A model generated the notes under the pieces. That model was not told the origin of the DNA, ran no database searches, and was given only the letters and a program-made list of their open reading frames with translations. The translations under genes were made by a program, and so were the position numbers. Of a DNA stretch of 64,000 bases, positions 1 to 64,000 are shown piece by piece (position 1 is the stretch's first letter; every line of letters begins with the position of its first letter). Source of the stretch: Candidatus Aenigmatarchaeota archaeon (GTDB lineage Archaea; Aenigmatarchaeota; Aenigmatarchaeia; QMZP01; QMZT01); the NCBI GenBank assembly GCA_041489155.1, contig JBGPQP010000004.1:13592-77591 (forward strand), in the 5' to 3' direction.

Positions 1-207
1 TCCGGTTGCGCAGTCAAGGGCATATATGTAAAAATCCATAGAGCCGAAGTAAACTACGCCGTCTACTATTTTAGGGACGCTGTGTATGCTGCCGCCCGGC
101 CCGACGTTAAGCGCCCTGGTGACCAGCGATTCCCTTTTCCTGACTTCGAAGTCCTCGAGCTCCGTGTCGAAATCGGAAAACCCGATGGCCGTCCGTTTCA
201 GAGCCAT
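1..207 (-). CDS. N-terminal part of a PQQ-like beta-propeller repeat protein; the gene runs off the left edge
   Basis: The reverse complement from ATG at 207 is open to position 1 (69 codons): MALKRTAIGFSDFDTELEDFEVRKRESLVTRALNVGPGGSIHSVPKIVDGVVYFGSMDFYIYALDCATG. The 'DGxVYfGSxDxxlYALDxxTG' pattern is typical of PQQ/BamB-like propeller blades. It is absent from the ORF track because it is truncated. Confidence 0.45.
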   Translation of the reverse strand, partial: MALKRTAIGFSDFDTELEDFEVRKRESLVTRALNVGPGGSIHSVPKIVDGVVYFGSMDFYIYALDCATG

Positions 208-269
208 ATTAATTAAATTGAAAGCAAATATAATTATAAAGGGAAGAGAGGGTTTTGGGGTAGAGTAAC

Positions 270-2525
270 ATGGCTGTTTGCGAGGCGACGTATGACGAGG
301 AATCGAGGCGGCTGAAAGTCGACTGCCTGGGCTGCGTGTACGGCGCGTCGGTCGAGGACTACGACAACTGCATGGGCATGGTCATAGACAAGCTGCTATC
401 GAACAAGAACGTGGACTCCATCGTCCTCGCCAAAGAGAGGGAATACGAATATTCCGGCGAGCAGGTGAAGATGCTCGTAGAGATAGCGAACGTCATCGAA
501 AGCATAATCAGGGAAAGACTGATTTCTTACTCGAATCTCAAACCCGACACCTGCGGCAAATGCTACCCGAAGTTCCCTTCGAACATGCAGAACATAGCGA
601 TTAATCTCATAAGAAGGGACCCGGTAGGCGCTTACGTAGAACTTATCCGGGAGGGAAGGGAGCTTCTCGTGAGGATGGCGAAGAAAGACGCATGCCACCG
701 ATGCTACAGGCATTACAAGGAGGACATCGTGGATGTGCTCATGAAAAAGCTCGAGCCGACTAAAATGATACAGCTGGCGAAACCGAGGCTTTCAGGCTAC
801 CACGTGGGCAACCGCGAAATCTACCGCCAGGTTTTCACCCCCAGCGTCAGGCCGAACTTCATGCTCACGCGCTACATGATCGCGCCGCCGGAGAATGGGA
901 AGTCGGTGGACCGCTATAACGTGGGGGACATACAAGTCGAGATCTACAAGGTCCCGCACGATACCAATTATTTTTATCACGCCACTCCCCCGGAGTTCAA
1001 CCTCTCGGAGGAGAAATACGCGGTCATGGACGCGGCGAGAAGGTACATGGCGTCGCACAGGCCGAAAACCGCGGAGTTCGTGAAGTCGGAGAAAGTCAGG
1101 GAGATTTTCTACAACATCGGAAAGGACATGCTCCGCGAGGTCGCCGACAAGATGGGCATCTACCTGACGTCGAATGACATCGAGCAGATGGCCGCGATAC
1201 TTACAAGATACACGGCGGGCCTTGGCGTTCTCGAGGTTCTGCTGGCGGACGAGAGGATACAGGACATATACATAAACTCGCCCATCGAGAGCAAGCCCAT
1301 CCTCATTTTTCACCAGGACTACCAGGAATGCCAGACCAACCTCATTCCCACGAGAGAGGACGCGGAATCCTGGGCTACCCGCCTGAGGATACAGTCCGGG
1401 AGGCCGCTTGACGAGGCGAATCCCGTCCTCGACACGGACATCGGCGTGCCGGGGGGCAAGGCAAGGTTCGCGGTCATAACCAAAGGCCTGTCGCCGCTGG
1501 GTTTCGGCTTCGCGATAAGAAGGCACAGGGACAAGCCCTGGACGCTGCCCCTGTTCATAAAGAACGGCATGATAAGCCCGCTGGCAGCCGGCCTGATTTC
1601 ATTCCTTGTCGACGGCTCGGTTTCGCTGCTCGTCGCTGGAGGCAGGGGTTCAGGCAAAAGCAGCATGCTCGGTGCGATGATGCTCGAGCTGCTGCCCAAG
1701 GTAAGGATAGTGACGATAGAAGACACGCTCGAGCTCCCCGTCGACCAGCTGAGGGATCTGGGTTACAACATCGAATCGCTCAAGTCGAGGTCGGTTATAA
1801 CTAAAGTGGAATCTGAAATGCCCGCTGACGAGGCGCTTAGGACTGCGCTGCGTCTCGGCGACTCGGCGCTCATAATAGGCGAAATCCGTTCGAAAGAAGC
1901 GAGCGCGTTGTACGAGGCGATGAGAATCGGAGCGCTTTCTAACGTCGTCGCCGGGACGATTCACGGCGAGTCGCCATACGGCGTATACGACAGGGTCGTG
2001 AACGACCTTGGCGTTCCCCCGACGAGCTTCAAGGCGACTGACGTGATCCTAATATGCAAATCGCTCAGGTCAGCTGATGGCCTCCGCCGCTCCAGGAGGA
2101 TGACGGAAATCACGGAAGTGAGAAAGCACTGGGATACGAACCCGCAGAAGGAAGGGGGTTTTGTCGGCCTGATGGAATACAACGGCAAGGAGGACACGCT
2201 TAAGCCGACTGATACGTTCGTCAACGGCGAATCGGAAATTCTCAACAGGATCGCTTCCTACGTCAAGGAATGGTCAGGCAACTGGGAAACGGTCTGGGAG
2301 AACATAAAGCTCCGCGCCAGGATGAGGGAAAATCTCGTGAACATGGCTGACAAGCTCAGGATGCCAGAACTCATGGAGGCGGAATGGATTACGATGTCGA
2401 ACAACGAATACCACATCATCGCCGAGAAGCTGAAGGAGGATGTCGGGTCGGTCGACGCGAAAATCGCCTACGATGAATGGGAGAAGTGGCTCAGGCTGAA
2501 AATAAAGTCAGGAAGTAAAGATTGA
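270..2525 (+). CDS. Type II/IV secretion-family ATPase (archaeal FlaI/PilB/VirB11-like) with a long N-terminal region
   Basis: 751-aa ORF with an ATG start. Walker A 'GGRGSGKSSML' is followed by 'IVTIEDTLEL', 'ALRLGDSALIIGEIR' and 'GTIHGES', the usual secretion-ATPase boxes. Confidence 0.85.
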   Translation: MAVCEATYDEESRRLKVDCLGCVYGASVEDYDNCMGMVIDKLLSNKNVDSIVLAKEREYEYSGEQVKMLVEIANVIESIIRERLISYSNLKPDTCGKCYPKFPSNMQNIAINLIRRDPVGAYVELIREGRELLVRMAKKDACHRCYRHYKEDIVDVLMKKLEPTKMIQLAKPRLSGYHVGNREIYRQVFTPSVRPNFMLTRYMIAPPENGKSVDRYNVGDIQVEIYKVPHDTNYFYHATPPEFNLSEEKYAVMDAARRYMASHRPKTAEFVKSEKVREIFYNIGKDMLREVADKMGIYLTSNDIEQMAAILTRYTAGLGVLEVLLADERIQDIYINSPIESKPILIFHQDYQECQTNLIPTREDAESWATRLRIQSGRPLDEANPVLDTDIGVPGGKARFAVITKGLSPLGFGFAIRRHRDKPWTLPLFIKNGMISPLAAGLISFLVDGSVSLLVAGGRGSGKSSMLGAMMLELLPKVRIVTIEDTLELPVDQLRDLGYNIESLKSRSVITKVESEMPADEALRTALRLGDSALIIGEIRSKEASALYEAMRIGALSNVVAGTIHGESPYGVYDRVVNDLGVPPTSFKATDVILICKSLRSADGLRRSRRMTEITEVRKHWDTNPQKEGGFVGLMEYNGKEDTLKPTDTFVNGESEILNRIASYVKEWSGNWETVWENIKLRARMRENLVNMADKLRMPELMEAEWITMSNNEYHIIAEKLKEDVGSVDAKIAYDEWEKWLRLKIKSGSKD

Positions 2526-2770
2526 TTTTGCGCGGGCTTGTCGGCATACTGAAGGGAATAAGAATGGGCAGGAAATTAAGCGTGCGCTACCTTGTTACAA
2601 CAATCGTTGCATCAGCGCTGATTGGCGCAATCGCCGGCTTGTTCGTGGAAAATGACTTGAGATTCGCGATACTTGCAGGCTATGTTGGCGGTGACTTCAT
2701 AGAAAGCTTATACAAGGTGCGGTTCCGCGAGATATACAAGCCGTCAAACAGAAAGGTGAAAATACCATAG
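2522..2770 (+). CDS. Small membrane protein, hypothetical
   Basis: 82-aa ORF with a TTG start overlapping the ATPase stop. An alternative ATG at 2561 gives MGRKLSV.... It has one clear hydrophobic helix (LVTTIVASALIGAIAGLFV). No recognisable family. Confidence 0.35.
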   Translation: MILRGLVGILKGIRMGRKLSVRYLVTTIVASALIGAIAGLFVENDLRFAILAGYVGGDFIESLYKVRFREIYKPSNRKVKIP

Positions 2771-2778
2771 GTGAAACA

Positions 2779-5700
2779 ATGAAAGGATTCATGAAAATAA
2801 ATCTGGCCGCGTTTATTGCGTTAATGATGTTATTATCAATCATACTCTTTCCTAATGCAACCATGGCAACAATTTACTGCCCGGACTGCTCTAATACGTG
2901 TTGGAACCCATACTGGTTAACCAACTGTCCTGGGGGGTCAGCTGATAACTGCGGTGACTGTGGATGCACACAAACTTGTGACCAGGGGTGTGGTGCATCG
3001 TGCGATGATAACGGCGATTGCCCGAATTATTGTGCAGACGGTGACATATTGCAGGAGAACCGTGTATGTCAGTCAGGTTGCACATGCGACAGCGGCAGCT
3101 CATTTAATTGCAATAACTATAACTTTTACCTGTGTGGCAGCGGAAATGTCAGGTATCTTCGTAATTATTATTGTTCTGGTGGGAATTGCAACTCATACAA
3201 TGATGATTGGATAGATGACTGCGACGCAGTATGCGACGGCACCTGGATGAAGAAATGCAGCGGCGGCGATTGCGTCCTTGACTATGATTGCCTCGCCACC
3301 TGCACAGGCAAGCAGCGCTACCACGGCTGCTACGGCGGCTGCAACAGCCCCTATTGTGACACCGGCTACGGGAACCCGTGCGGAGCCGCATGCGACCAGA
3401 ACGACGTGCAGGAAGGGGGCGATCCGAATTGGTGCCAGGCCTGCTCAAACGACGCGAACTGCGCGTGGAACAACATAAATAACGGCTATCAATGCAGCTC
3501 CGCGGATTCGTGCTCCGGCAATTCGGTGTGCACACACTACGATTGCAGCAGCGGTGCGTGCAGCGCCCAGGATGGCTGCACCAACTGCGACATTTATGAT
3601 GGTTGGTATGGCGGCGGAGAAAATGGTTGCGGTGTCTATGATGACCCAACATCATATTACCGCGATTATTACTGCTCTAGCGGCTCGTGTACTTATTCTA
3701 ACACGAACTCTGCTGACTGCGACATTTATGATGGTTGGTATGGCGGCGGCAACACGGCTGGCTGCGGTGATGACCCAACATCATACCACAGGGATTATTA
3801 TGTAATTGCAAATACCGACTCATGTGACTACTGCAATGCCGACTCTGCTGATTGTGACGGTTCTGATGTCTGTTCTAATGTATGTTTAGGATCTTACATA
3901 TACAGTTACTTGGATTATTATGTGACTGCAAACACAGGCTCGTGCACATATGCATGGGGTTCATATATTGAAGACTGCGCGACAAAAGCGAGCGAGTGCA
4001 CGAGTGTTTCAAATTACAGGGACTACGTGGGCTGTTCGGGCGGTGCGTGCACTTATAATGATTATGATTCCGACTCGGCACAAGGTTATTGTGATGCGTG
4101 CAAGGGCGCTGGTTACTGGTACCTTGGAGGTGAAACTTCGCCAACCACGTGCTGCGAGGATTCTGGAGAATACAAAAGAACTTTTGTAGATTACGCAGGG
4201 AATTCATATGGTGTCCAGGACTGGGGCTCCAGCCAGGCAGCATGTTGCGATGCATCAACTGACCATATAAATTACAACGGCCAGTGTGTTACATCCGGCT
4301 CAGGCGGTTATGCAGTAGCAACAGGATATTCTGTTCATGACCAATATGCTTATCCTTACTACTATTCCGGTGATCAAGGATGGCTCGACCTGGACGGTCA
4401 TTCGTCCTGGCCAGCTGCATTCGGAGCAAATGTATGCGGCGGCAGCGGCTGGATATACATGTATGGCGATTCTACCGGAGAGAAATGCTCCACCGCAGGG
4501 GGCAGCGGCTGCTGGGACGCAGGACAAAACAACTATGGCTGCTGCGGCGATGATTCAGGAGAGAATTATCTTTACAGGTTGAGTTATTCGGACCAGGTTG
4601 GAGGGCTTACAGCAACTAGTACATCCGATTACGCATGCTGTGATGCTTCAACAGATTGCGTGTATAATGGAGCGTGTTATGCTCAAAGTACTTGGTATGA
4701 TTTAGATAGTAATGGTGTATATGATTCATACTGTTATGGCGTTAATGGCTGGTTAAATGCAGATAGACATACTTCATATTGTACAGCAAATCATTGGAAT
4801 ATTGGCGGAGATGCGGATTTAGAAGGTGATTATTATCAGGTCGGCGGAGGACGAACTGATTTTTGTGATATAGGTGCAGCCGGAACTCCAAGTACACAAT
4901 GCTGCTGCGGCGACGATACTGGGGAAAATTACAGGACATGCACCGATTCTTCAGCGAACGGCGACTGCGGAGCAGATACAACAGCGTGCTGCACTGCTAC
5001 AACAAAGTGCATTGACCACAACGGCGCATGCCAGTCGACTGGTTCATGTTATACTTTTGGTTCAGGTGGGTTGAAATCATATTGTAACTCCGGAACATGG
5101 GAAGACCCTGACGAAGCGAGTGGCTATTGCACAGCATCCGGATGCGGATACACATGGATGACAAACGTGCCCACTAGCGGAACACAATGCTGTGCTGATG
5201 ATTCAACATCAGATAATTCATATTATTATTCAGCTAATCCTACGACTGCAACATCGCTTTCCTGCGAGCGCTGCAATGCGGGCAGTTATGTTTCACCTGT
5301 AACTTATTATGGGAATGGTTATTACACGGGCTCACTGACCACTTCAACAACAACTAACTGCTATTATGGTGACATTACTTGCAGTGCCGCGAACGGCGCG
5401 AACGGAACCAATGCTAACATATATGGCAACGGCTGGACGACAGGTTCTGTAACGACGTCTACTTCGCTTGTATGCTACTACGGCGACATGGGTTGCAGCG
5501 ACGGATCACAGAGCAACGGCACTTCTGGAACGTACTACGGCAACGGATATTCTAGCGGCAGTGGGACTTCAAGGACATGCCATTATGGCGATATAACCTG
5601 CAGCGATGGCTCTGCCTCAAACGGGACATCGCAGAATATTTACGGCTGGGGCTACTATGAGGGAAGCCTGACGGCATCGACGAGCGTGAGCTGCAAAAGC

Positions 5701-8700
5701 GGCGCAGCTACATGCGCTGACGGCAGCGCGGCGAATGACAGCGCGACCACTCTTTATGGTAATGGTTACATGCCGGGAAGCGGGACGACGAGGACATGCT
5801 ACTACGGCGACATCACTTGCGCTTCGGGCAGCGAGGCGGACGGGACGAGCGCGACGGTCTATGGGTGGGGCTGGTACAGCGGAAGCCTCACGACCTCAGC
5901 GACGGTGACGTGCAGGAGACCTGCAGGCACGTGCTCCGACGGCAGCTCTGCGAACGGCTCTGCCAGCACGCTCTGCGGCAACGGTTATTTTTCGAGCTCA
6001 AGCTCTTCCTGTTCTTCCGCTGACCAGAACACGGCAACAAGCGGCTATTGTTATTATGGAGACATGGCATGCAGCGATGTATCGGAGGCGAATGGCGCTG
6101 TAAGCAGCCTGCTCCGTGGCAACGGTTACACGATAGGCACTCCTGCCACAGACGTGACAGGCACATGTTATTACGGCAACATTGCCTGCGGCGACGGCAG
6201 CAGCGGCAACGGAACGAACGCGACTGTTCACGGCAATGGTTACGAAAGCGTGGGCGCATGTTACTACGGCGACTGGGCATGCGGCGACGGGACTTATGCG
6301 AATGGCAGTTCCTGCGCCCTTGCCTGCGGAGGCTCGGGCAACGCGTGCTGCACCAGCCAGGGCATATACACGGACAGCGTCTCTTGTTCTGTTTCTGGTT
6401 GCGGCCAGACCAACCACGACAGGGACAGCGCGCAGAGCTATTGCACTGCTACGGCGTCCGGCTGCACCGCATACGACTGGAGCATCGGCGGCGAGATAAA
6501 TGCGACGGTCTGCTGCGGCGACGACACGGGCGAAAACAAGCGCCTGAGATTCTGCAGCTCATGGTGCGTTTCCAACGCCAGCGACGACGCGTGCTGCGGC
6601 TCATCGGACAAATGCGTTTACAACAGCGCCTGCTACGGCGCTGGCTCATGCTACTCGGATGACGCATACTGCGATGCGGGCGCATGGCACGACTCTGACG
6701 ACGGGCAAACGTACTGTGAGGCGTGCAGTGGAAGCGGCAGATGGAACGCGGGCGGGGAGGTCTCGCCGACCTTGTGCTGCGGCGACGAGGCAGGAGAGAA
6801 TTATGATTACAGGATCGCCGACGGAGGCATGGACAACAATTTCGCCACCAACTCGAGCGATGACGCGTGCTGCAGCGCTGCGAATGACTGCGTCGCTGGC
6901 AGCGCATGCTACAGCAGCGGGAGCACGGCGAACGACATCGACAGCGACGGGGACAACGACTACTGCAACGCAGGGATGTGGTATGACTGCAGCACGGCTG
7001 CGCAGTGCCCGTCGGGCTACAGCTGCTTCGTAGGCGACTGCGTGGACGTGATAGACCTCATGTATGTCATTCCCACGCCTGCCCACGGCTCAAAAACTCC
7101 CAATAGTTCTGTCACCATAAACCTCACGGCAAACGACACGGTAAGCATGAGCATCGACACGTGCACGCTCCAGTGGAACGGCGTCAACGAGACGATGACA
7201 AAGTCAGGCAGCGGGACGTATGCTAATTGTTATGCGACTAAAGCGGTTGCCGACGGCTCGAGCTACAGCTTCAGGGCTTATGTCAACGACAGCGCGGGCA
7301 ACCTGGAAATGGAAAACGAAAGGAACTTCAGCGTGAATACGGCGCCGTCGCTTCCGGGCGTTTATCTCAACGTTAGTTTCGCCAAGAGCGGTGACCATGT
7401 TCTTGTTGCGACGACGGGAGCGAATGACAGCAACGGCGACGAGTATTATCTCAGGTGCGGCAACACGACAGGCCTCTCGAACCTGTGCAATTCTTCCCAG
7501 GGAAGCGGGCAAAGAAACTGCTCCTTCGCCAGCGGATGGGACGATAACGTCCAGCACATTGTCTACTGCAGGCTTGACGACGGCTATGAATATTCAACCG
7601 AAGCGCAGGCCAACCTGACAGCGGACAACCTGCCTCCCACGCCCAATCCTGCGCAGATAGAAGCCGCAGCAATGGCTTCTACCTCCGCGACCGTCACGGC
7701 AGTAGCCGCGAGCGACGCGTCTGCTGGGCTGAATGCGCTTGCCTACCGTTTCAACGACTCCGGCACATGGAGCGAATGGCAGGCCGGCAGAACTTACATA
7801 AACTCTTCGCTGCAGCCCAACACTCTTTATTGTTTCAACGCGCAGTACAGGGATACGCTTAACAATACGGGTTCAGCCAGCAGCCAGGTGTGCAATTACA
7901 CCCTTGCAGACCAGCCGTCCGTCGCATCGGTCAGCTGCTCTTACAACGGCACGCATGCATGCCAGGCCAACTTCAGCATGGGTTCGAATCCATACGGAGT
8001 GGAATATTACATAGACGAGACTACCGGCAGCGCAGGCGGCAGCGACAAGAACTGGACCGCGTGGGCCGGCGAAACTTCTTACAACGACGTCGTGTCCCTG
8101 CCGCACACGTCATATTGTTACAGGATAGTTGCGAAGAACCAGAACGGGACATCGACTCCGTTTTCGTCTCAGGTATGCGACACGTCCTATAACAACGTGC
8201 CTTCTGTCACCAGGCCGGTTGTATATGACAGCACCATGGCAGAGAAAAGTCAAATAAAGGCCGGCAGGGACATGTACGTCAAGGTTAACGTCAGCGACGG
8301 CGACGGAGCGGATGACATAAGCTCGGTCAGAATAAAGATAACGGACAACAACGGCCAGACCAGGGTGAACAGCGCTGATATGGCAAGCATAGCATCAATA
8401 ACAAACGGCTACGTTTATCAGTACAGCTATCGCACGCCTTCCGACGGCGAGGGCACATGGACCATCGAAATCACCTGCGTCGACGACGGCAGCGCGCAGG
8501 TAACGAACTCGACCACATTTGCTATTCTCTCGCTAAGGCTGGGCATAAGGCTTGTGCTCAACGAAACCGCAGCAAAAATTTATGTCCCCGGAGAGGGGGA
8601 AAAGGCTTTTGCTGATTTAACGAATGCTTATTATCCGAGTCCTGAACATTACTACATCGCTTCTTACAAAAATGCGTCGCTTTACGGCCTTGTTTTCCAG

Positions 8701-9051
8701 GACCGCGACGCTTTAGGCTTGCTAATTAACAAGACAGCTGACACGTTCTCGGTGGGGCTCGACCTGAAATATCCGAACTCCGTCGTGTTCCTCGTCCATT
8801 CGAAAGGCGACTGGAGGACTCTCAACAGCAGGATCGGCCTTATAGAGAACGGGGCCTTCGCTGATTATTCAGAACCCACCTTCGCTTTCGGCCTGGGTGG
8901 CAAGCAAAAGATGAAAATACTGCTGCAGTACGAGAACGTGGACATTCTCGGCGGAAGGAGGGATGTCGGGAGGGGCGCGACTTCGCTTTCCATAAAGCAT
9001 GAGGGCCTTTTCGGGCAGAACATCGGCCTCAACATAACCAAGCCGCCGTAG
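2779..9051 (+). CDS. Giant (2,090 aa) secreted, extremely Cys-rich repeat protein with C-terminal FN3/Ig-like domains
   Basis: The ATG is preceded by 'ggtga'. N-terminal hydrophobic signal/anchor MKGFMKINLAAFIALMMLLSIILF. Hundreds of Cys residues, six CCGDxxGEN...ACCDxxxxC modules, about nine YYGDxxC ~35-aa repeats, two FN3-like segments (aa ~1615-1800) and many N-x-S/T sequons. No C-terminal TM helix. Confidence 0.85.
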   Translation: MKGFMKINLAAFIALMMLLSIILFPNATMATIYCPDCSNTCWNPYWLTNCPGGSADNCGDCGCTQTCDQGCGASCDDNGDCPNYCADGDILQENRVCQSGCTCDSGSSFNCNNYNFYLCGSGNVRYLRNYYCSGGNCNSYNDDWIDDCDAVCDGTWMKKCSGGDCVLDYDCLATCTGKQRYHGCYGGCNSPYCDTGYGNPCGAACDQNDVQEGGDPNWCQACSNDANCAWNNINNGYQCSSADSCSGNSVCTHYDCSSGACSAQDGCTNCDIYDGWYGGGENGCGVYDDPTSYYRDYYCSSGSCTYSNTNSADCDIYDGWYGGGNTAGCGDDPTSYHRDYYVIANTDSCDYCNADSADCDGSDVCSNVCLGSYIYSYLDYYVTANTGSCTYAWGSYIEDCATKASECTSVSNYRDYVGCSGGACTYNDYDSDSAQGYCDACKGAGYWYLGGETSPTTCCEDSGEYKRTFVDYAGNSYGVQDWGSSQAACCDASTDHINYNGQCVTSGSGGYAVATGYSVHDQYAYPYYYSGDQGWLDLDGHSSWPAAFGANVCGGSGWIYMYGDSTGEKCSTAGGSGCWDAGQNNYGCCGDDSGENYLYRLSYSDQVGGLTATSTSDYACCDASTDCVYNGACYAQSTWYDLDSNGVYDSYCYGVNGWLNADRHTSYCTANHWNIGGDADLEGDYYQVGGGRTDFCDIGAAGTPSTQCCCGDDTGENYRTCTDSSANGDCGADTTACCTATTKCIDHNGACQSTGSCYTFGSGGLKSYCNSGTWEDPDEASGYCTASGCGYTWMTNVPTSGTQCCADDSTSDNSYYYSANPTTATSLSCERCNAGSYVSPVTYYGNGYYTGSLTTSTTTNCYYGDITCSAANGANGTNANIYGNGWTTGSVTTSTSLVCYYGDMGCSDGSQSNGTSGTYYGNGYSSGSGTSRTCHYGDITCSDGSASNGTSQNIYGWGYYEGSLTASTSVSCKSGAATCADGSAANDSATTLYGNGYMPGSGTTRTCYYGDITCASGSEADGTSATVYGWGWYSGSLTTSATVTCRRPAGTCSDGSSANGSASTLCGNGYFSSSSSSCSSADQNTATSGYCYYGDMACSDVSEANGAVSSLLRGNGYTIGTPATDVTGTCYYGNIACGDGSSGNGTNATVHGNGYESVGACYYGDWACGDGTYANGSSCALACGGSGNACCTSQGIYTDSVSCSVSGCGQTNHDRDSAQSYCTATASGCTAYDWSIGGEINATVCCGDDTGENKRLRFCSSWCVSNASDDACCGSSDKCVYNSACYGAGSCYSDDAYCDAGAWHDSDDGQTYCEACSGSGRWNAGGEVSPTLCCGDEAGENYDYRIADGGMDNNFATNSSDDACCSAANDCVAGSACYSSGSTANDIDSDGDNDYCNAGMWYDCSTAAQCPSGYSCFVGDCVDVIDLMYVIPTPAHGSKTPNSSVTINLTANDTVSMSIDTCTLQWNGVNETMTKSGSGTYANCYATKAVADGSSYSFRAYVNDSAGNLEMENERNFSVNTAPSLPGVYLNVSFAKSGDHVLVATTGANDSNGDEYYLRCGNTTGLSNLCNSSQGSGQRNCSFASGWDDNVQHIVYCRLDDGYEYSTEAQANLTADNLPPTPNPAQIEAAAMASTSATVTAVAASDASAGLNALAYRFNDSGTWSEWQAGRTYINSSLQPNTLYCFNAQYRDTLNNTGSASSQVCNYTLADQPSVASVSCSYNGTHACQANFSMGSNPYGVEYYIDETTGSAGGSDKNWTAWAGETSYNDVVSLPHTSYCYRIVAKNQNGTSTPFSSQVCDTSYNNVPSVTRPVVYDSTMAEKSQIKAGRDMYVKVNVSDGDGADDISSVRIKITDNNGQTRVNSADMASIASITNGYVYQYSYRTPSDGEGTWTIEITCVDDGSAQVTNSTTFAILSLRLGIRLVLNETAAKIYVPGEGEKAFADLTNAYYPSPEHYYIASYKNASLYGLVFQDRDALGLLINKTADTFSVGLDLKYPNSVVFLVHSKGDWRTLNSRIGLIENGAFADYSEPTFAFGLGGKQKMKILLQYENVDILGGRRDVGRGATSLSIKHEGLFGQNIGLNITKPP

Positions 9052-9090
9052 GCTCCGGAAAATATAAGCGGCCGGGAGCAATTAATAAAC

Positions 9091-11196
9091 ATGGCCAGTC
9101 TTTTCGGCAAAAAGAAGAAAGAGCCGCCAGAAACAACCACGACCGAAGGCTATATGCAGCGCTACCAGCAGCTTTCCTTCCCCGACGAGAGCCAGCCGGT
9201 TGTGACCTCGCGCGAGTTCAGGCTTTTCAAGAAAAAAGAAGACCAGCCGCTGATATGGTTCGAAAGGCTCGCCCGCATCGCCGGCAAAATAATTTCTGCA
9301 AACCCGCCGGACGAGAACACGAAAAAGGAGCTTGAAACCTCGATTGCCTTCACGAGCATCCGCGTCACGCCGAAAGACGTGATGGCGCTCGTTTACCTCA
9401 CCATGATTTCTTTCGTGATAGCAGGCATATTTGTCGTGGTCCTGGGAATCGTCCCTCTTATGGGCGTGCTGTTCATTTCAATGGTCGGGGTCGGCCTCGG
9501 CTATTACTTCCTGAAATACCCGCTCAACCTCATGAAGGCTTACAGGATCGAGGCGTCGTCGCAGGTCGTGCTGGCCGTGCTGTACATGGTCGTCTCGATG
9601 CGCGTCACCCCCAACCTGGAGCAGGCGCTGAGGTTCTCCGCTGCGAACGTATCGGGCCCGCTCGCATGGGACCTTAGAAAGCTGCTGTGGGACATAGAGA
9701 TGGGGGGCTATTACTCGGCATCCCAAGCTCTAACCGACTACATAGCGAAATGGAAGGCAGAGAACGAGGAGTTCGCTGAGGCCCTGAGGCTCGTGCGCGA
9801 CTCTCGCACGCATACGCCCGAAAAGGCGGAAATCATCCTTAACGAGGCGCTGGACGTCATACTCAACGGCACGAAAACGCGCATGAAGCACTACGCGCAG
9901 GACCTCACGCTTCCGGTAAGCATTATACACATGATGGGCATCGTTCTTCCGATCCTCGGCAGCATAATGGCTCCGATGGCGGCGGTCTTCCTTTCCGACA
10001 TCGCCAGGCCGGAATATTTCTTCATAGGCTACGACGTCGTCCTGCCGCTTTTCATAGTATGGTTCATAAACAGCGTGCTCAAGAAAAGGCCTACGACCTT
10101 CTCCCAAGTGGACACCTCGCTGCATCCCGAGCTGCCGCCGAAGGGGAGCTTTTTCATCAACATGGGGAAAAAGAAAGTCGCGATGCCCGTCCTGCCGTTT
10201 TCGCTCATCACAGCGTTGGTTTTCATCGTCCCGGCGGTCCTGTTTTTCATGAGCGACCCCAGAGTATTTTTCTCAGGCGAAGGCGTCCACGACATGTTCT
10301 CGATGATAATGTCGCTGATGGTTATACTGGGCATCGCCCTGGGACTGGCGACGCATTTCATCCTTTCGAACTACCAGAGGATGAAGATACAGACTGACGT
10401 GCTGAAGACGGAGAGTGAGTTCGAACTCGCGCTCTTCCAGCTCGGCAACAGGATTTCCGGCGGGACCCCGATAGAACTCGCCCTTGAGAAATGCGTTGAC
10501 GACGTTAAGGACCTCAGCATCGCCGGCCTGTTCACGATAACCCTGCGCAACATAAAGAACCTGGGCATGACCTTCAAGGAGGCGCTGCTCAACGAGAAGT
10601 GGGGGGCCATAAGGTTCTACCCGAGCAGCCTGATAAGGAACATAATGTACATGATCGTCGACATCGCAAGGAAAGGCGTCAAATACGCGGCGGAGGGCAT
10701 GATGACGGTTTCGAAATACCTGCGCAACATACGCGAGACGCAGGAGTACATACGCGACCTCCTGCAGGAATCGGTCTCGTCGATGAAGTTCCAGGCATAC
10801 CTATTGACTCCGATGGTCACGGGCCTGATAGTCTCCATGGCCCAGGTGATAATCAAGGTCCTTTCCATCCTCGGCAAGAGGCTCCAGGAGCTGAGCGCCG
10901 GCAGCAACCTGCCGATAAACATAAGCAGCGGCCTGTTCACCGGAGGCGGCGCGGGAACAAGCTCTGTCTCGCCTGAGATGTTCCAGATAATAATAGGCAT
11001 ATACCTCATCGAGGTGATAATCATCCTCGCCATGTTCATGACCAAGATTTCGCAGGGAGAGGACAAGGTTTACATGTGGTATTCAGCGGGCAAGATGCTG
11101 ATTGTCGCCGTGACCATGTACTTCCTAGTCGCCATCGGCGCATCGATGATGTTCGGCGGCCTGATAGAGCAGGCGGTAAGCAGCATCGCGGGATAG
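9091..11196 (+). CDS. Polytopic membrane protein, FlaJ/PilC/TadC-like type IV filament platform (two T2SS-F-like halves)
   Basis: 701 aa. Two soluble helical segments (aa ~170-260 and ~455-560) are each followed by clusters of TM helices, which matches the duplicated GspF/FlaJ architecture. It sits in the same orientation as the ATPase at 270. Confidence 0.7.
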   Translation: MASLFGKKKKEPPETTTTEGYMQRYQQLSFPDESQPVVTSREFRLFKKKEDQPLIWFERLARIAGKIISANPPDENTKKELETSIAFTSIRVTPKDVMALVYLTMISFVIAGIFVVVLGIVPLMGVLFISMVGVGLGYYFLKYPLNLMKAYRIEASSQVVLAVLYMVVSMRVTPNLEQALRFSAANVSGPLAWDLRKLLWDIEMGGYYSASQALTDYIAKWKAENEEFAEALRLVRDSRTHTPEKAEIILNEALDVILNGTKTRMKHYAQDLTLPVSIIHMMGIVLPILGSIMAPMAAVFLSDIARPEYFFIGYDVVLPLFIVWFINSVLKKRPTTFSQVDTSLHPELPPKGSFFINMGKKKVAMPVLPFSLITALVFIVPAVLFFMSDPRVFFSGEGVHDMFSMIMSLMVILGIALGLATHFILSNYQRMKIQTDVLKTESEFELALFQLGNRISGGTPIELALEKCVDDVKDLSIAGLFTITLRNIKNLGMTFKEALLNEKWGAIRFYPSSLIRNIMYMIVDIARKGVKYAAEGMMTVSKYLRNIRETQEYIRDLLQESVSSMKFQAYLLTPMVTGLIVSMAQVIIKVLSILGKRLQELSAGSNLPINISSGLFTGGGAGTSSVSPEMFQIIIGIYLIEVIIILAMFMTKISQGEDKVYMWYSAGKMLIVAVTMYFLVAIGASMMFGGLIEQAVSSIAG

Positions 11197-11252
11197 CATC
11201 ATCTTTTTCTATAGCCTACGCTCAAAAGCTGGTGAAATCAAAAATTAAAAAG

Positions 11253-11326
11253 GGCCACGGCCGAGATTTGAACTCGGGCTAAGGGATCCACAGTCCCTTG
11301 TGCTACCAGGCTACACCACCGCGGCC
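11253..11326 (-). tRNA. tRNA-His (GTG), no intron, with genomically encoded G-1
   Basis: Reverse complement: G-GCCGCGG TG GTGTAGCCTGGTAGCACA AGGGA CTGTGGA TCCCT TAGC CCGAG TTCAAAT CTCGG CCGTGGC C. The cloverleaf folds and the anticodon loop is CUGUGGA. The extra 5' G pairs with C73, as expected for His. Oligo-T follows. Confidence 0.9.
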
Positions 11327-11381
11327 ATGGTTTTAATTTGTGAGAAGCTGTTTTAAATGTTTTACAAGCAGGCAAAAACGT

Positions 11382-13274
11382 CTATTTTATTTTTACGTGT
11401 TCCCTTACCTTGTCACCGGGCTTGCCGGATTTTATTTCATAAATAGGTTCCCTCTTGTCCTCGGGAACATGTATGCCTATTTCCTCTGCTGCGCCCAGTA
11501 TGGCCTCGCTCCTAACTCCGCGTATTTCAGATTCTTTTGCGGTCATCAATTTGCCCGAACCTTTCCAGTCAAAATACTTTGAGCCCGGAAGGATAACGGG
11601 CACGAGCATGCCTTCCCTTGCATTAGAGCACGTGGTAAGCGAAACCACCTTTTTGCTTCCTATGCTGACTTCGCAAATCTTAAGATTGTCGGCATTGGGA
11701 TGTTTCTTTACCTCGTCTATTCTTCCTACCACGAGGCTGTCCTGAGCAAGCACATTTTCAGCGGTTTTGCCGTCAGTCTCCTCGGCGCCTTCGGTTTCCG
11801 GCTTCATGAACGGGAAGAAGATGACGTCACGTATGCTGGGCGAGTCCGTGAGCAGCATTATCAGGCGGTCGACCCCGAGGCCTATCCCTGACGTAGGAGG
11901 CATGCCGTATTCCAGCGCGCGGACGAAATCGGCATCCATCCTCTGCGCCTCTTCATCTCCACGCTTGAGGTCCCGCTCAGCCTTCTCCCAGTAATGCCTT
12001 ATCTGCTCCGGGTCATTCGCTTCGGAGTACGAGTTGATGATTTCCCATGCGTTGACGAAGCTCTCGAAGCGCTCGGCAATCCTATCGTCGTCCTGCCTCC
12101 TTTTCGAAAGGCCTGAAACGTCCGACGGGAAATCGTAAATGTGAACAGGCTGGATGAGATGCTGCTCGACCTTGCTCTCGAAGACGTGCGCGACTATCTC
12201 GCCCCACGACATGCCCTTTTCGACTTCGGCGCCGAGCTCCTTCTCGGCGGCAAACGCCTTCTCCGCGTCGAGCTTGCCGAAGTCCTTTCCGGTGTATTGC
12301 TTCACCGCGTCCAGCATGCTCATCCTCTTCCATGGCGTTTTGAATTCCAGGACCTGGCCCTGGTAGACTATCTTCGTCTTGTCGCAGACCTGCTTGACTA
12401 TATGTTCTATCATTTTCTCCGTCAGGTCCATGCTGTCATTGTAATCCGCGTAGGCGCACATGGTTTCCATCATGAGGAATTCGGGATTATGCGTCTTGTC
12501 TATGCCCTCGTTCCTGAAGTCCTGCGAGAATTCGAATATCTTTTCATACCCTCCTACGATGAGCCGCTTGAGATAGAGCTCGTTCGAGATGCGCATGTAA
12601 ATCTTCATGTCCAGCGCGTTGAGCTTCGACTCGAAGGGCCTCGCGGACGCTCCTCCGTAAATGGGCTGTAGTATCGGCGTTTCGACTTCCTTGAAGCCGT
12701 GCGTCTTTAGGAACTCGCGTGTCGCTTCTATCGCCTTTGCTCTTTTATCGAAAACGTCCTTGACCTCGGGGCTGAGTATGAGGTCCACGTATCTCTGGCG
12801 GTAGCGCAGCTCCTTGTCCTTGAGGCCGAACCAGTCCTTCGGCAGCGGGCGCAGCGCTTTGGTGAGCAGCTCAAAATTTCCTGTATGAATACTGAGTTCG
12901 CCGCGCTTCGTGCGGAGCACGTGGCCCTTCGCGCCTATGATGTCGCCCGCGTTAAGCATGGCATCGAAGAAATCGAATTTCTCCTTCCCGATGCCCGCCT
13001 CGTCTACAAGCAGCTGGATTTTGCCAGAAGCATCGTTGAGGTCGGCGAATATCAGCCTGCCGTGCTTCCTTATCGACCTTATCCTTCCCGCGACTGAAAC
13101 TATGAGCTTCTTCATCTCCTTGCCGTTCCCGAGCTTCTCCGCCTTCTTGGCGATCTCGCTGACGAGATGCGTCTTGCCGTAGCGCCTCTTGTAGGGTTCT
13201 ATCTTCCTCTTTCTCAGCTCGGAGAGCTTTATGCGCCTTTCCTCGATTTCGGAGAGCGATTCCTTTTCGGTCAT
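11382..13274 (-). CDS. lysS: Class II lysyl-tRNA synthetase fused to a C-terminal Trbp111/EMAP-II-like tRNA-binding domain
   Basis: 630 aa. N-terminal OB anticodon-binding region; class II motifs '[14 protein letters not shown]', '[16 protein letters not shown]'. The C-terminal ~110 aa '[23 protein letters not shown]...[11 protein letters not shown]' matches the CsaA/Trbp111 OB fold. Confidence 0.9.
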
Positions 13275-13855
13275 GATTCCAACCAGATCTTTTCGAAGTA
13301 GGCCTCGAACTGCTCTGCCAGCGGCGGCGAGTTTATCGCGACGCTGGCCTCGTGGTTTTGGTCGAGCGCGCTGTAGCTCCAGTTCGTGGAGCCTATGATA
13401 ATAATCTTCGAATCTATTATTATAAGTTTAGCGTGAGTCCTCGTTTCCTTGGAATCGAACTTCGCGTTTATCCCCCTTTCTTTGAGCAGCGTTACAAGCG
13501 GCCTGTCTGTCGCCTCCTCGTCCACCAGAACGCGCACGTCCAGGCCGCTCTTCGAAGCGGCTTCCAGTTTTTCAACGAGCAGGTTGGCATTGCTGTCAGG
13601 ATAATCGGCGTAGTAATTGAGGCTGTACATCACAACGTGTATGCTGCTGTTCGCCGCCTCGAGCAATGCGCTTGCCTCAGGGAAATAGCCGCGGTCCGCG
13701 AGCATCAGAGCCTGGTCAGCTTCGAGGGAGACAGGCGCATACGTAACAGGACCTGAAAGGCTCAGGGCCAGGAAGGCCGCCAGAACCAGCAGAAGCAGAA
13801 TGAGCGAAAGCATCTTTCTGCTAGAAAAAGGGAAGGGTAGCGGGCTCGCGCGCAT
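13271..13855 (-). CDS. Phospholipase D-like (single HKD) protein with an N-terminal signal/anchor
   Basis: HKD motif '[20 protein letters not shown]'. Hydrophobic N-terminus [21 protein letters not shown]. The start was chosen at ATG 13855 (MRASPL...) rather than the longer ORF at 13918. The stop overlaps the lysS start (ATGA). Confidence 0.7.
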
Positions 13856-13930
13856 AAATATATTATAAATCATATAGAATATTAAATAGAGCCGCAGTAT
13901 AATTTCAGGAAAGACCAAAAGGGGTGTTGG

Positions 13931-16900
13931 ATGTTCAGAAGGGACGTTATCTTGTTCGGTGCCTTAGCCTTATTTTTGACGGCGCTTGTTTTTGTTCTGC
14001 CGGGCTCTGCGTTGTACAGCACCTACGGGAATTTCTCGGTCACGCCTGACGAGGTTTCCTTCAACTGGACGAATGTGAGCATAATTGTAACGTCCAATAG
14101 TAGCAGCCTTATAGTCGTGGTGAACAACACGGCAACAGAAATACAACCCAGGTATTTCACTTCAGGCGAATATCAGGTGTCCAGTCCCTGGCCCACGGAT
14201 CCTCAATGGAGGAACTGCTTCAGCGTGATAGGCGGGCCAAGCGGCATGAAGTTCATGGCGGAGAACGCTACCGGGACTTATGCCGTCCTTACGTACAGCG
14301 GCGAGCTGAACAACACAAACAGCACGACCTTTAACCTCACGGCCTACCAGTACTGCCCGCCCGGCTTGTACTCGGGCTATCTCTATGTTTTCAAGAACGG
14401 CGCTGAAGCCGACAAGGCCAAAATCGCCGCTAACGTCAGCATACCCATCAATCCCCAAAACACGTTCAACTTCACCGGCCGCTATTCTTCCTTCAAAGGT
14501 TCGTTCGTGGAAAGCGCTCAGAATTATCATTCATTTTATTTAAACAAAAGCCATATCGTGAACTCGACATGCGGGACGCTAAAACTGACCGGCTTCACAG
14601 GTGATATTGACATATTCCTTTTCGCTAATGCGAGCCTTCTTTATAAATCAATAAAAAGTTCTGGAGAAGACGAGGAAATAGAATGCGTTCCTTGGCCTGG
14701 AGAAGCCGAAAAGGAGATGATGGAAATAAGAGTTTACGGCAATGTCACGTCCGCTTATTCAGGTTATGTTTACTTCACCCCCCTTGGAGCGGCAAACACC
14801 AGCAACCCGAACCAGAAATTCAACGCCTCGAGTCCCATAAATTTGGGCGTTCTTGACCCCAACAGCACCTCGCAAAATGTTCCAGTAAACATATCCAACA
14901 TTGATGACCAGGCAGCCAACAGTGTAAAAGAAAGCGCGGAAGTTTACCGCGTTGATGCCTGGACCAACAAAAACCAATCCGGAACATACCGTTTCCTTGT
15001 CCCCAACTTTGCTGAGAAAGTGAAGGTCAAGATAGAGTGGACGAGCAACACGACTTATAACCTGTTCCTGAGTGACGTGAACGCCTATCTTTTCGGCAAT
15101 TCGAGCCAGAAATACAAAAACGCCAACAAGACCGGAAGCGTGAAAGAAGAGTTTGTAATCACTACTTCACCCCTAAATGAATCAAACGACGGTTACTGGA
15201 ACATAACCGTATTGAACACAAGCGCGATATACGGCAGCTATAACGTTACAGCCTATGTGTGGATGCCGGAGGATGCATGGTTCGAGAGCAGCTACACGCT
15301 AGGAGGCTTCAGCTTTGCTCCGATGGGAAGCGAGAACGACTCCCTTGGCTTTTCCTTCAATGTAACCGTCCCTGAACTTTACCTCACAAACGGAACATAC
15401 GAGGGTTTCCTGCGCTACAACAACACCGAAGGATGGAAACTGCAGGTTCCGTTCAATTTCAAGGTCAAAGCCGGAATGCTGCTCATGGACAACGAAAACA
15501 TGAGCTCCAGCACCCATGTGGTAAGAGACAACATCGGCTTTGACAGGCTTGGCGCGGGAGCGATCCCCCTTAACATAACTTACAATAACACGGGAGACTA
15601 TCCGATATACTACACGGAAACCAATAGCAGCAACAAGCTCTATCTGACCTCGAACACTTCGAATTATATAGATTTTGTTGTGGACGAAATGCCTGAGGAC
15701 GGCTCGAAGATAAACAACAACACCGGGGGAACAATGGACATCCGCCTGCTTTTAAACACGTCCCTGACAAACGACGTGGCGGGAACCTATGAAGGCAACA
15801 TGACCTTCAACACCACTAATACGACCGTCACTTCATCTTCCTATCCCTTCAAGATCTATACCCTTGTACTGAGGGTCGTCCTTACTAACGACCTTAGCGT
15901 CAACATAACGGATATCACTCCGTCGACCATAAACACCGAAAACGCGACTAACATAACAACGAAAGTAAGCGTGAAGCTGGAGAACGGGACGGTCATATCA
16001 TACTCGAATCCCGCACTTATGAACATAAGCGACTTCACCGGCATGATTCTTACAGAGGGCAACTACAGCGCAACGGGCAAGATTTACGACCTCACCCAGA
16101 ACAGGTCGCAGGCCGATACCTTACTCTGCCCCTCGGGAGGCGAATGCCGCATAAACTGGACTATTCCGGCCGGAGCCATAGGTGGGCAGTACTTCACAAA
16201 GGTTACCGCGCAGGTAAACACCAGCCAGATACCGAACGGCAATGGGAAAAAGATACTGACAGGGCAATACGAAACGCCCAACACGTCCGTCGTGGTAAAC
16301 GACACAGGCCTCTGGCTGCACATTGTTGACGACGAATGGGAGGATAACCTTTACGAATCAACCTCCTCCATTTACAGCGTGCGGGTCAAGAATTTCGGCC
16401 CGGCTACAGCGAACAAAGCACAGATTAAATTCTACAAGAACACGGACTGCCCCGTTTCAATAAGCAGGGATAGCGTTAACTGCTCAGAGTGCGGCGGCAC
16501 CTACACAAGCACCCAAGTGCCTTCCGACAGCTGGAACCTCACCACCCTTCCTGGCTACAAGAGCGACTGCCTGTGCAAGCTTTCATGGGAGCTGACTGCG
16601 ATTTCTGTTGATGAAACCGAGGAATGCGACGTGGACGTACGAGTGGTGACCAGCCATAAAAAATTCGAAGAGGTGAGCGCGACAATATATATCCGCACCA
16701 ACGCCACCAGCAACCAGGGGGCCCAGCAGACAACAACATGCACGACCAACGCGACCTGCGGCGACACGCAGTACTGCAAGAGCGGGAGCTGCATATCAGT
16801 TTCCTGCCCGTCCGGGCAATATGCGAAGAACCACGCGTGCAACAAGCACGGACCCCAGATAAACATAACCGCCTACGCCACCGAAAAAATATACGTGCTG

Positions 16901-17818
16901 CAGGGCGGCTCGAACTCGACTAAGGTGACGGCCAAGAACACGGGTGGATACTCCTACACAGCGAAACTCGAAGCGAACTCGACGGTTGCGGACTTCAATG
17001 CGAGCGTAACGCCGGCAAGCTATACGCTTTCGCCCGGCAACTCAGGCATTTTCACGGTTGACTTCAGCGTGTCTGCGAGCGCTGAAATAGGCTACTACAC
17101 GATGACGGTCAAGGCGTATGCCAGCGACAACGCAAGCGTTTACGCAACGAAAGATATAACCCTTGCGATAGAGCCGCTCGAGCAGACGAAGGCACTGGTC
17201 AACCAAACGTATGATAACATCAAGACTTTGTTCGCTTCTGTAGCGACCCTGTTCAACCAGCTTGCACCCAAGACAGACGACGCGAACTACACCCTAGCCA
17301 ACAGGACGTATTACAGGCTGCTCAACATGCTACAGGACATAGAGAACAACATAAAGCTGGGCAATTACCTGGAAGCCAGGAGCCTCATGGATGAGGCGAA
17401 TTCGTCTATAACGACTTTCAGGCAGCAGGTGGAGCAGCTTTCCGCGGCAGGCGGGCTGCTGTCTTTCCTTGGTGACAGCAACATCCTTACTCTGGTTGCG
17501 ATTCTTGTGGTGATAATAGTGATAGGAGGCTTCCTCGCGTACCTTCTGCTGCCGCCGAAGAAGGGCTACCATCCGATTACAGGATACCTGCCGAAAGAAA
17601 AGATCTCAGTCACGCACAAGCTTGCGTATTTCTTCACCCACATAAAGCTCAGAAAACCGAAGATGCCGGGCAGCCAGAGAACGCTGCAGACATACGAGAG
17701 GTCGGCTCCGGCCGCGCCTGCCCCGGTCCAGCCTGACAGGCGATACGCCGAAGGCTACCACAGGCTTGATGAATTCCCGCTGAGCTACGATAAGAGGAAG
17801 TTAAAGGAAAAGAAATAG
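13931..17818 (+). CDS. Large (1,295 aa) sequon-rich surface protein with a C-terminal TM anchor (S-layer/adhesin-like)
   Basis: N-terminal signal FGALALFLTALVFVLPGSA and very many N-x-S/T sites. A Cys-rich knot (TTTCTTNATCGDTQYCKSGSCISVSCPSGQYAKNHAC) is followed by a helical stalk. C-terminal TM ILTLVAILVVIIVIGGFLAYLLL is followed by a basic tail. Confidence 0.8.
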   Translation: MFRRDVILFGALALFLTALVFVLPGSALYSTYGNFSVTPDEVSFNWTNVSIIVTSNSSSLIVVVNNTATEIQPRYFTSGEYQVSSPWPTDPQWRNCFSVIGGPSGMKFMAENATGTYAVLTYSGELNNTNSTTFNLTAYQYCPPGLYSGYLYVFKNGAEADKAKIAANVSIPINPQNTFNFTGRYSSFKGSFVESAQNYHSFYLNKSHIVNSTCGTLKLTGFTGDIDIFLFANASLLYKSIKSSGEDEEIECVPWPGEAEKEMMEIRVYGNVTSAYSGYVYFTPLGAANTSNPNQKFNASSPINLGVLDPNSTSQNVPVNISNIDDQAANSVKESAEVYRVDAWTNKNQSGTYRFLVPNFAEKVKVKIEWTSNTTYNLFLSDVNAYLFGNSSQKYKNANKTGSVKEEFVITTSPLNESNDGYWNITVLNTSAIYGSYNVTAYVWMPEDAWFESSYTLGGFSFAPMGSENDSLGFSFNVTVPELYLTNGTYEGFLRYNNTEGWKLQVPFNFKVKAGMLLMDNENMSSSTHVVRDNIGFDRLGAGAIPLNITYNNTGDYPIYYTETNSSNKLYLTSNTSNYIDFVVDEMPEDGSKINNNTGGTMDIRLLLNTSLTNDVAGTYEGNMTFNTTNTTVTSSSYPFKIYTLVLRVVLTNDLSVNITDITPSTINTENATNITTKVSVKLENGTVISYSNPALMNISDFTGMILTEGNYSATGKIYDLTQNRSQADTLLCPSGGECRINWTIPAGAIGGQYFTKVTAQVNTSQIPNGNGKKILTGQYETPNTSVVVNDTGLWLHIVDDEWEDNLYESTSSIYSVRVKNFGPATANKAQIKFYKNTDCPVSISRDSVNCSECGGTYTSTQVPSDSWNLTTLPGYKSDCLCKLSWELTAISVDETEECDVDVRVVTSHKKFEEVSATIYIRTNATSNQGAQQTTTCTTNATCGDTQYCKSGSCISVSCPSGQYAKNHACNKHGPQINITAYATEKIYVLQGGSNSTKVTAKNTGGYSYTAKLEANSTVADFNASVTPASYTLSPGNSGIFTVDFSVSASAEIGYYTMTVKAYASDNASVYATKDITLAIEPLEQTKALVNQTYDNIKTLFASVATLFNQLAPKTDDANYTLANRTYYRLLNMLQDIENNIKLGNYLEARSLMDEANSSITTFRQQVEQLSAAGGLLSFLGDSNILTLVAILVVIIVIGGFLAYLLLPPKKGYHPITGYLPKEKISVTHKLAYFFTHIKLRKPKMPGSQRTLQTYERSAPAAPAPVQPDRRYAEGYHRLDEFPLSYDKRKLKEKK

Positions 17819-17878
17819 CGGATGCAGGCGGGTTTTTATTTTTAACAGGACAATTAATTTAAAGGGAGCAGTGTTTCC

Positions 17879-18691
17879 ATGACTTTAAGGGCAGCCGGTC
17901 TCTCGCTTTTTTTCATGCTTATCTTCACCGCCATAGGCTGGCTGATAGGCGTAATCGTAGGCATGATATTCAGGACCGCGAACGTCATGCTATGGGCCTT
18001 CGTCTTCTTCGTTCTGTCCGCCCTGATGATAGCGATAGGGCATTTTTACGCGCCCAGAATAATCCTTTCGAGATACAAGGCGAAAATCAGCGAGAAGAAG
18101 GAGCTGAACGACATGGTTGACAGGATGGCGGTGAACGCGAAAATAGAGACGCCGAAAGTCTACATTGCTCCGCTCGACGTCCCCAATTCCTTTGTCACCG
18201 GGAGAGGCAGGGAAGACGCTGCGATATGCGTCACAGAGGGCCTGCTGAGCCTCAACAAGGGAGAGATAGAAAACGTAGTGGCGCATGAGATATGGCACAT
18301 CGCCAACGGCGACCTGCCGTCGCAGAACCTCGCAGTCATAATCGCCGACGTGCTTTACCACACGGTGATTTTCATTCCGCTTGCGATTTTTGTTGTAAAG
18401 ATCACGCTTTCCGGGAGGCGGGAGTTCAGGGCGGATTACTATGCAACGCGCTACTCGAAGAAGCCGAGGGACATGGCCTCCGCCCTCAACAAGATGAGCG
18501 AGATCGCGAGACAAACCCCCATTGGAGGCTCGCCGGCGATGGAAAGCCTGTGGGTGGTTAATCCTTTCAAAAGGGAGGGCCTGGGCAGGTGGCTGTCCAC
18601 GCATCCGCCTACCGCCAGGAGGGCGAAAAGGGTGGAGGATATGGCGCACGAGGGCATGCCCGAAGCGCCGGAAGCGACGGAGGTGGACTGA
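17879..18691 (+). CDS. htpX: HtpX-like M48 zinc metalloprotease
   Basis: Two N-terminal TM helices, 'VAHEIWHI' (HExxH), two further TM helices, and a C-terminal 'STHPPTARR' typical of HtpX. Confidence 0.85.
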   Translation: MTLRAAGLSLFFMLIFTAIGWLIGVIVGMIFRTANVMLWAFVFFVLSALMIAIGHFYAPRIILSRYKAKISEKKELNDMVDRMAVNAKIETPKVYIAPLDVPNSFVTGRGREDAAICVTEGLLSLNKGEIENVVAHEIWHIANGDLPSQNLAVIIADVLYHTVIFIPLAIFVVKITLSGRREFRADYYATRYSKKPRDMASALNKMSEIARQTPIGGSPAMESLWVVNPFKREGLGRWLSTHPPTARRAKRVEDMAHEGMPEAPEATEVD

Positions 18692-18940
18692 ATGGTGAAA
18701 AAAATAACGGAGAGCATAGACAGGGAGCTGGCTTCGCTGCACAACCAGATCGAGTCCGGCGGGCCGGATATGCACACCGTGTGCGGAAAGCTTGAGCAGG
18801 TAATGCGCGACCTGAAGGTCTACGATCAGAAAAGGCACAAGACCGACCAGCTTTACGACGACGTAAACAAGCGTTTCGAAGCGCTTGTCCTCTCAATGGA
18901 GAAGCTGATAAAAATCCTGAAGAACAATGACATGGTTTAG
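18692..18940 (+). CDS. Small coiled-coil protein, hypothetical
   Basis: 82 aa. The ATG directly abuts the htpX stop (TGAATG). Helical heptad-like sequence with no recognised family. Confidence 0.4.
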   Translation: MVKKITESIDRELASLHNQIESGGPDMHTVCGKLEQVMRDLKVYDQKRHKTDQLYDDVNKRFEALVLSMEKLIKILKNNDMV

Positions 18941-18956
18941 TAAAGTTAAGCGTTTT

Positions 18957-19820
18957 TTATTTGCTCATTCTTATCGGAATCCATACGCCGCTTTCCGTGT
19001 AGTGACCTAAACCGCCAAAATCGTAAGCCCTGATCCTGTTTTTGCCGGCTTGTTTCGCTTTGAGCATGGCATTGTCAGCATAATGGACAATCGCTCTTGC
19101 GGCTATTTCCTCGAAATCCTTTCCAAGATCAGGAGCCTTGACGCCTGCCGTCTGCTGCAAACGGATGAAGTCGTATACATTCTTAAGCATCACAAGCGCC
19201 TTGTTTTTATCTGAACCTGAACGAGAGCAGTATTCGTTTATTCTTGCCATCGTTCTTTCAGCGACGCCGTCACTGTCCAGGAAAGCAGCTATGGTGTCCC
19301 TTCCTCTCTCCCCATAAAGCATCGGGACGCCTACAACATCGCTTGATGTGACGCCGCCGCTTATGGTAAAAGCATAATCATCGGCTATCAACCTTCTTAT
19401 TTCATCTGCTGTCATGTAAGCGCCTCTCGTGCTCGTCGATCTCAAAAGGGCCAGGAATTCATCGGCCTTCGTGCTGTTCCTGCAGACAATGTCCGAGGTT
19501 CTTAGATTGTTTTTTAATGAGAGGGCCGTGTTCCTTATGGCTTCGTCGCCTTTCTGGTGACCTTCGTCGTCATTTATGGCTTTGAGGTTGTCGTTGTCAA
19601 CGAAAAGGATGGCATGCGGCTGGCCAGCCCTGGCCGAGGCTGAGAGCTCGATAGGCAGTATCCTGTCAAAAAACTTCCTGTTGAAAATGCCCGTAAGAGA
19701 ATCATCATACAGAACTGCCTGAAGGCAATCAATGAGATAAGCCGCCTTTTTGCCGCCAGTTTCCTTTATGTGCTCTTCCAGCGCATGCGCGGCTTCGTCT
19801 ATTTTACTATTATCAGGCAT
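18957..19820 (-). CDS. GGDEF-like nucleotide cyclase domain protein with degenerate signature (KADEF)
   Basis: 'DSLTGIFNRKFF', 'ILFVDNDNLKAINDDEGHQKGDEAI', 'SDIVCRNSTKADEFLALL' and 'YADNAMLKAKQAGKNRI' line up with the GGDEF consensus (LTGLxNRR / DiDxFKxiNDxxGHxxGD / RxGGDEF / ADxALYxAKxxGRN). There is an ~85-aa insertion before the last helix. Confidence 0.75.
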   Translation of the reverse strand: MPDNSKIDEAAHALEEHIKETGGKKAAYLIDCLQAVLYDDSLTGIFNRKFFDRILPIELSASARAGQPHAILFVDNDNLKAINDDEGHQKGDEAIRNTALSLKNNLRTSDIVCRNSTKADEFLALLRSTSTRGAYMTADEIRRLIADDYAFTISGGVTSSDVVGVPMLYGERGRDTIAAFLDSDGVAERTMARINEYCSRSGSDKNKALVMLKNVYDFIRLQQTAGVKAPDLGKDFEEIAARAIVHYADNAMLKAKQAGKNRIRAYDFGGLGHYTESGVWIPIRMSK

Positions 19821-19948
19821 ATTTTATTCACTAATAGATAGTTACGTTATTAATTTATAAAGCTTTTTTGCCGCTTTCGAAGCGGCGATGTTTGTCGCTT
19901 TTTGGCAAAATTAGCCTCAAAAATGCGCCTGGCAGGATAACGATACCT

Positions 19949-19975
19949 TTATATATATATTATATAGTATATACA
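19949..19975. promoter_or_regulatory. TA-rich TATA-box region in a divergent intergenic spacer
   Basis: 'tatatatatattatatagtatatacag' lies ~30-55 nt upstream of ATG 20003. 'ggaggg' lies at 19991-19996. Confidence 0.4.
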
Positions 19976-20002
19976 GTACTAAACCAAAACGGAGGGATAA
20001 AA

Positions 20003-20236
20003 ATGGCAAACGTAACATTCGAAACTGTAAAAGCAGAAGAAGTGAAATTCGGTAGGAACAACTTCATCGAGGTCGCAAGAAAGAAAGCAACGACCGACCA
20101 GGGTGAAAATGAGTTCATAGCAATTTCTCGCGGGTTCTTCCTTCCAGACGGAACGAAGAAATTCAAGAGATCGATTGCAATACCGGACGAAAAGGAAATA
20201 AAGAAATTCATATCGGAAAGAATACTGGAATACTGA
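20003..20236 (+). CDS. Small PC4/YdbC-like putative ssDNA-binding protein
   Basis: 77 aa counted from the ATG preceded by GGAGGG; the upstream part of the 122-aa ORF is the TA-rich promoter. 'FGRNNFIEVARKKA...ENEFIAISRGFFLPDGTKKFKRSIAIP' resembles the PC4/YdbC beta-sheet pattern. The assignment is tentative. Confidence 0.5.
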   Translation: MANVTFETVKAEEVKFGRNNFIEVARKKATTDQGENEFIAISRGFFLPDGTKKFKRSIAIPDEKEIKKFISERILEY

Positions 20237-20378
20237 TGCGGTTTGGCTAAAGCTGAACCAAAGGGATACATTGTTCTTTCTTTCCCTTTATTTTCATTTT
20301 ATTTGATTTAAGCAGCTGTTATTCTAGCTTCCTTGAAATAAAAAAATTAAACAAAGCTCCAAAAACAGAATGGGGAAA

Positions 20379-20720
20379 TTAACCTATGTAGACGTCTTCC
20401 TTTCCTGTCACGACCTCGCTCTTCTCGACCTTCTTTAGCTCCTTGGGTATCTTTATCCTGCCGTGCTTCTTCTCGTAGCCCTCGACCGATTTCTTGAGCG
20501 TCTCAAGGAATATCTTCGCAAACTTCGCGTCCATGATCATGACCTTGTGCTTGACGGCGATGGTCTGCTGGGATTTTCCATGAATCTGGTCTATCCTGGG
20601 CGTGTTCTGCTTGAAGTCGAGAATGAACTTCGAGGGGTTGTAGATTATGCTTATCGCGTCAGTGTAGAAGCCTTCGTCCCTGTGGTCTATCTGGACGTTT
20701 ATGTTTCTCTCTTCCTCCAT
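20379..20720 (-). CDS. DUF3467-like small protein
   Basis: 113 aa. 'FYTDAISIIYNPSKFILDFKQ' resembles the DUF3467 core. Confidence 0.55.
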   Translation of the reverse strand: MEEERNINVQIDHRDEGFYTDAISIIYNPSKFILDFKQNTPRIDQIHGKSQQTIAVKHKVMIMDAKFAKIFLETLKKSVEGYEKKHGRIKIPKELKKVEKSEVVTGKEDVYIG

Positions 20721-20741
20721 GTTGCACCTCCAAATATCAAA

Positions 20742-22220
20742 TTACCTGAGCAGGTTTAATAAAAGCGGCGATGCGTTAACCAGCATCAAACCCACTATCA
20801 GCATTATTACCGCGTTCACGAGCAGCTCCTTTGTGCTCCTCCTGATTCTGAATTCCGCAACTAGCTCCTCGAACATCTTGCCACCGTCGAAGGGGACGAT
20901 CGGCAGGAGGTTCACGAGGGCGACGTTGAAGCTGAGGAAGAATATCCAGAAAAGCGTAGGCGTGAAGAAGAAGACGGCTTCCGCCTGAAGCCTGTACTTC
21001 TCCCTGAACTCGTCCTTGAGCTTGGAGGTTTCCTGCAGATCTATGCCTATGTAGCCCCTGCTTGCGTTGTCCGTCCTGGATGCGACGGTCAGGTTGAAGG
21101 TGCCGTTGGACGTGACGAAATTCACCTGCTGCCTGGGTTTTATCTGCGAGACGGCGAGATTGAAGGATTCGACGTCAAGCGTGGGCATGCCGTTTATTTC
21201 TTTTATCACGTAGCCCTTATCGAGGACGCCGTAAGCCGGCGTGCCGTTAGCAACGTTAGTTATAATCATGCCGGTAGGCTCGGTCATCATGCCAAGCGCC
21301 GGCCCCATCACGGAGACCAGCAGCAAGAGAGCGATTAGCGCGACTATGAGGTTGGTGAAAGAGCCTATCGCGTATATCCTCATCCTGCCCCTGCTCCTGT
21401 AAAGCTTCATGCCCTTCTCGTCCGGCTCAACGAAACCGCCTATGGGAAGCGGCCCCGCGGTAAGGATGCCTGCCGACTTGAGCCTTATCTTGTGCGACCT
21501 GGTAAGGACGCCGTGCGCGAATTCGTGCGGCACGAGCAGGCATATCATCGCTATCAGAGCCTGCCAGAAGGGGATGAAAATCCCTGTCCCGGGGAAGAAG
21601 AAACCCGGCCCTTCGCTGCTTACCGTGGGCAGCAGCGGCGATACGCCAGGGACGCTGCTCTGCAGCAGGATAATTTTCAGAGCCTGCGAGAACAGCAGGC
21701 TGATGAGCAGCGAGGGAATGCCAAACACGCCGACGAGAACCGAGACGTAAGGCTTGAGGAAGCCCATGTCGGAAAGCATGGGGAAAATTTCAAACGCTAT
21801 GACGCCCATGACCACGGCAGCAGCTGCCAGGTGCATCAGTTTTCTTTCGCTTCTCCTCAGCAGATAAACGCCTGCAGCGAGCACGCAAACGCCGATTACC
21901 GCAGGCAAAACGCCGAAGGAAAGGTACGTGAAAATCAGCGCTGCTGCGCCGAGCACGAGGGCGACGGACCATGTGTTACGGTATTTCGCGACGTAATAGC
22001 CTCCGACCCCTCCGAACGAAACCACTATTGCGATGTCGCCCAAGAATTTCCAGAAATAAGGCGAAAGCCTAGCGATGTTGTCGACGAACCTGAGGCCGTG
22101 CCTCGTCTCTATCATGAAGAAGACGTTGAAGAATCTTTTGTAACTTGTCCTGCTTAGCAGGATGAGGCCTATCAGAAAGGCGGCGATGCCTATTATTATG
22201 TAAGAATCAACAAATTCCAT
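20742..22220 (-). CDS. Site-2 protease family (M50) intramembrane metalloprotease with PDZ domain
   Basis: Multiple TM helices, 'VPHEFAHGV' (HExxH), a PDZ-like segment (GMIITNVANGTPAYGVLDKGYVIKEINGMP), and distal 'NLLPIVPFDGG'. Confidence 0.85.
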   Translation of the reverse strand: MEFVDSYIIIGIAAFLIGLILLSRTSYKRFFNVFFMIETRHGLRFVDNIARLSPYFWKFLGDIAIVVSFGGVGGYYVAKYRNTWSVALVLGAAALIFTYLSFGVLPAVIGVCVLAAGVYLLRRSERKLMHLAAAAVVMGVIAFEIFPMLSDMGFLKPYVSVLVGVFGIPSLLISLLFSQALKIILLQSSVPGVSPLLPTVSSEGPGFFFPGTGIFIPFWQALIAMICLLVPHEFAHGVLTRSHKIRLKSAGILTAGPLPIGGFVEPDEKGMKLYRSRGRMRIYAIGSFTNLIVALIALLLLVSVMGPALGMMTEPTGMIITNVANGTPAYGVLDKGYVIKEINGMPTLDVESFNLAVSQIKPRQQVNFVTSNGTFNLTVASRTDNASRGYIGIDLQETSKLKDEFREKYRLQAEAVFFFTPTLFWIFFLSFNVALVNLLPIVPFDGGKMFEELVAEFRIRRSTKELLVNAVIMLIVGLMLVNASPLLLNLLR

Positions 22221-22243
22221 ACAAATATTTTGTTCTCAGAAAG

Positions 22244-22825
22244 TTAAATAGCACGACGCTTTTTTTCGGGCAGGGCCTGAAATTCTCGTAGGATTTTTCC
22301 AAAAACTTTTTTCATCTCGGGCGTTTGTATGTTCTGCCGCCCGTCCTCGAAGAACTCGCTGAAATCGATTCTAGGGTTCGTCGTCGCGTACGCCAGCGCC
22401 TGCATACACATCTCCAGCTTGTCCAGGTCCCTGACGAACTGCGCCTCCTTCGTTTTCCGCTCTTCAAATTCCTTCCACAGACCGGTGATTTCCTTCGCCG
22501 TTTCATCCGGCAGGAGCGAAACGATTTTTTTCATGCCTTCTTCCTCGAGTTTTTTCTTCATCTTACCGGGCATCGTCCTGTCCTCTTTCCTGATCCTGCT
22601 GGGGATGTCGCCGGAATAGGCCTCGCACAGGTCGTGGACAAGCGCGAGCTTCACGCACCTGCCGGAATCCAGGCCCGTCTGTTTCGCATAGACGTAAGCC
22701 AGAACAGCCAGCATGAAGGAGTGGTCGGCAACGCTCTCGGACGCTTTAACGCCCTTGAGAATCCAGCCTGCCCTTTTCAGGTGCTTGAGTTTCAAAACTT
22801 TTGCCGCAAAATCCAGCAAATCCAT
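22244..22825 (-). CDS. HD-domain phosphohydrolase (YfbR-like 5'-nucleotidase family)
   Basis: 'ESVADHSF' and 'LVHDLCEAYSGDI' give the H...HD...D metal ligands. 193 aa. Confidence 0.8.
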   Translation of the reverse strand: MDLLDFAAKVLKLKHLKRAGWILKGVKASESVADHSFMLAVLAYVYAKQTGLDSGRCVKLALVHDLCEAYSGDIPSRIRKEDRTMPGKMKKKLEEEGMKKIVSLLPDETAKEITGLWKEFEERKTKEAQFVRDLDKLEMCMQALAYATTNPRIDFSEFFEDGRQNIQTPEMKKVFGKILREFQALPEKKRRAI

Positions 22826-22911
22826 AAAATCAATATTGTGCAGGGTTTTTTATAGGACTGGGCACATTATTTAAAATCCAGACACATAATAAACACTGCA
22901 AATAAATAGAT

Positions 22912-23089
22912 GCGGGGGTACCCAAGCGGTCAAAGGGGCTAGGCTAAGGTTCACGGCTTTGTCGTAATCTGGCCTGAAGAGAGGGTTAATCCCTTGATGA
23001 TTAGAAACCTAGTGCTTTAGTAGCTTCCAGGGTTCGAAAGCGCATGAAGTAGGTAAAACCTGCTTCGCTCGGAATTCCCTGCTCCCGCA
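22912..23089 (+). tRNA. Class II (long variable arm) tRNA, Leu-like, with two introns: 22950-23006 (position 37/38) and 23039-23075 (position 59/60)
   Basis: Acceptor GCGGGGG/CTCCCGC plus A73. Anticodon stem CTAGG/CCTAG; loop CTAAGG|A reads as anticodon AAG. Variable arm TGCTTTAGTAGCT. T arm CAGGG TTCGAA|T CCCTG. Both insertions fold into BHB-like motifs (details in findings). The spliced length is 84 nt. Confidence 0.8.
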
Positions 23090-23135
23090 TTAAATTTATA
23101 TATTCGCCTGATAATATTTAGAGATAATTAGCACA

Positions 23136-23924
23136 ATGGTGATTTGTTTGAAAATCAAGGTCATCAGCAAGAAGGGAGAGAATTTCAGGTTTCTTCTGGA
23201 GGGGGCGAATCCCGCCTTCGCAAATACGCTCAGAAGGATAATGATATCGGAAGTACCGAACATGACCATCGATTCTGTCGAATTCCAGGACAACACGTCA
23301 GCGCTGTTCGACGAAATAATCGCGCACAGGATGGGCATGATACCTTTGCAGTTCGATCCGGACAAGTTCAACGTCATGAAGGACTGCAAATGCGAGGGCA
23401 AAGGCTGCCCGTCATGCCAAGTTTTCTTCGCGCTGGAAAAGACAGGACCGGCGATGGTTTATTCATCCGACCTGAAATCATCGAACAAGAGCGTAAGGCC
23501 TACTTCACCGGATTTCCCGATAGTCAAGCTGCTCAAGGACCAGCACCTGAAGATGGAAGCGACCGCGAGGCTCGGAACCGGCAGGGAGCATGCCAAATTC
23601 CAGTCAGCCAACGTGGCTTACAATTATTTGCCTACCATAGAGGCTTCAAGCTCAGAGGATTTCAAAAGGGTCGTAAGCGCCTGCCCCAAGGGCGTGCTGG
23701 AAGTAAAGAACAGGAAGCTTGTTCTGGTCGACCCCTACGCATGCAACGAATGCAAGATGTGCGAGGAAACGGACGAGGGGGTAAAGATGAAGGGGGATCC
23801 GACGAAATTCGTGTTCAAGGTCGAGAGCATCTCGGGCCTTGAGCCGGAGTACATAGTCGAGAGGGCCGTGCAGATTCTCGAGGAGAAGGCGAAGGACTTC
23901 AAGGAACAACTGAAGGAAGTGTAG
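23136..23924 (+). CDS. rpoD: DNA-directed RNA polymerase subunit D (Rpo3)
   Basis: 'NAFANTLRRIMISEVPNMTIDSVEFQDNTSALFDEIIAHRMGMIPL' is the conserved Rpo3/RpoD dimerisation region. An internal Cys cluster (CNECKMCEE) matches the Fe-S-like domain. Confidence 0.9.
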   Translation: MVICLKIKVISKKGENFRFLLEGANPAFANTLRRIMISEVPNMTIDSVEFQDNTSALFDEIIAHRMGMIPLQFDPDKFNVMKDCKCEGKGCPSCQVFFALEKTGPAMVYSSDLKSSNKSVRPTSPDFPIVKLLKDQHLKMEATARLGTGREHAKFQSANVAYNYLPTIEASSSEDFKRVVSACPKGVLEVKNRKLVLVDPYACNECKMCEETDEGVKMKGDPTKFVFKVESISGLEPEYIVERAVQILEEKAKDFKEQLKEV

Positions 23925-23925
23925 C

Positions 23926-24123
23926 ATGACGCTGAAGCTCATCGTCTCCTGGATTTTCGGAGGGGCGCTGATAGCAGCGGCCGCGTGGATTCTTGGCCAT
24001 CTCGACGAGACACTGGGCGTTTCGCCTGCATCGTACTGGACCGCGTTTTTCCTTGCCTTCGTGCTCATACTCATAGGCGGCCTAGCGTGGATAAGCGTCG
24101 CCACGGCGACGTCGAAGCACTAA
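23926..24123 (+). CDS. Small two-TM membrane protein, hypothetical
   Basis: 65 aa. The ATG lies 2 nt after the rpoD stop. Two hydrophobic helices. Confidence 0.4.
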   Translation: MTLKLIVSWIFGGALIAAAAWILGHLDETLGVSPASYWTAFFLAFVLILIGGLAWISVATATSKH

Positions 24124-24206
24124 CACGGGAATAAATTCTGAAAAAGCGGTCTGATTCTTGGAAACATTCGCAAGGAATAAAAAGGGGTTGCGACCAATAA
24201 TAAAGC

Positions 24207-24425
24207 ATGTTGAACGAAAACGAGATGCAGATACTGGGAGTTTTCAGCCAGCGCCTCCTCATCAGAAGGGACGAGCTGAGAAGCGTCCTTGCTGAGAGCG
24301 GCGTCAACGACGGCACGATGACGATAAACAGGCTCAGTAGCCTCGGATACCTGAAGTTCATCGAGGCCGTGGGCGCTCCGTGCTACACGATAACGCAAGA
24401 GGGGATCAGGGCACTTAAAAAATAA
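24207..24425 (+). CDS. Small winged-helix DNA-binding protein
   Basis: 72 aa. 'EMQILGVFSQRLLIRRDELRSVL...INRLSSLGYLKFIE' has an HTH-plus-wing pattern (MarR/ArsR-like mini-protein). Confidence 0.5.
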   Translation: MLNENEMQILGVFSQRLLIRRDELRSVLAESGVNDGTMTINRLSSLGYLKFIEAVGAPCYTITQEGIRALKK

Positions 24426-24512
24426 GTTATAAGCCCCTTCTTTCTTATTATAAATTACTTAGCACAACGTAGATACGCTGATGCAGGTTGAACCTGCGTC
24501 TTTTGAGACGTT

Positions 24513-24538
24513 AGCCCCGTGTTGTAGCGGTCAAGCAT
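24513..24538 (+). repeat. Degenerate duplicate of the tRNA-Gln 5' end (24/26 identical to 25469-25494)
   Basis: AGCCCCGTGTTGTAGCGGTCAAGCAT compared with AGCCCCGTGGTGTAGCGGCCAAGCAT. This direct repeat brackets the LAGLIDADG ORF. Confidence 0.85.
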
Positions 24539-25468
24539 AAATTTAAACATACAAATTCAACTATATATATGAGGGTAAAACTTTTAGATGGCAAACAAAG
24601 AGCATTAATAGAGCAAGTAAAAAATAAAAATAATTTTAATTTTAAAGAACTTTCGACATTTCTACGCGTCAATGGAGCAGCATTAAGAGAATGGTATTAT
24701 GAAAGATGTCTTTTACCTTACAATATTTTTAGAAAGTTAGATGAAGAAAAAAACTTCGAAAAATTTATAATGGAAATTAGAGAACAGAACTGGGGTCAAA
24801 GAGATGGGGGTAAAAAATCATATGGGAACACAAAGAAAATAAAAAAACCGCTTTTCGACGAAAGATTGGCAGAACTCGTGGGTATTTTATTAGGAGATGG
24901 CAACATCTATTCGTATAGAAATGTGAAAAACGGTAAAGTAATATCGACGCATAGTATAAGAATTTGTGGTGATTCCAGAAATGATCACGAGTATGTAACG
25001 GAACATGTTTCAAATTTGTTACAAAATCTTTTTGAAATAAAAACTCGTTTGTACAAAAGTAAAAAAAGAAACGCAGTTTATGTAATAGCTGATGGAATTG
25101 AACTAGTGAAATTTTTCAATTCATTTGGCTTGAAACCCGGAAATAAGATAAAAAACAATCTTACGATTCCAGAATGGATATGGCAAGATCCAGTATTTTT
25201 GAAATCTTGCATACGTGGTTTATTTGATACGGATGGTTCAATCTATGAATTAAAACCGCATTGGCCGGGTTTGATTCAAATATCGTTCAGAAATTATAAT
25301 AAACTCCTCCTGAAAGATGTAGAAAGAGCCTTGAAACAATTAGGTTTCATTACATCGAAAATACATGACAAAAAAATTTGCATAACGAAACAAAATGAAG
25401 TTGATAAATTTTTTAAGGAGATAAAACCTAATAATCCTAAACACGTTAAGAAATATGAAAAAATCAGA
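24539..25468 (+). mobile_element. AT-rich homing-endonuclease cassette between the 26-nt direct repeats
   Basis: Composition shifts visibly by eye. The cassette has its own TATA-like sequence (aaatttaaac...tatatata) and is bounded by duplicated tRNA 5' sequence. Confidence 0.55.
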
Positions 25469-25483
25469 AGCCCCGTGGTGTAG
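24569..25483 (+). CDS. LAGLIDADG homing endonuclease (double-motif)
   Basis: 'LAELVGILLGDGNIY' and 'CIRGLFDTDGSIY' are two LAGLIDADG motifs. The ORF is conspicuously AT-rich relative to its flanks. Its last five codons and stop (AGC CCC GTG GTG TAG) are the first nucleotides of tRNA-Gln. Confidence 0.85.
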   Translation: MRVKLLDGKQRALIEQVKNKNNFNFKELSTFLRVNGAALREWYYERCLLPYNIFRKLDEEKNFEKFIMEIREQNWGQRDGGKKSYGNTKKIKKPLFDERLAELVGILLGDGNIYSYRNVKNGKVISTHSIRICGDSRNDHEYVTEHVSNLLQNLFEIKTRLYKSKKRNAVYVIADGIELVKFFNSFGLKPGNKIKNNLTIPEWIWQDPVFLKSCIRGLFDTDGSIYELKPHWPGLIQISFRNYNKLLLKDVERALKQLGFITSKIHDKKICITKQNEVDKFFKEIKPNNPKHVKKYEKIRSPVV

Positions 25484-25681
25484 CGGCCAAGCATTTTTCT
25501 GTATTTTTGATTGCAGAAAAATGGGCTAGGCATGCAGGGCTTTGGATTCACAAAGCTTCCAAAGCTTTGAGAACCCCCCACTAAGGGATTTCCGTGAACG
25601 CTTTGGCGGACGCGGAAGCTCCTTCAGGGGTTCTGTGAAAGAAGAAACCCGGCGACGGCGGTTCGAATCCGCCCGGGGCTA
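25469..25681 (+). tRNA. tRNA-Gln (TTG) with two introns: 25491-25529 (D-arm) and 25546-25646 (position 37/38)
   Basis: Exons AGCCCCGTGGTGTAGCGGCCAA | GCATGCAGGGCTTTGG | ACCCGGCGACGGCGGTTCGAATCCGCCCGGGGCTA give a 73-nt cloverleaf. Acceptor AGCCCCG/CGGGGCT plus A73; loop CTTTGGA; T arm GGCGG TTCGAAT CCGCC. There is one A28-G42 mismatch in the anticodon stem. Confidence 0.8.
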
Positions 25682-25692
25682 TCCTTTCTCAA

Positions 25693-26097
25693 TCAAATGT
25701 GATAAAAAGTGTAAGTTCCCCTCGTGTCCCTGCCCTGGCCGGAGACTGCGATGGTGATGGTCAGGGGATTGTTGGGCGGGGTTTTGCCCCAGTTGGAGCA
25801 GTTCAGGGCATAGAGCATCTCTATAGAATACGTCCTGCCGTACTCCTCCTGGAAAGACGTCTTGAGGTCCTCGAGCCTGTTCTCGAAGCTGTCCTTGGTT
25901 TCGTTGCAGTAATAGGTCTCACGTATGGTCTGGTTGAGGCCGCTTAGTATGTTGTTGAAAATCCGGACGTCCATCGCCATGAAAGGCTCGGTGATGTCGA
26001 CCTCGGAATACTGGAACAATGCCTGCTGGACGATGAATATCATGCCTACGAGGAAAACGATTGCGACAAGAAACAGCTGGCCCTTTTTCTTCCCCAT
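25693..26097 (-). CDS. Type IV pilin-like protein (class III signal peptide candidate)
   Basis: The N-terminus MGKKKG|QLFLVAIVFLVGMIFIVQQ has a basic stretch, Gly, Gln(+1), then a ~20-aa hydrophobic helix. This is the archaeal prepilin pattern. 134 aa. Confidence 0.5.
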   Translation of the reverse strand: MGKKKGQLFLVAIVFLVGMIFIVQQALFQYSEVDITEPFMAMDVRIFNNILSGLNQTIRETYYCNETKDSFENRLEDLKTSFQEEYGRTYSIEMLYALNCSNWGKTPPNNPLTITIAVSGQGRDTRGTYTFYHI

Positions 26098-26230
26098 GAA
26101 AATAATTTGCGCGGCTTAAATAAAAAAACGAAAATGAAAGGAACGAGATAAGACAGAGTGCGACGGAGGGGTGAGTCTCGCTATCGCCCCTGTTATTCCT
26201 GCCCCTTTCCCCTTCAAGCGTCGTCCGGGT

Positions 26231-27433
26231 CTAAGCAAGCAAGGGTATGCCGAGTTCCATGTGGATGTTCCTCTCCGGAACCGGCAATGTGTGCGTGACT
26301 GCGCCGAGCGGACCCATTACGTATGGCGATTTGACGCCCGTAACAACAGTGATGACCTTCAGCCTGTTTTTGTAAGCCGGGTCTATCCTCGCGCCCCATA
26401 TCACCGGAGCGTCGGGATCCAGCTGCTTCGAGACGTACTCGCCTATCCTGCTTACCTCTTCGAGTTTGAGGTCGTAGCCGCCGGTTATGTGTATGAGCGC
26501 GCCTGTCCCGCCGTGGTAATCCACGTCAAGCAGCGGGTGCGACATCGCCCTTATTATCGCTTCTTCGGCTCGCTCTTTGCCGTCGGATTCGCCGAAGCCT
26601 ACGGTGGAGACACCACCGATTTGCATTATCGCCTTTACGTCGGCGTAGTCCAGATTGACGAGCGAAGGCTGCGATATCGTCTCGGTTATGCCCTTTATCA
26701 TGTTCGCAACCAAGTCGTCGGCGACATAGAACGCTTGTTTCAGCGGAAGGTTGCCTGCTATCTTCAAAAGCCTGTCGTTCTCTATCGCTATAACAGTGTC
26801 AGAAACCTGCCTCAATGCGTACAAACCGTCCTCCGCCTTGTTCATTCTAGCGCCCTCGACCTTGAAAGGCATGGTCACGTTCGCTATTACTATCGCACCC
26901 ATCTCCTTCGCTATCCTCGCGATCACAGGCGCCCCGCCTGTTCCCGTTCCTCCACCCATTCCGGCGACAAGGAACAGCATGTCTATGCCTTCCAGCATCT
27001 TCTTTATTTCCCTCTCGCTCTCTTCTGTCGCCTTTTTGCCTACTCCCGGATATCCTCCTGCACCAAGACCCCTCGTTACCTCCCTGCCGAGCAAAAGCTT
27101 TTCGTGCGCATTGGTCATGCCAAGGTGTTTCGCGTCCGTATTCATCGCCACGGTCTTCGCTCCCAGGATGCCTATGTCGGTCAGCCTGGATATCGTGTTG
27201 TTGCCGCCTCCGCCCACGCCTACGACCAGAATCTTCGCGCCCATCATGTCCAGGTCGAACTCCTCCTTTATCCTCTGGTAGCAGTCTGTTGTCGAGCCAC
27301 CTCCCTTGACCGGCTCAGCCTCTTGCTTCTTGGCCTCTGCCGGCTTGGCTTCCGTTACGGATGCCGTTTCTATCGCCGCCTCCATCGCCTTCACGGCGGT
27401 TTCGGCCGATTCCTGCGCTTCCGTTGCTTCCAT
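26231..27433 (-). CDS. ftsZ: Cell division protein FtsZ (paralog with acidic/Ala-rich N-terminal extension)
   Basis: 'VVGVGGGGNNTISRL', 'NTDAKHL', 'GMGGGTGTGGAPVIA' (tubulin signature) and 'NLDYADVKAIM'. Confidence 0.92.
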   Translation of the reverse strand: MEATEAQESAETAVKAMEAAIETASVTEAKPAEAKKQEAEPVKGGGSTTDCYQRIKEEFDLDMMGAKILVVGVGGGGNNTISRLTDIGILGAKTVAMNTDAKHLGMTNAHEKLLLGREVTRGLGAGGYPGVGKKATEESEREIKKMLEGIDMLFLVAGMGGGTGTGGAPVIARIAKEMGAIVIANVTMPFKVEGARMNKAEDGLYALRQVSDTVIAIENDRLLKIAGNLPLKQAFYVADDLVANMIKGITETISQPSLVNLDYADVKAIMQIGGVSTVGFGESDGKERAEEAIIRAMSHPLLDVDYHGGTGALIHITGGYDLKLEEVSRIGEYVSKQLDPDAPVIWGARIDPAYKNRLKVITVVTGVKSPYVMGPLGAVTHTLPVPERNIHMELGIPLLA

Positions 27434-27904
27434 GCTAACTCACCCCTCATTGAATCTTGCACCCCGCCGCCGGAAATTATATGCTCCATCATTCATTTTC
27501 CAGTGTCGAAATGCTTTTATGTTCTTTTCTCAATTATTTTCCAAGAACTAGCTTATACTCAAGGATAACACCAAAGAACCAAATTCAATGAACTCAATTC
27601 GTCGCCAAACGAACTGGGTTCGCACGAAGGCAACTTCGCCAAAAGTTGCCTGTTAATTCCCTTTTTCTGCGCAGTTTAAAACGTTGTCAGTAAATAATTC
27701 CATTTTTGCTATATAAGCTTTTGCTACCCCTTCCGGCGAAAAGGAGGCTTTTTAGGTCTTTTTTCGCTTGCTTCAGGAGGCTCTTTCCCGGCAAAAACAG
27801 CGGCGACATATAGCGAAAAGTCCCTGCAGAAAGCTTTATAAAGCATGGATTTAATTACTTATCAGAGATAACACAATTAGAGGTTAAAGGAAAGGGTGTG
27901 TGGG

Positions 27905-28390
27905 ATGAGAAACGCATTCAAAAAATATCTCAAAGGTGAAAGAAACATTTTCATAGATCCAGAAATAAGCCTTGGAGCAAGGCAGTCCTACGTAAACGAA
28001 GGCCCTGCTTACAATTCGCTTGCCGGGCTCTTCCTTGAACTCGGAGGCAAGGTAATAAAAGGCCTGATAAAAGGCCTCACCGAAGAGGATCTCACAGGAG
28101 GCAAATACTACGGGCCACTCCAGATAGGAAAGAAAATATTTCATCTCGCCAACAGCGCTTACATAGGCGAATTCCTCGATAAAAACGGCGGCAAGTCGGA
28201 TGAGATAAACCTGGGCGCGCAGCACGAAGGCGTAAAGCTCATGAACCCCTTTTCGGCAAAATACGGAGTTCCACCGGGAGAGGTAGCCATACACGAAACA
28301 CTGCACGAAAAATTCCCGAATGCAAGCGAAGCCGAAATAACGCAGGCTGCAAGAATGCTTGCGCAGAAATACGAAGTGGCTCTAAACTGA
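27905..28390 (+). CDS. Hypothetical protein with an HExxH motif
   Basis: ATG at 27905 follows 'aaagggtg'; the track start at 27896 is GTG. 'VAIHETLHEKF' is the only recognisable motif. Confidence 0.45.
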   Translation: MRNAFKKYLKGERNIFIDPEISLGARQSYVNEGPAYNSLAGLFLELGGKVIKGLIKGLTEEDLTGGKYYGPLQIGKKIFHLANSAYIGEFLDKNGGKSDEINLGAQHEGVKLMNPFSAKYGVPPGEVAIHETLHEKFPNASEAEITQAARMLAQKYEVALN

Positions 28391-28405
28391 AAGGTGTAAT
28401 TGAAA

Positions 28406-29377
28406 ATGAACGCGCTCTCAACAAGACTTTTTGAAGACGGTGAGATAGGAATAGGTATAGCTGGAGGGAAACCCGTCACTCTTAGAGCGCAAAATGCTTC
28501 TGCCGGAGGCGGCGGGACGAACTACGACAACAACTTTGTTTATCCCGGAGTTGGGCGTCTTGCCTACAACGCTCTTGGCATGCTGGGCAGCTTGGCTGGC
28601 TATAAGGCGCTTGAGGCAATTAAATTTCCGAGAGATTCAACAAGAAACGCGCTTAAAGGATCATTCGAAAAGGTCTTTAAACAATATTATTTTTTCAAGG
28701 CAAAAAATGAATTTCCTTTCCTGTCCCAAAGATATGGATTCTTGCAGGGTTCCAGTATTGTTGACAGATATTGTACAATAACAGTCAAGGAGAATGGCGA
28801 AGAGAAGGAAAAGCCTCTCTTGATGCTGCCTCGGGGAGCAGATATAAAAAATGTAAAAGAATTTGGGAAACAATACCTGTTAACTTATTATCAGAATCCC
28901 GGACACAGCGAAAACTACAGCGATGAGCTGAATGATAGACTGAGGGGTATTTTCTTTAATCATCTGTGGGCGCAAACCGGTACCGATTCAAGATACATGA
29001 ACGGTGATCTCAGGGAAATGGAGGAATTCAGCAAATTCCAGGCAAAGCTTGCGAGCATAGATATACGCAACATCCATCAGTTGGGCAAATGCGAGGAAAT
29101 ATCCATAGCAGTACCAGTACAAGGCGGAGGCACTGTAAATAGCACGATAAGAATTTATCACAAGCCATACGGCCTGATGACTTATCTGCCAAACGAAGGC
29201 GGAAACTTTTTATCGGACGTGGTCGACAGGTATCTTTTCAAAATCGTTGAAGCGATAGCAGGAAGCAGAATTGCAAGACAAATATCCGAAGAGGAGCAGT
29301 TGAACGCGCACGTAAAACTTAGGGCCAACGTCACAGCGACCCTTGGCGGAAGGAAACCACTGGAACATTACACGTAA
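28406..29377 (+). CDS. Hypothetical protein (323 aa), no recognisable family
   Basis: The ATG at 28406 is 10 nt downstream of 'aaggtg'. The ORF is long and uninterrupted in a region that looks lower in GC. Confidence 0.5.
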   Translation: MNALSTRLFEDGEIGIGIAGGKPVTLRAQNASAGGGGTNYDNNFVYPGVGRLAYNALGMLGSLAGYKALEAIKFPRDSTRNALKGSFEKVFKQYYFFKAKNEFPFLSQRYGFLQGSSIVDRYCTITVKENGEEKEKPLLMLPRGADIKNVKEFGKQYLLTYYQNPGHSENYSDELNDRLRGIFFNHLWAQTGTDSRYMNGDLREMEEFSKFQAKLASIDIRNIHQLGKCEEISIAVPVQGGGTVNSTIRIYHKPYGLMTYLPNEGGNFLSDVVDRYLFKIVEAIAGSRIARQISEEEQLNAHVKLRANVTATLGGRKPLEHYT

Positions 29378-29434
29378 TAGAAAAAACTTGTTCGCAAGCC
29401 CACAAATTTAAACTTATTAGCCCAATAAATTAAC

Positions 29435-30088
29435 ATGGCCGTGGACATATTCGAGATGCTGGTCGACATACTGAAAATCAACCAGAACCTCGTAAATGAA
29501 TACTCGAGCCAGGGCCCGCTTTACCAGCTGTTTTACCTGTTCTTCTTCCCGATGGTTTTCATAATTGTTTTCATCTACCTGCTTTCTAACGCTGTAATGA
29601 AGGAGCACAAAGGCCTGAGGATACTGATATCAGTAGGCATCCTGGCCTTCATAATCCTGCAGGGCTATTACAGCTGGTTCGTCACCATAAGCAAGTTCTG
29701 GTTCTTCGGCCTCATATTCCTGGGATTCTTCTATTTCATAGTAGCCAGAAGAGGGGGAGGGGCGAAGGGCATGACGCTCGGAAGCGAAAAAGGAGGCAGC
29801 GCGATTCACTTCGTCGAGGAGCTGACCGGCAAGTCTCTGAATCCAATGAAGGCGCTTGAATACAGACAAAAAGCGGAGAGAACGCTGAAGAAACTCCTGC
29901 AAAGGAAAAATGTCCTAGAGGACAGGATAAGGCAGGTCAAGCACGACCCGAAGGCCGCGGAGCAGGTGTTCATGCAGGTAGGAGAGGTCGACCAGGCGAT
30001 AGCGCTGATAAGCGAGTTCATAAAGAGCGGCGCCTGGCACGATTACGAGGACTGGGTCAAGATCAATTCGAGCAGGTTCGGTCTGTAG
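29435..30088 (+). CDS. Membrane protein with C-terminal coiled-coil tail, hypothetical
   Basis: 217 aa. Three hydrophobic helices, then 'RQKAERTLKKLLQRKNVLEDRIRQVK'. Confidence 0.55.
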   Translation: MAVDIFEMLVDILKINQNLVNEYSSQGPLYQLFYLFFFPMVFIIVFIYLLSNAVMKEHKGLRILISVGILAFIILQGYYSWFVTISKFWFFGLIFLGFFYFIVARRGGGAKGMTLGSEKGGSAIHFVEELTGKSLNPMKALEYRQKAERTLKKLLQRKNVLEDRIRQVKHDPKAAEQVFMQVGEVDQAIALISEFIKSGAWHDYEDWVKINSSRFGL

Positions 30089-30090
30089 TG

Positions 30091-30567
30091 ATGTTTATGT
30101 TCCCTTTCGATTTCCTTGGGATGGAGACGCTTCTTCCATTTTTCCTCGTGCTCGCGATAGTCTACGGCGCGCTGGAGGTTTCGAAGGTCTTCACCAACCG
30201 CGGCGTCAAGGCGATAATAGCCGTCGTCTTCGCCTTCTTCTCGGTGATGAACGCGCAGGTCGTCGCCTTCATAAATTCAATCCTCCCTTACGCGGCGGGC
30301 TTTTTCGTCGTGATATTCATAGCCTGGATAGTGCTGAAGCCGCTGAGAGGCAAGGGTGAAGGAAAGAAGGGGATGGATCCCGTCCTGCTCGTGGTCATAC
30401 TCGTGCTCGTCCTGATACTCCTCGCGAGGATGCAGACCACGGATTATCTGCCCGAGAATAGCATATTCTCGAACACGAACTTGATCTGGATAGTGGGCAT
30501 AATAATCGCAGTGGTCGTGCTCTATAAGGTTTACAAGATAGGCTCCGGCCAGGGCCCCGGACCATGA
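30091..30567 (+). CDS. Polytopic small membrane protein, paralog of 30655-31194
   Basis: 'LLPFFLVLAIVYGALEVSKVF..RGVKAIIAVVFAFFSVM' aligns with the next gene's 'LFPFLLALAIVYGLLSWALKE...RGVIALIIAFFVMV'. Confidence 0.6.
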   Translation: MFMFPFDFLGMETLLPFFLVLAIVYGALEVSKVFTNRGVKAIIAVVFAFFSVMNAQVVAFINSILPYAAGFFVVIFIAWIVLKPLRGKGEGKKGMDPVLLVVILVLVLILLARMQTTDYLPENSIFSNTNLIWIVGIIIAVVVLYKVYKIGSGQGPGP

Positions 30568-30654
30568 TGATGAACGCGTCTTCTGCCCTTTTTAAAAAGC
30601 GCTATCTGCCGAGGAAGATATACTTTTATAAAGGTTCTATTACAATAAGTTAAT

Positions 30655-31194
30655 ATGGCAGACGGAGCATTTGCAACCTTATTGCAGAACATGTCAAGGC
30701 TGGGATTCTTCCAGTTCTTGTTTCCGTTCCTGCTTGCGCTAGCGATAGTCTACGGACTTCTCAGTTGGGCACTCAAGGAACAGTTACCGAAATCGGCGAG
30801 AGGCGTGATAGCGCTTATCATAGCGTTCTTCGTGATGGTTTACTCCAGCTGGAACTCTATGATCGTCACCTTCTTCGCGGAAATGTCAGGCATGTGGCTA
30901 GTGGTAGCGACAGGGCTGATGTTCATAGTCATACTGCTCGCGCTTGTGGGCTTCGACATCAAGACGCTTACTGCCGGAAAAACCAGCAAGTGGGTAATCG
31001 TCCTGCTACTGGTCTTCATCGGCATAGTGATCTTCTTCGGAGCCGGCGGGGCATGGCTGGTGAACATACCAGGATGGACTTGGAGCTCGGACTTCTGGAC
31101 AGTGCTGTTCTTCATAGTAATACTGGCGGTAGTGATATTCTGGCTAGGGCAGGAAGGCGGAGGCGGGGCACCAGCTGCGGCACCAGCCAAGTAG
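30655..31194 (+). CDS. Polytopic small membrane protein, paralog of 30091-30567
   Basis: Shares the N-terminal motif noted for 30091-30567. Five hydrophobic segments and a Gly/Ala/Pro tail. Confidence 0.6.
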   Translation: MADGAFATLLQNMSRLGFFQFLFPFLLALAIVYGLLSWALKEQLPKSARGVIALIIAFFVMVYSSWNSMIVTFFAEMSGMWLVVATGLMFIVILLALVGFDIKTLTAGKTSKWVIVLLLVFIGIVIFFGAGGAWLVNIPGWTWSSDFWTVLFFIVILAVVIFWLGQEGGGGAPAAAPAK

Positions 31195-31294
31195 TTTCCT
31201 TTGCTTTTTGCTTTTATTTTGAATAGTTTTAGCTGTAACTGCGTATTTTTTATTCCAGAAAACAAAGCTGTTTCAGGATAGAACGGGGATTGCC

Positions 31295-31645
31295 ATGAGA
31301 AGCGAAAGCAGGAAGAAGCCGGAAGCCTGGACGAAGATAGCGGGGGAGAGGATTCAGCTGCTGTTCGAGCAGGCGGAAAACGAGTTCAGGAAACATCCGG
31401 AGCGTGCGAAGCGCTACGTCGAGCTCGCCAGAAAAATCGCCATGAGATACAACGTCAGGCTGGCGCAGCGAAGCAATTTCTGCAGGCAATGCAACGCCTA
31501 TCTCAAGCCGGGCGTCAACTGCAGGGTCCGAACGAGAAAGGATAAACAGGCAGTCGCCGTCACATGCCTCGCGTGCGGCCACGTGTCGAGGCATCCTTAT
31601 ATACGCGAGAAGGAAATTAATAAAAAGAGGGGTAAAGGCAAATGA
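31295..31645 (+). CDS. RNase P protein component Rpr2/Rpp21 (Rnp4)
   Basis: Basic helical N-terminus (ERIQLLFEQAENEF...AKRYVELARKIAMRYNVRL) and zinc ribbon 'CRQCNAYL...VTCLACGH'. Confidence 0.75.
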   Translation: MRSESRKKPEAWTKIAGERIQLLFEQAENEFRKHPERAKRYVELARKIAMRYNVRLAQRSNFCRQCNAYLKPGVNCRVRTRKDKQAVAVTCLACGHVSRHPYIREKEINKKRGKGK

Positions 31646-31896
31646 AGCTCGTCCTGATGCTCGGCATGCTGGTAATCTTCATCTCGTGTTTTTTCATATT
31701 CTTCACCTTCGATTCGATGATAAGAAGCAAGTTCGTCTGCGAGTACCGTGAAAAACTGGTATGCAACGTCGGCCAGCTGAACAGCACCATAGTTTTCGGC
31801 ATCCTCATCGTGGGCATGTTCCTTTTCGTGGACACGCTGGTTGTTTACGTCATGATGAAAACCTGGGTGCCTGACCTTTTCGTTTACGGCGGATGA
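31642..31896 (+). CDS. Small membrane protein, hypothetical
   Basis: 84 aa. The start overlaps the Rpr2 stop (ATGA). Two or three hydrophobic helices. Confidence 0.35.
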   Translation: MKLVLMLGMLVIFISCFFIFFTFDSMIRSKFVCEYREKLVCNVGQLNSTIVFGILIVGMFLFVDTLVVYVMMKTWVPDLFVYGG

Positions 31897-31918
31897 TGCA
31901 AGGCGCATTCCGGAAAAA

Positions 31919-32578
31919 TCACTCGACGCCAAGCATCTTTCTGGATATCCACATTGCCGGGAATGAAATGAGTATGTACCATATCACAAGGCTCATGTAG
32001 GTCCAGCCGAAAAGGGGGACGCGGAAAGGCAGCGCCACTGCCAGGTTCATTTGCGTTTTGTTCATGCCGAGCGGTTCGACTGACCATCGCAGGCTGCCTG
32101 TCTGCAGGAGGTCGTCCTTGGAATACGCCATGTCGTCGGAGAAATCGCCGTTGCCGTTAATGTCTAGCGTGATTTTTATCTGGTCGTTTATTTTCTCGGC
32201 CCTCACTGGATAGCTGAAACCGGCGTAGGAAAACTGGCCTGCGCTGATATTCTCGCCGTTCGGCTTCATTTCTATAGCAACGCCTCCGTATGACTGCAGG
32301 ATGTAGCCGATCAGCAGGAGGCCTATGCCCATTGTGACAAACATGGGTTTCATCGTGTTGCGCATCTGCTTCTGGCTCAGCTTCATCATTTCGCTCATGT
32401 GCTCATTCGCCTTCTTCATGTCCTTCTGCTTTTGCGCTTCCTTTGACTTCTCCCTGTAGAATTTCATGTCCTTCTTTATCTGGCGCATCTCCGCCGGCTT
32501 GGTCAGAAACCTGTAGAGGAAACTGCTGAATATAAAGAAGCCAAGCGAGAAGAGAAATATTTCCTGGTATGGAAGCAT
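31919..32578 (-). CDS. DUF106/EMC3-like (archaeal YidC/Oxa1-like) membrane protein
   Basis: TM1 plus a basic coiled coil ('RQIKKDMKFYREKSKEAQKQKDMKKANEHMSEMMKLSQKQMRNTMKPMF'), then further TM helices. It lies downstream of the adk homolog, as in many archaea. Confidence 0.7.
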   Translation of the reverse strand: MLPYQEIFLFSLGFFIFSSFLYRFLTKPAEMRQIKKDMKFYREKSKEAQKQKDMKKANEHMSEMMKLSQKQMRNTMKPMFVTMGIGLLLIGYILQSYGGVAIEMKPNGENISAGQFSYAGFSYPVRAEKINDQIKITLDINGNGDFSDDMAYSKDDLLQTGSLRWSVEPLGMNKTQMNLAVALPFRVPLFGWTYMSLVIWYILISFPAMWISRKMLGVE

Positions 32579-32600
32579 AAAATCACAATCCTCGAAAATC

Positions 32601-33125
32601 CTAGTGCCTCAGCACGTCGCCCAGCTCCTCCACTGCTTCCATCATCTTACTTTCCCTGAACTTTATGAGCTTCAGGGTCGAGCCGGTGAGCGACGCGTAA
32701 ATCGAACCGAAGTACCTGTTTATCCCCTGCTGCTCAAGCGTCCTCGGGTCGAGCCTCTCGTTGATGTCGGCCTGCCTTTCAAGTATGACTATCGTGTCAG
32801 GCTTGAAGGAGCGGAAAAATCCCTCGGGCACCGCGCCTATGTAGCCGTGGCGCGTGTCGAAGGTGAGGTAACCGTTTATGAGCATGCTGCCCTTCTGCTC
32901 CTTGAGGTCGGCTATGACGGTCTTCTCCATGTCCTCGTAAAACTTCGTGAGCATCTGCCTCGCCGTCTCCGACTCGGCGGCCTGCTCGACGTCTTCGGCG
33001 ACTTCGCTTATCTTGTCGAAATCGACGACCGTGAACTCCTTCTTTCTGCCGGACCTCTGGAGCGCAAGCTCGACTATAGTTTTCCTGTCCAGTTCCCTAA
33101 GGCCTGTGACGAAAATCAATTTCAT
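32601..33125 (-). CDS. Archaeal-type adenylate kinase (AdkA) homolog lacking the P-loop
   Basis: The C-terminus 'SLTGSTLKLIKFRESKMMEAVEELGDVLRH' and central 'GYIGAVPEGFFRSFKPDTIVILE' resemble my recollection of the archaeal AdkA pattern. The N-terminus reads 'VTGLRELDRKT' where 'TGxPGxGKT/ST' is expected. The ATG at 33125 is preferred over the TTG at 33155. Confidence 0.7.
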   Translation of the reverse strand: MKLIFVTGLRELDRKTIVELALQRSGRKKEFTVVDFDKISEVAEDVEQAAESETARQMLTKFYEDMEKTVIADLKEQKGSMLINGYLTFDTRHGYIGAVPEGFFRSFKPDTIVILERQADINERLDPRTLEQQGINRYFGSIYASLTGSTLKLIKFRESKMMEAVEELGDVLRH

Positions 33126-33178
33126 GACAACACCCCGAAAATTTTGAATATGCAATTCCGCCTTTTTGAATATAAATA

Positions 33179-34225
33179 TTATCCGAAGCCTTTTAAAATA
33201 GTTTTCAGTTCGGATATGAGGCTGTCATCGCCCGGGTCCCTGCCACGCAGGAGGCCGAGGTAGACAGTGGTGAAGTCGAGGACGTACAATGTGGACAGCA
33301 TCCTTGAAAGCCCGTAGGGGTAGATGGACCACACCTCTGTGACGGACCTGGCCGATTTCTTCAGCAGGCCCTTTGTGAATTCTATGCGCTTCCTCATCTT
33401 CCCGCTTTCCTGGTTGTCTCTTATTATGACGACGGAGAAATTCTTGCCCATGGCAGCGTCGTCCCAGCCGAGGATAGAATTGTGGTTGAGCTCCGGGAAG
33501 ATCTCGCAGAACGAAGGCGTCTTCGAGTTCTCGTTGAACTGCGTCCTGGCGCGGTAGACGACGGGCTCGTAAACACCGAAGCCCTGGATGACGGGGATTG
33601 AACCGAAAAGCTTGAAGGCTATCCTTTTCGCGGGATTGTCCTTCATGGGATTCGAGACCTTTATTTCCTCCCTCGTCTCTTTCAAATTCTTCACTACCAG
33701 CTCCAGGTTCTGCTTGCCGATGAATCTGATTTTTTCGAGTATGATTATTACAGGGAAAAGCAGGTAGCCAAGGGCGAATCTGGGCTTGATGCCATCGACC
33801 TTCGGTATCTTGACGCAAAGGAGCGAGCGCTTCACGCACTCCTTCTCGAGCTCCCCTCCGGACGTCACGGCGATTAACTGGCATTCTCTTTTGGCAGCTT
33901 CCTTCAGGACGCTTAGCGTTTCCTCCGTGTTGCCCGAATAGCTTACGGCAAAAACGAGGTCTTTCCCTCCCACATATCTGGGCAGGTCGTACCCCTTTAT
34001 CACCCTTATCTCATTGTCCGGGAAAATGCCAGCAATTATGTCACCCACGATGCCGGAGGCTCCCATGCCGCAAACGAAAACCCTCTCGGGCTTTTTTATC
34101 CCATTGACGACGAATTTCCTTCCAACGGCGATGGCTTCCTCGCACTGCTCCGGGAATTTTTCAACAATATTCACTACTTTGGACAAATCGAGTTTTTCGA
34201 TTTCCTTCGGCTCGTCAAGAATCAT
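33179..34225 (-). CDS. Bifunctional phosphoglucose/phosphomannose isomerase (SIS domain)
   Basis: 'VCGMGASGIVGDI' and 'AVSYSGNTEETL' are SIS signatures. Its length and C-terminal helical domain fit the archaeal PGI/PMI family. Confidence 0.8.
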   Translation of the reverse strand: MILDEPKEIEKLDLSKVVNIVEKFPEQCEEAIAVGRKFVVNGIKKPERVFVCGMGASGIVGDIIAGIFPDNEIRVIKGYDLPRYVGGKDLVFAVSYSGNTEETLSVLKEAAKRECQLIAVTSGGELEKECVKRSLLCVKIPKVDGIKPRFALGYLLFPVIIILEKIRFIGKQNLELVVKNLKETREEIKVSNPMKDNPAKRIAFKLFGSIPVIQGFGVYEPVVYRARTQFNENSKTPSFCEIFPELNHNSILGWDDAAMGKNFSVVIIRDNQESGKMRKRIEFTKGLLKKSARSVTEVWSIYPYGLSRMLSTLYVLDFTTVYLGLLRGRDPGDDSLISELKTILKGFG

Positions 34226-35571
34226 TTCTTCTCCCCGTGCTTCCTGCTCTTTATCTCGTCGAAGCCCGTGTATTTCTTCAGGGCCTTAGGGATTTTTACG
34301 CTCCCGTCCTTCTGCTGGAAGTTTTCCAGGATAGCCGTCATTGCCCTCTGTGTCGCTATCGCCGTCGAGTTAAGCGAGTGGACGGCTTCTGTCTCCCCGT
34401 TTTTCTTTGCAAACTTTATGCCCAGCTTCCTTGGCTGGTAATCCGTGCAGTTGGAGCAGGAAACCATCTCCCTGAACATGCCCTGCGCCGGCATCCATGC
34501 CTCGAGGTCGTATTTTATGGCGGCGTTGTCGTTCATTTCGCCTGAGCAGATTGACATTATCCTGTACGGGATCTCGAGCTTCTGGAAAAGCTTTTCAGCG
34601 TTGTCTATCAGCCTCTCGAACCATTGCTGCGAATCCTCCGGCTTGCAGAACACGAACTGCTCGACCTTGTCGAACTGGTGGACGCGAAATATCCCTTTCG
34701 TGTCCTTGCCGTGCGCTCCCGCCTCGCGGCGGAAGTTCGTGGAGAAACCAACATACGCCTTCGGCAGGTCCTTCTCACGGAAGGTCTCGCCCATATGGTA
34801 CGCGGCGAGCGTCTGCTCCGCGGTGGCGATGAGAAAAAGATCCTCACCGTCGACCTTGTAGAGCTGGGTTTCGAAATCCGCCAGCTCGGCAGCACCTGAT
34901 ATCGCCGCCTTCTGCAGCATGAACGGCGTCCACATCGGCGTGAAGCCTTGTTTTATCAGGAAATCGAAAGCGAAGCATATGAGCGCAAGGTTAAGCGTGA
35001 CCATCTCATTCTTGAGATAATAGAATCTCGCCCCGACGAGCCTCGACGCCCTTTCCATGTCCGCAAGGTCGAGGCTTTCGGCAAGCTCTACCTGGCTTCT
35101 GGGCTGGAAGTGGAGGTTCTCGAATTGCATCGTCCCCCTCGAATCGCGCCTGAAGTTTTCCATGTCCTTCAGCACAACGAGAGGCTTGCCCCACGCGCGA
35201 ATGAACTTGTTCTCGTGCTCGCCCCTCCCGACATTGACTGACGCATGAAGGATGTTGCCTATCTTGTACCTGTACAAATCCCTCTCGGCAAGGTGCTTTT
35301 CGGCCTTTTTGTCGCTCTCGGCGATTTCCTCGTTTATCTGCTTCATCTCGTGTATCTTCGCCTTGGCCTCCTTGTCTCCCTTCTTTAGCTCGGCTATTTC
35401 CCTAGAGATTACGTTTCTCTTGTGTTTCAGGGACTCGACGTGTTTTAAAACGTCTCTCCATTTGTTATCGTGCTCTATCACCTTTTCTATCGCTGCCGTA
35501 TCCTTGAACCTTTTCTTCTCGGATTCGCGGATAACGTCGGGCTTTTCCCTGAAAAGCTTTATGTCGAGCAT
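34222..35571 (-). CDS. serS: Seryl-tRNA synthetase
   Basis: N-terminal coiled-coil arm (MLDIKLFREKPD...), class II motifs 'FRREAG..GKDTKGIFRVHQFDKVE' and 'STAIATQRAMTAILEN'. Confidence 0.92.
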   Translation of the reverse strand: MLDIKLFREKPDVIRESEKKRFKDTAAIEKVIEHDNKWRDVLKHVESLKHKRNVISREIAELKKGDKEAKAKIHEMKQINEEIAESDKKAEKHLAERDLYRYKIGNILHASVNVGRGEHENKFIRAWGKPLVVLKDMENFRRDSRGTMQFENLHFQPRSQVELAESLDLADMERASRLVGARFYYLKNEMVTLNLALICFAFDFLIKQGFTPMWTPFMLQKAAISGAAELADFETQLYKVDGEDLFLIATAEQTLAAYHMGETFREKDLPKAYVGFSTNFRREAGAHGKDTKGIFRVHQFDKVEQFVFCKPEDSQQWFERLIDNAEKLFQKLEIPYRIMSICSGEMNDNAAIKYDLEAWMPAQGMFREMVSCSNCTDYQPRKLGIKFAKKNGETEAVHSLNSTAIATQRAMTAILENFQQKDGSVKIPKALKKYTGFDEIKSRKHGEKK

Positions 35572-35577
35572 GCACCA

Positions 35578-36114
35578 TCACTCCTCTTTGTCATAATTAA
35601 TCACCGTGAAGACATCATAACCTTTTAGTTTCTCCCTGCCATTCAGGAAGCCGAGCTCTATGAGCATGGTTATGCCCACTATTTTCCCGCCGAGCTTCTC
35701 TATGAGCTTGGTGGCTGCCTGCATGGTCCCGCCGGTCGCGAGAAGGTCGTCGACTATAAGGACATTCTCTCCGTTATCTACGGCGTCCTCGTGCATCTCG
35801 AACGCGTCTTTCGAATATTCCGTGGCGAATTCCTCGCGTATCTTCCTCCAGGGCAGCTTGCCCGGCTTGCGCAGCGGGATGAAGCCCGCGCCAAGTTCAT
35901 ACGCTATCGCCGAGCCGAAGATGAAGCCGCGGCTCTCAGCCGAAACGACCTTGTCTATCCTCTTGTCCCTGAAGTGCTTGAGCATCTCTTGGATCGCGTA
36001 ATGGAACGCCTCGTGGTCCTGAAGCAGGGTCGTTATGTCCTTAAACATCACGCCTTTCTTCGGAAAATCAGGCACGGTGCGTATCTTCGCCCTGAGGTCA
36101 ATCGCCTTCTTCAT
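35578..36114 (-). CDS. apt: Adenine phosphoribosyltransferase
   Basis: 'IRTVPDFPKKGVMFKDITTLL' and PRPP loop 'VLIVDDLLATGGT'. The start is set at MKKAIDL; the longer ORF to 36219 would overlap the upstream permease. Confidence 0.88.
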   Translation of the reverse strand: MKKAIDLRAKIRTVPDFPKKGVMFKDITTLLQDHEAFHYAIQEMLKHFRDKRIDKVVSAESRGFIFGSAIAYELGAGFIPLRKPGKLPWRKIREEFATEYSKDAFEMHEDAVDNGENVLIVDDLLATGGTMQAATKLIEKLGGKIVGITMLIELGFLNGREKLKGYDVFTVINYDKEE

Positions 36115-36181
36115 GATATCATATTGGCGCGTCTGCTTAAAAATTTCTGCTGCGTCCTGCGCTTGGCGGTTAAGGCGGGCT

Positions 36182-36976
36182 TCACACGCTCTCGCTCTTT
36201 TCGAAGAAATACGCTCCAAGGAAGATCATGACCGCGGAGAAACCCAGCAAAACAGCGAGATCGGTCATAATGCCGAACGCAGAGAAGCCGATCAGAGAAG
36301 CGCGCATGCCGTCGATGCCGTATGTCAGCGGGTCTATGAATGATATCACTTTTATGAAAGCGGGCAGGTTGTCAAGAGGGAACAGCGCACCTGACAGGAA
36401 GAACAGCGGGAAAATCACGAAGTTCATTATCAGGTTGAAGCCCTGCATGTCGCGCATCTTCGAGGCGAAGACCAGGCCCAGGCCTATGAATGTCGTCGCT
36501 ATCAGCAGCATGAACACGACTGCTGTAAGGAATGCAAGAATGCCGGGCACCCTGAAGCCTATTACCATGGATATCAGGAGAATCAAAACGCCCTGGATAA
36601 GAGCGGTGGTCGCGCCGCCCGCTATCCTGCCCAGCACGATGGAAACCCTGTTGACCGGCGCAATCATTATTTCCTTGAGGAAGCCGAACTCCCTGTCCCA
36701 TAAAACCGAGATGCCTGCGAACATCGAGGTGAAGAGCATGCCCATGCCGACTATGCCGGGCACGAGGAAGCTTATGTAGCTCACTCCCCCGCTAAGTCCG
36801 GGAATTGCCATGCCCGAGAAGCCCATGCCCATGAACGACAGGAACAGCAGCGGCATCGCGAGCATGCCTATTATCCTGGATTTAGCCCTTACAAATCTCT
36901 TCATTTCCCTGAGCCACAAAACATAAATCGCGTTAGGGTTTACCAACATAATATCAATCCCCGAATCACATGCCAC
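36182..36976 (-). CDS. ABC-2 type transporter permease
   Basis: Six hydrophobic helices and 'REFGFLKEIMIAPV', typical of the ABC-2 family. The GTG start overlaps the ATPase stop; an alternative ATG lies at 36949. Confidence 0.8.
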   Translation of the reverse strand: MACDSGIDIMLVNPNAIYVLWLREMKRFVRAKSRIIGMLAMPLLFLSFMGMGFSGMAIPGLSGGVSYISFLVPGIVGMGMLFTSMFAGISVLWDREFGFLKEIMIAPVNRVSIVLGRIAGGATTALIQGVLILLISMVIGFRVPGILAFLTAVVFMLLIATTFIGLGLVFASKMRDMQGFNLIMNFVIFPLFFLSGALFPLDNLPAFIKVISFIDPLTYGIDGMRASLIGFSAFGIMTDLAVLLGFSAVMIFLGAYFFEKSESV

Positions 36977-37970
36977 GCCCGGCTCTCCTTCTCATCATCT
37001 CCCTGCCGAACTCGCCCTGGGATGATTCGTGCTCCCTGATGGTCTTGCCCGTGAAGTGCAGGAATACGTCTTCGAGGCTCGGCCTGTGCAGGTCGACCGA
37101 GCGGATGTTTACGCCCATTTTCGGTGCGTTGCAGACAAGCTCCGGAATTCTTTTCTCACCATGGTCCATGGTGAGGCAAAGTTCGCCGTCATGCATTTTC
37201 GCGTTCTTTATCCACTTGAGCGCCTTCACATATTTCATGTATTTTTCCATGTTGCCCTCGATTTCCAAGCACACTACGTCGCCTCCAAGAACGTCTTTAA
37301 GTTTTTTCGGCGTGTCGAGTGCGACGATCTTGCCCCGGTCGATTATCGCTATCCTGTCACAAAGGTAATCCGCTTCCTCCATGTAATGTGTTGTGAGTAT
37401 GATGGTGACATGCGCTTCCTTGTTCAGCTTTTTTATGTATTCCCAGATGTGCCTTCTCGTCTGGGCATCGAGGCCGAGCGTCGGCTCGTCGAGGAAAAGG
37501 ACCTTCGGCCTGTGTATCAAGCCACGCGCGATTTCCAGGCGGCGCTTCATGCCGCCGGAATATTTCTCCACAAGCATGTTCGCCTTGTCCGTGAGTTCAA
37601 CAAGCGCCAAGACCTCATCTATCATCTTCCTTCGCTCGTCAGTCGCCATGCCGTACATCATGCCGTGGAACTCGAGGTTCTCCCTGCCGGTCAATTTGTT
37701 GTCAAGCGCCGGGTCCTGGAAGACAATGCCTATGCTATTCCTGACATCGTTGGTGCTTTTCGTGACGTCAAAGCCGGCGACCTCGGCATAGCCCGACGTC
37801 GTCCTAAGAAGCGTTGAGAGGATGTTTATAGTCGTGGTCTTTCCGGCTCCGTTAGGTCCCAGCAGGCCGAAAAGCTCGCCGTTCTCGACAGCGAAGGATA
37901 TGCCGTCGACTGCCGTGAAACCGTTGAACTTCTTTACCAGGTTATCTACTTTTATTGCCGGCATAGGCAT
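36966..37970 (-). CDS. ABC transporter ATP-binding protein (DrrA/ABC-2 type)
   Basis: Walker A 'GPNGAGKTT', signature 'YSGGMKRRL', Walker B 'VLFLDEPT'. Confidence 0.9.
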   Translation of the reverse strand: MPMPAIKVDNLVKKFNGFTAVDGISFAVENGELFGLLGPNGAGKTTTINILSTLLRTTSGYAEVAGFDVTKSTNDVRNSIGIVFQDPALDNKLTGRENLEFHGMMYGMATDERRKMIDEVLALVELTDKANMLVEKYSGGMKRRLEIARGLIHRPKVLFLDEPTLGLDAQTRRHIWEYIKKLNKEAHVTIILTTHYMEEADYLCDRIAIIDRGKIVALDTPKKLKDVLGGDVVCLEIEGNMEKYMKYVKALKWIKNAKMHDGELCLTMDHGEKRIPELVCNAPKMGVNIRSVDLHRPSLEDVFLHFTGKTIREHESSQGEFGREMMRRRAGRGM

Positions 37971-38041
37971 CACTTAGCATGTTAAAGAAAATTAAATGCC
38001 TTAACAGGTTTAAATAGGTTTTATACTTCTAAAGAAAGGCA

Positions 38042-38521
38042 TCATACGCTCCCGAAGAGCGAGTATATCAAATCCCCTGCAAAGTGAGCCGCTATTATCA
38101 CGAGAACAGCGACCATGAGATGCTCAGTGATGACGCCCCACCTTTTTTTGCTGCCGCCTGCAATCTTGAAGTTCAGGCCGGTCAAAAGGGAAATGCCCCA
38201 CAGTATGCTTACCCACATTGCAACATCCAGCTCAAACAGCAAAACAGGAACTACGAAAGTTGAAGCCACGAAGAGCTTGGACAGGAATGTGTAAAGAGTC
38301 GATTCCCATATCTCCCTTGACGAATGCGTGTTTTCCGACTCTTCGGAAATGTGGATGCCGAGCGCATCGGAAAAAGCGTCGGCTATCGCTATGGTAAGTA
38401 TGCCGCCGAGCACAGCGAGTTGCGAATGCGTCCCCGAATTCAGCCCGATCATAAGGCCAAGGGTGGTGATTATGCCGGAGGTCGTGCCGAAACTGAAGCC
38501 GACTTTTTTGGAGTGCTTCAT
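38042..38521 (-). CDS. VIT1/CCC1-like (DUF125) membrane protein
   Basis: 'GTTSGIITTLGLMIGL', 'IAIADAFSDALGIHISEESE' and three C-terminal TM helices. The ATG at 38521 is preferred over the TTG at 38527. Confidence 0.6.
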   Translation of the reverse strand: MKHSKKVGFSFGTTSGIITTLGLMIGLNSGTHSQLAVLGGILTIAIADAFSDALGIHISEESENTHSSREIWESTLYTFLSKLFVASTFVVPVLLFELDVAMWVSILWGISLLTGLNFKIAGGSKKRWGVITEHLMVAVLVIIAAHFAGDLIYSLFGSV

Positions 38522-38959
38522 GAACAAAAAGTTAGTCTGCCGTGCTTAAAAAGCTTTTTTCGGGAGGGAAAAAGAAAAAGATGGCGCAATTTCCCGGGAT
38601 TGCTGCGCCCACTAATTATGAATTTGTTTTTTCAACAGCTCAGACCTCTTCTTCCTCGCTCTCTTCCACTTCAGTGTCTTCATCATCTTCTTCCACTAGC
38701 TTCTTCTTGGCCTTTTTCTTGTCCATCGTCCCATCCTCCTTCTTTCTTAAAAGTCGCTCCAGTTATTGTCCTCTTTGCCCCCTGTTCTGTTCTACGGTGG
38801 TTCGCCCTTTGATGATTTCAATATACAGAACCAGAATATAAAGCTTTCCTTTCGCTGCCACAGGAAAGTTAATATAAAGCTTTTGCGCAAATATAGAATT
38901 TAACCCGTATCGTTTTTTGCGCGCCAGCATTTTTATGGAGCCTCTCCCAATAGAAAATC

Positions 38960-39775
38960 ATGAAAATATTTCTCGGCCCTGCCGGAATACCTGTCACGGC
39001 GAAGGGCTCGTCTACCATCGACGGCATTAAGAGGGTCGCTGAGCTCGGGCTCAATGCAATGGAAATCGAGTTCGTTCGCGGAGTGCATATGGGCATTCCA
39101 CTGGCGAAGCAGGCGGGAAAGGTAGCGAAGGATGAGGGCATTCTGCTCTCGATACACGCGCCCTATTACATCAACCTGTGCAACCCGGAAAAAGCCGACG
39201 CTTCGAAAAAACGCATACTCGACTCATGCGAGCGCGCGCACCATCTCGGCGCATGGGTCGTCGTCTTCCATCCGGGCTATTACGGCAACGCGAAAGAGAG
39301 GGCTTTCAATCTCGTCCTCGAAGCCTGCCATGAGATGAACGACAGGATAAAGGCGAGCGGATGGGACGTGAAACTCGGCCTCGAGACGACAGGGAAGGTG
39401 TCGCAATTCGGCACGCTCGACGAGAACATCGCGATTCATCACAAAATAAAAAATTGCATCCCCGCCGTCGACTTCTCGCACATCTTCGCCAGGAACGCCG
39501 GCAAAATCGACTTCGCCGAAGTGCTGGAAAAAATGGAGGCGCTCGGCCTCGCGTACCATCACTGCCATTTCTCAGGCATCGAGTACACGCCCAAAGGCGA
39601 GAGGCACCATCTTACCATCGACAGCAGGAAACCCGACTTCAGCCTCCTGGCCAAAAGCCTCGTGAAAAGCAGGCTGAAGGTGATAACCGTAATTTCGGAA
39701 AGCCCGGTGCTGGAGCAGGACTCTCTCAGGATGAGAAATATACTGGAAGGAGCGGGATATCCATGGAAAAGGTGA
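38960..39775 (+). CDS. Endonuclease IV-like TIM-barrel protein (AP endonuclease family 2 / xylose-isomerase-like)
   Basis: 'GPAGIPVTAKGSSTIDGIKRVAELGLNAMEIEFVRGV', 'SIHAPYYINL' and 'VVFHPGYY' match the archaeal Nfo-like family pattern. Confidence 0.75.
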   Translation: MKIFLGPAGIPVTAKGSSTIDGIKRVAELGLNAMEIEFVRGVHMGIPLAKQAGKVAKDEGILLSIHAPYYINLCNPEKADASKKRILDSCERAHHLGAWVVVFHPGYYGNAKERAFNLVLEACHEMNDRIKASGWDVKLGLETTGKVSQFGTLDENIAIHHKIKNCIPAVDFSHIFARNAGKIDFAEVLEKMEALGLAYHHCHFSGIEYTPKGERHHLTIDSRKPDFSLLAKSLVKSRLKVITVISESPVLEQDSLRMRNILEGAGYPWKR

Positions 39776-40197
39776 TTCGCATTTACACGGACGGAGCCTC
39801 GCGCGGCAACCCGGGACCGGGCGCGATAGCATACATAATAACGGACGAAAGCGGCAACGTGCTCAGGCAGAGCGCGAAATTCATAGGTGCCTGCACCAAC
39901 AACATCGCCGAGTACAGCGCCCTTATCTTGGCGCTGGAAGATGCGATGAAGCTTGGAAGCGAAGCCTTTTGCTTCTCTGACAGCGAGCTCGTGGTGAGCC
40001 AGCTGCAGGGGAAATACAAGGTAAAGAAAGGCCACATAAAGGAGCTTTTCGAAAGGGTGAAAACGATAGAAAAGAACTTCAGTAAAATCGAATACAACAG
40101 CGTCCGCAGAACAGATGCGATGATACGGAAGGCCGACGATATGGTGAACGCAGTTCTGGACAATGTTGAAAAACTGCAGGCAATAAAGAGAAAATAA
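39763..40197 (+). CDS. rnhA: Ribonuclease HI
   Basis: 'IRIYTDGASRGNPGPGAIAYII', 'TNNIAEYSALILALE' and 'DSELVVSQL' give the DEDD catalytic pattern. The start is at ATG 39763. The upstream 134 codons of the track ORF are an Arg-rich out-of-frame overlap of the previous gene. Confidence 0.85.
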   Translation: MEKVIRIYTDGASRGNPGPGAIAYIITDESGNVLRQSAKFIGACTNNIAEYSALILALEDAMKLGSEAFCFSDSELVVSQLQGKYKVKKGHIKELFERVKTIEKNFSKIEYNSVRRTDAMIRKADDMVNAVLDNVEKLQAIKRK

Positions 40198-40207
40198 TTT
40201 CTAAAAT

Positions 40208-40891
40208 TTACTTCTCCACCAGCATTGCGTCATCGATTATGTAGAAGCCTCTTGCGCCGTCCCATTCCTTGTGCGCCCGCAGGATGCGGATTTTCTTTTT
40301 CATAATCGGCGCATCCAGCACGAAGGATTCGTATTCGCCGCCCTCGCCACCGATGTGTATGCCGTGCTTCTTCTGCAGTTTTTCAAGGTCTTCGACGGTT
40401 TCGTGATTTATCTTTCTGCCAAGCCATTTTGGATCGAGGCCCTCGGCTGCGACGGCGGTTATTATGACAACGAAGCCGGAAACTATCATTTCCTCGAGGT
40501 AGTCTTTCATGCCGCGGTTCCAGTGCGGTGAAATCGACTTGAAGCCGAGCTCCCTGCACACGTTGTCTATCCTCGTCCTCTGATATCTGCTCGCAAGGGC
40601 GCCTGAAACCACGCCGTCTATCTCGTTTTTAAGCGATGCAAGAACATCCCTGAGATCTTCCATTTCCCTGCCCTCCTCGCCTGACGTCTCCTTGATTATC
40701 AGCGGGATGCCCATCGCCTCGGAATGCAGTTTCGTCCATTCTATGTTGGGATGATGGAACATATAAGAGTCCCTGTTCTTGGGATCGAGGGTCACCAAGA
40801 ATTTGACGTGCAAACCCATGTTCATGGCTTTGTATATGGCGAAGGTCGAATCCTTCGCGCCCGAAAAAAGCACTGCCACGTTTTTCGGCAT
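40208..40891 (-). CDS. PP-loop ATP pyrophosphatase, diphthine-ammonia ligase (Dph6/MJ0570)-like
   Basis: 'VLFSGAKDS' (an SGGKDS variant) and 'GGEGGEYESFVLDAP' are hallmarks of the MJ0570/Dph6 family. Confidence 0.75.
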   Translation of the reverse strand: MPKNVAVLFSGAKDSTFAIYKAMNMGLHVKFLVTLDPKNRDSYMFHHPNIEWTKLHSEAMGIPLIIKETSGEEGREMEDLRDVLASLKNEIDGVVSGALASRYQRTRIDNVCRELGFKSISPHWNRGMKDYLEEMIVSGFVVIITAVAAEGLDPKWLGRKINHETVEDLEKLQKKHGIHIGGEGGEYESFVLDAPIMKKKIRILRAHKEWDGARGFYIIDDAMLVEK

Positions 40892-40986
40892 AATTATCCC
40901 GGTCCCTCTTTAATCATTCTGGTAAAGATAGTATTAAACTTTTGGTTAAATAAAAACATTTTGCTTCTCAGGATGTTTTCATTGCA

Positions 40987-41748
40987 TCAGAAAAGATCCT
41001 TCAGCTCGCCGAGGAACGTTCCGTCAAGAAGGTAAATTTTCGATGTCTTCATTTTCGCGGACCTGAAAAGCGGGCTGAGGCCGTGATACCTGTCAATTTT
41101 TTCGACCGGCATGTTCATCGATATCCCTCCGGAGAGCCTGTTGAAAACAGGGACTACTATCAGCTCCGGGAGGTTCGCAGGCAGTTTCCTGTATTTCTTT
41201 TTCAGCTTCTCCCTGTCGAATTCCATGCGCATCCAGACAGGCTCGGTGTAACGATATCCAAGCGGGTCGCGGAATTCTATCTGCGGGTGCTCGTGGCCGA
41301 TGAAGACGTATTTTTTGCCGAGGAAGTCTGCCGGCGGCCAGGCATGGCCATGGGTGAAATAGCATTCCTTTGCGGAGAAGCCGATGCCTGGATGCAGGCG
41401 GATGTTTGCCGGGACGAATTCCTTCAGGCTCGCATCATGGTTTCCATGCACGACCTCTACGCTGATTTTGTTCCCCAGCGCATAAAGGAAATCAGGGATC
41501 TCGCGCAACTCCTGCCTCGTAACGCCGGGAACCTTGTGTTTCACGTCGCCGAGTATGACCAGCCTTTTTGCCTTCGTGCGGCCGATGAGGGCCTCGATTT
41601 CCCTACGCATGCCTTCCATGTGCGAAGGGATTTTTATGCCGGATTTGTAGAAGTCGAATTCGACCCCGAGATGCAGGTCGGCGATGACGAGCGTATCGCC
41701 TACCAAAACCGCAGGATGGCTGGTGACGAATTTAGGCTCCATGGTCAT
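40987..41748 (-). CDS. Calcineurin-like metallophosphoesterase
   Basis: 'IADLHLG', 'ILGDVKH', 'GNHD' and 'GHEH' motifs in canonical order. Confidence 0.8.
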   Translation of the reverse strand: MTMEPKFVTSHPAVLVGDTLVIADLHLGVEFDFYKSGIKIPSHMEGMRREIEALIGRTKAKRLVILGDVKHKVPGVTRQELREIPDFLYALGNKISVEVVHGNHDASLKEFVPANIRLHPGIGFSAKECYFTHGHAWPPADFLGKKYVFIGHEHPQIEFRDPLGYRYTEPVWMRMEFDREKLKKKYRKLPANLPELIVVPVFNRLSGGISMNMPVEKIDRYHGLSPLFRSAKMKTSKIYLLDGTFLGELKDLF

Positions 41749-41792
41749 CTATTCGCGGTTGGTTTTTAAAATATGACTACAAAAATAAAGCG

Positions 41793-42722
41793 ATGTCCAG
41801 AGAAAAGGAACTGAAGGAAGAGGTCGAAGCCGCGAGGAAAAAACTCCGCGAGGAAATAAAAGCGAAGGAAAGGGAGGCGGACGAGAGGCTCGACGCGCTG
41901 CTTTCGCCAAAGAAAATGGAATTCTGCCCGCGCTGCGGCAGGAAGATAAATTCACGTTCTGAATGGGGAGGCCGCTGTCTCCACGACGGCTGCGAGGCAA
42001 TGGTTTGCATCGAATGCTGGGCATCCGAGGAAAAGCGCTTCTGCGGCAAACACTCTGGCGATTTCGTCAGAAAGGAAGAGCCCACCGAAGATGAGGTGAA
42101 AAGCCTCACGCTGAATTACATGGAATTCATAGAGCAGCGCATGAAAAAACACGGCCTCGACTGGACGCCGGAAGGCTTCATCAGAAAAAGCAAAACCGGA
42201 ACCAGGAAGAAAAAATACAGGGATTTCGAGATGATGGTTTATGAAAAGCATCTTTTCTCGAAAAGGCCGAGACTCGGCATCATAGTCAAGCCTGTTTCCC
42301 CTTCGGCGGAAGCGGATGCGAATGACATCATAGAAAGCACGGGGGAAGGGATGCATGCAGTTATAGTTTTCGTTGGCAGCGCCAGTTCCGTGACAACCAA
42401 GCTGAGAAAATTCGCCGAGGAATTTTCCAACAAAAAGGTTTCGCTTTTCATGGCTGACATGGAAAACGGGGATGTGCATTTCAACCGGAAGGAAAAAATA
42501 ACAGAGAAATATTCTTACTGGTTCGACCCGACAAAAACGCCGCTGAAATTCGCTGACATCCTGAAAGCCTTTTCCGAAAGCGTTGCCGGCAGGAGAATAG
42601 TTTCCGTGAAGGACTTCGCCGGCGGCATGGGTCTCGGAAAAGACGAGGCTGCAAGCATTCTCAGGAAGAGCGGCCTGCTGGAAGAGGTGAAGGGCGCTGA
42701 TTCTTACATATTGAAGGAATGA
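41793..42722 (+). CDS. Zinc-ribbon protein with C-terminal winged-helix-like region, hypothetical
   Basis: N-terminal coiled coil, 'CPRCGRKI...CLHDGCEAMVCIECW...FCGKH', then ~200 aa of unknown fold. Confidence 0.55.
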   Translation: MSREKELKEEVEAARKKLREEIKAKEREADERLDALLSPKKMEFCPRCGRKINSRSEWGGRCLHDGCEAMVCIECWASEEKRFCGKHSGDFVRKEEPTEDEVKSLTLNYMEFIEQRMKKHGLDWTPEGFIRKSKTGTRKKKYRDFEMMVYEKHLFSKRPRLGIIVKPVSPSAEADANDIIESTGEGMHAVIVFVGSASSVTTKLRKFAEEFSNKKVSLFMADMENGDVHFNRKEKITEKYSYWFDPTKTPLKFADILKAFSESVAGRRIVSVKDFAGGMGLGKDEAASILRKSGLLEEVKGADSYILKE

Positions 42723-42781
42723 GGCCGGCGGAAGAAACTTATAAATTAGGAATTGCTCTAATATGGATATAACCCGGGTCA

Positions 42782-42901
<120 letters not shown>

Positions 42902-42923
42902 TTCATGCTCAGGAGGTCTTTAC

Positions 42924-43622
42924 ATGCAGCAGGGAGATTTCGTTGAAATCGAGTATGTAGGGAAGGTAAAGCTTACAGGGGAAATATTCGACCTCACTTC
43001 GGAGGATACCGCAAAAAAGGAGAAGATATACAATCCGAACGCCCCATACGGGCCTGCGCTTGTGGTGATGGGCTCGAACATGGTGATAAACGGCGTGATG
43101 CGCGAGCTGGAGAAAATGGAGGTCGGCGAAGAAAGGCAGTTCGAGGTTTCGCCGCAGGACGGCTTCGGAACGCGCGATCCTCGGTTGATAAAAATTATCC
43201 CCATGTCAAAATTCATAGAGAACAAAATCAACCCAGTCCCTGGCACTTATTTTGACATCGACGGCATCCAGGCAAAGGTGCAGAGCATCTCAGGCGGCAG
43301 GGTGCGCGTGGATTTCAACAACCCGCTCGCCGGCAAGGCCCTGAATTACAGCGTTAAAATAACAAGAAAAATCGACGGCGCCAAGGAAAGGATAGAAGCC
43401 CTTCTGAAATATTATAGGGTGGATTTCTCTCACGTAGTGGTCGGCGAAAGGGAAGTTGATATCAAGGCGAAGAACGCCATCAACCCTCTTGCAAAAAAAA
43501 TCGTCAGCGACATGGTCACGAAGTGGGTAAAGGGTATGGAGAAGGTCGAATTCAAAGAGGAAATTGGAAATAAAAAAGCAGACAGCGACGAAGCGGAAAA
43601 TTCTGGAAATAAAAAAGTTTAA
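42924..43622 (+). CDS. FKBP-type peptidyl-prolyl cis-trans isomerase (archaeal long form with IF/chaperone insert)
   Basis: 'GDFVEIEYVGKV..GEIFD', 'GFGTRDP' and 'HPLAGK-like NPLAGKALNYSVKI' follow the SlyD/FKBP pattern. Confidence 0.85.
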   Translation: MQQGDFVEIEYVGKVKLTGEIFDLTSEDTAKKEKIYNPNAPYGPALVVMGSNMVINGVMRELEKMEVGEERQFEVSPQDGFGTRDPRLIKIIPMSKFIENKINPVPGTYFDIDGIQAKVQSISGGRVRVDFNNPLAGKALNYSVKITRKIDGAKERIEALLKYYRVDFSHVVVGEREVDIKAKNAINPLAKKIVSDMVTKWVKGMEKVEFKEEIGNKKADSDEAENSGNKKV

Positions 43623-43692
43623 ATAACTTATATACATAACTTCTTTATAATTGCAGCAAGTTATGTTTCGCAATTTGTAAAGGAGGGATATT

Positions 43693-44802
43693 ATGGGCGT
43701 CAGAAGCGTTGATATTAAGGATGAAATAAAAGAGGTCGTGAAGAGGAAACAGCACCCTGAGGTCGACGAGGAACTCAGGAAGATTCTTGAGTCCAAGAAG
43801 GCCGAGATCAAGGTCATAGGAGTCGGAGGCGCAGGAGGCAACACCATCTCGCGCATGACGCAGGTGGGCATAATCGGCGCCGAGACTATCGCGATGAACA
43901 CCGACGCCCAGGACCTGCTTTATACTGATGCTGACACCAAGGTCCTCATAGGCAGGGAACTTACCGGAGGCCTTGGAGCAGGCGCCGACCCGAAGGTCGG
44001 GACGGAAGCCGCGAAAGAGTCGAAAGAAGACATCAAGAAAGCGCTGGAAGGCGCCGACATGGTGTTCGTGACCTGCGGCCTTGGCGGCGGAACCGGGACC
44101 GGCGCAGCGCCGATAATCGCGGACATCGCGAAGAAAACCGGCGCGCTAACCGTGGGCGTTGTCACGCTTCCGTTCGGGATGGAAGGCAAGCAGAGGATGA
44201 GGAACGCGCAGGACGGCCTTGAAAATCTGCAGTCCATTGCCGACACCCTCATAATCATACCCAACGACAAGCTGCTTGAAATCGTCCCTGACGTATCGAT
44301 AACCACGGCGTTCAAAGTCGCTGATGAGATACTTGTAAACTCGGTCAAGGGCATAACGGAACTCGTCACCAAGCCCGGCCTTGTTAACCTCGACTTCGCG
44401 GACGTCCGCGCGGTGATGGGTGCAGGCGGCCTTGCCATGATAGGCATGGGCGAGAGCGACACGGAGAACCGCGCGCTTGAATCCGTCGAGAAGTCGCTGA
44501 ACAATCCGCTGCTTGACGTGAGCATAGAAGGCGCTTCTGGCGCCCTGATAAACGTCGCCGGCGGCGAGGACATAACCATAAAGGAATGCCAAGAAATCGT
44601 GGAGGCCGTCACGACCAAGCTCAACCCGGACGCGAAGATAATCTGGGGAGCGCAGATCGTTAAGGAGCTCGGCGACACCATAAGGGCGATGCTGATAGTG
44701 ACCGGAGTGAAATCCTCGCAGGTTTTCATGACCGAGAAGAAATTCACTTCAGCGAAGCAGAAAGAGATAGAAAGGGTTCTCGGGATAGACTTCGTGGAAT
44801 AA
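43693..44802 (+). CDS. ftsZ: Cell division protein FtsZ (second paralog)
   Basis: 'VIGVGGAGGNTISRM', 'NTDAQDL', 'GLGGGTGTGAAPIIA' and 'NLDFADVRAVM'. It lies upstream of secE-spt5, as in many archaea. Confidence 0.92.
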   Translation: MGVRSVDIKDEIKEVVKRKQHPEVDEELRKILESKKAEIKVIGVGGAGGNTISRMTQVGIIGAETIAMNTDAQDLLYTDADTKVLIGRELTGGLGAGADPKVGTEAAKESKEDIKKALEGADMVFVTCGLGGGTGTGAAPIIADIAKKTGALTVGVVTLPFGMEGKQRMRNAQDGLENLQSIADTLIIIPNDKLLEIVPDVSITTAFKVADEILVNSVKGITELVTKPGLVNLDFADVRAVMGAGGLAMIGMGESDTENRALESVEKSLNNPLLDVSIEGASGALINVAGGEDITIKECQEIVEAVTTKLNPDAKIIWGAQIVKELGDTIRAMLIVTGVKSSQVFMTEKKFTSAKQKEIERVLGIDFVE

Positions 44803-44899
44803 GACCGCGAGACGAGACCCTTGCCTTACCTTTTTAAGGTAATTTATTTAAACAACGTATATTATACAGATTATAATACAGGCAGGTCAAGGTCCAAGC

Positions 44900-45082
44900 A
44901 TGGGATTAAAAGAAGCGGTAGGGAACTGGAAGAGGGTGATTCAGGTAGCCAGGAAACCGAACAGGTTTGAGTTCACCTCCACGAGCAAGATATGCGCAGT
45001 GGGCCTGGTCCTGATAGGCTTTATCGGCTTCGTTATTTTCATGGCCGCGATTGTAATGTGCTGGGGAGGCTTCTGCTTATGA
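44900..45082 (+). CDS. secE: Preprotein translocase SecE / Sec61-gamma
   Basis: 60 aa. An amphipathic basic N-terminus plus a single TM (ICAVGLVLIGFIGFVIFMAAIV). It sits immediately 5' of spt5 with an ATGA overlap. Confidence 0.7.
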   Translation: MGLKEAVGNWKRVIQVARKPNRFEFTSTSKICAVGLVLIGFIGFVIFMAAIVMCWGGFCL

Positions 45083-45540
45083 CCATATACACCATCCGCA
45101 CGACTTCGGGAAGGGAGCAGATAGTAATAGACATGATAACCAACAAGATAAGGGCCGACAACATCCGCATAAAGAGCATCGCCCATCCCGGCGAGCTGAA
45201 AGGTTACATCTTCATCGAGGGCCCTGAAGGCGAGGTCAGGAAGGCGACGCAGGGCATAATGCACATAAAGGGCATAATAGAAAAGCCTGTCATGCTTTCT
45301 GAAATACAGCAGTTCTTCGAGACCAAGAAAACGAAGATCGTCGTCAGCGAGGGCGATATCGTCGAAATAGTGGGCGGGCCCTTCAAGGGCGAGAAAGGCA
45401 GAGTGCAGAGAATCGACAAAGTCAAGGACGAGATAACCGTCGAGCTGCTCGAGGCGAGCATCCCGATTCCCGTAACCATTTCGGTCGAGCTTCTGAAGCT
45501 GGTGAAAAGGGAGAAACCGGAAACTCAAAGCACGCTTTAA
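45079..45540 (+). CDS. spt5: Transcription elongation factor Spt5 (NusG)
   Basis: NGN domain 'IYTIRTTSGREQIV...GYIFIEG' and KOW 'GDIVEIVGGPFKGEKGRVQRID'. The start is at ATG 45079. Confidence 0.88.
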   Translation: MTIYTIRTTSGREQIVIDMITNKIRADNIRIKSIAHPGELKGYIFIEGPEGEVRKATQGIMHIKGIIEKPVMLSEIQQFFETKKTKIVVSEGDIVEIVGGPFKGEKGRVQRIDKVKDEITVELLEASIPIPVTISVELLKLVKREKPETQSTL

Positions 45541-45574
45541 AATCAATGTTTTTAATGATTTGAGTGAGTTTGCC

Positions 45575-47641
45575 TCAGCGTAATTTTCTTATCATGATTT
45601 TATTGTACAGCCTTTTCAGCCTTATGTATTCTTCGCCGGCCAGTTTCCTTTCCTCGTAAGAAAGCGAATTGTAAATATGATTGGCCTTTTCATACGCATC
45701 CTTAGCGCCGTCCATATCGGTTTCAACCAATGACTCTCCTATTCTCAAAAAGCCGCGCATATTATCAATCTTATCTTTGGCATCTGCGGTTCTGTCCCTC
45801 CGTTGCGGCGGACCTTCTTCATTGTAGTCAGCGTATCCAATCTCTTTCCTGAAAATAGCTTTTAGGTTGTTTTTCTGCTCCTCCAGATGGGCAGCCCTCA
45901 GCAATTTCGATATCTTTTTATTGTAAAATGCAATCATAGATAAGGCAATCAGCACGACGATGATTATTGAAACTATTACTGTGCTCCGGCTCAGTTCCTT
46001 GAAATATATTTTTTCCATCAGCTGTTCGAGCAGCTTTTTTGCTTCCAGGAGAGAGACATACGCATCGATGAATCTGTTCTCCTTTTTTAGCGTAATGCTT
46101 CTGAAAACCATCTCGTTCACAGTTTTAAGCACATCTTTTTCTTCCGAATATGCTTCTGCCTTAATCATGTCAGAACTCATGTCTTGCATGATTCTGAAAT
46201 ATTCAGCATTCAGAACTAATTCGATGGTCTCGGTCACGTAGTCGTATCCGTTCATTGCCTGTTTTGATTTTTCCATGGTTCCGTTGTAATCACCGGAGGC
46301 AAACATTTTCATTGCGGCATCGAGAGCAGAATCAAAGTCGGACATGTTTTTTTCAGAGCCTGGCACTTCCAATCCGAAGTTATTTGTCCAATTCAACATC
46401 GCATGCGTCTCTGATTTTCTTCTGACAGCCTCTTCGAGCATGAATTTCGCGCGGTTTTTTGTGCTCCTTGAAACCCCTAGCGCAACCACTTTCGGCACTT
46501 CTGATGTGCCGGACTTGGCAACAAGCGAAAGGCTGTATAACTGCTCGATTGCGCTGTCCGGAAGCTTGATCGCAACAAAAAAATTCTTTGATTCACCAGT
46601 TTTGATGTCCTGCTGTGTGGGGGCTACAAGTACCCAGTTGGAGGTAATACCATACACCTGAAGGGAGGTGTTATATGCCGTGGAATTGCCCGTGTTTTTG
46701 ACCTCAACGCTGAATTTCAATTCCTCTCCTGGGAACGCTTCGAGATAGTTCGGCGATATTATTGCAAAATCGGGCCTGGGCAGTTCCTGCGGGATAATTG
46801 CGCCCGAAGTGCCTCCGCCGCCATTTCTTGGCGGCGGCGAAGAAAGAACATAAAATAGCGGGCTGACGGCTCGTTTTATGTTTTCGTCGTTGGGATACTT
46901 TAGGGCAGCGATGAAATAGTATGAACCCGTATTCTCATTTACCGCAACGCTCTTGGTGTAATTCAGCCATTCTGCTATTGCTTTCCACGCGCATCCGTAG
47001 TTGTTGTAAGAAGGACCGCAAAGATATGCAGGATCACTGTTTATGCAGTAACAAATCTGGACATCGGTTGTTTCAAGGGGGGTAATCTTGTGTACCGAAA
47101 TGTCCGCTTCGATGACCTGTCCTTGGTAAAGTGCTGAGGGCCTTATGCCCGTGATCTCTATATCATCGATTGGATTTGTTGTGTTGACGTGGATCTGCAA
47201 GCTGGTGCTGTTCAAGCGATTGTCGTCAAGCGAGTATGAATAGAAAGTAATGTCATAAGTCCCTCCGTCATATCCGCTGCTTGGAGGAACATAGATGCGC
47301 AAGGTGACATTGCGGTCGCCGAAACCGGGCAGCAGGAATGCATAGTTGTCCTGGTAATAACTCATGCCTCCGCTCTGGTTCTGGAATTTAACGAAGCCGT
47401 TGGTATCGCTCTTGTTCAGGTATACGAGGACGTCAAGCGGATGGTTCTGGTAAACGGTCAGGTTCAGATAAAAGTAGTAGTCTTCAGGCACAAGTACGTT
47501 GCCATACTGCGGGAAAACGCCAAGCATACCCTTGACAGTGGCGTTCATATTGGTACTGCCGCCGGCGTACTGGGCCGATGCATTTGATGCCAGCAGCAAA
47601 TAGAAAACTGTGAAGCAAAGAATACTAAGGGAACTCCTCAT
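45575..47641 (-). CDS. Secreted surface protein with CARDB-like domain, helical stalk, TM anchor and cytoplasmic helical tail
   Basis: Signal peptide MRSSLSILCFTVFYLLLASNASA|Q. 'FPGEELKFSVEVKNTGNSTAYNTSLQVYG' is CARDB-like. TM 'VIVSIIIVVLIALSMIAFY'. Its architecture resembles the C-terminal half of the 13931 protein. Confidence 0.7.
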   Translation of the reverse strand: MRSSLSILCFTVFYLLLASNASAQYAGGSTNMNATVKGMLGVFPQYGNVLVPEDYYFYLNLTVYQNHPLDVLVYLNKSDTNGFVKFQNQSGGMSYYQDNYAFLLPGFGDRNVTLRIYVPPSSGYDGGTYDITFYSYSLDDNRLNSTSLQIHVNTTNPIDDIEITGIRPSALYQGQVIEADISVHKITPLETTDVQICYCINSDPAYLCGPSYNNYGCAWKAIAEWLNYTKSVAVNENTGSYYFIAALKYPNDENIKRAVSPLFYVLSSPPPRNGGGGTSGAIIPQELPRPDFAIISPNYLEAFPGEELKFSVEVKNTGNSTAYNTSLQVYGITSNWVLVAPTQQDIKTGESKNFFVAIKLPDSAIEQLYSLSLVAKSGTSEVPKVVALGVSRSTKNRAKFMLEEAVRRKSETHAMLNWTNNFGLEVPGSEKNMSDFDSALDAAMKMFASGDYNGTMEKSKQAMNGYDYVTETIELVLNAEYFRIMQDMSSDMIKAEAYSEEKDVLKTVNEMVFRSITLKKENRFIDAYVSLLEAKKLLEQLMEKIYFKELSRSTVIVSIIIVVLIALSMIAFYNKKISKLLRAAHLEEQKNNLKAIFRKEIGYADYNEEGPPQRRDRTADAKDKIDNMRGFLRIGESLVETDMDGAKDAYEKANHIYNSLSYEERKLAGEEYIRLKRLYNKIMIRKLR

Positions 47642-47672
47642 GTACAAATGATTGAATCGTTTCCATATAAAA

Positions 47673-48245
47673 CTACTTTCCGGATTTCTTTTTATTGCGC
47701 TTTTTCAAAACGAAGATTGCAACCGCCAGCGCCACGATTATCAATACGGCTGCCGAAAAAATAACGGGCAATATGCCAATGGGCTCCACTTGCACAGAAA
47801 ATTCATATGGCTCCTTTATCGTGGCTACCCCTATTTTTATGCTGTTAAGGATTGCACCATTGTAGACGACCTTTTCGGGGTTAATCTGGTAAATGATGGG
47901 CGCAGAAATTTCAAGGCACACCACCTTGCAAGATGGGTTGTCTGGGGACATGCACTTCTCGGAAATGCAAGATCGCCTCAAGTTCGTTTCCTGCGGGCAG
48001 TCAATCGGCGTTAGAGTAAAATCGTTAGGCGATATCTTTGTAGTGAGGGTGCTTACATCACCCGTGGTTCCTATATGATACGTCCCGCCTTCCTGGGTGG
48101 CGTAAATCCAGACGTCGCAGAAGTTGGTTTTGCTTCCGGATGGAAGTGTAATGCCGCCCTGTCCAAGAGAAATGCCTGCCTCAGCATTTGGCAAAAGCGA
48201 TATTAAAAACAAAACGGCCACGAGTGTCGCTAAATAAAGTCTCAT
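47673..48245 (-). CDS. Secreted protein with C-terminal TM anchor, hypothetical
   Basis: Signal MRLYLATLVAVLFLISLLPNAEA|G and C-terminal 'VIFSAAVLIIVALAVAIFVLKKRNKKK'. Confidence 0.6.
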   Translation of the reverse strand: MRLYLATLVAVLFLISLLPNAEAGISLGQGGITLPSGSKTNFCDVWIYATQEGGTYHIGTTGDVSTLTTKISPNDFTLTPIDCPQETNLRRSCISEKCMSPDNPSCKVVCLEISAPIIYQINPEKVVYNGAILNSIKIGVATIKEPYEFSVQVEPIGILPVIFSAAVLIIVALAVAIFVLKKRNKKKSGK

Positions 48246-48364
48246 GTGATTTAATTGTGTTATTGTTTAAAAAACTTATCACTTGAAAGGACCTGCTGGA
48301 AATCCTCGTGATAGCGAGAATACCTGATCACAAAAAGCTGTAAGTTGTGTGCTGCGTGAGAGAC

Positions 48365-48976
48365 TTAAGCGCACGTTCCGCAGTTGCTCTCAGAGGTTCC
48401 TTCTTGTCTTCCGCACCAACAGTATCCGGTTACATATACGCCTGGCTGCTGGCCGGCCGGTACACTAAGGAAGTATGTTGCCCAGCAGTTCGAATTAATC
48501 GAGCTGCTTTCGCACGTTTCCATTCCAGACCACCCGTTGGTCAGCGATATCGCAGTGCCGTTGCTGAAAATGTTGGTGCCGTTGTTCGCGGTGCTGTTTG
48601 CATGATAAGTGACGTTGCCTATGCCGATGTAATAACTTTCGGTCGTGAGGTTGGTCCTGTTGCTCGCATGTGAGAAATTGATGCTCACCGTAGATGAAGC
48701 GTCGACCGTGAGGTTAAAGGTCGAGCCTCCGTTGGCGGCGTTGTTGTTGCAACTCGCGTTGTTGCCGTTGCTGCTCTGATCCTGGGTGGCGAATGTAATG
48801 CCGTTCGTGAGGCAATTTGAGATTAAAATCGACACCCATCCGCGAACCGTCACGTTCATCGTTGTGCTGCCGGTCGCGTAGTCAGCCGAGTCTCCCAAAG
48901 GAGTGAAAACGCTTAACGTAAGCGCAAATAAGCCGAATACTATGAATATTCCCAACGCCCCAATTCCAACTCTCAT
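48365..48976 (-). CDS. Secreted/anchored protein homologous to the C-terminal domain of the 1,724-aa protein
   Basis: N-terminal hydrophobic helix. 'GITFATQDQ', 'IGIGNVTY' and 'YFLSVPAGQQPGVY' align with 'GIRFAEQDP', 'IGIGNVTV' and 'YFWLSVPQGQDPNSY' at the giant protein's C-terminus. Confidence 0.6.
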   Translation of the reverse strand: MRVGIGALGIFIVFGLFALTLSVFTPLGDSADYATGSTTMNVTVRGWVSILISNCLTNGITFATQDQSSNGNNASCNNNAANGGSTFNLTVDASSTVSINFSHASNRTNLTTESYYIGIGNVTYHANSTANNGTNIFSNGTAISLTNGWSGMETCESSSINSNCWATYFLSVPAGQQPGVYVTGYCWCGRQEGTSESNCGTCA

Positions 48977-49035
48977 AAATATTTATTAAGGCACTAGAAT
49001 ATAAATGTTTAAACATTTTTATTTTAAACTTCTTC

Positions 49036-52000
49036 CTACCCCCTTTCTTCTTTTATGTAAATCGTTGTGTTGTACGAGTTCGGGTCCTGTCCCTGCGGAA
49101 CCGACAGCCAGAAATACAGAGTAGTTATGTTGCTCTGGCCCGCGGGAACGTTCGACCTTATCAACTGATAGCCAGTTGAAAGCTGTATGACCTGGGAATC
49201 TGGCGACGTAGAATTGACAGTTACGTTACCTATGCCTATGACCGAACTCCCGTTTACCAGGTCACCTGTCGCCATTATCGAAACGTTGACTGTCCCGCAG
49301 CCAGCGGTGGACAAATCGGTTATGTTGTAGTTCCCGTTGTCCACCGCGGAAACGTTAACCTGATCCGGGTCCTGCTCAGCGAAGCGAATGCCTGCCTCAA
49401 GCTGCGAAGTCATTGCGAAATCAACGTTGCAGGCGCTCACGCTCAAATTCAGAACAGTCGTGTTCGAATTAATCCTTCCGGAAGAATCGTTCACGTACGT
49501 GGTGTTGTAAAAGAACGTCCCGGCCGAATCGCCCACGTTAACATTCACCGAATACCAGCCGTCGCCAGCCGAACCTGCGCAGCTGCCTGTGTCGGACATC
49601 GTTATATTGAATATGCTCCCGTTGGATTGCGTTACCGTAGTCCAGACAGCATTTACCCCAAAATTATCAGAAACTCCTGAAACGTTCAGGCATACAATTG
49701 TATTCATGCCCACAGAGCCTGAGTTGTTGATATGTTTGCTTCCTATTTGTGGGTTTGTTAAATCTACCGTGAACGTCCTGTTCACGTTGGACCAGTCTGC
49801 CTGATTAATTGTATCATTACACCACGCATCCCACTTCCATGTCCCTTCTGGTATGCCGGAGACGGTCACATTCCACCAACCGTTGTTCGTGGGGCTTGAA
49901 TTGGTCTGGTTCGCGTGCCAGCCTGACCAGTTGCCGTAGAGCTTGAGCGTACTCACGCCTATATTATCAGAACACTTCAAATCGAAAACTATTGAGCCGT
50001 CGGAGTCGTTATAATAGGTGACAGGATTCGTTCCCAGGGAGGCGGTTGGGTCGGCATCACTTTCTTCTTCTATCGTTATGTTGTGTTCCGAACCCAGCGT
50101 CAGGGTGAAGTTCAACTCTCCGTTAGCCTGCGATGTGAGATTGCAGTTCGCATCATTACAATCATTTCCGTCCATCTTTGCGGAATAGTTAATTGTCGTG
50201 TTTGGCATCTGCACTGTCAGATTTGTTGAGCCTGTCCCGTCCAAATAAATAGTTGCGTTATTTGTATCAGATGCAGGCGAGGTTGCTGATAAAATAAGGA
50301 CATCGGTGTTTGTGTTGTTCTTTATTTGAGGGGTTGTTGTGTACAAGTAAGATATGTTTACATAAGAAGGATTTGTTTGATTAGTATACCATGTTGGATG
50401 CGTTCTCAATTTAACAGCCAGCCGGTACCATGATTTTACATAATCCATTGACCAGTTCACAGTAAAGTTTCTGTTAATCCATGTATAGACAGTTACAATG
50501 GGGACACTTTGATTATAATCGCTGTTACTATCATAAGTAGTATATCTTTCAACACCTGTATAACTATCTGATTCAGCTTTATACCAAAAAGACATGTTCA
50601 TATCTTTAATAAAACTGGGGACAGTTACCGTTAAATCATCAGGAGATGCTTGAACCCAACCACTGCAGCTCCAATATTCTTCTGTTGTTGGGGGCGTTAA
50701 AAGCAAAGATTTTGCATCGGTGCCAATACCTGTTGGCTGACCGTGCGTTGGGTTAACATCCCTGAAATAGTAATCCACTTTTGCTTCTGTTGTATTAACA
50801 AGAAACGCATAGTTTCTTATTACATTATTGTTGTTGGTGGGTTCTGTTACATTTATTAGCAAAGAATATAACCCAAGCCTTGTTGCCGTAAAATTCCCTG
50901 TAATGCTATTCCCGCTTTTTGACATACTAACTGTTTCATAAGGCCTTGTTGTTATGTTGTATGCGCAATTATCGCAGGCTCCTCCACCTAGATAATACAG
51001 AGATATATTAAATCCAACCAAGTCATTAACATTAGGCGTTTGATTAGTTGTTGAAACCGTAATCATGGTGTTATTAATATTATGTATAAATTTATTATTG
51101 GAATAGATATTGTTTGAACTACTCATATCATATACATTATTTGATATAGTATTCCCAGTTAGATGGGTATTAGACGAAGACTGAAGATAAATACCATACC
51201 GAATGTTTGAATCGGCAGTGTTATTCGTAAGGTTGTTATCATAAGACGAAGAATCAATATAAATCCCGGCATAATAATTCGAATTAGCAGTGTTATTCGT
51301 AAGGGTGTTATTAGATGAACCCTGAAGATAAATACCAGAGCCCATGGACCAAGTGTTCGAATTGGCAGTGTTATTCGTAAGGGTGTTATTAGATGAAGAA
51401 GAAAGATAAATACCATGAGAGTTCATGCTCAAATTGACAGTGTTATTCGCAAGGGTATTAGATGAAGAATAAAGAAAAATACCCGCGTGGACACTCGAAC
51501 TAATAATATTATTGGCTATAATGTTATTATCAGAATAAGAATAAAATGTAAGTCCACGATAATTATTTGTTATAGTATTTCCTCTAATTTCTGTTCCTGT
51601 TGCATTAATCTCCAAACCATACTTACCGTCTGTGTTAGACCATCCAGCCTCGCTCAGCAAGGAATTCTTCATCGCAAATGTTGAGCCAGAATCAACTTTA
51701 AAGAAGAATTCACGTGTTGTATTGACTGCTGTGATATTGCTTGCATCACTTGTTGTTGATGCGTCATCATCATTGTCATAGATGTAGAAAGCCCCTCCTG
51801 ACTGTACTTTGATTCCGTACTGGCCATCACTAGAAGAATTCATTTTAGGGGTGACGTTCCTGAATGTGAGATTGCCGCCGTTCTGTATTGTAAGATTGCC
51901 AGTCATTGTCATTATTCTATTGCTGCACATCTGTGTATTGCTAATAATCCAATCATCACCACTGCCAGGATATGCACAGGTTGTATTAATACTGAATGAA

Positions 52001-54210
52001 ACATTTGTTATGCTATTAAGATTTCCCAATGTGTCATTTGCAAACAAGTATAATGTGTGCGTTCCTTCTGATGTGTCGAATGTTGTGTTTGCGCAGTTTG
52101 CCAATGTCGTGTTGGCGCCTTTGTCAAGGTTGTACCAGCACTTATCAACGCCTGTGTAATCCGTGACAGTGTAATTCAAGTTTATTGACAGATTTCCGTA
52201 TGTTCTGTTTTTTGGAGCAACTATTGTGATGCTTGGCGGTATGTTATCCGCTTGCACTTGCAGAGAGCCAGTATTATCTAGGTTTGCTGAACCTGCCTCT
52301 ATGTAGGTTGATGTTCCTACTGCACATCCTTCAACTGTCCAGTTAATAGTGCCAGCAGGATTGCTTGCGGGAAGGATAGAGCAAGAAACGTTGCTGGCGT
52401 AAATAGCGCAATAGGAAGCCATGGTGCCAGTCGTTTGTATCGCTATAATTCGTATCTGGTTTGAACCGCATGCATTAGTTATTGTCGCGCCACCTGAAAC
52501 TGTTAAGGTGATTGTTCCGCTCCATGGGTCGCCAGTTTCATAGTGCACAACCGAGAAGGTTGTGTTCTGGCCTAAGCTTATTGGTGAAGTGACAACAGTA
52601 AATGATGAATCATAAAGCCTTGCTGGCGCGTCGCTTGCAATCATCCATTGTCTCGACTCTTTCCAATTGCCGATTTCAAGCGGCCCGAGGATGAAGAGAG
52701 AGGGGGAGATGTCGGGCGCATCGAATTCGTAACCGATTTCATAGGTTTCGCCCGGGGTCAGCTTCTTGTCCCATGACAGAATCTTGGCATCCCCCGCGTC
52801 TGTGACCGTCATACCTTCATTAGGCGTTATTTCAAAGCCTGAAGGCACGTATTCGTTTATCAGGCCTTCGTAATCCTTGTTAGCCTTTATGACGAAAATC
52901 ATACTGTATTTCGCCGGCGGATATATTCTTGTCGGACCATTTCTTGCGACGTCGAAATCCGTTCGCTTTTTCACCTCGAATGCGTCTGTCATGCTCCTTA
53001 CGCCGTTCATTGTAATAGCTGTCAGATTCATGGTATATGTACCTTCCTTGTTCACGATGTAAGAGGCATAGTAATCGGGAAGGTTGGTCACTCCGTAGAG
53101 TTCGCATTCAGGCGAAACGCTTATAGTGCCATCGGACGTTCCCAAGGTTGTTGTTACGCCTTGCGAATCTGTTATTTGAAGCGTTACGTCGGCGTTGCAG
53201 ACCATGTGACCTTGGTCGTCCAGAACGGCCATTCCGATGAAGGCCTGCTCGTTTTCGAGATAAATCGATTTGTGGGTGTTTATGGCGAGCACGCCCCAGA
53301 GGAATTCCCCTTCTTTTTCGTATGTTTCATTCCCCTCCTTTACCTCCATCCTTATCTTGTACAAACCCGCCCTGAACGCCCTTCCTTTCGAAAGCTCTAT
53401 TTCATACTCCCCACTGCCAACCTTCAAAACATCCGCTTTTACCTCAAGCAATTTCCGGTCAGGGCCGTAAACAAAAACATTCAAAACCTCCGGCCATGTT
53501 CCCTCCTCGATTATCTTTCCCTGCTCGGAAAATACATTTTTCGAGATCAGCCTGAATCTCGGTTTTTCGTTCATCCCGAATCTCTCCTTTACTGGCGAGA
53601 ATCCCACAACTTTTTCCAAGAATAACCTTGGGAATGTTTCGTTGGTTTCCGTTACGTTCAGGTCGTGTTCAAGGAATGACCTGTTCTCGCTTGTTTTGTT
53701 AAACTCCTCTTCAAGAACAGTCCTATTCATAGCGGTTTCATTTTTCAGGAATGTCCTGTTTTCTGCCAACCCAGAAATCAGTTCCTCTCTCGTGACGTTC
53801 GATTCAACGCAGTCCCTGCATGTGCCCCACAAATATTTTCCCGTGGTTTCGTAGCCTTCACTCACATTATCGAAGGTTAAATCAGGAACATATTCAAGAA
53901 TTTGGACGATTGTCACGCTCGCGAAGAGCACTAGCAAGGCAAGAATGATAAAACCGGCGTTGATGCTGCACGAGGATTTGGCCCATGCACCTCTGGGGAA
54001 CCTGTGGCCGTTTTTCGTTTTCGGATAATGCAGCTTCGCCTTGCCTACGTCCCTCACGATAATCTTGCCCGTTGCCTGAAGGACGACGAGATATTTAGAG
54101 GCAGTCATCCTGTTTATGGCTAGCGCGCTGGCTATTTCCTCTATTGTAAGCCCGTAATCGTGTTTTGCGACAAGTTTCAGAATTTTTTCCTCAGTGCCGT
54201 TTCCGCCCAT
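49036..54210 (-). CDS. Giant (1,724 aa) membrane protein: N-terminal winged-helix domain, one TM helix, extracellular Ig-like domains and parallel beta-helix (PbH1/NosD-like) repeats
   Basis: wHTH 'ILKLVAKHDYGLTIEEIASALAINRMTASKYLVVLQATGKIIVRDVGKAKLHY'. TM 'GFIILALLVLFASVTIVQIL'. PbH1 repeats 'NNTLTNNTANSN...GIYLQSSSN'. Dense N-x-S/T sequons. Confidence 0.85.
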   Translation of the reverse strand: MGGNGTEEKILKLVAKHDYGLTIEEIASALAINRMTASKYLVVLQATGKIIVRDVGKAKLHYPKTKNGHRFPRGAWAKSSCSINAGFIILALLVLFASVTIVQILEYVPDLTFDNVSEGYETTGKYLWGTCRDCVESNVTREELISGLAENRTFLKNETAMNRTVLEEEFNKTSENRSFLEHDLNVTETNETFPRLFLEKVVGFSPVKERFGMNEKPRFRLISKNVFSEQGKIIEEGTWPEVLNVFVYGPDRKLLEVKADVLKVGSGEYEIELSKGRAFRAGLYKIRMEVKEGNETYEKEGEFLWGVLAINTHKSIYLENEQAFIGMAVLDDQGHMVCNADVTLQITDSQGVTTTLGTSDGTISVSPECELYGVTNLPDYYASYIVNKEGTYTMNLTAITMNGVRSMTDAFEVKKRTDFDVARNGPTRIYPPAKYSMIFVIKANKDYEGLINEYVPSGFEITPNEGMTVTDAGDAKILSWDKKLTPGETYEIGYEFDAPDISPSLFILGPLEIGNWKESRQWMIASDAPARLYDSSFTVVTSPISLGQNTTFSVVHYETGDPWSGTITLTVSGGATITNACGSNQIRIIAIQTTGTMASYCAIYASNVSCSILPASNPAGTINWTVEGCAVGTSTYIEAGSANLDNTGSLQVQADNIPPSITIVAPKNRTYGNLSINLNYTVTDYTGVDKCWYNLDKGANTTLANCANTTFDTSEGTHTLYLFANDTLGNLNSITNVSFSINTTCAYPGSGDDWIISNTQMCSNRIMTMTGNLTIQNGGNLTFRNVTPKMNSSSDGQYGIKVQSGGAFYIYDNDDDASTTSDASNITAVNTTREFFFKVDSGSTFAMKNSLLSEAGWSNTDGKYGLEINATGTEIRGNTITNNYRGLTFYSYSDNNIIANNIISSSVHAGIFLYSSSNTLANNTVNLSMNSHGIYLSSSSNNTLTNNTANSNTWSMGSGIYLQGSSNNTLTNNTANSNYYAGIYIDSSSYDNNLTNNTADSNIRYGIYLQSSSNTHLTGNTISNNVYDMSSSNNIYSNNKFIHNINNTMITVSTTNQTPNVNDLVGFNISLYYLGGGACDNCAYNITTRPYETVSMSKSGNSITGNFTATRLGLYSLLINVTEPTNNNNVIRNYAFLVNTTEAKVDYYFRDVNPTHGQPTGIGTDAKSLLLTPPTTEEYWSCSGWVQASPDDLTVTVPSFIKDMNMSFWYKAESDSYTGVERYTTYDSNSDYNQSVPIVTVYTWINRNFTVNWSMDYVKSWYRLAVKLRTHPTWYTNQTNPSYVNISYLYTTTPQIKNNTNTDVLILSATSPASDTNNATIYLDGTGSTNLTVQMPNTTINYSAKMDGNDCNDANCNLTSQANGELNFTLTLGSEHNITIEEESDADPTASLGTNPVTYYNDSDGSIVFDLKCSDNIGVSTLKLYGNWSGWHANQTNSSPTNNGWWNVTVSGIPEGTWKWDAWCNDTINQADWSNVNRTFTVDLTNPQIGSKHINNSGSVGMNTIVCLNVSGVSDNFGVNAVWTTVTQSNGSIFNITMSDTGSCAGSAGDGWYSVNVNVGDSAGTFFYNTTYVNDSSGRINSNTTVLNLSVSACNVDFAMTSQLEAGIRFAEQDPDQVNVSAVDNGNYNITDLSTAGCGTVNVSIMATGDLVNGSSVIGIGNVTVNSTSPDSQVIQLSTGYQLIRSNVPAGQSNITTLYFWLSVPQGQDPNSYNTTIYIKEERG

Positions 54211-54271
54211 CAGAAACCTCGCCAGCCAAAAACCATGTTTAATTATTTATACGAGGTCATATAAATTTTTT

Positions 54272-54298
54272 AATCATTGATGATTATCATTGATGATT
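54272..54298. promoter_or_regulatory. Tandem imperfect palindromes (2 x ATCATTGATGATT) in the divergent promoter region
   Basis: AATCAT-TG-ATGATT (54272-54285) is followed directly by ATCATTGATGATT (54286-54298). The site lies 62-88 nt upstream of the giant gene's ATG (54210, minus strand) and ~105 nt upstream of rpl11. Confidence 0.35.
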
Positions 54299-54401
54299 AT
54301 TTATTTCATCACCAAGTGCAAGATATCAAAAAAAATCCCCTAGCAAGCGACATGGTATAATGGCAACATTTAAATAGCCGACATATAATAATGTGATTAT
54401 T

Positions 54402-55004
54402 ATGCCAAAAGAGAAAGTGCAAGTAATGGTTGAAGGCGGCAAGGCAACAGCCGCTCCTCCGCTGGGACCAGCCCTTGGACCGCTTGGCGTCCCGATAAAG
54501 AAGATAATAGACGAGATAAACACCAAGACCAAGGACCTTGCAGGCACACAGGTTCCGGTGACCGTCATAGTTGATACCTCGACCAAGAACTTCGAGGTAA
54601 AGGTCGGCACGCCGCCGGTCAGCGCGCTCATCAAAAAAGAGCTCGGCATAGAGGCCGGCGCCAGCGAGGCGGGAAAGGTAAGGGCGGGCGACCTCACCGA
54701 AGAACAGGTTGTCAGGATTGCTTCTGCAAAATTCGGCTCAACCGATCCCCGCTACGTGAACCAGATAAAGGGCTCGGCGAGGAGCATGGGGATAACGATA
54801 GGCAAAGGCCCGCTGAGCGAAGATGAAATAAAGGCCTACGAAGACGCCAGGAAGAGGGCGACTGAAGCCAAGATGGCAGCCGCCGCCCCTGCAGCAGCGC
54901 CGGTGGAAGGAGAAGCACCGGCCGCAGCGCCCGTCGCAGCCGCGCCCAAGAAGGAAGAGAAACCCAAGGAAGAAAAGAAGAGAAAGATCAGAAGGGGCAA
55001 GTAA
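54402..55004 (+). CDS. rpl11: 50S ribosomal protein L11 (uL11) with a C-terminal Ala/Pro-Lys/Glu extension
   Basis: 'VEGGKATAAPPLGPALGPLGV' is the L11 signature. The ATG at 54402 (MPKEK...) is preferred over the GTG at 54393. See the findings for the extra ~60-aa tail. Confidence 0.9.
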   Translation: MPKEKVQVMVEGGKATAAPPLGPALGPLGVPIKKIIDEINTKTKDLAGTQVPVTVIVDTSTKNFEVKVGTPPVSALIKKELGIEAGASEAGKVRAGDLTEEQVVRIASAKFGSTDPRYVNQIKGSARSMGITIGKGPLSEDEIKAYEDARKRATEAKMAAAAPAAAPVEGEAPAAAPVAAAPKKEEKPKEEKKRKIRRGK

Positions 55005-55031
55005 GGCTTGAAATTTTAAATTGAAAATTAT

Positions 55032-55550
55032 TCAGTAGTCAGTCGTCTCTATCTTTTCCGCCAGGCTTTTCTTTATCAGGAGGTCTGCGTTGGGCTCGGG
55101 CAGGGTCGTGATGTCGCCTTTCTTGAAAGGCCCGTAGTTTTTCATGTTTATGCCGACGAACTTCGCGACGTCGTCGAGCAGCGTGACCATGACCAGCTTT
55201 TCGGCCTGCCTTTCCAGCTTCTCCTCCCTGCCCTTCTGGAAGCCGTTTATGCATTCGACTATCTTTTCGAAAAAGCTTCGCTCCTCGGCTGCCATGTTTT
55301 CGGGCACCACGCCGGAGTCTATGAAGCCGTGCGCGGCATTGAGAATCTTGCGCTCGCGCCGCTCGAATATCGTCTTAAGGCGGCGTTTCACCGCTTCCAT
55401 GGCCCACTGGTCCGTCTCGTCGCGGGACATTTTCCCTTTCTTTTCCAAGTATTCCCTGACCTGCTCGAAGAATTCCTCTGGCAGCTTGGTCAGACCAGCG
55501 GAGTTCCTCTCGTCCTCGAATATGCGCCTTATCGTCTCGTCGGTGAGCAT
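55032..55550 (-). CDS. GINS complex subunit (Gins51/Gins15-like)
   Basis: 'LTKLPEEFFEQVREYL' and 'ERRERKILNAA' are helical A-domain features. The C-terminal 'YGPFKKGDITTLPEPNADLLIKKSLAE' is a B-domain pattern common to archaeal GINS. Confidence 0.6.
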   Translation of the reverse strand: MLTDETIRRIFEDERNSAGLTKLPEEFFEQVREYLEKKGKMSRDETDQWAMEAVKRRLKTIFERRERKILNAAHGFIDSGVVPENMAAEERSFFEKIVECINGFQKGREEKLERQAEKLVMVTLLDDVAKFVGINMKNYGPFKKGDITTLPEPNADLLIKKSLAEKIETTDY

Positions 55551-55659
55551 GATTATTGGTTGGCGGGTGGGAATATAAAATTAAAAGCCCGGGCACGAGT
55601 GAAATCTCTTATAAAGCCGCGCAGGAAATAAATCATCAACATGATTGAGAGGGATAGCC

Positions 55660-57381
55660 ATGGCAGTGCGACAGCCTATAATCTCGGTGCTGGGTCACGT
55701 GGACTCGGGGAAGACGACTTTGCTCGACCGCATCAGGGGAAGCGCTGTCGCGCCTGGCGAGGCCGGCGGCATAACCCAGCACATCGGCGCTTCTGAGGTG
55801 CCGATAGAGAACATAAAGACATCCTGCGGCCCGCTTCTCAGCAGGATGAAAGTCGACGTTAAAATTCCCGGCCTGCTTTTCATAGACACGCCCGGCCACG
55901 AGGCGTTCACCACGCTGCGGAAGCGCGGCGGGTCGATCGCTGACATCGCGATTCTTATAATCGACATTAACGAGGGCATCCAGAAGCAGACCGAAGAAAG
56001 CATCATGTTTTTGAAAGAATTCAAAACTCCGTTCGTCGTCGCGGCGACGAAGATCGACAGGATTCTCGGCTGGCATTCTGAGGCGAATGCGTGCTTCCTG
56101 ACGAGCTTCGCTGCGCAGGATGCGAGGGCGCAGGACGAGCTTGAAGAGAAACTCTACAGGATAGTCGGCCAGCTCGGGGAGAAGGGCTTCCGGTCCGAGC
56201 GCTACGACCGCGTCGAGGACTTCGCGAAGGCGATATGCATCGTCCCCGTTTCCTCCGTGACTGGCGAGGGCATCCCTGACCTGCTCGTGCTCCTCACCGG
56301 CCTGGCGCAGAAATATCTTGAAAAGCGCCTCGAGGTCACGGGAGGCATGGGGAAGGGGACGATACTCGAGGTCAGGGAATACCGCGGGCTCGGGTCGACG
56401 ATAGATGTAATACTTTATGACGGCGTCGTCAGCCGCGGGGACACCATGATAATCGGCGGCGCGGGCCTGCTTGTGACGAAGGTCAAGGCCCTGCTCAAAC
56501 CCGAGCCGCTGAAGGAGATGCGCGTCGAGCGAGTCTTCCAGCCCATTGAAAGCGCCTCGGCTGCGTCCGGCGTGAAAATTTCCGCACCTGACCTCACCGG
56601 CGTGGTCGCCGGCTCGCCCGTGAGATTCGTAAGGAACGAGAAGGACGGGAAGGCCGCTATAAAGGACATAGAGAAGGAAATCGAGGAAGTCGAAATCGAG
56701 ACCGAGAACCAGGGCGTGATAATAAAGGCTGACACGCTCGGAAGCCTTGAAGGCCTGCTGAAGACGCTGAGGGGCATGAACATCCCGATAAGGAAGGCGA
56801 AGGTCGGTAATGTCGTGAGGAACGAAGTGATGGAAGCCTCCAACATGAAAAAGCCCGTCATATTCGTGTTCAACGTCGAAGTCCTTCCGGACGCCGACGA
56901 GCTGGCGAAAAAGCTCGGCGTGAACGTTTTCAAATCGAACATAATTTACAGGCTCATCGAGGATTACCAGAAATGGGAGGACGAAACCAAAAGGAACTCG
57001 GAATCAAAGCTTATCGACAGCGTTACCCATCCCGCAAGGATGACGATACTCCGCGGTTACGTGTTCCGCCAGTCCAAGCCTGCGATATTCGGCGTGGAAG
57101 TTCTCGGAGGAACGATAAGGCCCGGCTACAAGCTGAAAAAAGGCGAGCATACCATAGGGGAAATCAAGGAACTGCAGGCCGAGGGCGAGAAGGTGGAAAA
57201 GGCGAAGATAGGCGACAAAGTCGCTGTCTCTGTCGACGGCGTCACGATCGGCAGGCAGATAGACGAGGGCGACACGCTGGAAACAGTTCTCAGCGGCAGG
57301 GATTTCGAGATACTCGAGCGCTTGAAAAGCAAGCTCCCGGAAGATGAGAAGCGCCTGCTCGAGGAGTTCCAGGCCGGCTAG
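55660..57381 (+). CDS. infB: Translation initiation factor aIF5B (IF-2)
   Basis: 'ISVLGHVDSGKTTLLD', 'GITQHIGA', 'IDTPGHEAF' and 'ATKID' GTPase boxes. The ATG at 55660 is preferred over the TTG at 55645. Confidence 0.92.
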   Translation: MAVRQPIISVLGHVDSGKTTLLDRIRGSAVAPGEAGGITQHIGASEVPIENIKTSCGPLLSRMKVDVKIPGLLFIDTPGHEAFTTLRKRGGSIADIAILIIDINEGIQKQTEESIMFLKEFKTPFVVAATKIDRILGWHSEANACFLTSFAAQDARAQDELEEKLYRIVGQLGEKGFRSERYDRVEDFAKAICIVPVSSVTGEGIPDLLVLLTGLAQKYLEKRLEVTGGMGKGTILEVREYRGLGSTIDVILYDGVVSRGDTMIIGGAGLLVTKVKALLKPEPLKEMRVERVFQPIESASAASGVKISAPDLTGVVAGSPVRFVRNEKDGKAAIKDIEKEIEEVEIETENQGVIIKADTLGSLEGLLKTLRGMNIPIRKAKVGNVVRNEVMEASNMKKPVIFVFNVEVLPDADELAKKLGVNVFKSNIIYRLIEDYQKWEDETKRNSESKLIDSVTHPARMTILRGYVFRQSKPAIFGVEVLGGTIRPGYKLKKGEHTIGEIKELQAEGEKVEKAKIGDKVAVSVDGVTIGRQIDEGDTLETVLSGRDFEILERLKSKLPEDEKRLLEEFQAG

Positions 57382-57390
57382 GCTGAACCA

Positions 57391-57400
57391 ATTTAAATAC
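57391..57400 (+). promoter_or_regulatory. TATA-box candidate for aIF2-beta
   Basis: 'atttaaatac' lies ~25 nt upstream of ATG 57421, a spacing consistent with a short-leader or leaderless archaeal transcript. Confidence 0.35.
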
Positions 57401-57420
57401 GGCGCTTCTAATTGATTGTT

Positions 57421-57828
57421 ATGCAAACATACGAGAAATTGCTGGACATGGCGTTCGAAAGGCTGCCGAAGAGATCGGAGGACAGCGACCGCTTCCAGAT
57501 GCCACGCGCGAACATCCAGCCCGCGGGCGCCCGCACGATCATAATCAATTTCATCGAGATAGCGAGCACGTTCAGACGCGAGCCCGACCACCTGCAGAAA
57601 TTCATCCTGAAGGAGCTCGCGACTTCAGGCGAGCTGCAGAGCGGGAGGCTGGTCGTGCAGGGCAAGTTCAGGCCGGAAGTCGTCGACAAGAAAATCGAGC
57701 TTTACGCGAAGGAATACGTTCTGTGTCCTGACTGCAACAGGCCTGACACGAAATTCGTGCGAGAGGACCGCTTCCTTTTCCTCAAGTGCGAGGCATGCGG
57801 CTCCAAGCACGCGCTGAAAAAGATCTGA
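57421..57828 (+). CDS. Translation initiation factor aIF2 beta subunit
   Basis: 'YEKLLDMAFERLP', 'RFQMPRANI', 'LQKFILKELATSG' and the zinc ribbon 'CPDCNRPDT...CEACG'. Confidence 0.9.
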   Translation: MQTYEKLLDMAFERLPKRSEDSDRFQMPRANIQPAGARTIIINFIEIASTFRREPDHLQKFILKELATSGELQSGRLVVQGKFRPEVVDKKIELYAKEYVLCPDCNRPDTKFVREDRFLFLKCEACGSKHALKKI

Positions 57829-57849
57829 TTTTACTTTTGCCTTAAGTCT

Positions 57850-58953
57850 TTAACGGCTGATTTTGTTCCTGTCAACGGCCACCATGAAGCCGGTCGTCAT
57901 CCTGCTGAGCTCCGGGATTTTTATGCAGTCGCAGAACGTATCGGCCGTTGAAGAGCATATCTCGGCGTTCTGCATTATGTCGTCGTTCGTTTCACCTTCC
58001 GAGACGTTCATGTCCCTCGGGAAGGTTATCGAGAGGATGAACTCCTTCCCCTCATAAACTGTCGTGTACATCATGGCCACCTTTCTTCCGGTCTCTCTTT
58101 CCACCATCGCCATCACGCTTTCGTCCTTGAACGACGTATCGCTGCCGACGATGTTGACACCCTGTTTCATGAGTATGCGCACGGTCGAAACGCATCCCGC
58201 CGGAAGTTGCTGGTTCCCGATGAGGGCGTTGAACTGCGCCTCGTCCATGCCCATGAGGGAAGCGACGCCCTCCGCGAAGCTCGGCAGCGAGCGGAACGTT
58301 AGGACCGATAAAACGACGAGGGCGATTATCATGCAGATCCCGGCTATCATGTAAGGATCCTTCGCTCCGAGATGCTCTATTTTCTTGACTTCGCCCGTGT
58401 ATGCACCGAGGATGGCGAGCGCCTGTTTTTTGTCCTTTTCTAGAAGGATTTCCCATTCAGTGTTTTTCAGGCTCGCCTTCTTCGCGCTGAAGCCGGGCAG
58501 GAGGCTTTCGGCTGTTTTCTTTACCTCATCCTCTTTCAGCGTCTGGACCTTTTCCTTCAGCAGCAATCCTTCCAGCAGTTTTACGCTTTCCTTGAGCTTG
58601 GCTATGGTCCTGCTTTCGTCCTCGTCTTTCCTGTTGCGCGTTATAAGGTACAGGCCGACCGCGGCGATTATCGCCGCCATTATGCCGCCTATGAAGAGGT
58701 CGAGCTGTATCAGGTTAAATGGCGCCCCCTGAAGGAAGAAGAGATATTGCCTTATGCCCGCACCGAACAGGAGGCAGACGAAGCCCGTCGCGAGCATCGC
58801 GGGTATCCTTATGGTGAAAGCCATTTTCCTCTGCATGCCGCGAAACGCGACAGAACCGAAGACCCACGCGAGAACGACGTTCATCACTATCTGCGCTATG
58901 AAAAGCAGCATGGGCAGGGCGTCCATGATGTCAGCGACGGAGGCGAAAGCCAT
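57850..58953 (-). CDS. Polytopic membrane protein with C-terminal soluble domain, hypothetical
   Basis: 367 aa. Four N-terminal TM helices, a charged linker, one more TM helix, then a ~140-aa domain. No family recognised. Confidence 0.55.
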   Translation of the reverse strand: MAFASVADIMDALPMLLFIAQIVMNVVLAWVFGSVAFRGMQRKMAFTIRIPAMLATGFVCLLFGAGIRQYLFFLQGAPFNLIQLDLFIGGIMAAIIAAVGLYLITRNRKDEDESRTIAKLKESVKLLEGLLLKEKVQTLKEDEVKKTAESLLPGFSAKKASLKNTEWEILLEKDKKQALAILGAYTGEVKKIEHLGAKDPYMIAGICMIIALVVLSVLTFRSLPSFAEGVASLMGMDEAQFNALIGNQQLPAGCVSTVRILMKQGVNIVGSDTSFKDESVMAMVERETGRKVAMMYTTVYEGKEFILSITFPRDMNVSEGETNDDIMQNAEICSSTADTFCDCIKIPELSRMTTGFMVAVDRNKISR

Positions 58954-58997
58954 GAATAATATTTGGCAGAATTCGTATAAAAGAACCGTAAGGTTTC

Positions 58998-59237
58998 CTA
59001 TAAATTGGATATGCTGAAGAAGCCGGATTCCAGTATTTTGAGCAACTTATCTTCCTCTGAAATGTTCATCTCAAGCAGCGTTTTCACGTCCCTGAGCGCC
59101 TCGGCGTACATGGCGCTGTTGAAAGAATTGCTGTCGCGCATCTCCCATTTGTTTTTCGCCGACTTCGTGTAAAGAAAGAACGTCCTGCCGTCCGTGGTTA
59201 TCTTGTGCGTTTTTCCCTCGAAAAGAGTTTTCAGCAT
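58998..59237 (-). CDS. Small hypothetical protein
   Basis: 79 aa with an ATG start. Tandem palindromes lie immediately upstream. Confidence 0.4.
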   Translation of the reverse strand: MLKTLFEGKTHKITTDGRTFFLYTKSAKNKWEMRDSNSFNSAMYAEALRDVKTLLEMNISEEDKLLKILESGFFSISNL

Positions 59238-59238
59238 G

Positions 59239-59262
59239 ATGTTTAAACATATGTTTAAACAT
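59239..59262. promoter_or_regulatory. Two tandem copies of the perfect 12-bp palindrome ATGTTTAAACAT
   Basis: Copies at 59239-59250 and 59251-59262 abut the start of the minus-strand ORF 58998-59237. TTTAAA cores could serve as TATA boxes or as an operator. Confidence 0.35.
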
Positions 59263-59478
59263 GGATTTAAGGCTATATTGCCCCAGCTTCAGCTTTTAAA
59301 TATGCGCCTTCACTATATTCACAAGAACAGGCCAGTTCCTTCGGGTGCTAGCTTGTATCGCTTACAAGAGGCTTGTTCTTAACTTCGAAAGAAGCATACT
59401 GCGTATGCTTCATAATAAAAGGATTAAGGTGGGAATATCGCTAAGGCAAAAATAGAAGACGCAAAGCCGGCGGTCAAA

Positions 59479-59871
59479 ATGGCCGGATGGATAGACTACA
59501 AAACGAAGGAAGTCGAGGACCTCGTGCTCAAGTACGCCAAGCAGGGCATGCAGAGCGCGCAGATAGGCCTCATGCTGAGAGACCAGTACGGCATCCCTTC
59601 CGTGAAGGCGATAACCAAGAAGACCATAGCGCAGATACTCAAGGAAAACAAGGTCTATGCCAAGCTGCCGGAAGACCTGATGAACATCATGAGGCGCGTC
59701 GTCGAGCTCCGCGTGCATATGGAGCGCAACAAGAAAGACTACCAGTCATACCGTGGCCTCGAGCTCGCCGAATCTAATATCAGGCGCCTTGTAAAATACT
59801 ACATAAAGAAAGGCGTTCTTCCCAAGGGCTGGAAATACGACGCAGAGCAGGCAAAACTTCTGGTCAGGTAA
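59479..59871 (+). CDS. rps15: 30S ribosomal protein S15 (uS15; S13e type)
   Basis: '[40 protein letters not shown]' and '[29 protein letters not shown]'. No in-frame ATG/GTG/TTG lies upstream, so the usual basic N-terminal ~20 aa appears to be missing. Confidence 0.88.
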
Positions 59872-60054
59872 AACCGAAAAGGCCAAAAAGAGAGCGGATT
59901 CTTTATTTTCCGCTTTTGTTTTATTTTTAAAATCAGTTTACCTCTTGTAATTCTCCCTCACTTATTCCTCGAGACTCTTTAACGACTCTTAAGGCAAGTA
60001 AGCGTATTTTTTGCTTAATTTTATGTTTTTATTATTTTCAATGGCATTATTTTC

Positions 60055-60933
60055 ATGAGAAAGCTTCATGCGCTGTTCTATCTTATTTGCATGGAACTGA
60101 AGAGGAGCGCCCTCGGCGTAAAATATTTCGCCGAAGTTGACGTGACGGATAACTGCAACCTCAGGTGCAGGCACTGCTACCATTTCCACGGCAAGAACAA
60201 ATTTGAAAAAAAGGAACTGCCTTTGGACGTGTGGGAAAAGAGGTTCAGTGACCTTCACGGCGCCGGCGTAAGATTCATCCTGCTGGTCGGAGGAGAGCCC
60301 GCGCTGCGGCAGGATATTCTCATGCTCGCCGACAGAATTTTCCCCTTCGTGTACGTCATCACAAACGGTACAATTAAGATACCGCGGCAATTCAACCACA
60401 CATTGTTCGTTTCATTGGATGGCATGCAGAAAAGAAATGACTCGGTGAGGGGAATGGGAGTCTTTTCAAAAGTAATTGAAAATTATTCTGGGGATGGTCG
60501 TGTCGTTATCAACATGACGCTGCAAAAGGGCAATTACAAAGACCTTGAAGGAGTTGTCAGGATAGCGAAGGAAAATGGCTTCCGCGGCGTCGTGTGCAAC
60601 ATATGCGCGTCCGGGACTGATGCTGTCATACCGATGTTTGTAAAGAAACAGGAAAGAGAAGTTATAATGAAAGAGGTTGAACGTGTGAAGTCATTATATC
60701 CGAAAGACTTCCTTTTGAGTAAAACCATGATAAAATGGTACAAATGCCCCGATCACAGGGATTCGTGCTTTTGGGGCGATGAAACATTGCATTTCGATGT
60801 GTCATGGAACAGGAGGCGGTGTTTTGGAAGTAATGCTGACTGCTCAAACTGCGGATGCCTCGCCGGGTCATTTAAAAACCCGCTGATAACGGTGTTAAGG
60901 CATCCGCTGGGGACGAAGAAAATATTGGTTTAG
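60055..60933 (+). CDS. Radical SAM protein with a C-terminal Cys-rich (SPASM-like) region
   Basis: 'DNCNLRCRHCY' (CxxxCxxC), a 'GGEPALR' glycine-rich SAM motif, and C-terminal 'CPDHRDSCFWG...RRCFGSNADCSNCGC'. Confidence 0.8.
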   Translation: MRKLHALFYLICMELKRSALGVKYFAEVDVTDNCNLRCRHCYHFHGKNKFEKKELPLDVWEKRFSDLHGAGVRFILLVGGEPALRQDILMLADRIFPFVYVITNGTIKIPRQFNHTLFVSLDGMQKRNDSVRGMGVFSKVIENYSGDGRVVINMTLQKGNYKDLEGVVRIAKENGFRGVVCNICASGTDAVIPMFVKKQEREVIMKEVERVKSLYPKDFLLSKTMIKWYKCPDHRDSCFWGDETLHFDVSWNRRRCFGSNADCSNCGCLAGSFKNPLITVLRHPLGTKKILV

Positions 60934-60959
60934 CAGTTCCCCTCCGGTATTCCGGCGAT

Positions 60960-62162
60960 TTACTTGTAGTTCTCCCTCACGTATTCCTCGAGTTTGTTGA
61001 GCGATTCTTCGAGGACGTTCATGGGCGGGAGGAAGACGATTCTGAAATGGTCTGGCGTTGGATAGCCGAAACCCGTGCCGAAGACTGCAAGGATTTGTTT
61101 TTTGTAGAGGATGTCCATGATGAACTTCCTGTCGTCCGTCACGCCGGGAAGCTCGAATTTCGGGAACGCGTAAAACGCTCCTTTCGGTTTCGTACATGAG
61201 AAACCGTCGATTTCGTTGAAGCGCTTGTGTATCAAATCGCGCCTCTGTTTTAATTTCCTGTTCATCTCGGGTATGTGGTCCTGCGGTCCTTCGAGCGCGG
61301 GCTTGACAGCGTACTGGAACGGCCCCGGTGCCGAAAGCCTTGATCTCGCCAGGCGGAAGACGGTGTCCTGGAAGTCCTTCCTTGCCTCTTCCGGCCCGCT
61401 GAAAATCATCCATCCCGTTCTCCAGCCTGGCACGATGTAGTTCTTCGAAAGGCCGTTGAAGGTGAGGATGGGAATGTCGCTGGCGAGAGACGCGGTTGAA
61501 ACGTGCCTGTCGTCGTCCAGCAGGATTTTGTTGTAAATCTCGTCGGAGAAAATGACCAGGTTGTGTTCTCTGGCAAGGTCGACTATCTCCTGCAGCGTCT
61601 TCTGCGAGTAGAGCGCGCCAGTCGGGTTGTTGGGATTTATGAGAATTATGCCTTTTGTTTTGCTGTTGATTTTTTTCTTTATGTCGTCTATGTCAGGCTG
61701 CCAGCCATTCTCTTCAACGCACTTGTAGTGGTTGTGGGCGGCGCCGATCTTGTTGACGACAGCGGTATAAACCGGATATCCTGGAACGGGCGTAAGGATG
61801 TTTTCACCGGGGTTGAGCAGCGCGTTCATCGCCATCTCTATGCCTTCGCTGACGCCGGCGGTTATGAGGATATCGCTCTTCGTTACGCCCTTTATGCCGT
61901 CCCTTGCGGCTTCCTTGACTATCGCTTCCCTCGCCTCGTCAACGCCGGAAGAGTCGGCGTAGCCGTTGAGGTTCCGCGCCATGGCCTTTTCCACGGCTTC
62001 TATGATATGCCTCGGAGTGACGAAATCGTAAACGTTCGGGTCCCCGATGTTCAGGTTAAGGACTTTCTTGCCCTGCGCCTTCAGCTTGTTGGCCTCGACT
62101 ACGACGTCGCGTATGGCATAAGAAACCCTGCCTGCCCTTTCGGCCGGAATTATCCTGTTCAT
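60960..62162 (-). CDS. Class I/II PLP-dependent aminotransferase (AlaAT/AspAT-like)
   Basis: 'LNIGDPNVYDF', 'NPNNPTGALY' and 'FNGLSKNYIVPGWRTGW' (PLP-Lys motif SxK). Confidence 0.88.
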   Translation of the reverse strand: MNRIIPAERAGRVSYAIRDVVVEANKLKAQGKKVLNLNIGDPNVYDFVTPRHIIEAVEKAMARNLNGYADSSGVDEAREAIVKEAARDGIKGVTKSDILITAGVSEGIEMAMNALLNPGENILTPVPGYPVYTAVVNKIGAAHNHYKCVEENGWQPDIDDIKKKINSKTKGIILINPNNPTGALYSQKTLQEIVDLAREHNLVIFSDEIYNKILLDDDRHVSTASLASDIPILTFNGLSKNYIVPGWRTGWMIFSGPEEARKDFQDTVFRLARSRLSAPGPFQYAVKPALEGPQDHIPEMNRKLKQRRDLIHKRFNEIDGFSCTKPKGAFYAFPKFELPGVTDDRKFIMDILYKKQILAVFGTGFGYPTPDHFRIVFLPPMNVLEESLNKLEEYVRENYK

Positions 62163-62230
62163 GGTAAGATACTCTATTGTCTCCGGCTTTTTAAATTATT
62201 TGCCCTATCGGATTCGTCAGAAAGCGGATT

Positions 62231-63439
62231 TTATGCGGAATACAACTCCTGCATTCTTTTCTCGAGCCTGTCCATCGCTCCCTGGAGAATGTCTTCCTTC
62301 GGAAGAGTAACGATTCTTATGTGCGTTTTCTCATCCTTCGGCCAGTCGAAACCAGTGCCATGGACGACAAGGACATGTTCCTTGCCAAGAGCATCGAGAA
62401 CGAACCTCTTGTCATCATTGATTGGCGCATCAATTCCCGGGAAAACGTAAAAAGCGCCCTTCGGCTTTGTCACATGAACACCCTTCATTGCGTTCAGCCT
62501 TTCCACGACAAGATCGCTCCTTTTCTGCAGCTTGGCGTCCATTTCCTTTATGTGGTCCTGCGGTCCTTCGAGCGCGGGTTTTATGGCATACTGAAAAGGC
62601 CCGGGAGCGCACAGCCTTGCCCTCGCAAGCCTGTATACCGCTTCCCGATAGTCTCCTATTGCCTTCTCCGGTCCCGTGAATGCCATCCAGCCGATTCTCC
62701 AGCCGGGCACAAGATAATTTTTTGAAAGGCCGCCGAATGTCAGGAGCGGCGTCTCGCCTGCGAGGGAAGCAAGGGGCGTGTGCTTCCCGCCGTTGAAAAG
62801 GATCTTGTTGTAGATCTCGTCCGCGAATATCAGGATGTTCTTTTCCCCTGCTATATCTAATATTTCAAGTAGGGTTTTGTCAGGATAGACAGCGCCAGTC
62901 GGGTTGTTGGGGTTGTTTATGAGTATGCCGCGCGTGTTTTTGTCTATCTTTGTTTTTATGTCCTGCAGGTCGGGCTGCCAGTCATCTTTCTCCCTTGTCA
63001 TGTAAAGCCTTGGTTTCACGCCGAGCTTGTTGAGTATCGCAGTATAAAGAGGATATCCCGGCGCGGGTGTTAGGAAGTTTTCACCAAGGTTCACGAGCGA
63101 GGCCAGCGCAAGCTCAAGGCCCTCGCTCACGCCGGCGGTAACGAGAATCCTTTCCCTGTCTGCATTGACTCCTGTTCTGCGGTATTCGGTTTCAATCGCA
63201 TGTCTGGCTTCGGGTATTCCCAGAGAATCAACATAACCGTTCTTGTTCTCCCTCATCGCCTTGTCAACGGCATCAATCATGTGAGCAGGCGTGACGAAGT
63301 CGTAGACGTTAGGGTCGCCGATGTTCAGGTAAAGTATGTCACCTATCCCCTGTTTTTTGAGCTCGCCTGCCGCGACCGCCAGATCGCGTATGGCATAGGT
63401 GACGTCTTTTGTCCTTTCGGCCGGCCTTATCGGTTGCAT
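62231..63439 (-). CDS. Class I/II PLP-dependent aminotransferase, tandem paralog of 60960-62162
   Basis: 'LNIGDPNVYDF', 'NPNNPTGAVY' and 'FGGLSKNYLVPGWRIGW'. It is collinear with its neighbour over the full length. Confidence 0.88.
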   Translation of the reverse strand: MQPIRPAERTKDVTYAIRDLAVAAGELKKQGIGDILYLNIGDPNVYDFVTPAHMIDAVDKAMRENKNGYVDSLGIPEARHAIETEYRRTGVNADRERILVTAGVSEGLELALASLVNLGENFLTPAPGYPLYTAILNKLGVKPRLYMTREKDDWQPDLQDIKTKIDKNTRGILINNPNNPTGAVYPDKTLLEILDIAGEKNILIFADEIYNKILFNGGKHTPLASLAGETPLLTFGGLSKNYLVPGWRIGWMAFTGPEKAIGDYREAVYRLARARLCAPGPFQYAIKPALEGPQDHIKEMDAKLQKRSDLVVERLNAMKGVHVTKPKGAFYVFPGIDAPINDDKRFVLDALGKEHVLVVHGTGFDWPKDEKTHIRIVTLPKEDILQGAMDRLEKRMQELYSA

Positions 63440-63494
63440 ATCATTTCACAATTGATTAAAAATTTTAAAAGCCTTGCCTGCGCCAGTTTTTGGC

Positions 63495-64000
63495 TTATTC
63501 CCACACGAACTCGAACTTTTCGAAGTTCGTCTTTTTCTCGCGGCTGCTGATTCTCCATACGGTCATGATAATCAGGCCGCTGAGCACGCCGCCCACGTGG
63601 CCGAAATTCGCCACGCCCGGATCGAGGCCCATAAGACCGAAGAACGTCTCCTCGACCAGCAGGAAGACTAACATCACTGCCGCCGGCATGGGAAATAAGC
63701 CGAGCATGTAGACCCAGCTGGTGGGATAAAGAAACGCGTAAGCGGCCAGCACTCCGAAGACTGCGCCTGATGCGCCTATCAGGCCTGCGCCTATCGCTCC
63801 ATAAAGCCAGGACATGACGCCGATGTAGAACAGGGCTGAGCCTATGCCTGATAAAATGTAAAGAGCAGTGAATTTTTTCGTGCCTATGCTCTGCTCCAGC
63901 TGGAAGCCGAATATGGCGAAAACGAACATGTTTATGACCAAGTGGCCGGGGTAGATGGTAACGCCGGCGGCCGTCTCGGCGTAGGTTGCGTGCAGGAACA
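63495..64000 (-). CDS. Rhomboid-family intramembrane serine protease (N-terminus beyond the right edge)
   Basis: 'GASGAVFGVLAAY' (GxSG) and 'FGHVGGVLSGL' (catalytic His). Translation upstream of the TTG at 63941 stays open to 64000 and reads ...FLHATYAETAAGVTIYPGHLVINM, containing the rhomboid HxxxN motif. Confidence 0.8.
   Translation of the reverse strand, partial: FLHATYAETAAGVTIYPGHLVINMFVFAIFGFQLEQSIGTKKFTALYILSGIGSALFYIGVMSWLYGAIGAGLIGASGAVFGVLAAYAFLYPTSWVYMLGLFPMPAAVMLVFLLVEETFFGLMGLDPGVANFGHVGGVLSGLIIMTVWRISSREKKTNFEKFEFVWE

Follow-up and report, generated by a model that had tools for sequence, protein, structure and literature searches.

A clade-restricted surface-protein cassette between the Spt5 and L11 genes of a DPANN archaeon and its possible assembly by strand exchange

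We analyzed a 64,000-nucleotide stretch of DNA from a Candidatus Aenigmatarchaeota archaeon (below, the window) and found that the junction between the genes for Spt5 and ribosomal protein L11 is occupied by four genes on the opposite strand, which encode proteins of 688, 190, 203, and 1,724 amino acids (p688, p190, p203, and the giant; Table 1). With a probability of roughly 0.6, we read these genes as a dispensable, lineage-restricted surface cassette whose products would form an attachment complex through strand exchange. We consider a surface attachment complex held in this way likely and infer its mechanism; attachment to host cells is suggested by the lifestyle of DPANN archaea.

Gene calling placed the end of spt5, the start of rpl11, and the four genes wedged between them exactly where the original prediction had put them, so that the two conserved genes are separated by 8,861 nt instead of being adjacent on the same strand. 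Outside the clade that carries the block, Spt5 and L11 lie side by side in about 50 loci from archaeal genomes and in almost every one of the roughly 55 more distant metagenome loci where both are present, and the order FKBP-FtsZ-SecE-Spt5-L11 recurs over DPANN loci. The claimed conservation of the secE-spt5-rpl11 linkage was therefore correct, and the break in the window is no chance pattern. Also as predicted, a convergent GINS gene stands where L1, L10, and L12 would follow L11; these three genes occur nowhere in the 64-kb window or in the relatives from the same clade, whereas other Aenigmatarchaeota and the sister clade do have them after L11. Two relatives that have no block, L100 and L179, show the same L11-GINS-aIF5B order and the same loss, and gene order thus indicates that the split of L1-L10-L12 from L11 is a separate, clade-wide rearrangement, independent of the block.

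Table 1. Features of the Spt5-L11 region, in window coordinates
Feature	Position (nt)	Strand	Residues	Remarks
FKBP	42924-43622			Further upstream of SecE-Spt5
FtsZ	43693-44802	+		Upstream of SecE
SecE	44900-45082	+		Pfam match weak; position conserved
Spt5	45079-45540	+		NGN and KOW domains; NCBIfam TIGR00405, 137 bits
Left flanking direct repeat	45549-45560			TTTTTAATGATT
Block, by comparison with L100	45561-54285			8,725 bp in window, missing from L100
p688 gene	45575-47641	-	688 aa	
p688 TM segment	45926-45982	-	554-572	Hydropathy
p688 CARDB domain	~46520-46774	-		Pfam; after Gly/Pro linker; helical stalk next
p688 N-terminal p203-like domain	47012-47578	-	~22-210	Opens with motif QYAGGSTNMNATVKG
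p190 gene	47673-48245	-	190 aa	
Archaeal MinD remnant	48287-48340	+	18 codons	KDLLEILVIARIPDHKKL, then stop
p203 gene	48365-48976	-	203 aa	Secreted, shared module only; signal peptide, N-terminal strand DYATGSTTMNVTVRG, predicted beta-sandwich, 8 invariant Cys
Giant gene	49036-54210	-	1,724 aa	
Giant, C-terminal p203-like module	49051-49500	-	~1571-1720	
Giant, Ig-like region			1381-1570	
Giant, putatively swapped passenger	50071-52620	-	~531-1380	Low GC3; parallel beta-helix
Giant, Ig/PKD-like ectodomain			106-530	
Giant, TM anchor	53896-53952	-	87-105	
Giant, winged helix	54052-54192	-	7-53	HTH_11; cytoplasmic
Giant promoter region	about 54257-54297			TATA-like box, right direct repeat, and two tandem elements
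TATA-like box of giant	54257-54265			TCATATAAA on + strand
Right flanking direct repeat	54267-54278			TTTTTAATCATT
Palindromic element, 13 nt, two tandem copies	54273-54285 and 54286-54298			ATCATTGATGATT
TATA-like box of L11 itself	54369-54376			TTTAAATA
L11	54402-55004	+		Pfam, NCBIfam; lone gene; Ala/Pro/Lys-rich C-terminal tail
GINS51	55032-55550	-		Pfam; convergent with L11; second, clade-wide breakpoint (L11 parted from L1)

All four products had been described as signal-peptide or transmembrane (TM) proteins. They are indeed exported or membrane proteins, but the giant is signal anchored, with a cytoplasmic winged helix, rather than equipped with a signal peptide: hydropathy indicated no cleavable signal peptide and a single TM segment with basic residues ahead of it. 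Pfam searches of the giant returned HTH_11 (31.3 bits, cut-off 25), Beta_helix, and NosD, the last two agreeing with the giant beta-helix protein that had been proposed, and HTH_11 was also found in the giants of two relatives (31.2 and 26.6 bits). The two anchored partners that had been expected were recovered as p688 and p190, each of which has a signal peptide and a TM segment by hydropathy, while p203 has a signal peptide and no TM segment. The giant carries 82 N-X-S/T sequons and p203 carries 10 N-glycosylation sequons; sequon density is 48 to 49 per 1,000 amino acids in these two proteins versus 0 in four cytosolic proteins.

Next, we looked into how the block proteins are related to one another. 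The small protein p203 had been taken for a paralog of the C terminus of the giant, and this relationship held (BLASTP, 31% identity, E value = 6e-5); the p203 family profile matched the giant C terminus with a domain E value of 6e-18. The N-terminal domain of p688 aligned with the p203 family as well (hhalign, 77% probability, E value = 2e-5). As judged from these alignments, one module is common to three proteins, p203, the giant, and p688. The strand that opens it is marked by the invariant p203 residues T38, M40, V42, R45, G46, and V48, a motif repeated at the N terminus of mature p688, and p203 carries the C-terminal motif GYCWCGRQ..CGTC. We found 31 close homologues of p203, one of them labeled Thermoplasmata, and 300 cluster representatives in a library of 1.84 billion proteins. 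No Pfam or NCBIfam family covers the module; for DUF4402, 6 of 100 family members gave subthreshold matches (best E value = 0.003) and the p203 of the window gave none, and we rejected this assignment.

p688 is a type I membrane protein with a signal peptide and, at its end, a basic, helical cytoplasmic tail, and its orthologues are 45 to 50% identical. p190, a small type I membrane protein, has a signal peptide, then a domain of about 130 amino acids that is rich in Cys and opens with AGISLGxGGITL, and finally a C-terminal TM segment with a Lys-rich tail behind it; its distant counterparts have the same layout, and it matched no family in Pfam, NCBIfam, or PDB. A hint that p190 is FimC-like (E value = 0.26) was gone with a broader profile. 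Between p203 and p190, where relatives encode a MinD of 250 amino acids (TIGR01969 minD_arch, 211 bits, cut-off 201.75), the window cassette holds no intact MinD gene and only an 18-codon remnant at the same position and on the same strand; MinD proteins from five relatives all matched this remnant by tblastn (55% identity over 18 amino acids, E value down to 0.001). Since the window lacks MinD, the cassette does not depend on it. Archaeal MinD proteins position surface machinery (10.1101/2020.04.03.021790; PMC11588486).

An AF2 model of p203 (pLDDT, 90.7) left the conserved N-terminal segment unpacked, i.e., not incorporated as a strand. Most of the top 50 PDB entries that Foldseek returned for this model were donor-strand pilins (CsuA/B, FimA, CfaB, PapA, and Caf1), joined by Pyrodictium cannulae (CanA, rank 13, a weak fold match) and by GH123 N-terminal beta-sandwich domains. 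These matches were weak (probability up to 0.98, E value of 6e-3 or worse, TM score of 0.3 to 0.55), and profile searches of PDB sequences gave no link from the module to any solved pilin, Saci_0406, CanA, or AbpA/TasA-like proteins, so the module may instead be a generic Ig-like beta-sandwich. We conclude that the predicted fold of the module resembles those of chaperone-usher and cannula pilins.

The weakness of the matches and the GH123 domains among them, together with the CARDB domain of p688 and the lack of anything chaperone- or usher-like in the cassette, would be compatible with envelope proteins that are merely colocated and do not exchange strands. The module would then be an ordinary Ig/CARDB-like beta-sandwich that has a structural role or binds glycans, with each protein acting independently or through other contacts. 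We regard this explanation as unlikely: pilin families consistently dominate the Foldseek list, the N-terminal strand is invariant in p203, repeated in p688, and outside the packed fold in the model, and the same four gene types stay together in different genomic contexts even at 28 to 33% identity.

In the reading that we prefer, strand exchange between module copies, the cassette encodes a giant surface protein, predicted to be N-glycosylated, with an N-terminal TM segment and a cytoplasmic winged helix, together with p203, p688, p190, and, in relatives, a MinD ATPase. In this set, p203 is the C-terminal module of the giant as a free-standing copy, and a third, divergent copy forms the distal N-terminal domain of p688. 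The three copies would join by donor-strand complementation without a bacterial-type chaperone or usher. Archaeal threads and cannulae polymerize in this way, and neither a chaperone nor an usher is known for them (PMC9715654; 10.1101/2024.12.30.630787). Strand exchange would tie the giant at its distal end, through at least one p203 unit, to membrane-anchored p688, and the outcome would be a surface tether or short fiber that shows the passenger of the giant, in the window a parallel beta-helix, for binding to host cells or surfaces. The N-terminal anchor of the giant fits a tether or loop rather than a classical tip adhesin on a long fiber, unless the protein is cleaved. The cytoplasmic winged helix, the p688 tail, and MinD may place or regulate the complex.

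We also evaluated how the block is distributed among related genomes. At the Spt5|L11 site, it occurs in the same orientation in the window and in L081, L093/L101, L098/L102, L104, L091/L092, L099/L106, and L108, that is, in 8 of 10 sampled lineages, and it occurs at this site only in one clade, which is probably Aenigmatarchaeota. In a neighbor-joining tree built from three proteins (FtsZ, Spt5, and FKBP), in which some inner nodes had only 52 to 87% support, the 10 lineages formed a clade with 100% bootstrap support. The block-free L100 was sister to the window (100%), and the block-free L179, where Spt5 and L11 are adjacent, was nested inside the clade; by this tree, the distribution fits one gain and two losses. 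The four genes are found together and in the same order in at least nine related lineages, and distant versions (28 to 33% identity) lie in other contexts in L095 to L097; the core order kept is giant, p203, MinD, p190, and p688. This co-occurrence bears out the joint cell-surface apparatus that had been proposed. The insertion turned out to be confined to one clade rather than phylum-wide, and the lineage generally keeps spt5 and rpl11 linked.

The nearest block-free relative allowed the boundaries to be placed. L100 has 95% nucleotide identity to the window, its flanking-gene proteins are 97 to 99% identical, and in it Spt5 is directly followed by L11. Its positions 1 to 6545 correspond to window positions 39017 to 45560 (blastn, 94.9% identity), and its positions 6540 to 12100 correspond to 54286 to 59872 (95.0%). 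The junction corresponds to the window with 8,725 bp removed from between a pair of imperfect 12-nt direct repeats (11 of 12 positions identical), and the crossover lies inside the repeat, at TTTTTAAT[G/C]ATT. L100 still has one copy of the giant-promoter element. This retained piece of the giant promoter indicates that the L100 junction is the scar of a deletion and not an empty site.

The absence of the block from such a close relative could also mean that it is a recent mobile genomic island, inserted horizontally into this genome or its close kin with strain-specific cargo. The flanking repeat could be att-like, the cassette sits in a different genomic context in L084 and L089, and the GC3 of the block genes (0.47 to 0.64) is below the window median of 0.70, falling to 0.34 to 0.40 in the middle of the giant (residues 531 to 1380). 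We nevertheless consider a recent arrival quite unlikely. Eight of the 10 lineages of a fully supported clade share site and orientation, and divergence of the block proteins roughly keeps pace with that of the flanking genes. GC3 is near native, at 0.60 to 0.64, in p203 and in the conserved ends of the giant. The block neither contains nor adjoins a gene for an integrase, a transposase, or a tRNA (the closest tRNA genes lie at 11253 and 42782), it includes no phage or defense families, the four block proteins have no recombinase domain in Pfam or NCBIfam, and the flanks show no att-like feature other than the 11/12-nt repeat. The promoter piece kept in L100 likewise points to deletion.

These results divide the original prediction of an accessory island. 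The block is dispensable, being absent from L100 and L179, but it is unlikely to be a recent mobile island; its presence in 8 of 10 clade lineages and the L100 deletion with its promoter scar indicate that it is ancestral to the clade. By composition, only the middle of the giant gene is foreign. We therefore propose the following history for the cassette. A single entry into the Spt5|L11 boundary would have taken place in the ancestor of one DPANN clade (probably Aenigmatarchaeota); the cassette would then have been inherited vertically while diverging faster than its housekeeping neighbors, and some members would have lost it again, L100 through an 8.7-kb deletion bounded by the 12-nt direct repeats. 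Independently, another rearrangement on this stem would have moved L1-L10-L12 away from L11.

Residues 1 to 102 of the giant are 64% identical to the giant of L081 (1 to 80 in L093) and its last 130 to 340 residues are 75 to 80% identical to the giants of L081 and L093, while the middle is unrelated. A related beta-helix cassette (61% identity) occurs with the same C-terminal module in another Aenigmarchaeota protein, and L081 holds a 74-amino-acid relic of the 3' end of a second giant. The alignments indicate that the giant is a mosaic of conserved ends and a swapped middle. Recombination may have exchanged the passenger between lineages, for which the conserved ends, 5' and 3', could serve as homology arms, and such exchange would change binding specificity.

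The winged helix and the promoter of the giant bring in a further explanation, in which the giant would be mainly a contact-sensing receptor, i.e., a membrane-tethered transcription factor whose winged helix acts on the palindrome in its own promoter while the surface partners modulate the signal. The tandem ATCAT-NN-ATGAT element lies just upstream of the TATA-like box of the giant in all four lineages available (the window, L081, L093, and L098), although their upstream neighbors differ, and its exact copies within the 64 kb are confined to this promoter. Moreover, HTH_11 scores above the Pfam cut-off in three giants, and the giant is, in all lineages, the only cassette protein with a DNA-binding fold; in architecture only, it is ToxR-like, a single TM helix connecting its cytoplasmic winged helix with an extracytoplasmic domain. 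Against this, the distant cassette in L095 has another cytoplasmic N terminus, and the candidate element could bind a factor encoded elsewhere, and we judge a predominantly regulatory role to be quite improbable. A combined adhesion-and-signaling device, with the distal end of the giant receptor held by pilin-like strand exchange to p203 and p688, a winged helix that binds the palindrome in its own promoter, possibly after contact-triggered release or conformational change, and a passenger swapped by recombination, seems to us decidedly improbable; if true, it would couple contact with a host or surface directly to transcription, a ToxR- or Notch-like logic in a DPANN archaeon. Finally, a type IV pilus-like system with p203 as a prepilin bearing a class III signal peptide is hardly credible: p203 opens with a short charged segment ahead of a hydrophobic stretch and a T2SSE-type ATPase is encoded at 270 to 2525, but the hydrophobic segment is poorly conserved and is followed by an SPase-I-type site and then an invariant mature N terminus, the fold matches are beta-sandwich pilins and not the alpha-beta pilins of type IV pili, and no cassette contains PilB/PilC or a prepilin peptidase.

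DPANN archaea are generally regarded as living in attachment to other cells, but, to our knowledge, few of the molecules that make this contact have been identified. The cassette described here is a recurrent set of four to five genes built around a module that has no Pfam or NCBIfam family and 300 cluster representatives in public data. It suggests a testable idea of assembly, in which pilin-like strand exchange would link a giant, exchangeable adhesin to a membrane anchor, and L100 provides a natural knockout, 95% identical, that can be used for comparison in metagenomes. The locus also shows that one of the most conserved gene adjacencies of prokaryotes can be stably interrupted for a whole clade and that insertions recur at the Spt5|L11 junction in DPANN genomes.

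Among known systems, the p203 model finds its best structural matches in the chaperone-usher pili of Gram-negative bacteria (archaic Csu, type 1 Fim, and P pili). The predicted layout is similar: a large two-part adhesin with a pilin-like C-terminal module, at least one small subunit consisting of nothing but the module with its N-terminal strand free, and a subunit that terminates or anchors the assembly. In contrast to these pili, the cassette has no detectable sequence relationship, outer membrane, or usher, and neither PapD_N (PapD-like chaperone) nor usher families were found in any cassette protein; its adhesin is itself membrane anchored and bears a cytoplasmic winged helix, and its module has eight invariant cysteines and, judging from its sequons, would be heavily glycosylated. 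WxL/Csc operons of Gram-positive bacteria combine a large surface protein with a small secreted one that is paralogous to its C-terminal domain and also encode a membrane-anchored partner. The cassette follows the same logic and gave weak, below-threshold WxLIP matches in Pfam, but its folds differ, and it belongs to another domain of life, without peptidoglycan.

ToxR/CadC-type one-component regulators are membrane tethered; a single TM helix links the winged helix at their N terminus, in the cytoplasm, to a large extracytoplasmic part. The architecture of the giant and the conserved palindromic element in its own promoter recall these regulators; its winged helix, however, is of the HTH_11/HTH_24 and not the OmpR type, its ectodomain comprises more than 1,600 amino acids of adhesin-like repeats, and its DNA binding is putative.

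Also comparable are the archaeal donor-strand filaments, namely Sulfolobus threads (Saci_0406, with the putative cap Saci_0405), Pyrodictium cannulae (CanA), and bundling or Tat-dependent pili, which are built from Sec-exported, N-glycosylated beta-sandwich subunits with an N-terminal donor strand and have paralogous minor subunits encoded next door (PMC9715654; 10.1101/2024.12.30.630787). They show no sequence similarity to the cassette. Furthermore, whereas these filaments have one major polymerizing subunit and no giant, the cassette combines three carriers of the module with two TM-anchored partners and MinD.

We mapped the open reading frames and scanned protein families across the Spt5-L11 region, and the gene layout of the original prediction was borne out, with four opposite-strand genes lying between Spt5 and L11 (see the table below). 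All four encode exported or membrane proteins. The hydropathy scan gave a signal peptide for p688 (with a TM segment at residues 554 to 572), p190 (with a C-terminal TM segment), and p203 (with no further membrane segment). The giant protein has a single TM segment at residues 87 to 105, and a family scan placed an HTH_11 winged helix at residues 7 to 53 in front of it; the giant is thus signal anchored with a cytoplasmic N terminus, a topology missing from the original prediction. N-X-S/T sequons numbered 48 to 49 per 1,000 aa in p203 and the giant versus 0 in four cytosolic proteins.

Features of the window, with GC3 and amino acid identity between the window and its relatives
Feature	Position	Strand	Basis	GC3	Identity in relatives
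T2SSE/ArlI-type secretion ATPase	270-2525	+			
GGDEF ORF	18957-19820	-	GGDEF domain, E 5e-27	0.535	
LAGLIDADG-type ORF	24569-25483	+		0.27	
tRNA (119 nt)	42782-42900	+	Rfam model		
FKBP	42924-43622	+	ORF map, family scans		
FtsZ	43693-44802	+	ORF map, family scans		83-89%
SecE	44900-45082	+	ORF map, family scans		
Spt5	45079-45540	+	ORF map, family scans		71-87%
p688 (688 aa)	45575-47641	-	ORF map	0.54	45-50%
p190 (190 aa)	47673-48245	-	ORF map	0.55	53-64%
MinD remnant (18 codons)	48287-48340	+	5/5 MinD queries		
p203 (203 aa)	48365-48976	-	ORF map	0.64	51-63%
Giant (1,724 aa)	49036-54210	-	ORF map		
Giant, N-terminal ~100 aa					64%
Giant, residues 1-105				0.60	
Giant, residues 531-1380				0.34-0.41	
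Giant, residues 1571-1724				0.63	
Giant, C-terminal ~150 aa					63-81%
Tandem ATCATTGATGATT x2	54273-54298				
L11	54402-55004	+	ORF map, family scans		
GINS51	55032-55550	-	ORF map, family scans		
aIF5B	55645-57381	+	ORF map, family scans		

Two features outside the block were also noted. The tRNA, which presumably contains an intron, lies between a 309-aa ORF and FKBP and was missed by ARAGORN. At its C terminus, L11 has an extension of ~60 aa rich in Ala, Pro, Lys, and Glu (residues ~140 to 200) that is common to the clade relatives and, as tblastn coverage suggests, also occurs in some other DPANN lineages; the extension is similar to the hinge and tail of ribosomal stalk proteins, and L11 weakly matched the NCBIfam model “L11/unknown domain fusion.”

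To place this arrangement among archaea, we took one genome per species and scanned with L11 as the anchor, which returned at least 80 loci; the number of matches was swollen in part by a low-complexity peptide pattern. Spt5 lay directly upstream of L11 in at least ~50 archaeal loci, usually 10 to 60 nt apart, and the order FKBP-FtsZ-SecE-Spt5-L11 recurred in DPANN genomes. No relative with >60% identity was found among the matches listed; the most window-like of these carried Aenigmatarchaeota titles (FtsZ ≤77% and Spt5 ≤60% identical) and had L1-L10-L12 after L11. Close relatives were found through protein-based look-ups and a metagenome scan. A second scan, run on metagenome contigs and anchored on Spt5, yielded another 80 loci. 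For the 70 metagenome loci with Spt5 identity of ≤68%, Spt5 and L11 were adjacent in nearly all that held both genes, and L1-L10-L12 were present in most that reached far enough downstream. Unrelated insertions of 0.4 to 2.3 kb sit at the Spt5|L11 junction in two metagenome loci (L134, 1178 to 3414; L112, 824 to 2128) and two loci of the genome scan (L014, 8157 to 9924; L001, 9583 to 9978), indicating that this junction is a recurrent insertion point. The inserts in these other DPANN lineages hold a 665-aa exported protein and a small TM protein, a polytopic membrane protein, three paralogous small proteins, or a Nudix-like ORF.

Next, we compared the window with two related loci that lack the block. 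In L100, whose proteins are nearly identical to those of the window (FtsZ, 98%; Spt5, 97%; L11, 97%; GINS, 98%; aIF5B, 99%), L11 follows Spt5 after 133 nt; in L179 (Spt5, 79%; FtsZ, 89%), the gap is 82 nt. Both have the order L11-GINS-aIF5B, so the break between L11 and L1 is clade-wide and independent of the block. L1, L10, and L12, whose absence after L11 was part of the original prediction, were found nowhere in the 64-kb window, but the block is not the cause. DNA alignment matched L100 1 to 6545 with window 39017 to 45560 (94.9% identity) and L100 6540 to 12100 with window 54286 to 59872 (95.0% identity), and 8,725 bp of the window is missing from L100. The crossover falls inside an 11/12-nt direct repeat (TTTTTAATGATT at 45549 and TTTTTAATCATT at 54267). 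L100 still has a single copy of a 13-nt element, elsewhere a part of the giant promoter, which shows that L100 represents a deletion and not an empty target site. The source metagenome JGI 3300032069 contains L100 as well as the block-bearing L094.

A neighbor-joining tree of FtsZ, Spt5, and FKBP (200 bootstraps) united ten lineages in one clade (100% support), with L100 sister to the window (100% support), L179 nested inside the clade, and a block-free sister clade (100% support). The simplest history given this tree is one insertion on the stem followed by two losses. No recombinase, adjacent tRNA gene, or long flanking repeat was found at the block, and the beta-helix coils at 51137 to 51487 were the only large repeat family. 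A phage or defense origin was rejected, as the four proteins had no match among PHROG or PADLOC families. The block is a conserved cassette, confined to one clade and dispensable. Of the “accessory surface apparatus” originally proposed, what stands is a real functional unit that is dispensable and hypervariable; what is not supported is a recently acquired mobile island.

The cassette was recognized in relatives by looking up the contigs of p203 homologues (n = 31, 51 to 64% identity, all ~200 aa, none with a Pfam family). Several lineages carry it in convergent orientation to Spt5, including L091/L092, L098, and L099, and the metagenome scan added L102, L104, and L108; L084 and L089 carry it in a different gene neighborhood. 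The giant of L081 (1,892 aa) has PQQ/beta-propeller domains, and its cassette has gained a toxin-antitoxin pair and an AAA ATPase; that of L093/L094 (2,013 aa) has MG2/FG-GAP domains, and the cassette holds additional WD40, DsbA, MopE, and FG-GAP genes. The middle of the giant is unrelated from lineage to lineage. Distant cassettes (L095 to L097, with p203-like proteins 28 to 33% identical) keep the same gene order, namely, a giant, a p203-like protein (sometimes two), a ~200-aa protein with a signal peptide and TM segment, and a 340- to 640-aa protein with a signal peptide, Gly-rich linker, CARDB-like region, and TM segment. One close p203 homologue, P0022, is labeled Thermoplasmata archaeon at NCBI; all context evidence for the p203 family points to Aenigmatarchaeota-like DPANN genomes, and the label may stem from an error in binning or classification or from a transfer.

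An archaeal MinD gene (250 aa; TIGR01969, 211 bits) lies on the opposite strand between p203 and p190 in relatives and is intact at this spacer in all related cassettes examined except that of the window, where only the 18-codon remnant is left. Archaeal MinD proteins position surface machinery (10.1101/2020.04.03.021790; PMC11588486). The N-terminal winged helix was above the HTH_11 cutoff in three giants. Directly upstream of the TATA-like box of the window giant are two tandem copies of ATCATTGATGATT, an inverted repeat of the form ATCAT-NN-ATGAT, with exact copies nowhere else in the window. The element occupies the same place in L081 (~2355 to 2385), L093 (~3780 to 3806), and L098 (~3595 to 3625), each with a different upstream neighbor. 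The giant and p203 are predicted to have promoters of their own. A possible, though less likely, role for the winged helix would be that of a membrane-tethered regulator of the giant's own promoter.

We also evaluated composition against the median GC3 of the window (0.70; interquartile range, 0.61 to 0.73; 48 long ORFs). Low GC3 in the giant coincides exactly with the portion that does not align with other giants, and the best homologues of this portion are beta-helix proteins labeled Aenigmarchaeota. One of these proteins, P0182, has both a beta-helix segment of 61% identity and a C-terminal module of 78% identity. In L081, a 74-aa ORF (9740 to 9964), 75% identical to window giant residues 1649 to 1723, is what remains of another giant 3′ end; it adjoins an inserted AAA_14/DUF4143 ATPase gene and is evidence of past cassette replacement. 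Together, these observations show that the giant gene is a mosaic, and its passenger region, a beta-helix in the window, appears to be replaced by recombination while the ends stay fixed.

Other loci in the window also stood out. The LAGLIDADG-type ORF has the lowest GC3 in the window and lies within a low-GC stretch at 24 to 26 kb. The GGDEF diguanylate-cyclase domain is unusual in an archaeon, and its ORF may have been acquired from bacteria. The secretion ATPase is followed by ORFs of 2,090 and 701 aa without a Pfam match; this plus-strand locus (270 to 11196), in which a profile search found no p203-like module, may also encode surface or pilus proteins.

One module is common to three of the four block proteins. 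The predicted paralogy of p203 and the giant C terminus held, weakly by BLASTP (31% identity, E 6e-5) and strongly by family profile (domain E 6e-18). The p688 N-terminal domain matched the p203 family profile (hhalign probability, 77%; E 2e-5), and p688 and p203 share a motif at their N-terminal starts (QYAGGSTNMNATVKG versus DYATGSTTMNVTVRG). In close p203 homologues, eight cysteines are invariant, with a C-terminal motif GYCWCGRQ..CGTC, as are T38, M40, V42, R45, G46, and V48, right after the predicted signal peptide cleavage site; a class III (type IV pilin) signal peptide was not backed by the alignment and was rejected. No relation of p190 to the p203 family was found with hhalign. A chaperone role for p190 was likewise rejected as unsupported: FimC was its only PDB match (E 0.26, six-sequence profile) and vanished with an 11-sequence profile, and Pfam gave no PapD_N for a PapD-like chaperone.

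When 1.84 billion cluster representatives were searched by profile, 300 module proteins were obtained at E ≤1e-3, either stand-alone (185 to 210 aa) or as C-terminal domains of 468- to 2,309-aa proteins. None of the 300 has a Pfam family; DUF4402 matched below threshold in 6 of 100 members. When p203, p688, the giant, and the p203 family profile were run against the PDB, neither sequence nor profile searches returned anything significant. Structure prediction from 28 close homologues was unusable (pLDDT 42) and succeeded only when 100 sequences of distant relatives were aligned, from which AlphaFold2 modeled p203 as a confident beta-sandwich (pLDDT 90.7) with no strand at residues 22 to 49. 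Foldseek found no PDB match to this model at E ≤1e-3; among the weaker matches, the top 50 were mostly donor-strand pilins (CsuA/B, probability 0.98; FimA, CfaB, PapA, and Caf1), with Pyrodictium cannulae at rank 13.

We propose that the shared module would work like a pilin, its three copies (p203, giant C terminus, and p688 N terminus) joining by strand exchange and so tying the giant, as an exchangeable adhesin, to p688 as its membrane anchor. A serious rival is that the module has a generic Ig-like role without strand exchange, because the fold evidence for pilin likeness is weak in absolute terms and comes from a single-chain model of p203. Given the lifestyle ascribed to DPANN archaea, the block proteins may serve host attachment. 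Our literature search turned up no account of this cassette or of DUF4402, and the module family of the cassette is without a curated description. Archaeal threads and cannulae assemble without a known chaperone or usher (PMC9715654; 10.1101/2024.12.30.630787); they bear no sequence relationship to the shared module but follow the same principle as the strand-exchange assembly proposed here. The cassette is best filed as a variant, built on this module family, of the surface adhesin or pilus-like gene clusters known from archaea and bacteria.

Follow-up and report, generated by a model that had tools for sequence, protein, structure and literature searches.

Architecture of the locus

The window, meaning the whole 64,000-nt stretch of DNA analyzed, comes from an ultra-small DPANN archaeon of the Aenigmatarchaeota. 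It contains a complete gene for a giant protein in which a winged helix-turn-helix (wHTH) is joined to a membrane helix and an ectodomain. The gene, its encoded parts, and its downstream neighbors are as follows.

49036–54210, minus strand: giant-protein coding sequence, complete, 1,724 aa (wHTH, membrane helix, and ectodomain), intact open reading frame with an ATG start
54022–54201, minus strand: cytoplasmic wHTH, aa 4–63 (Pfam HTH_11, AlphaFold, Foldseek, and family alignment)
53959–54021, minus strand: basic linker, aa 64–84, K/R/H-rich, low pLDDT, with the juxtamembrane motif K-S-S-C (AlphaFold and composition)
53890–53958, minus strand: single hydrophobic helix, aa 85–107 (the sole Kyte-Doolittle peak above 1.6 in the protein; AlphaFold helix at aa 85–107 within a pLDDT 97 block)
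53626–53889, minus strand: acidic, sequon-rich spacer, aa 108–195 (translation and sequon count)
52606–53625, minus strand: conserved stalk module, aa 196–535, three tandem Ig/macroglobulin-like β-sandwich domains (coverage map of 120 homologs and AlphaFold)
51040–51606, minus strand: right-handed parallel β-helix with PbH1 repeats, aa 869–1057 (Pfam and TIGRFAM profiles)
49039–49437, minus strand: conserved C-terminal domain, aa 1592–1724 (sequence comparison with relatives)
48365–48976, minus strand: downstream gene for a 203-aa secreted, sequon-rich protein whose C-terminal half weakly resembles the C-terminal domain of the giant protein (ortholog in the syntenic locus L004, 59% identical)
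47673–48245, minus strand: downstream gene for a 190-aa protein with an N-terminal signal peptide and a C-terminal membrane anchor (L004 ortholog, 53% identical)
45575–47647, minus strand: downstream gene for a 690-aa surface protein with a signal peptide, a CARDB-like domain, a membrane helix, and a cytoplasmic coiled-coil tail (L004 ortholog, 59% identical)

A GAGGT Shine-Dalgarno-like motif, read from the sequence, lies 5 nt ahead of the giant-gene ATG (54216–54220, minus strand). In the translation, the stretch from the end of the wHTH (aa 63) to the hydrophobic segment has no in-frame ATG, GTG, or TTG at which a protein retaining the membrane helix could start separately. This counts against a true start downstream of the wHTH, with the wHTH in a small gene of its own. 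Profile searches, AlphaFold models, hydropathy, and sequon counts bore out the preliminary description of the open reading frame as encoding a cytoplasmic wHTH, a single membrane helix, and a giant sequon-rich ectodomain with PbH1 repeats. Apart from the weak C-terminal similarity in the adjacent 203-aa open reading frame, there were no paralogs of the N-terminal, stalk, or C-terminal parts in the 64-kb window.

AlphaFold models the wHTH as helices at aa 4–16, 23–30, and 34–46 followed by a β-hairpin at aa 50–63, with pLDDT values of 94–98 over aa 11–60. Foldseek matched it to the DNA-binding domains of ArsR, MarR, and IclR with an rmsd of 1.0–1.6 Å across 58–65 residues. Structure prediction, which had been named as a check, therefore returned a wHTH, and the predicted fold is canonical and resembles the DNA-binding domains of ArsR/MarR/IclR regulators. 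The Pfam family HTH_11 (PF08279) matches aa 7–52 at 25.5 bits, a marginal pass of its cut-off of 25; a stand-alone relative (P0128) scores 25.3, and matches to IclR (HTH_IclR), HTH_23, and HTH_24 are weaker. The recognition helix spans aa 34–46 (R-M-T-A-S-K-Y-L) and the wing is G56-K-A-K-L60. Residues R34, T36, A37, S38, K39, Y40, L41, and G56–L60 do not vary among 28 family members, as would be expected if the DNA target is conserved. The family has roughly 1,160 members. Identity to the stand-alone relatives P0121–P0172 is 50%–68%, and the N-terminal domain of distantly related Methanolinea proteins with PAS and HATPase_c domains is the same wHTH.

The hydrophobic helix is preceded by a K/R/H-rich stretch and followed by an acidic one, and is either a type II signal anchor with its N terminus inside or an internal signal peptide. 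No further transmembrane helix was found at the C terminus by Kyte-Doolittle analysis. The K-S-S-C motif ahead of the helix is conserved in the fused clade and reads K-S-S-C-G in P0001, P0033, P0188, and L005–L009.

Ectodomain composition and cassette exchange

The ectodomain comprises 1,617 aa, leaving 94% of the giant protein outside the membrane. Its 81 N-X-S/T sequons exceed the 38 ± 5 of composition-matched shuffles, and the cytoplasmic proteins aIF5B and FtsZ encoded in the window contain no sequons. The stalk module recurs at 40%–63% identity in over 100 giant proteins from DPANN archaea and CPR bacteria. Its AlphaFold model (pLDDT 89, pTM 0.78) produced Foldseek matches to MG domains of alpha-2-macroglobulin and complement, Ig arrays, and Sap S-layer domains. 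A thioester or enzymatic role for the stalk was considered and rejected, as the model consists of three β-sandwich domains only and has no catalytic match.

The β-helix matches Beta_helix (PF13229; E 3e-37, 128 bits, above threshold), with NosD-type repeats at E 4e-22, and PbH1 (TIGR03804) in five stretches (E 5e-24, 83.6 bits). The PbH1 repeats of the preliminary description are therefore present, but their assignment as NosD-like does not extend to the NosD family itself (TIGR04247), for which the score is 38 bits against a curated cut-off of 300; what is shared is the generic parallel β-helix repeat. Tandem repeats of 72 nt occur within the β-helix coding region at 51168–51483. This region sits in the low-GC, variable middle of the gene, where GC content is 0.35–0.38 (50300–51900) versus 0.47–0.51 at the gene ends.

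The C-terminal domain is 79%–80% identical to those of P0033 and L004 and 74% identical to that of the 521-aa fused protein of L009, and it is kept in relatives with an entirely different middle part. It also has 29% identity (E 4e-7) to the C terminus of a 1,243-aa protein of a split pair (L001/L013). When L004 is compared with the window, the promoter, wHTH, and C terminus are conserved at 71%–74% nucleotide identity, and the middle of the L004 ectodomain is composed of PQQ β-propellers instead. The regulator thus travels with the locus rather than with a particular ectodomain. From these comparisons, the ectodomain is swapped like a cassette between constant ends, namely the promoter, wHTH, and helix on one side and the 130-aa C-terminal domain on the other.

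Stand-alone, paired, and fused wHTH genes

The closest relatives of the wHTH are ~150 stand-alone proteins of 60–100 aa, mostly from Aenigmatarchaeota, that have no sensor or membrane segment. In about half of the inspected loci, the small wHTH gene lies directly before a gene for a large exported protein and usually overlaps its start. Specifically, ~15 of ~33 stand-alone loci have an open reading frame of 370 to >2,500 aa, starting with a signal peptide or anchor, 0–120 nt after the wHTH gene (L010, L012–L015, L018, L019, L022, L029, L040, L043–L045, L058, and L064). The wHTH gene mostly overlaps this open reading frame, by 4–25 nt, and no canonical slippery site for programmed frameshifting was evident at the split-gene junctions inspected. 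These arrangements indicate that a two-gene module is common in Aenigmatarchaeota, in which the wHTH gene is predicted to be translationally coupled to a surface-protein gene through overlapping stop and start codons.

The window gene has the same composition in fused form. It carries the I-[NH]-R-x-T-A-S-K-Y-L recognition helix and G-K-A-K-L wing that define the module, and the wHTH is directly followed by an export signal and a large extracellular protein. Given the adjoining genes of its relatives, the window gene can be read as a fusion of the two-gene module. The fused wHTHs fall into at least four (four to five) groups whose nearest relatives are stand-alone proteins, which points to repeated and tolerated fusion; this count puts the number of fusion events at four or more. 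The split arrangement, which has no covalent link across the membrane, is the commonest form of the system and probably the ancestral one, and the existence of split pairs means that such a link is not required.

Other relatives show a looser association. About half of the stand-alone relatives are not beside a giant gene, and some have MazF-like or PIN-like genes nearby; association with surface proteins is therefore not universal in the family. As far as their sequences were retrieved, the giant proteins of split pairs lack the stalk module, and the single part shared, weakly, is the C-terminal domain (L001/L013).

A candidate operator in the promoter region

Two features were identified directly upstream of the giant gene.

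54273–54298, no strand assigned: candidate operator, two exact tandem 13-nt units (AATCATCAATGAT on the gene strand), found as exact repeats by a repeat finder and TRF
54244–54265, minus strand: candidate TATA-like boxes TTTATATG (54265–54258) and TATAAATA (54251–54244), preceded by an A-rich BRE-like stretch, read from the sequence as putative promoter elements

Each 13-nt unit contains the palindrome ATCAT-N2-ATGAT, and TRF called the pair as 13 nt × 2.2 at 100%. The units are located at −86 and −73 relative to the ATG, directly 5′ of the TATA-like boxes, and form a tandem TCATYAATGA-type motif of the kind that characterizes the module within 150 nt upstream. They are the only two exact copies in the 64-kb window; a regulon search of the window for further copies returned only chance-level matches with one or two mismatches inside coding regions. 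A scan for sigma-70 promoters and intrinsic terminators, which is uninformative for an archaeon, gave counts near shuffle expectation.

The motif is conserved among relatives. L004, L007, and L009 share the same order of operator, ~8–10 nt, a strong TATA box, ~30–35 nt, and ATG. Of 25 wHTH genes from different species, fused as well as split, 17 have a TCATYAATGA-type motif in the 150 nt before the gene, usually as two to three units spaced 13 nt. It was present in 11 of 321 control upstream regions (Fisher P value 6.5e-16) and in 8 of 59 AT-matched upstream regions (P value 1.7e-6), and the most enriched 8-mers upstream of wHTH genes all derive from this motif. At the remaining 8 of the 25 loci tested, no upstream copy was found; these loci may carry diverged variants.

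The candidate operator also co-varies with the recognition helix in the sequences compared. Proteins with INR[MAS]TASKYL pair with ATCATnAATGAT, and those with IHR[VI]TASKYL pair with GTCATTAATGTC or GACATTAATGTC; the two groups differ at residue 33 (N or H). The palindromes that had been noted at 54272–54298 are therefore real, as two exact tandem units that are conserved in relatives and co-vary with the recognition helix. From this conservation and co-variation we infer that the wHTH is a probable sequence-specific autoregulator, and DNA binding by the wHTH is likely. The half-sites are 6–7 bp apart, an unusual spacing for a wHTH dimer, and conservation of the motif could in principle reflect the site of another factor or a promoter element shared across the family.

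Proposed autoregulation

We consider it somewhat probable that the wHTH of the giant protein binds the operator at its own promoter and autoregulates, and that the protein is a covalent version of the two-gene module. The cytoplasmic N-terminal wHTH would be the sequence-specific DNA-binding domain of a membrane protein, would recognize the tandem palindromic operator at 54273–54298 abutting its own promoter, and by binding there would autoregulate production of its own fusion partner, the giant, N-glycosylated, cassette-variable surface protein. Negative feedback, which would limit output of a very costly protein, is favored because the operator of the split clade lies between the TATA box and the start codon. 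In the fused clade, however, it lies just upstream of the TATA box and not over the start site, which makes the sign of regulation uncertain. Action while tethered is plausible in a very small cell, and tethered action is known for other transmembrane regulators. Anchoring beside a 1,600-aa ectodomain may nevertheless limit how well a regulator can reach DNA. The data fit an autoregulator specific to its operon and repeatedly fused to the export signal of its target.

Alternative explanations

The helix could instead be cut during export. The giant proteins of split pairs begin with classical cleavable signal peptides (VKA↓EQT in L022, VQA↓KQT in L029, and SLG↓FE in L044), and small-x-small motifs occur right after the helix in fused relatives (TTA↓N, ITA↓N, THA↓D, TNA↓E, TSA↓N, AYA↓I, and AFA↓A). 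If the helix of the window protein were an internal cleavable signal peptide, signal peptidase would separate the ectodomain from a ~100–110-aa stub made up of the wHTH and the signal peptide. The stub would act as a short tethered regulator or be cleared by S2P, signal-peptide peptidase, or rhomboid, freeing one wHTH per exported giant, and the fused gene would reproduce the 1:1 stoichiometry that translational coupling gives in split pairs. Conserved operon partners with their own membrane anchors could hold the mature ectodomain. We regard this possibility as unlikely, since the window protein has a hydrophobic stretch of ~20 residues with no clear small-x-small site at its end, which is more typical of an uncleaved anchor. 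Two intramembrane protease genes are present in the window.

20742–22220: M50 (S2P) peptidase gene, 28 kb from the giant gene
63495–63941: rhomboid gene, 9 kb from the giant gene

These had been put forward as candidate proteases for the wHTH, and the genes do exist, but at these distances they are unlinked to the locus, which has no linked protease gene of any kind in the window. Nor does the 15-kb L004, which ends short of the corresponding distances, include M50, rhomboid, or other protease genes. In regulated intramembrane proteolysis, a site-1 protease acts before an intramembrane protease, and these are often encoded nearby or in a shared regulon.

The preliminary description suggested a one-component trans-envelope signaling device, with contact or cleavage outside the cell releasing or modulating the wHTH. 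In such a model, the ectodomain would touch a host cell or surface, or be cleaved extracellularly, and a change of oligomeric state or the onset of regulated intramembrane proteolysis would then switch DNA binding by the wHTH. The ectodomain is adhesin-like and hypervariable, as expected of a host-facing protein, an analogous arrangement of HTH_17, membrane helix, and giant ectodomain exists in CPR bacteria, and the architecture fits the definition of a transmembrane transcription regulator (PMC10269533). The nearest relatives of the wHTH nonetheless argue against a sensor, being free-standing, sensorless proteins of 60–100 aa encoded just upstream of a giant gene; the commonest form of the system thus has the wHTH as a separate soluble protein. 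The middle of the ectodomain is freely exchanged whereas the wHTH and operator stay constant, a pattern that sits poorly with a tuned signal path running through a single helix. With no HAMP or other transducing module among the Pfam matches and with the protease genes unlinked, we consider a sensor improbable.

A wHTH that does not bind DNA and serves as a cytoplasmic folding plug, a topology determinant, or a docking domain for surface-complex assembly is very unlikely. Folds of this type sometimes mediate protein-protein contacts, the Pfam score is barely above threshold, and other members of the giant family have a ~100-aa coiled-coil head that does not bind DNA in the same position. The recognition helix and wing are invariant, however, the family's own promoters carry a conserved, co-varying palindromic motif, and free-standing homologs have no membrane partner domain. 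The operator evidence likewise makes a purely anchoring or assembly role, which had been offered as the alternative to signaling, unlikely.

Although the two genes of relatives overlap by just 4–25 nt, so that one indel could fuse them, the idea that a sequencing or assembly error or a recent inactivating mutation joined a small regulator gene to a surface-protein gene is essentially refuted: the fusion, with its conserved basic linker and K-S-S-C, occurs in ~10 independently assembled sequences from different samples and species, and the 71% nucleotide identity to L004 continues across the junction region. The same N-terminal architecture in independently assembled relatives (P0001, P0002, P0020, and P0033, and loci L005–L009 and L016) is therefore not an assembly or frameshift artifact, and it answers the question of whether a wHTH, membrane helix, and giant ectodomain are combined in other archaea.

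Comparison with known systems

Little is known of how DPANN archaea and CPR bacteria control giant surface proteins with a presumed role in host attachment, and few recognizable signaling systems occur in these organisms. The locus could show how an ultra-small archaeon controls costly, fast-changing surface proteins. It offers a testable candidate regulator-operator pair, consisting of a 60-aa domain and a 26-bp site, and split and fused versions both exist in nature, so that the importance of tethering can be tested cleanly. Should the wHTH operate from the membrane or be freed on export, this would be a very compact coupling of surface-protein production to gene expression, and would extend the catalog of transmembrane transcription regulators (TTRs) to ectodomains of up to ~4,000 aa (P0309).

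TTRs such as ToxR, TcpP, and CadC act from the membrane, single-pass forms are commonest, and there are about four per archaeal genome on average (Demey et al. 2023, PMC10269533). DPANN has no occurrences in the main text of this census (PMC10269533). Like TTRs, the window protein combines a cytoplasmic DNA-binding domain and one membrane helix in a single polypeptide, and it has both the predicted DNA-binding domain and the transmembrane region (at least one) by which they are defined (Demey et al. 2023). Its wHTH is of the HTH_11/IclR/ArsR type rather than the OmpR/PhoB type of ToxR and CadC, and there was no match to Trans_reg_C (OmpR/PhoB type) at E values up to 0.1. Outside the membrane, 1,617 aa of multi-domain, adhesin-like protein take the place of a compact sensor. 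The window protein also apparently regulates its own gene and has free-standing relatives encoded as an upstream gene. The locus is a variant of the TTRs, set apart by a giant cassette-swapped ectodomain and a promoter-proximal candidate operator.

ArnR and ArnR1 of Sulfolobus acidocaldarius are membrane-bound activators of archaellum/pilus genes, with an N-terminal HTH, a cytoplasmic HAMP and sensor, and two C-terminal membrane helices (PMC6396743). As in the window, these are archaeal membrane-bound proteins with an N-terminal HTH that are tied to genes for cell-surface structures. ArnR has no large ectodomain, whereas the helix of the window protein comes right after the wHTH and most of the protein is outside; the window protein has no HAMP match and no C-terminal transmembrane helix. 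The nanohaloarchaeal "SPEARE" giants (8,900–9,400 aa) carry a VirB4/TraG-like ATPase as a cytosolic domain (PMC10266531). Compared by description only, these are also DPANN cell-bound giants with Ig-like arrays, a functional cytosolic domain, and strain-specific content, but the cytosolic domain is an ATPase and not a DNA-binding domain. Small wHTH autoregulators (ArsR/SmtB, MarR, and IclR) share the fold, the palindromic operator at their own promoter, and the position at the head of an operon. The window wHTH differs in having no ligand-binding or dimerization extension, in having a giant exported protein as its target, and in its repeated fusion to the export signal of that target.

No published description of HTH-giant-protein fusions in DPANN or CPR was found in a literature search, which gave only the TTR census, ArnR, and the nanohaloarchaeal giants. 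Giant proteins with an N-terminal HTH_17 were identified in CPR bacteria (Patescibacteria; P0081, P0085, P0086, P0094, P0096, P0099, P0111, P0114, and P0117). They have one or two cytoplasmic HTHs, a membrane helix, and a 1,100–2,700-aa ectodomain with the same Ig/MG-like stalk module, but their HTH_17 (MerR/excisionase-like) is unrelated to the window wHTH and they are encoded by bacteria. The HTH_17 giants of CPR and the wHTH giants of archaea look like convergence. A broader proposal, which we hold only tentatively and judge doubtful, is that ultra-small episymbiotic prokaryotes convergently came to join a DNA-binding domain directly to the export signal or anchor of their giant, rapidly evolving host-facing surface proteins, with this wHTH serving in DPANN archaea and HTH_17 in CPR bacteria, such that export, cleavage, or outside engagement feeds back on transcription. 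If true, this would be a minimal protease- or contact-gated circuit for counting or sensing surface adhesins that operates with no two-component system.

As a separate, anecdotal observation (n = 2), repeats are present upstream of two of the CPR HTH_17 giant genes.

The N-terminal domain of the giant protein

An intact minus-strand ORF (49036–54210) encodes a giant protein of 1,724 aa. Two signals were read from the sequence ahead of it:

5 nt 5' of the giant-gene ATG, minus strand: GAGGT motif
34–55 nt upstream of the giant-gene ATG, minus strand: two TATA-like boxes

The N-terminus matches HTH_11 in Pfam (aa 7–52, 25.5 bits, cut-off 25), with weaker matches to IclR and HTH_24. A structure of aa 1–119 was predicted from an alignment of 42 sequences (mean pLDDT 85.6, block means 94–98 over aa 11–60) and contains three helices (4–16, 23–30, and 34–46) and a beta-hairpin wing (50–55 and 58–63), followed by a linker modeled at low confidence and a helix (85–107) modeled with confidence. 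Foldseek comparison with the PDB matched this winged helix-turn-helix (wHTH) to the DNA-binding domains of ArsR, MarR, IclR, and DriD, the best superpositions having an rmsd of 1.0–1.6 Å over 58–65 residues, and the same families were matched weakly in a profile search of PDB sequences. The recognition helix (aa 34–46) and the wing (G56–L60) are invariant within the family. Both the predicted model and the Foldseek matches bear out the wHTH fold proposed in the preliminary description.

The hydrophobic helix at aa 85–107 is the sole membrane segment. A K/R/H-rich stretch lies ahead of it and acidic residues come after it, a charge pattern that fits an N-terminus on the inside. The C-terminal 1,617 aa contain 81 N-X-S/T sequons, compared to 38 ± 5 in shuffles, and none occur in the cytoplasmic aIF5B or FtsZ (43693–44802, not adjacent to the giant gene) of the window. 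Pfam identified a right-handed beta-helix (PF13229, E 3e-37) and NosD-type repeats (E 4e-22), and PbH1 repeats were also matched by NCBIfam. The NCBIfam NosD family model scored 38 bits (cut-off 300), so the protein has NosD repeats but lies outside the NosD family. The overall layout described previously, a wHTH, a single membrane helix, and a giant sequon-rich ectodomain, is thus confirmed.

Stand-alone, split, and fused relatives

A search with the first 115 aa identified 67 proteins, nearly all 64–92 aa in length and up to 68% identical, and no membrane segment was found in any of them. An exhaustive profile search (E ≤ 1e-3) yielded 1,160 members of the wHTH family. Small soluble proteins make up 86 of the 145 new cluster representatives. 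Another 10 exceed 300 aa in length and have a membrane helix within their first ~100 residues, and in nine of these an N-terminal wHTH directly precedes the helix. Long representatives include P0190 (2,119 aa) and P0309 (4,136 aa).

Gene arrangements were examined at 80 loci, all from species-representative genomes. The combination of wHTH, membrane helix, and giant ectodomain recurs in other archaea, being fused in one ORF in the closest relatives of the window protein (L005–L009, 68–73% identity) and in L016. At other loci (L010, L012–L015, L018, L019, L022, L029, L040, L043–L045, L058, and L064) the pair is split, with a small wHTH gene before the giant-protein gene. The second ORF of these pairs encodes 370 to >2,500 aa with a signal peptide or anchor at its start, and follows after a gap of 0–120 nt or, mostly, with an overlap of 4–25 nt; a Shine-Dalgarno-like GGAG(G) lies within the end of the wHTH gene. 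The 75-aa gene of P0128, a stand-alone homolog, overlaps the start of a 1,243-aa Laminin_G_3 protein by 13 nt. One MAG contains both a fused (L007) and a split (L022) copy. Nearest-neighbor comparison of wHTH domains placed the fused copies in at least four to five groups, each closest to stand-alone proteins, so fusion appears to have occurred repeatedly, as judged from similarity rather than from a tree.

Other contexts were also observed. At L025, L034, and L051 a MazF/PemK-like ORF (MQIRRGD..LDP..GSEQ) or a PIN-like ORF, not a giant gene, lies ~300–350 nt 3' of a stand-alone wHTH, and such an ORF also follows the wHTH gene at L021 and L055, which suggests an additional role of the family in settings that resemble toxin-antitoxin systems. 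In Methanolinea, Methanoregula, and relatives (L023–L042, L057, L066, and L067), soluble PAS + HATPase_c proteins of ~410–700 aa begin with the same type of wHTH (~45–50% identity).

A candidate operator

The palindromes at 54273–54298 consist of two exact 13-nt units, the only such copies within the window. The motif precedes wHTH genes of both arrangements, fused and split, in different species, usually as two to three units 13 nt apart. Within the 150 nt upstream it occurs 3.9 times per kb, and elsewhere (~500 kb of loci) 0.13 times per kb. It is present in 17 of 25 wHTH upstream regions, compared to 11 of 321 upstream regions of other ORFs at the same loci (Fisher P value 6.5e-16) and 8 of 59 AT-matched control upstream regions (P value 1.7e-6). 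Unbiased 8-mer enrichment of the wHTH upstream regions returned only pieces of AATAATCATTAATGATTATT.

Motif and protein also co-vary: the I-N-R-x-T-A-S-K-Y-L group pairs with ATCATnAATGAT, and the I-H-R-[VI]-T-A-S-K-Y-L group (L022, L029, L040, L045, and L048) pairs with GTCATTAATGTC or GACATTAATGTC. Conservation and co-variation with the recognition helix make these palindromes, already noted in the preliminary description, the likely target of the wHTH. In the fused clade a strong TATA box follows the candidate operator at a distance of 8–10 nt, and in the split clade (L012–L014 and L018) the operator is located downstream of the TATA box, ahead of the start codon; because of this difference in placement, the sign of regulation may differ between the clades.

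A surface-structure locus of archaeon GW2011_AR5 (L053:6237–13716) contains two TadC/GspF-like membrane genes, a pilin-like 242-aa gene, two small wHTH genes (10010–10186 and 10413–10601), and a gene for a 1,019-aa surface protein. A 322-aa ORF in this locus (8301–9269) encodes a different wHTH with a membrane helix directly after it, and operator-like palindromes occur just upstream (8168 and 8194).

An exchangeable middle between constant ends

About 118 of 120 whole-protein homologs have only aa ~200–530 in common with the window protein. This module is predicted to form three tandem beta-sandwich domains (pLDDT 89, pTM 0.78). It matched macroglobulin (MG) domains, Ig arrays, and S-layer domains, and no enzyme, in structure comparison, and is on this model a stalk. 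It is present in giant proteins of Woesearchaeota, Aenigmatarchaeota, Altiarchaeota, other DPANN, and CPR bacteria. The second conserved piece, the last 130 aa, has 79%–80% identity in P0033/L004, and the L009 fused protein of 521 aa has it at 74% identity. A weak match (29%, E 4e-7) connects it with the C-terminal end of a split-pair giant protein. The neighboring 203-aa ORF is also weakly similar to this domain.

L004 is syntenic with the window, with aIF5B, GINS, and L11 at 75% nucleotide identity. Identity between the two loci is 71% (nucleotide) for the promoter and wHTH (54305–54002), 74% for the C-terminal domain, and 53%–59% (protein) for the downstream 203-, 190-, and 690-aa genes. 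The middle of the L004 giant gene encodes PQQ-type beta-propellers in place of the beta-helix. GC content in the middle of the window gene (50300–51900) is 0.35–0.38, compared to 0.47–0.51 at its two ends. From these sequence comparisons, we consider this a cassette locus with constant ends. L004 also contains several insertions and a leftover piece of the giant gene:

L004 3595–4433, 10547–11758, 11925–12149, and 12878–13630, taken together: MNT-HepT (nucleotidyltransferase/HEPN) pair, AAA ATPase (DUF4143), ParA-like gene, and a remnant C-terminal domain copy of 74 aa

The leftover copy lies 3' of the inserted ATPase gene and is consistent with cassette replacement by recombination. The MNT-HepT pair sits between L11 and the giant gene, and the ATPase and ParA-like genes sit downstream of the giant gene.

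Among the neighboring genes, the flanking aIF5B has 75%–78% identity to proteins named Candidatus Aenigmatarchaeota (Aenigmarchaeota), and by this single marker the window is assigned to a DPANN archaeon of the same phylum. The 203-aa (48365–48976) and 690-aa (45575–47647) proteins share the motif Y-A-[TG]-G-S-T-[TN]-M-N-[VA]-T-V-[RK]-G directly after their signal peptides, which could point to a segment in both that serves in assembly or resembles a donor strand. Ribosomal protein L11 (54393–55004) has a ~50-aa C-terminal tail rich in Ala/Pro/Lys/Glu (AAAPAAAPVEGEAPAAAP...KKEEKPKEEKKRKIRRGK), and its ortholog in L004 is similarly long (198 aa).

Proposed autoregulation and possible fates of the membrane helix

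The most economical interpretation is that the wHTH would act as an operon-specific autoregulator: it would control the gene of an exported giant protein to which it is joined either by translational coupling or by fusion. The preliminary description had proposed a trans-envelope signaling device. Its N-terminal domain is real and very probably DNA-binding, and the evidence speaks more for autoregulation at a surface-protein locus with a variable cassette than for outside-in signaling.

Helix 85–107 may be an internal signal peptide. This is suggested by the classical cleavable signal peptides of split-pair giant proteins and by small-x-small motifs immediately following the helix in most fused relatives, although the window protein has no clear small-x-small site. 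It may instead be a permanent type-II anchor, in which case the window protein would fit the definition of transmembrane transcription regulators used in PMC10269533. Cleavage of the helix would leave a wHTH stub of ~11 kDa that might serve as an intramembrane-protease substrate, and this is the only route that lends plausibility to the S2P or rhomboid proteolysis suggested previously. The two protease genes are real but unlinked:

20742–22220: M50 (site-2 protease) family peptidase, 492 aa, not adjacent to the giant gene
63495–63941: rhomboid-domain ORF, 148 aa as listed (may be longer), not adjacent to the giant gene

On the cytoplasmic side of the helix, a juxtamembrane K-S-S-C-(G/S) motif (53959–53980, aa 77–84) is kept throughout the fused clade of the window protein; lipidation or redox chemistry could take place at its conserved cysteine.

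Comparison to known systems and other cytoplasmic heads

Transmembrane transcription regulators form an established and common class, with members in archaea as well (PMC10269533). ArnR and ArnR1 are characterized archaeal membrane regulators of surface structures, with a layout that differs from that of the window protein (PMC6396743). In giant DPANN surface proteins of nanohaloarchaea the cytosolic functional domain is a VirB4/TraG-like ATPase (PMC10266531), whereas in the window protein it is a wHTH. In the literature searched, we found no published description of the wHTH-giant ectodomain fusion, the module of small wHTH and giant gene, or the operator, an absence that is no proof of novelty.

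A long N-terminal stretch precedes the first hydrophobic segment in 27 of the 120 giant homologs, ~24 of which have a recognizable cytoplasmic head: this wHTH (n = 5), HTH_17 in CPR (n = 9), or a Woesearchaeota-type coiled coil (n = ~10). The coiled-coil-like heads are charged, ~85–120 aa long, and occupy the position of the wHTH (P0026, P0028, P0037, P0038, P0041, P0043, P0047, P0056, P0059, and P0076). The CPR giants share the stalk and have one or two HTH_17 (MerR/excisionase-like) domains (34.5 bits, cut-off 27) before the membrane helix (P0081, P0085, P0086, P0094, P0096, P0099, P0111, P0114, and P0117). Repeats occur upstream of the giant gene in two CPR loci (L085:2651–2728 and L087:2462–2774). 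L085 has three copies of TATATCGGATAAAT 270–350 nt upstream of the giant gene. L087 also has a divergent 80-aa HTH_17 gene, and inverted repeats TTTATTAATG (two copies) and CTTAATAAAC (two copies) occur in the intergenic region that is shared. These anecdotal cases, from two loci, hint at convergence.
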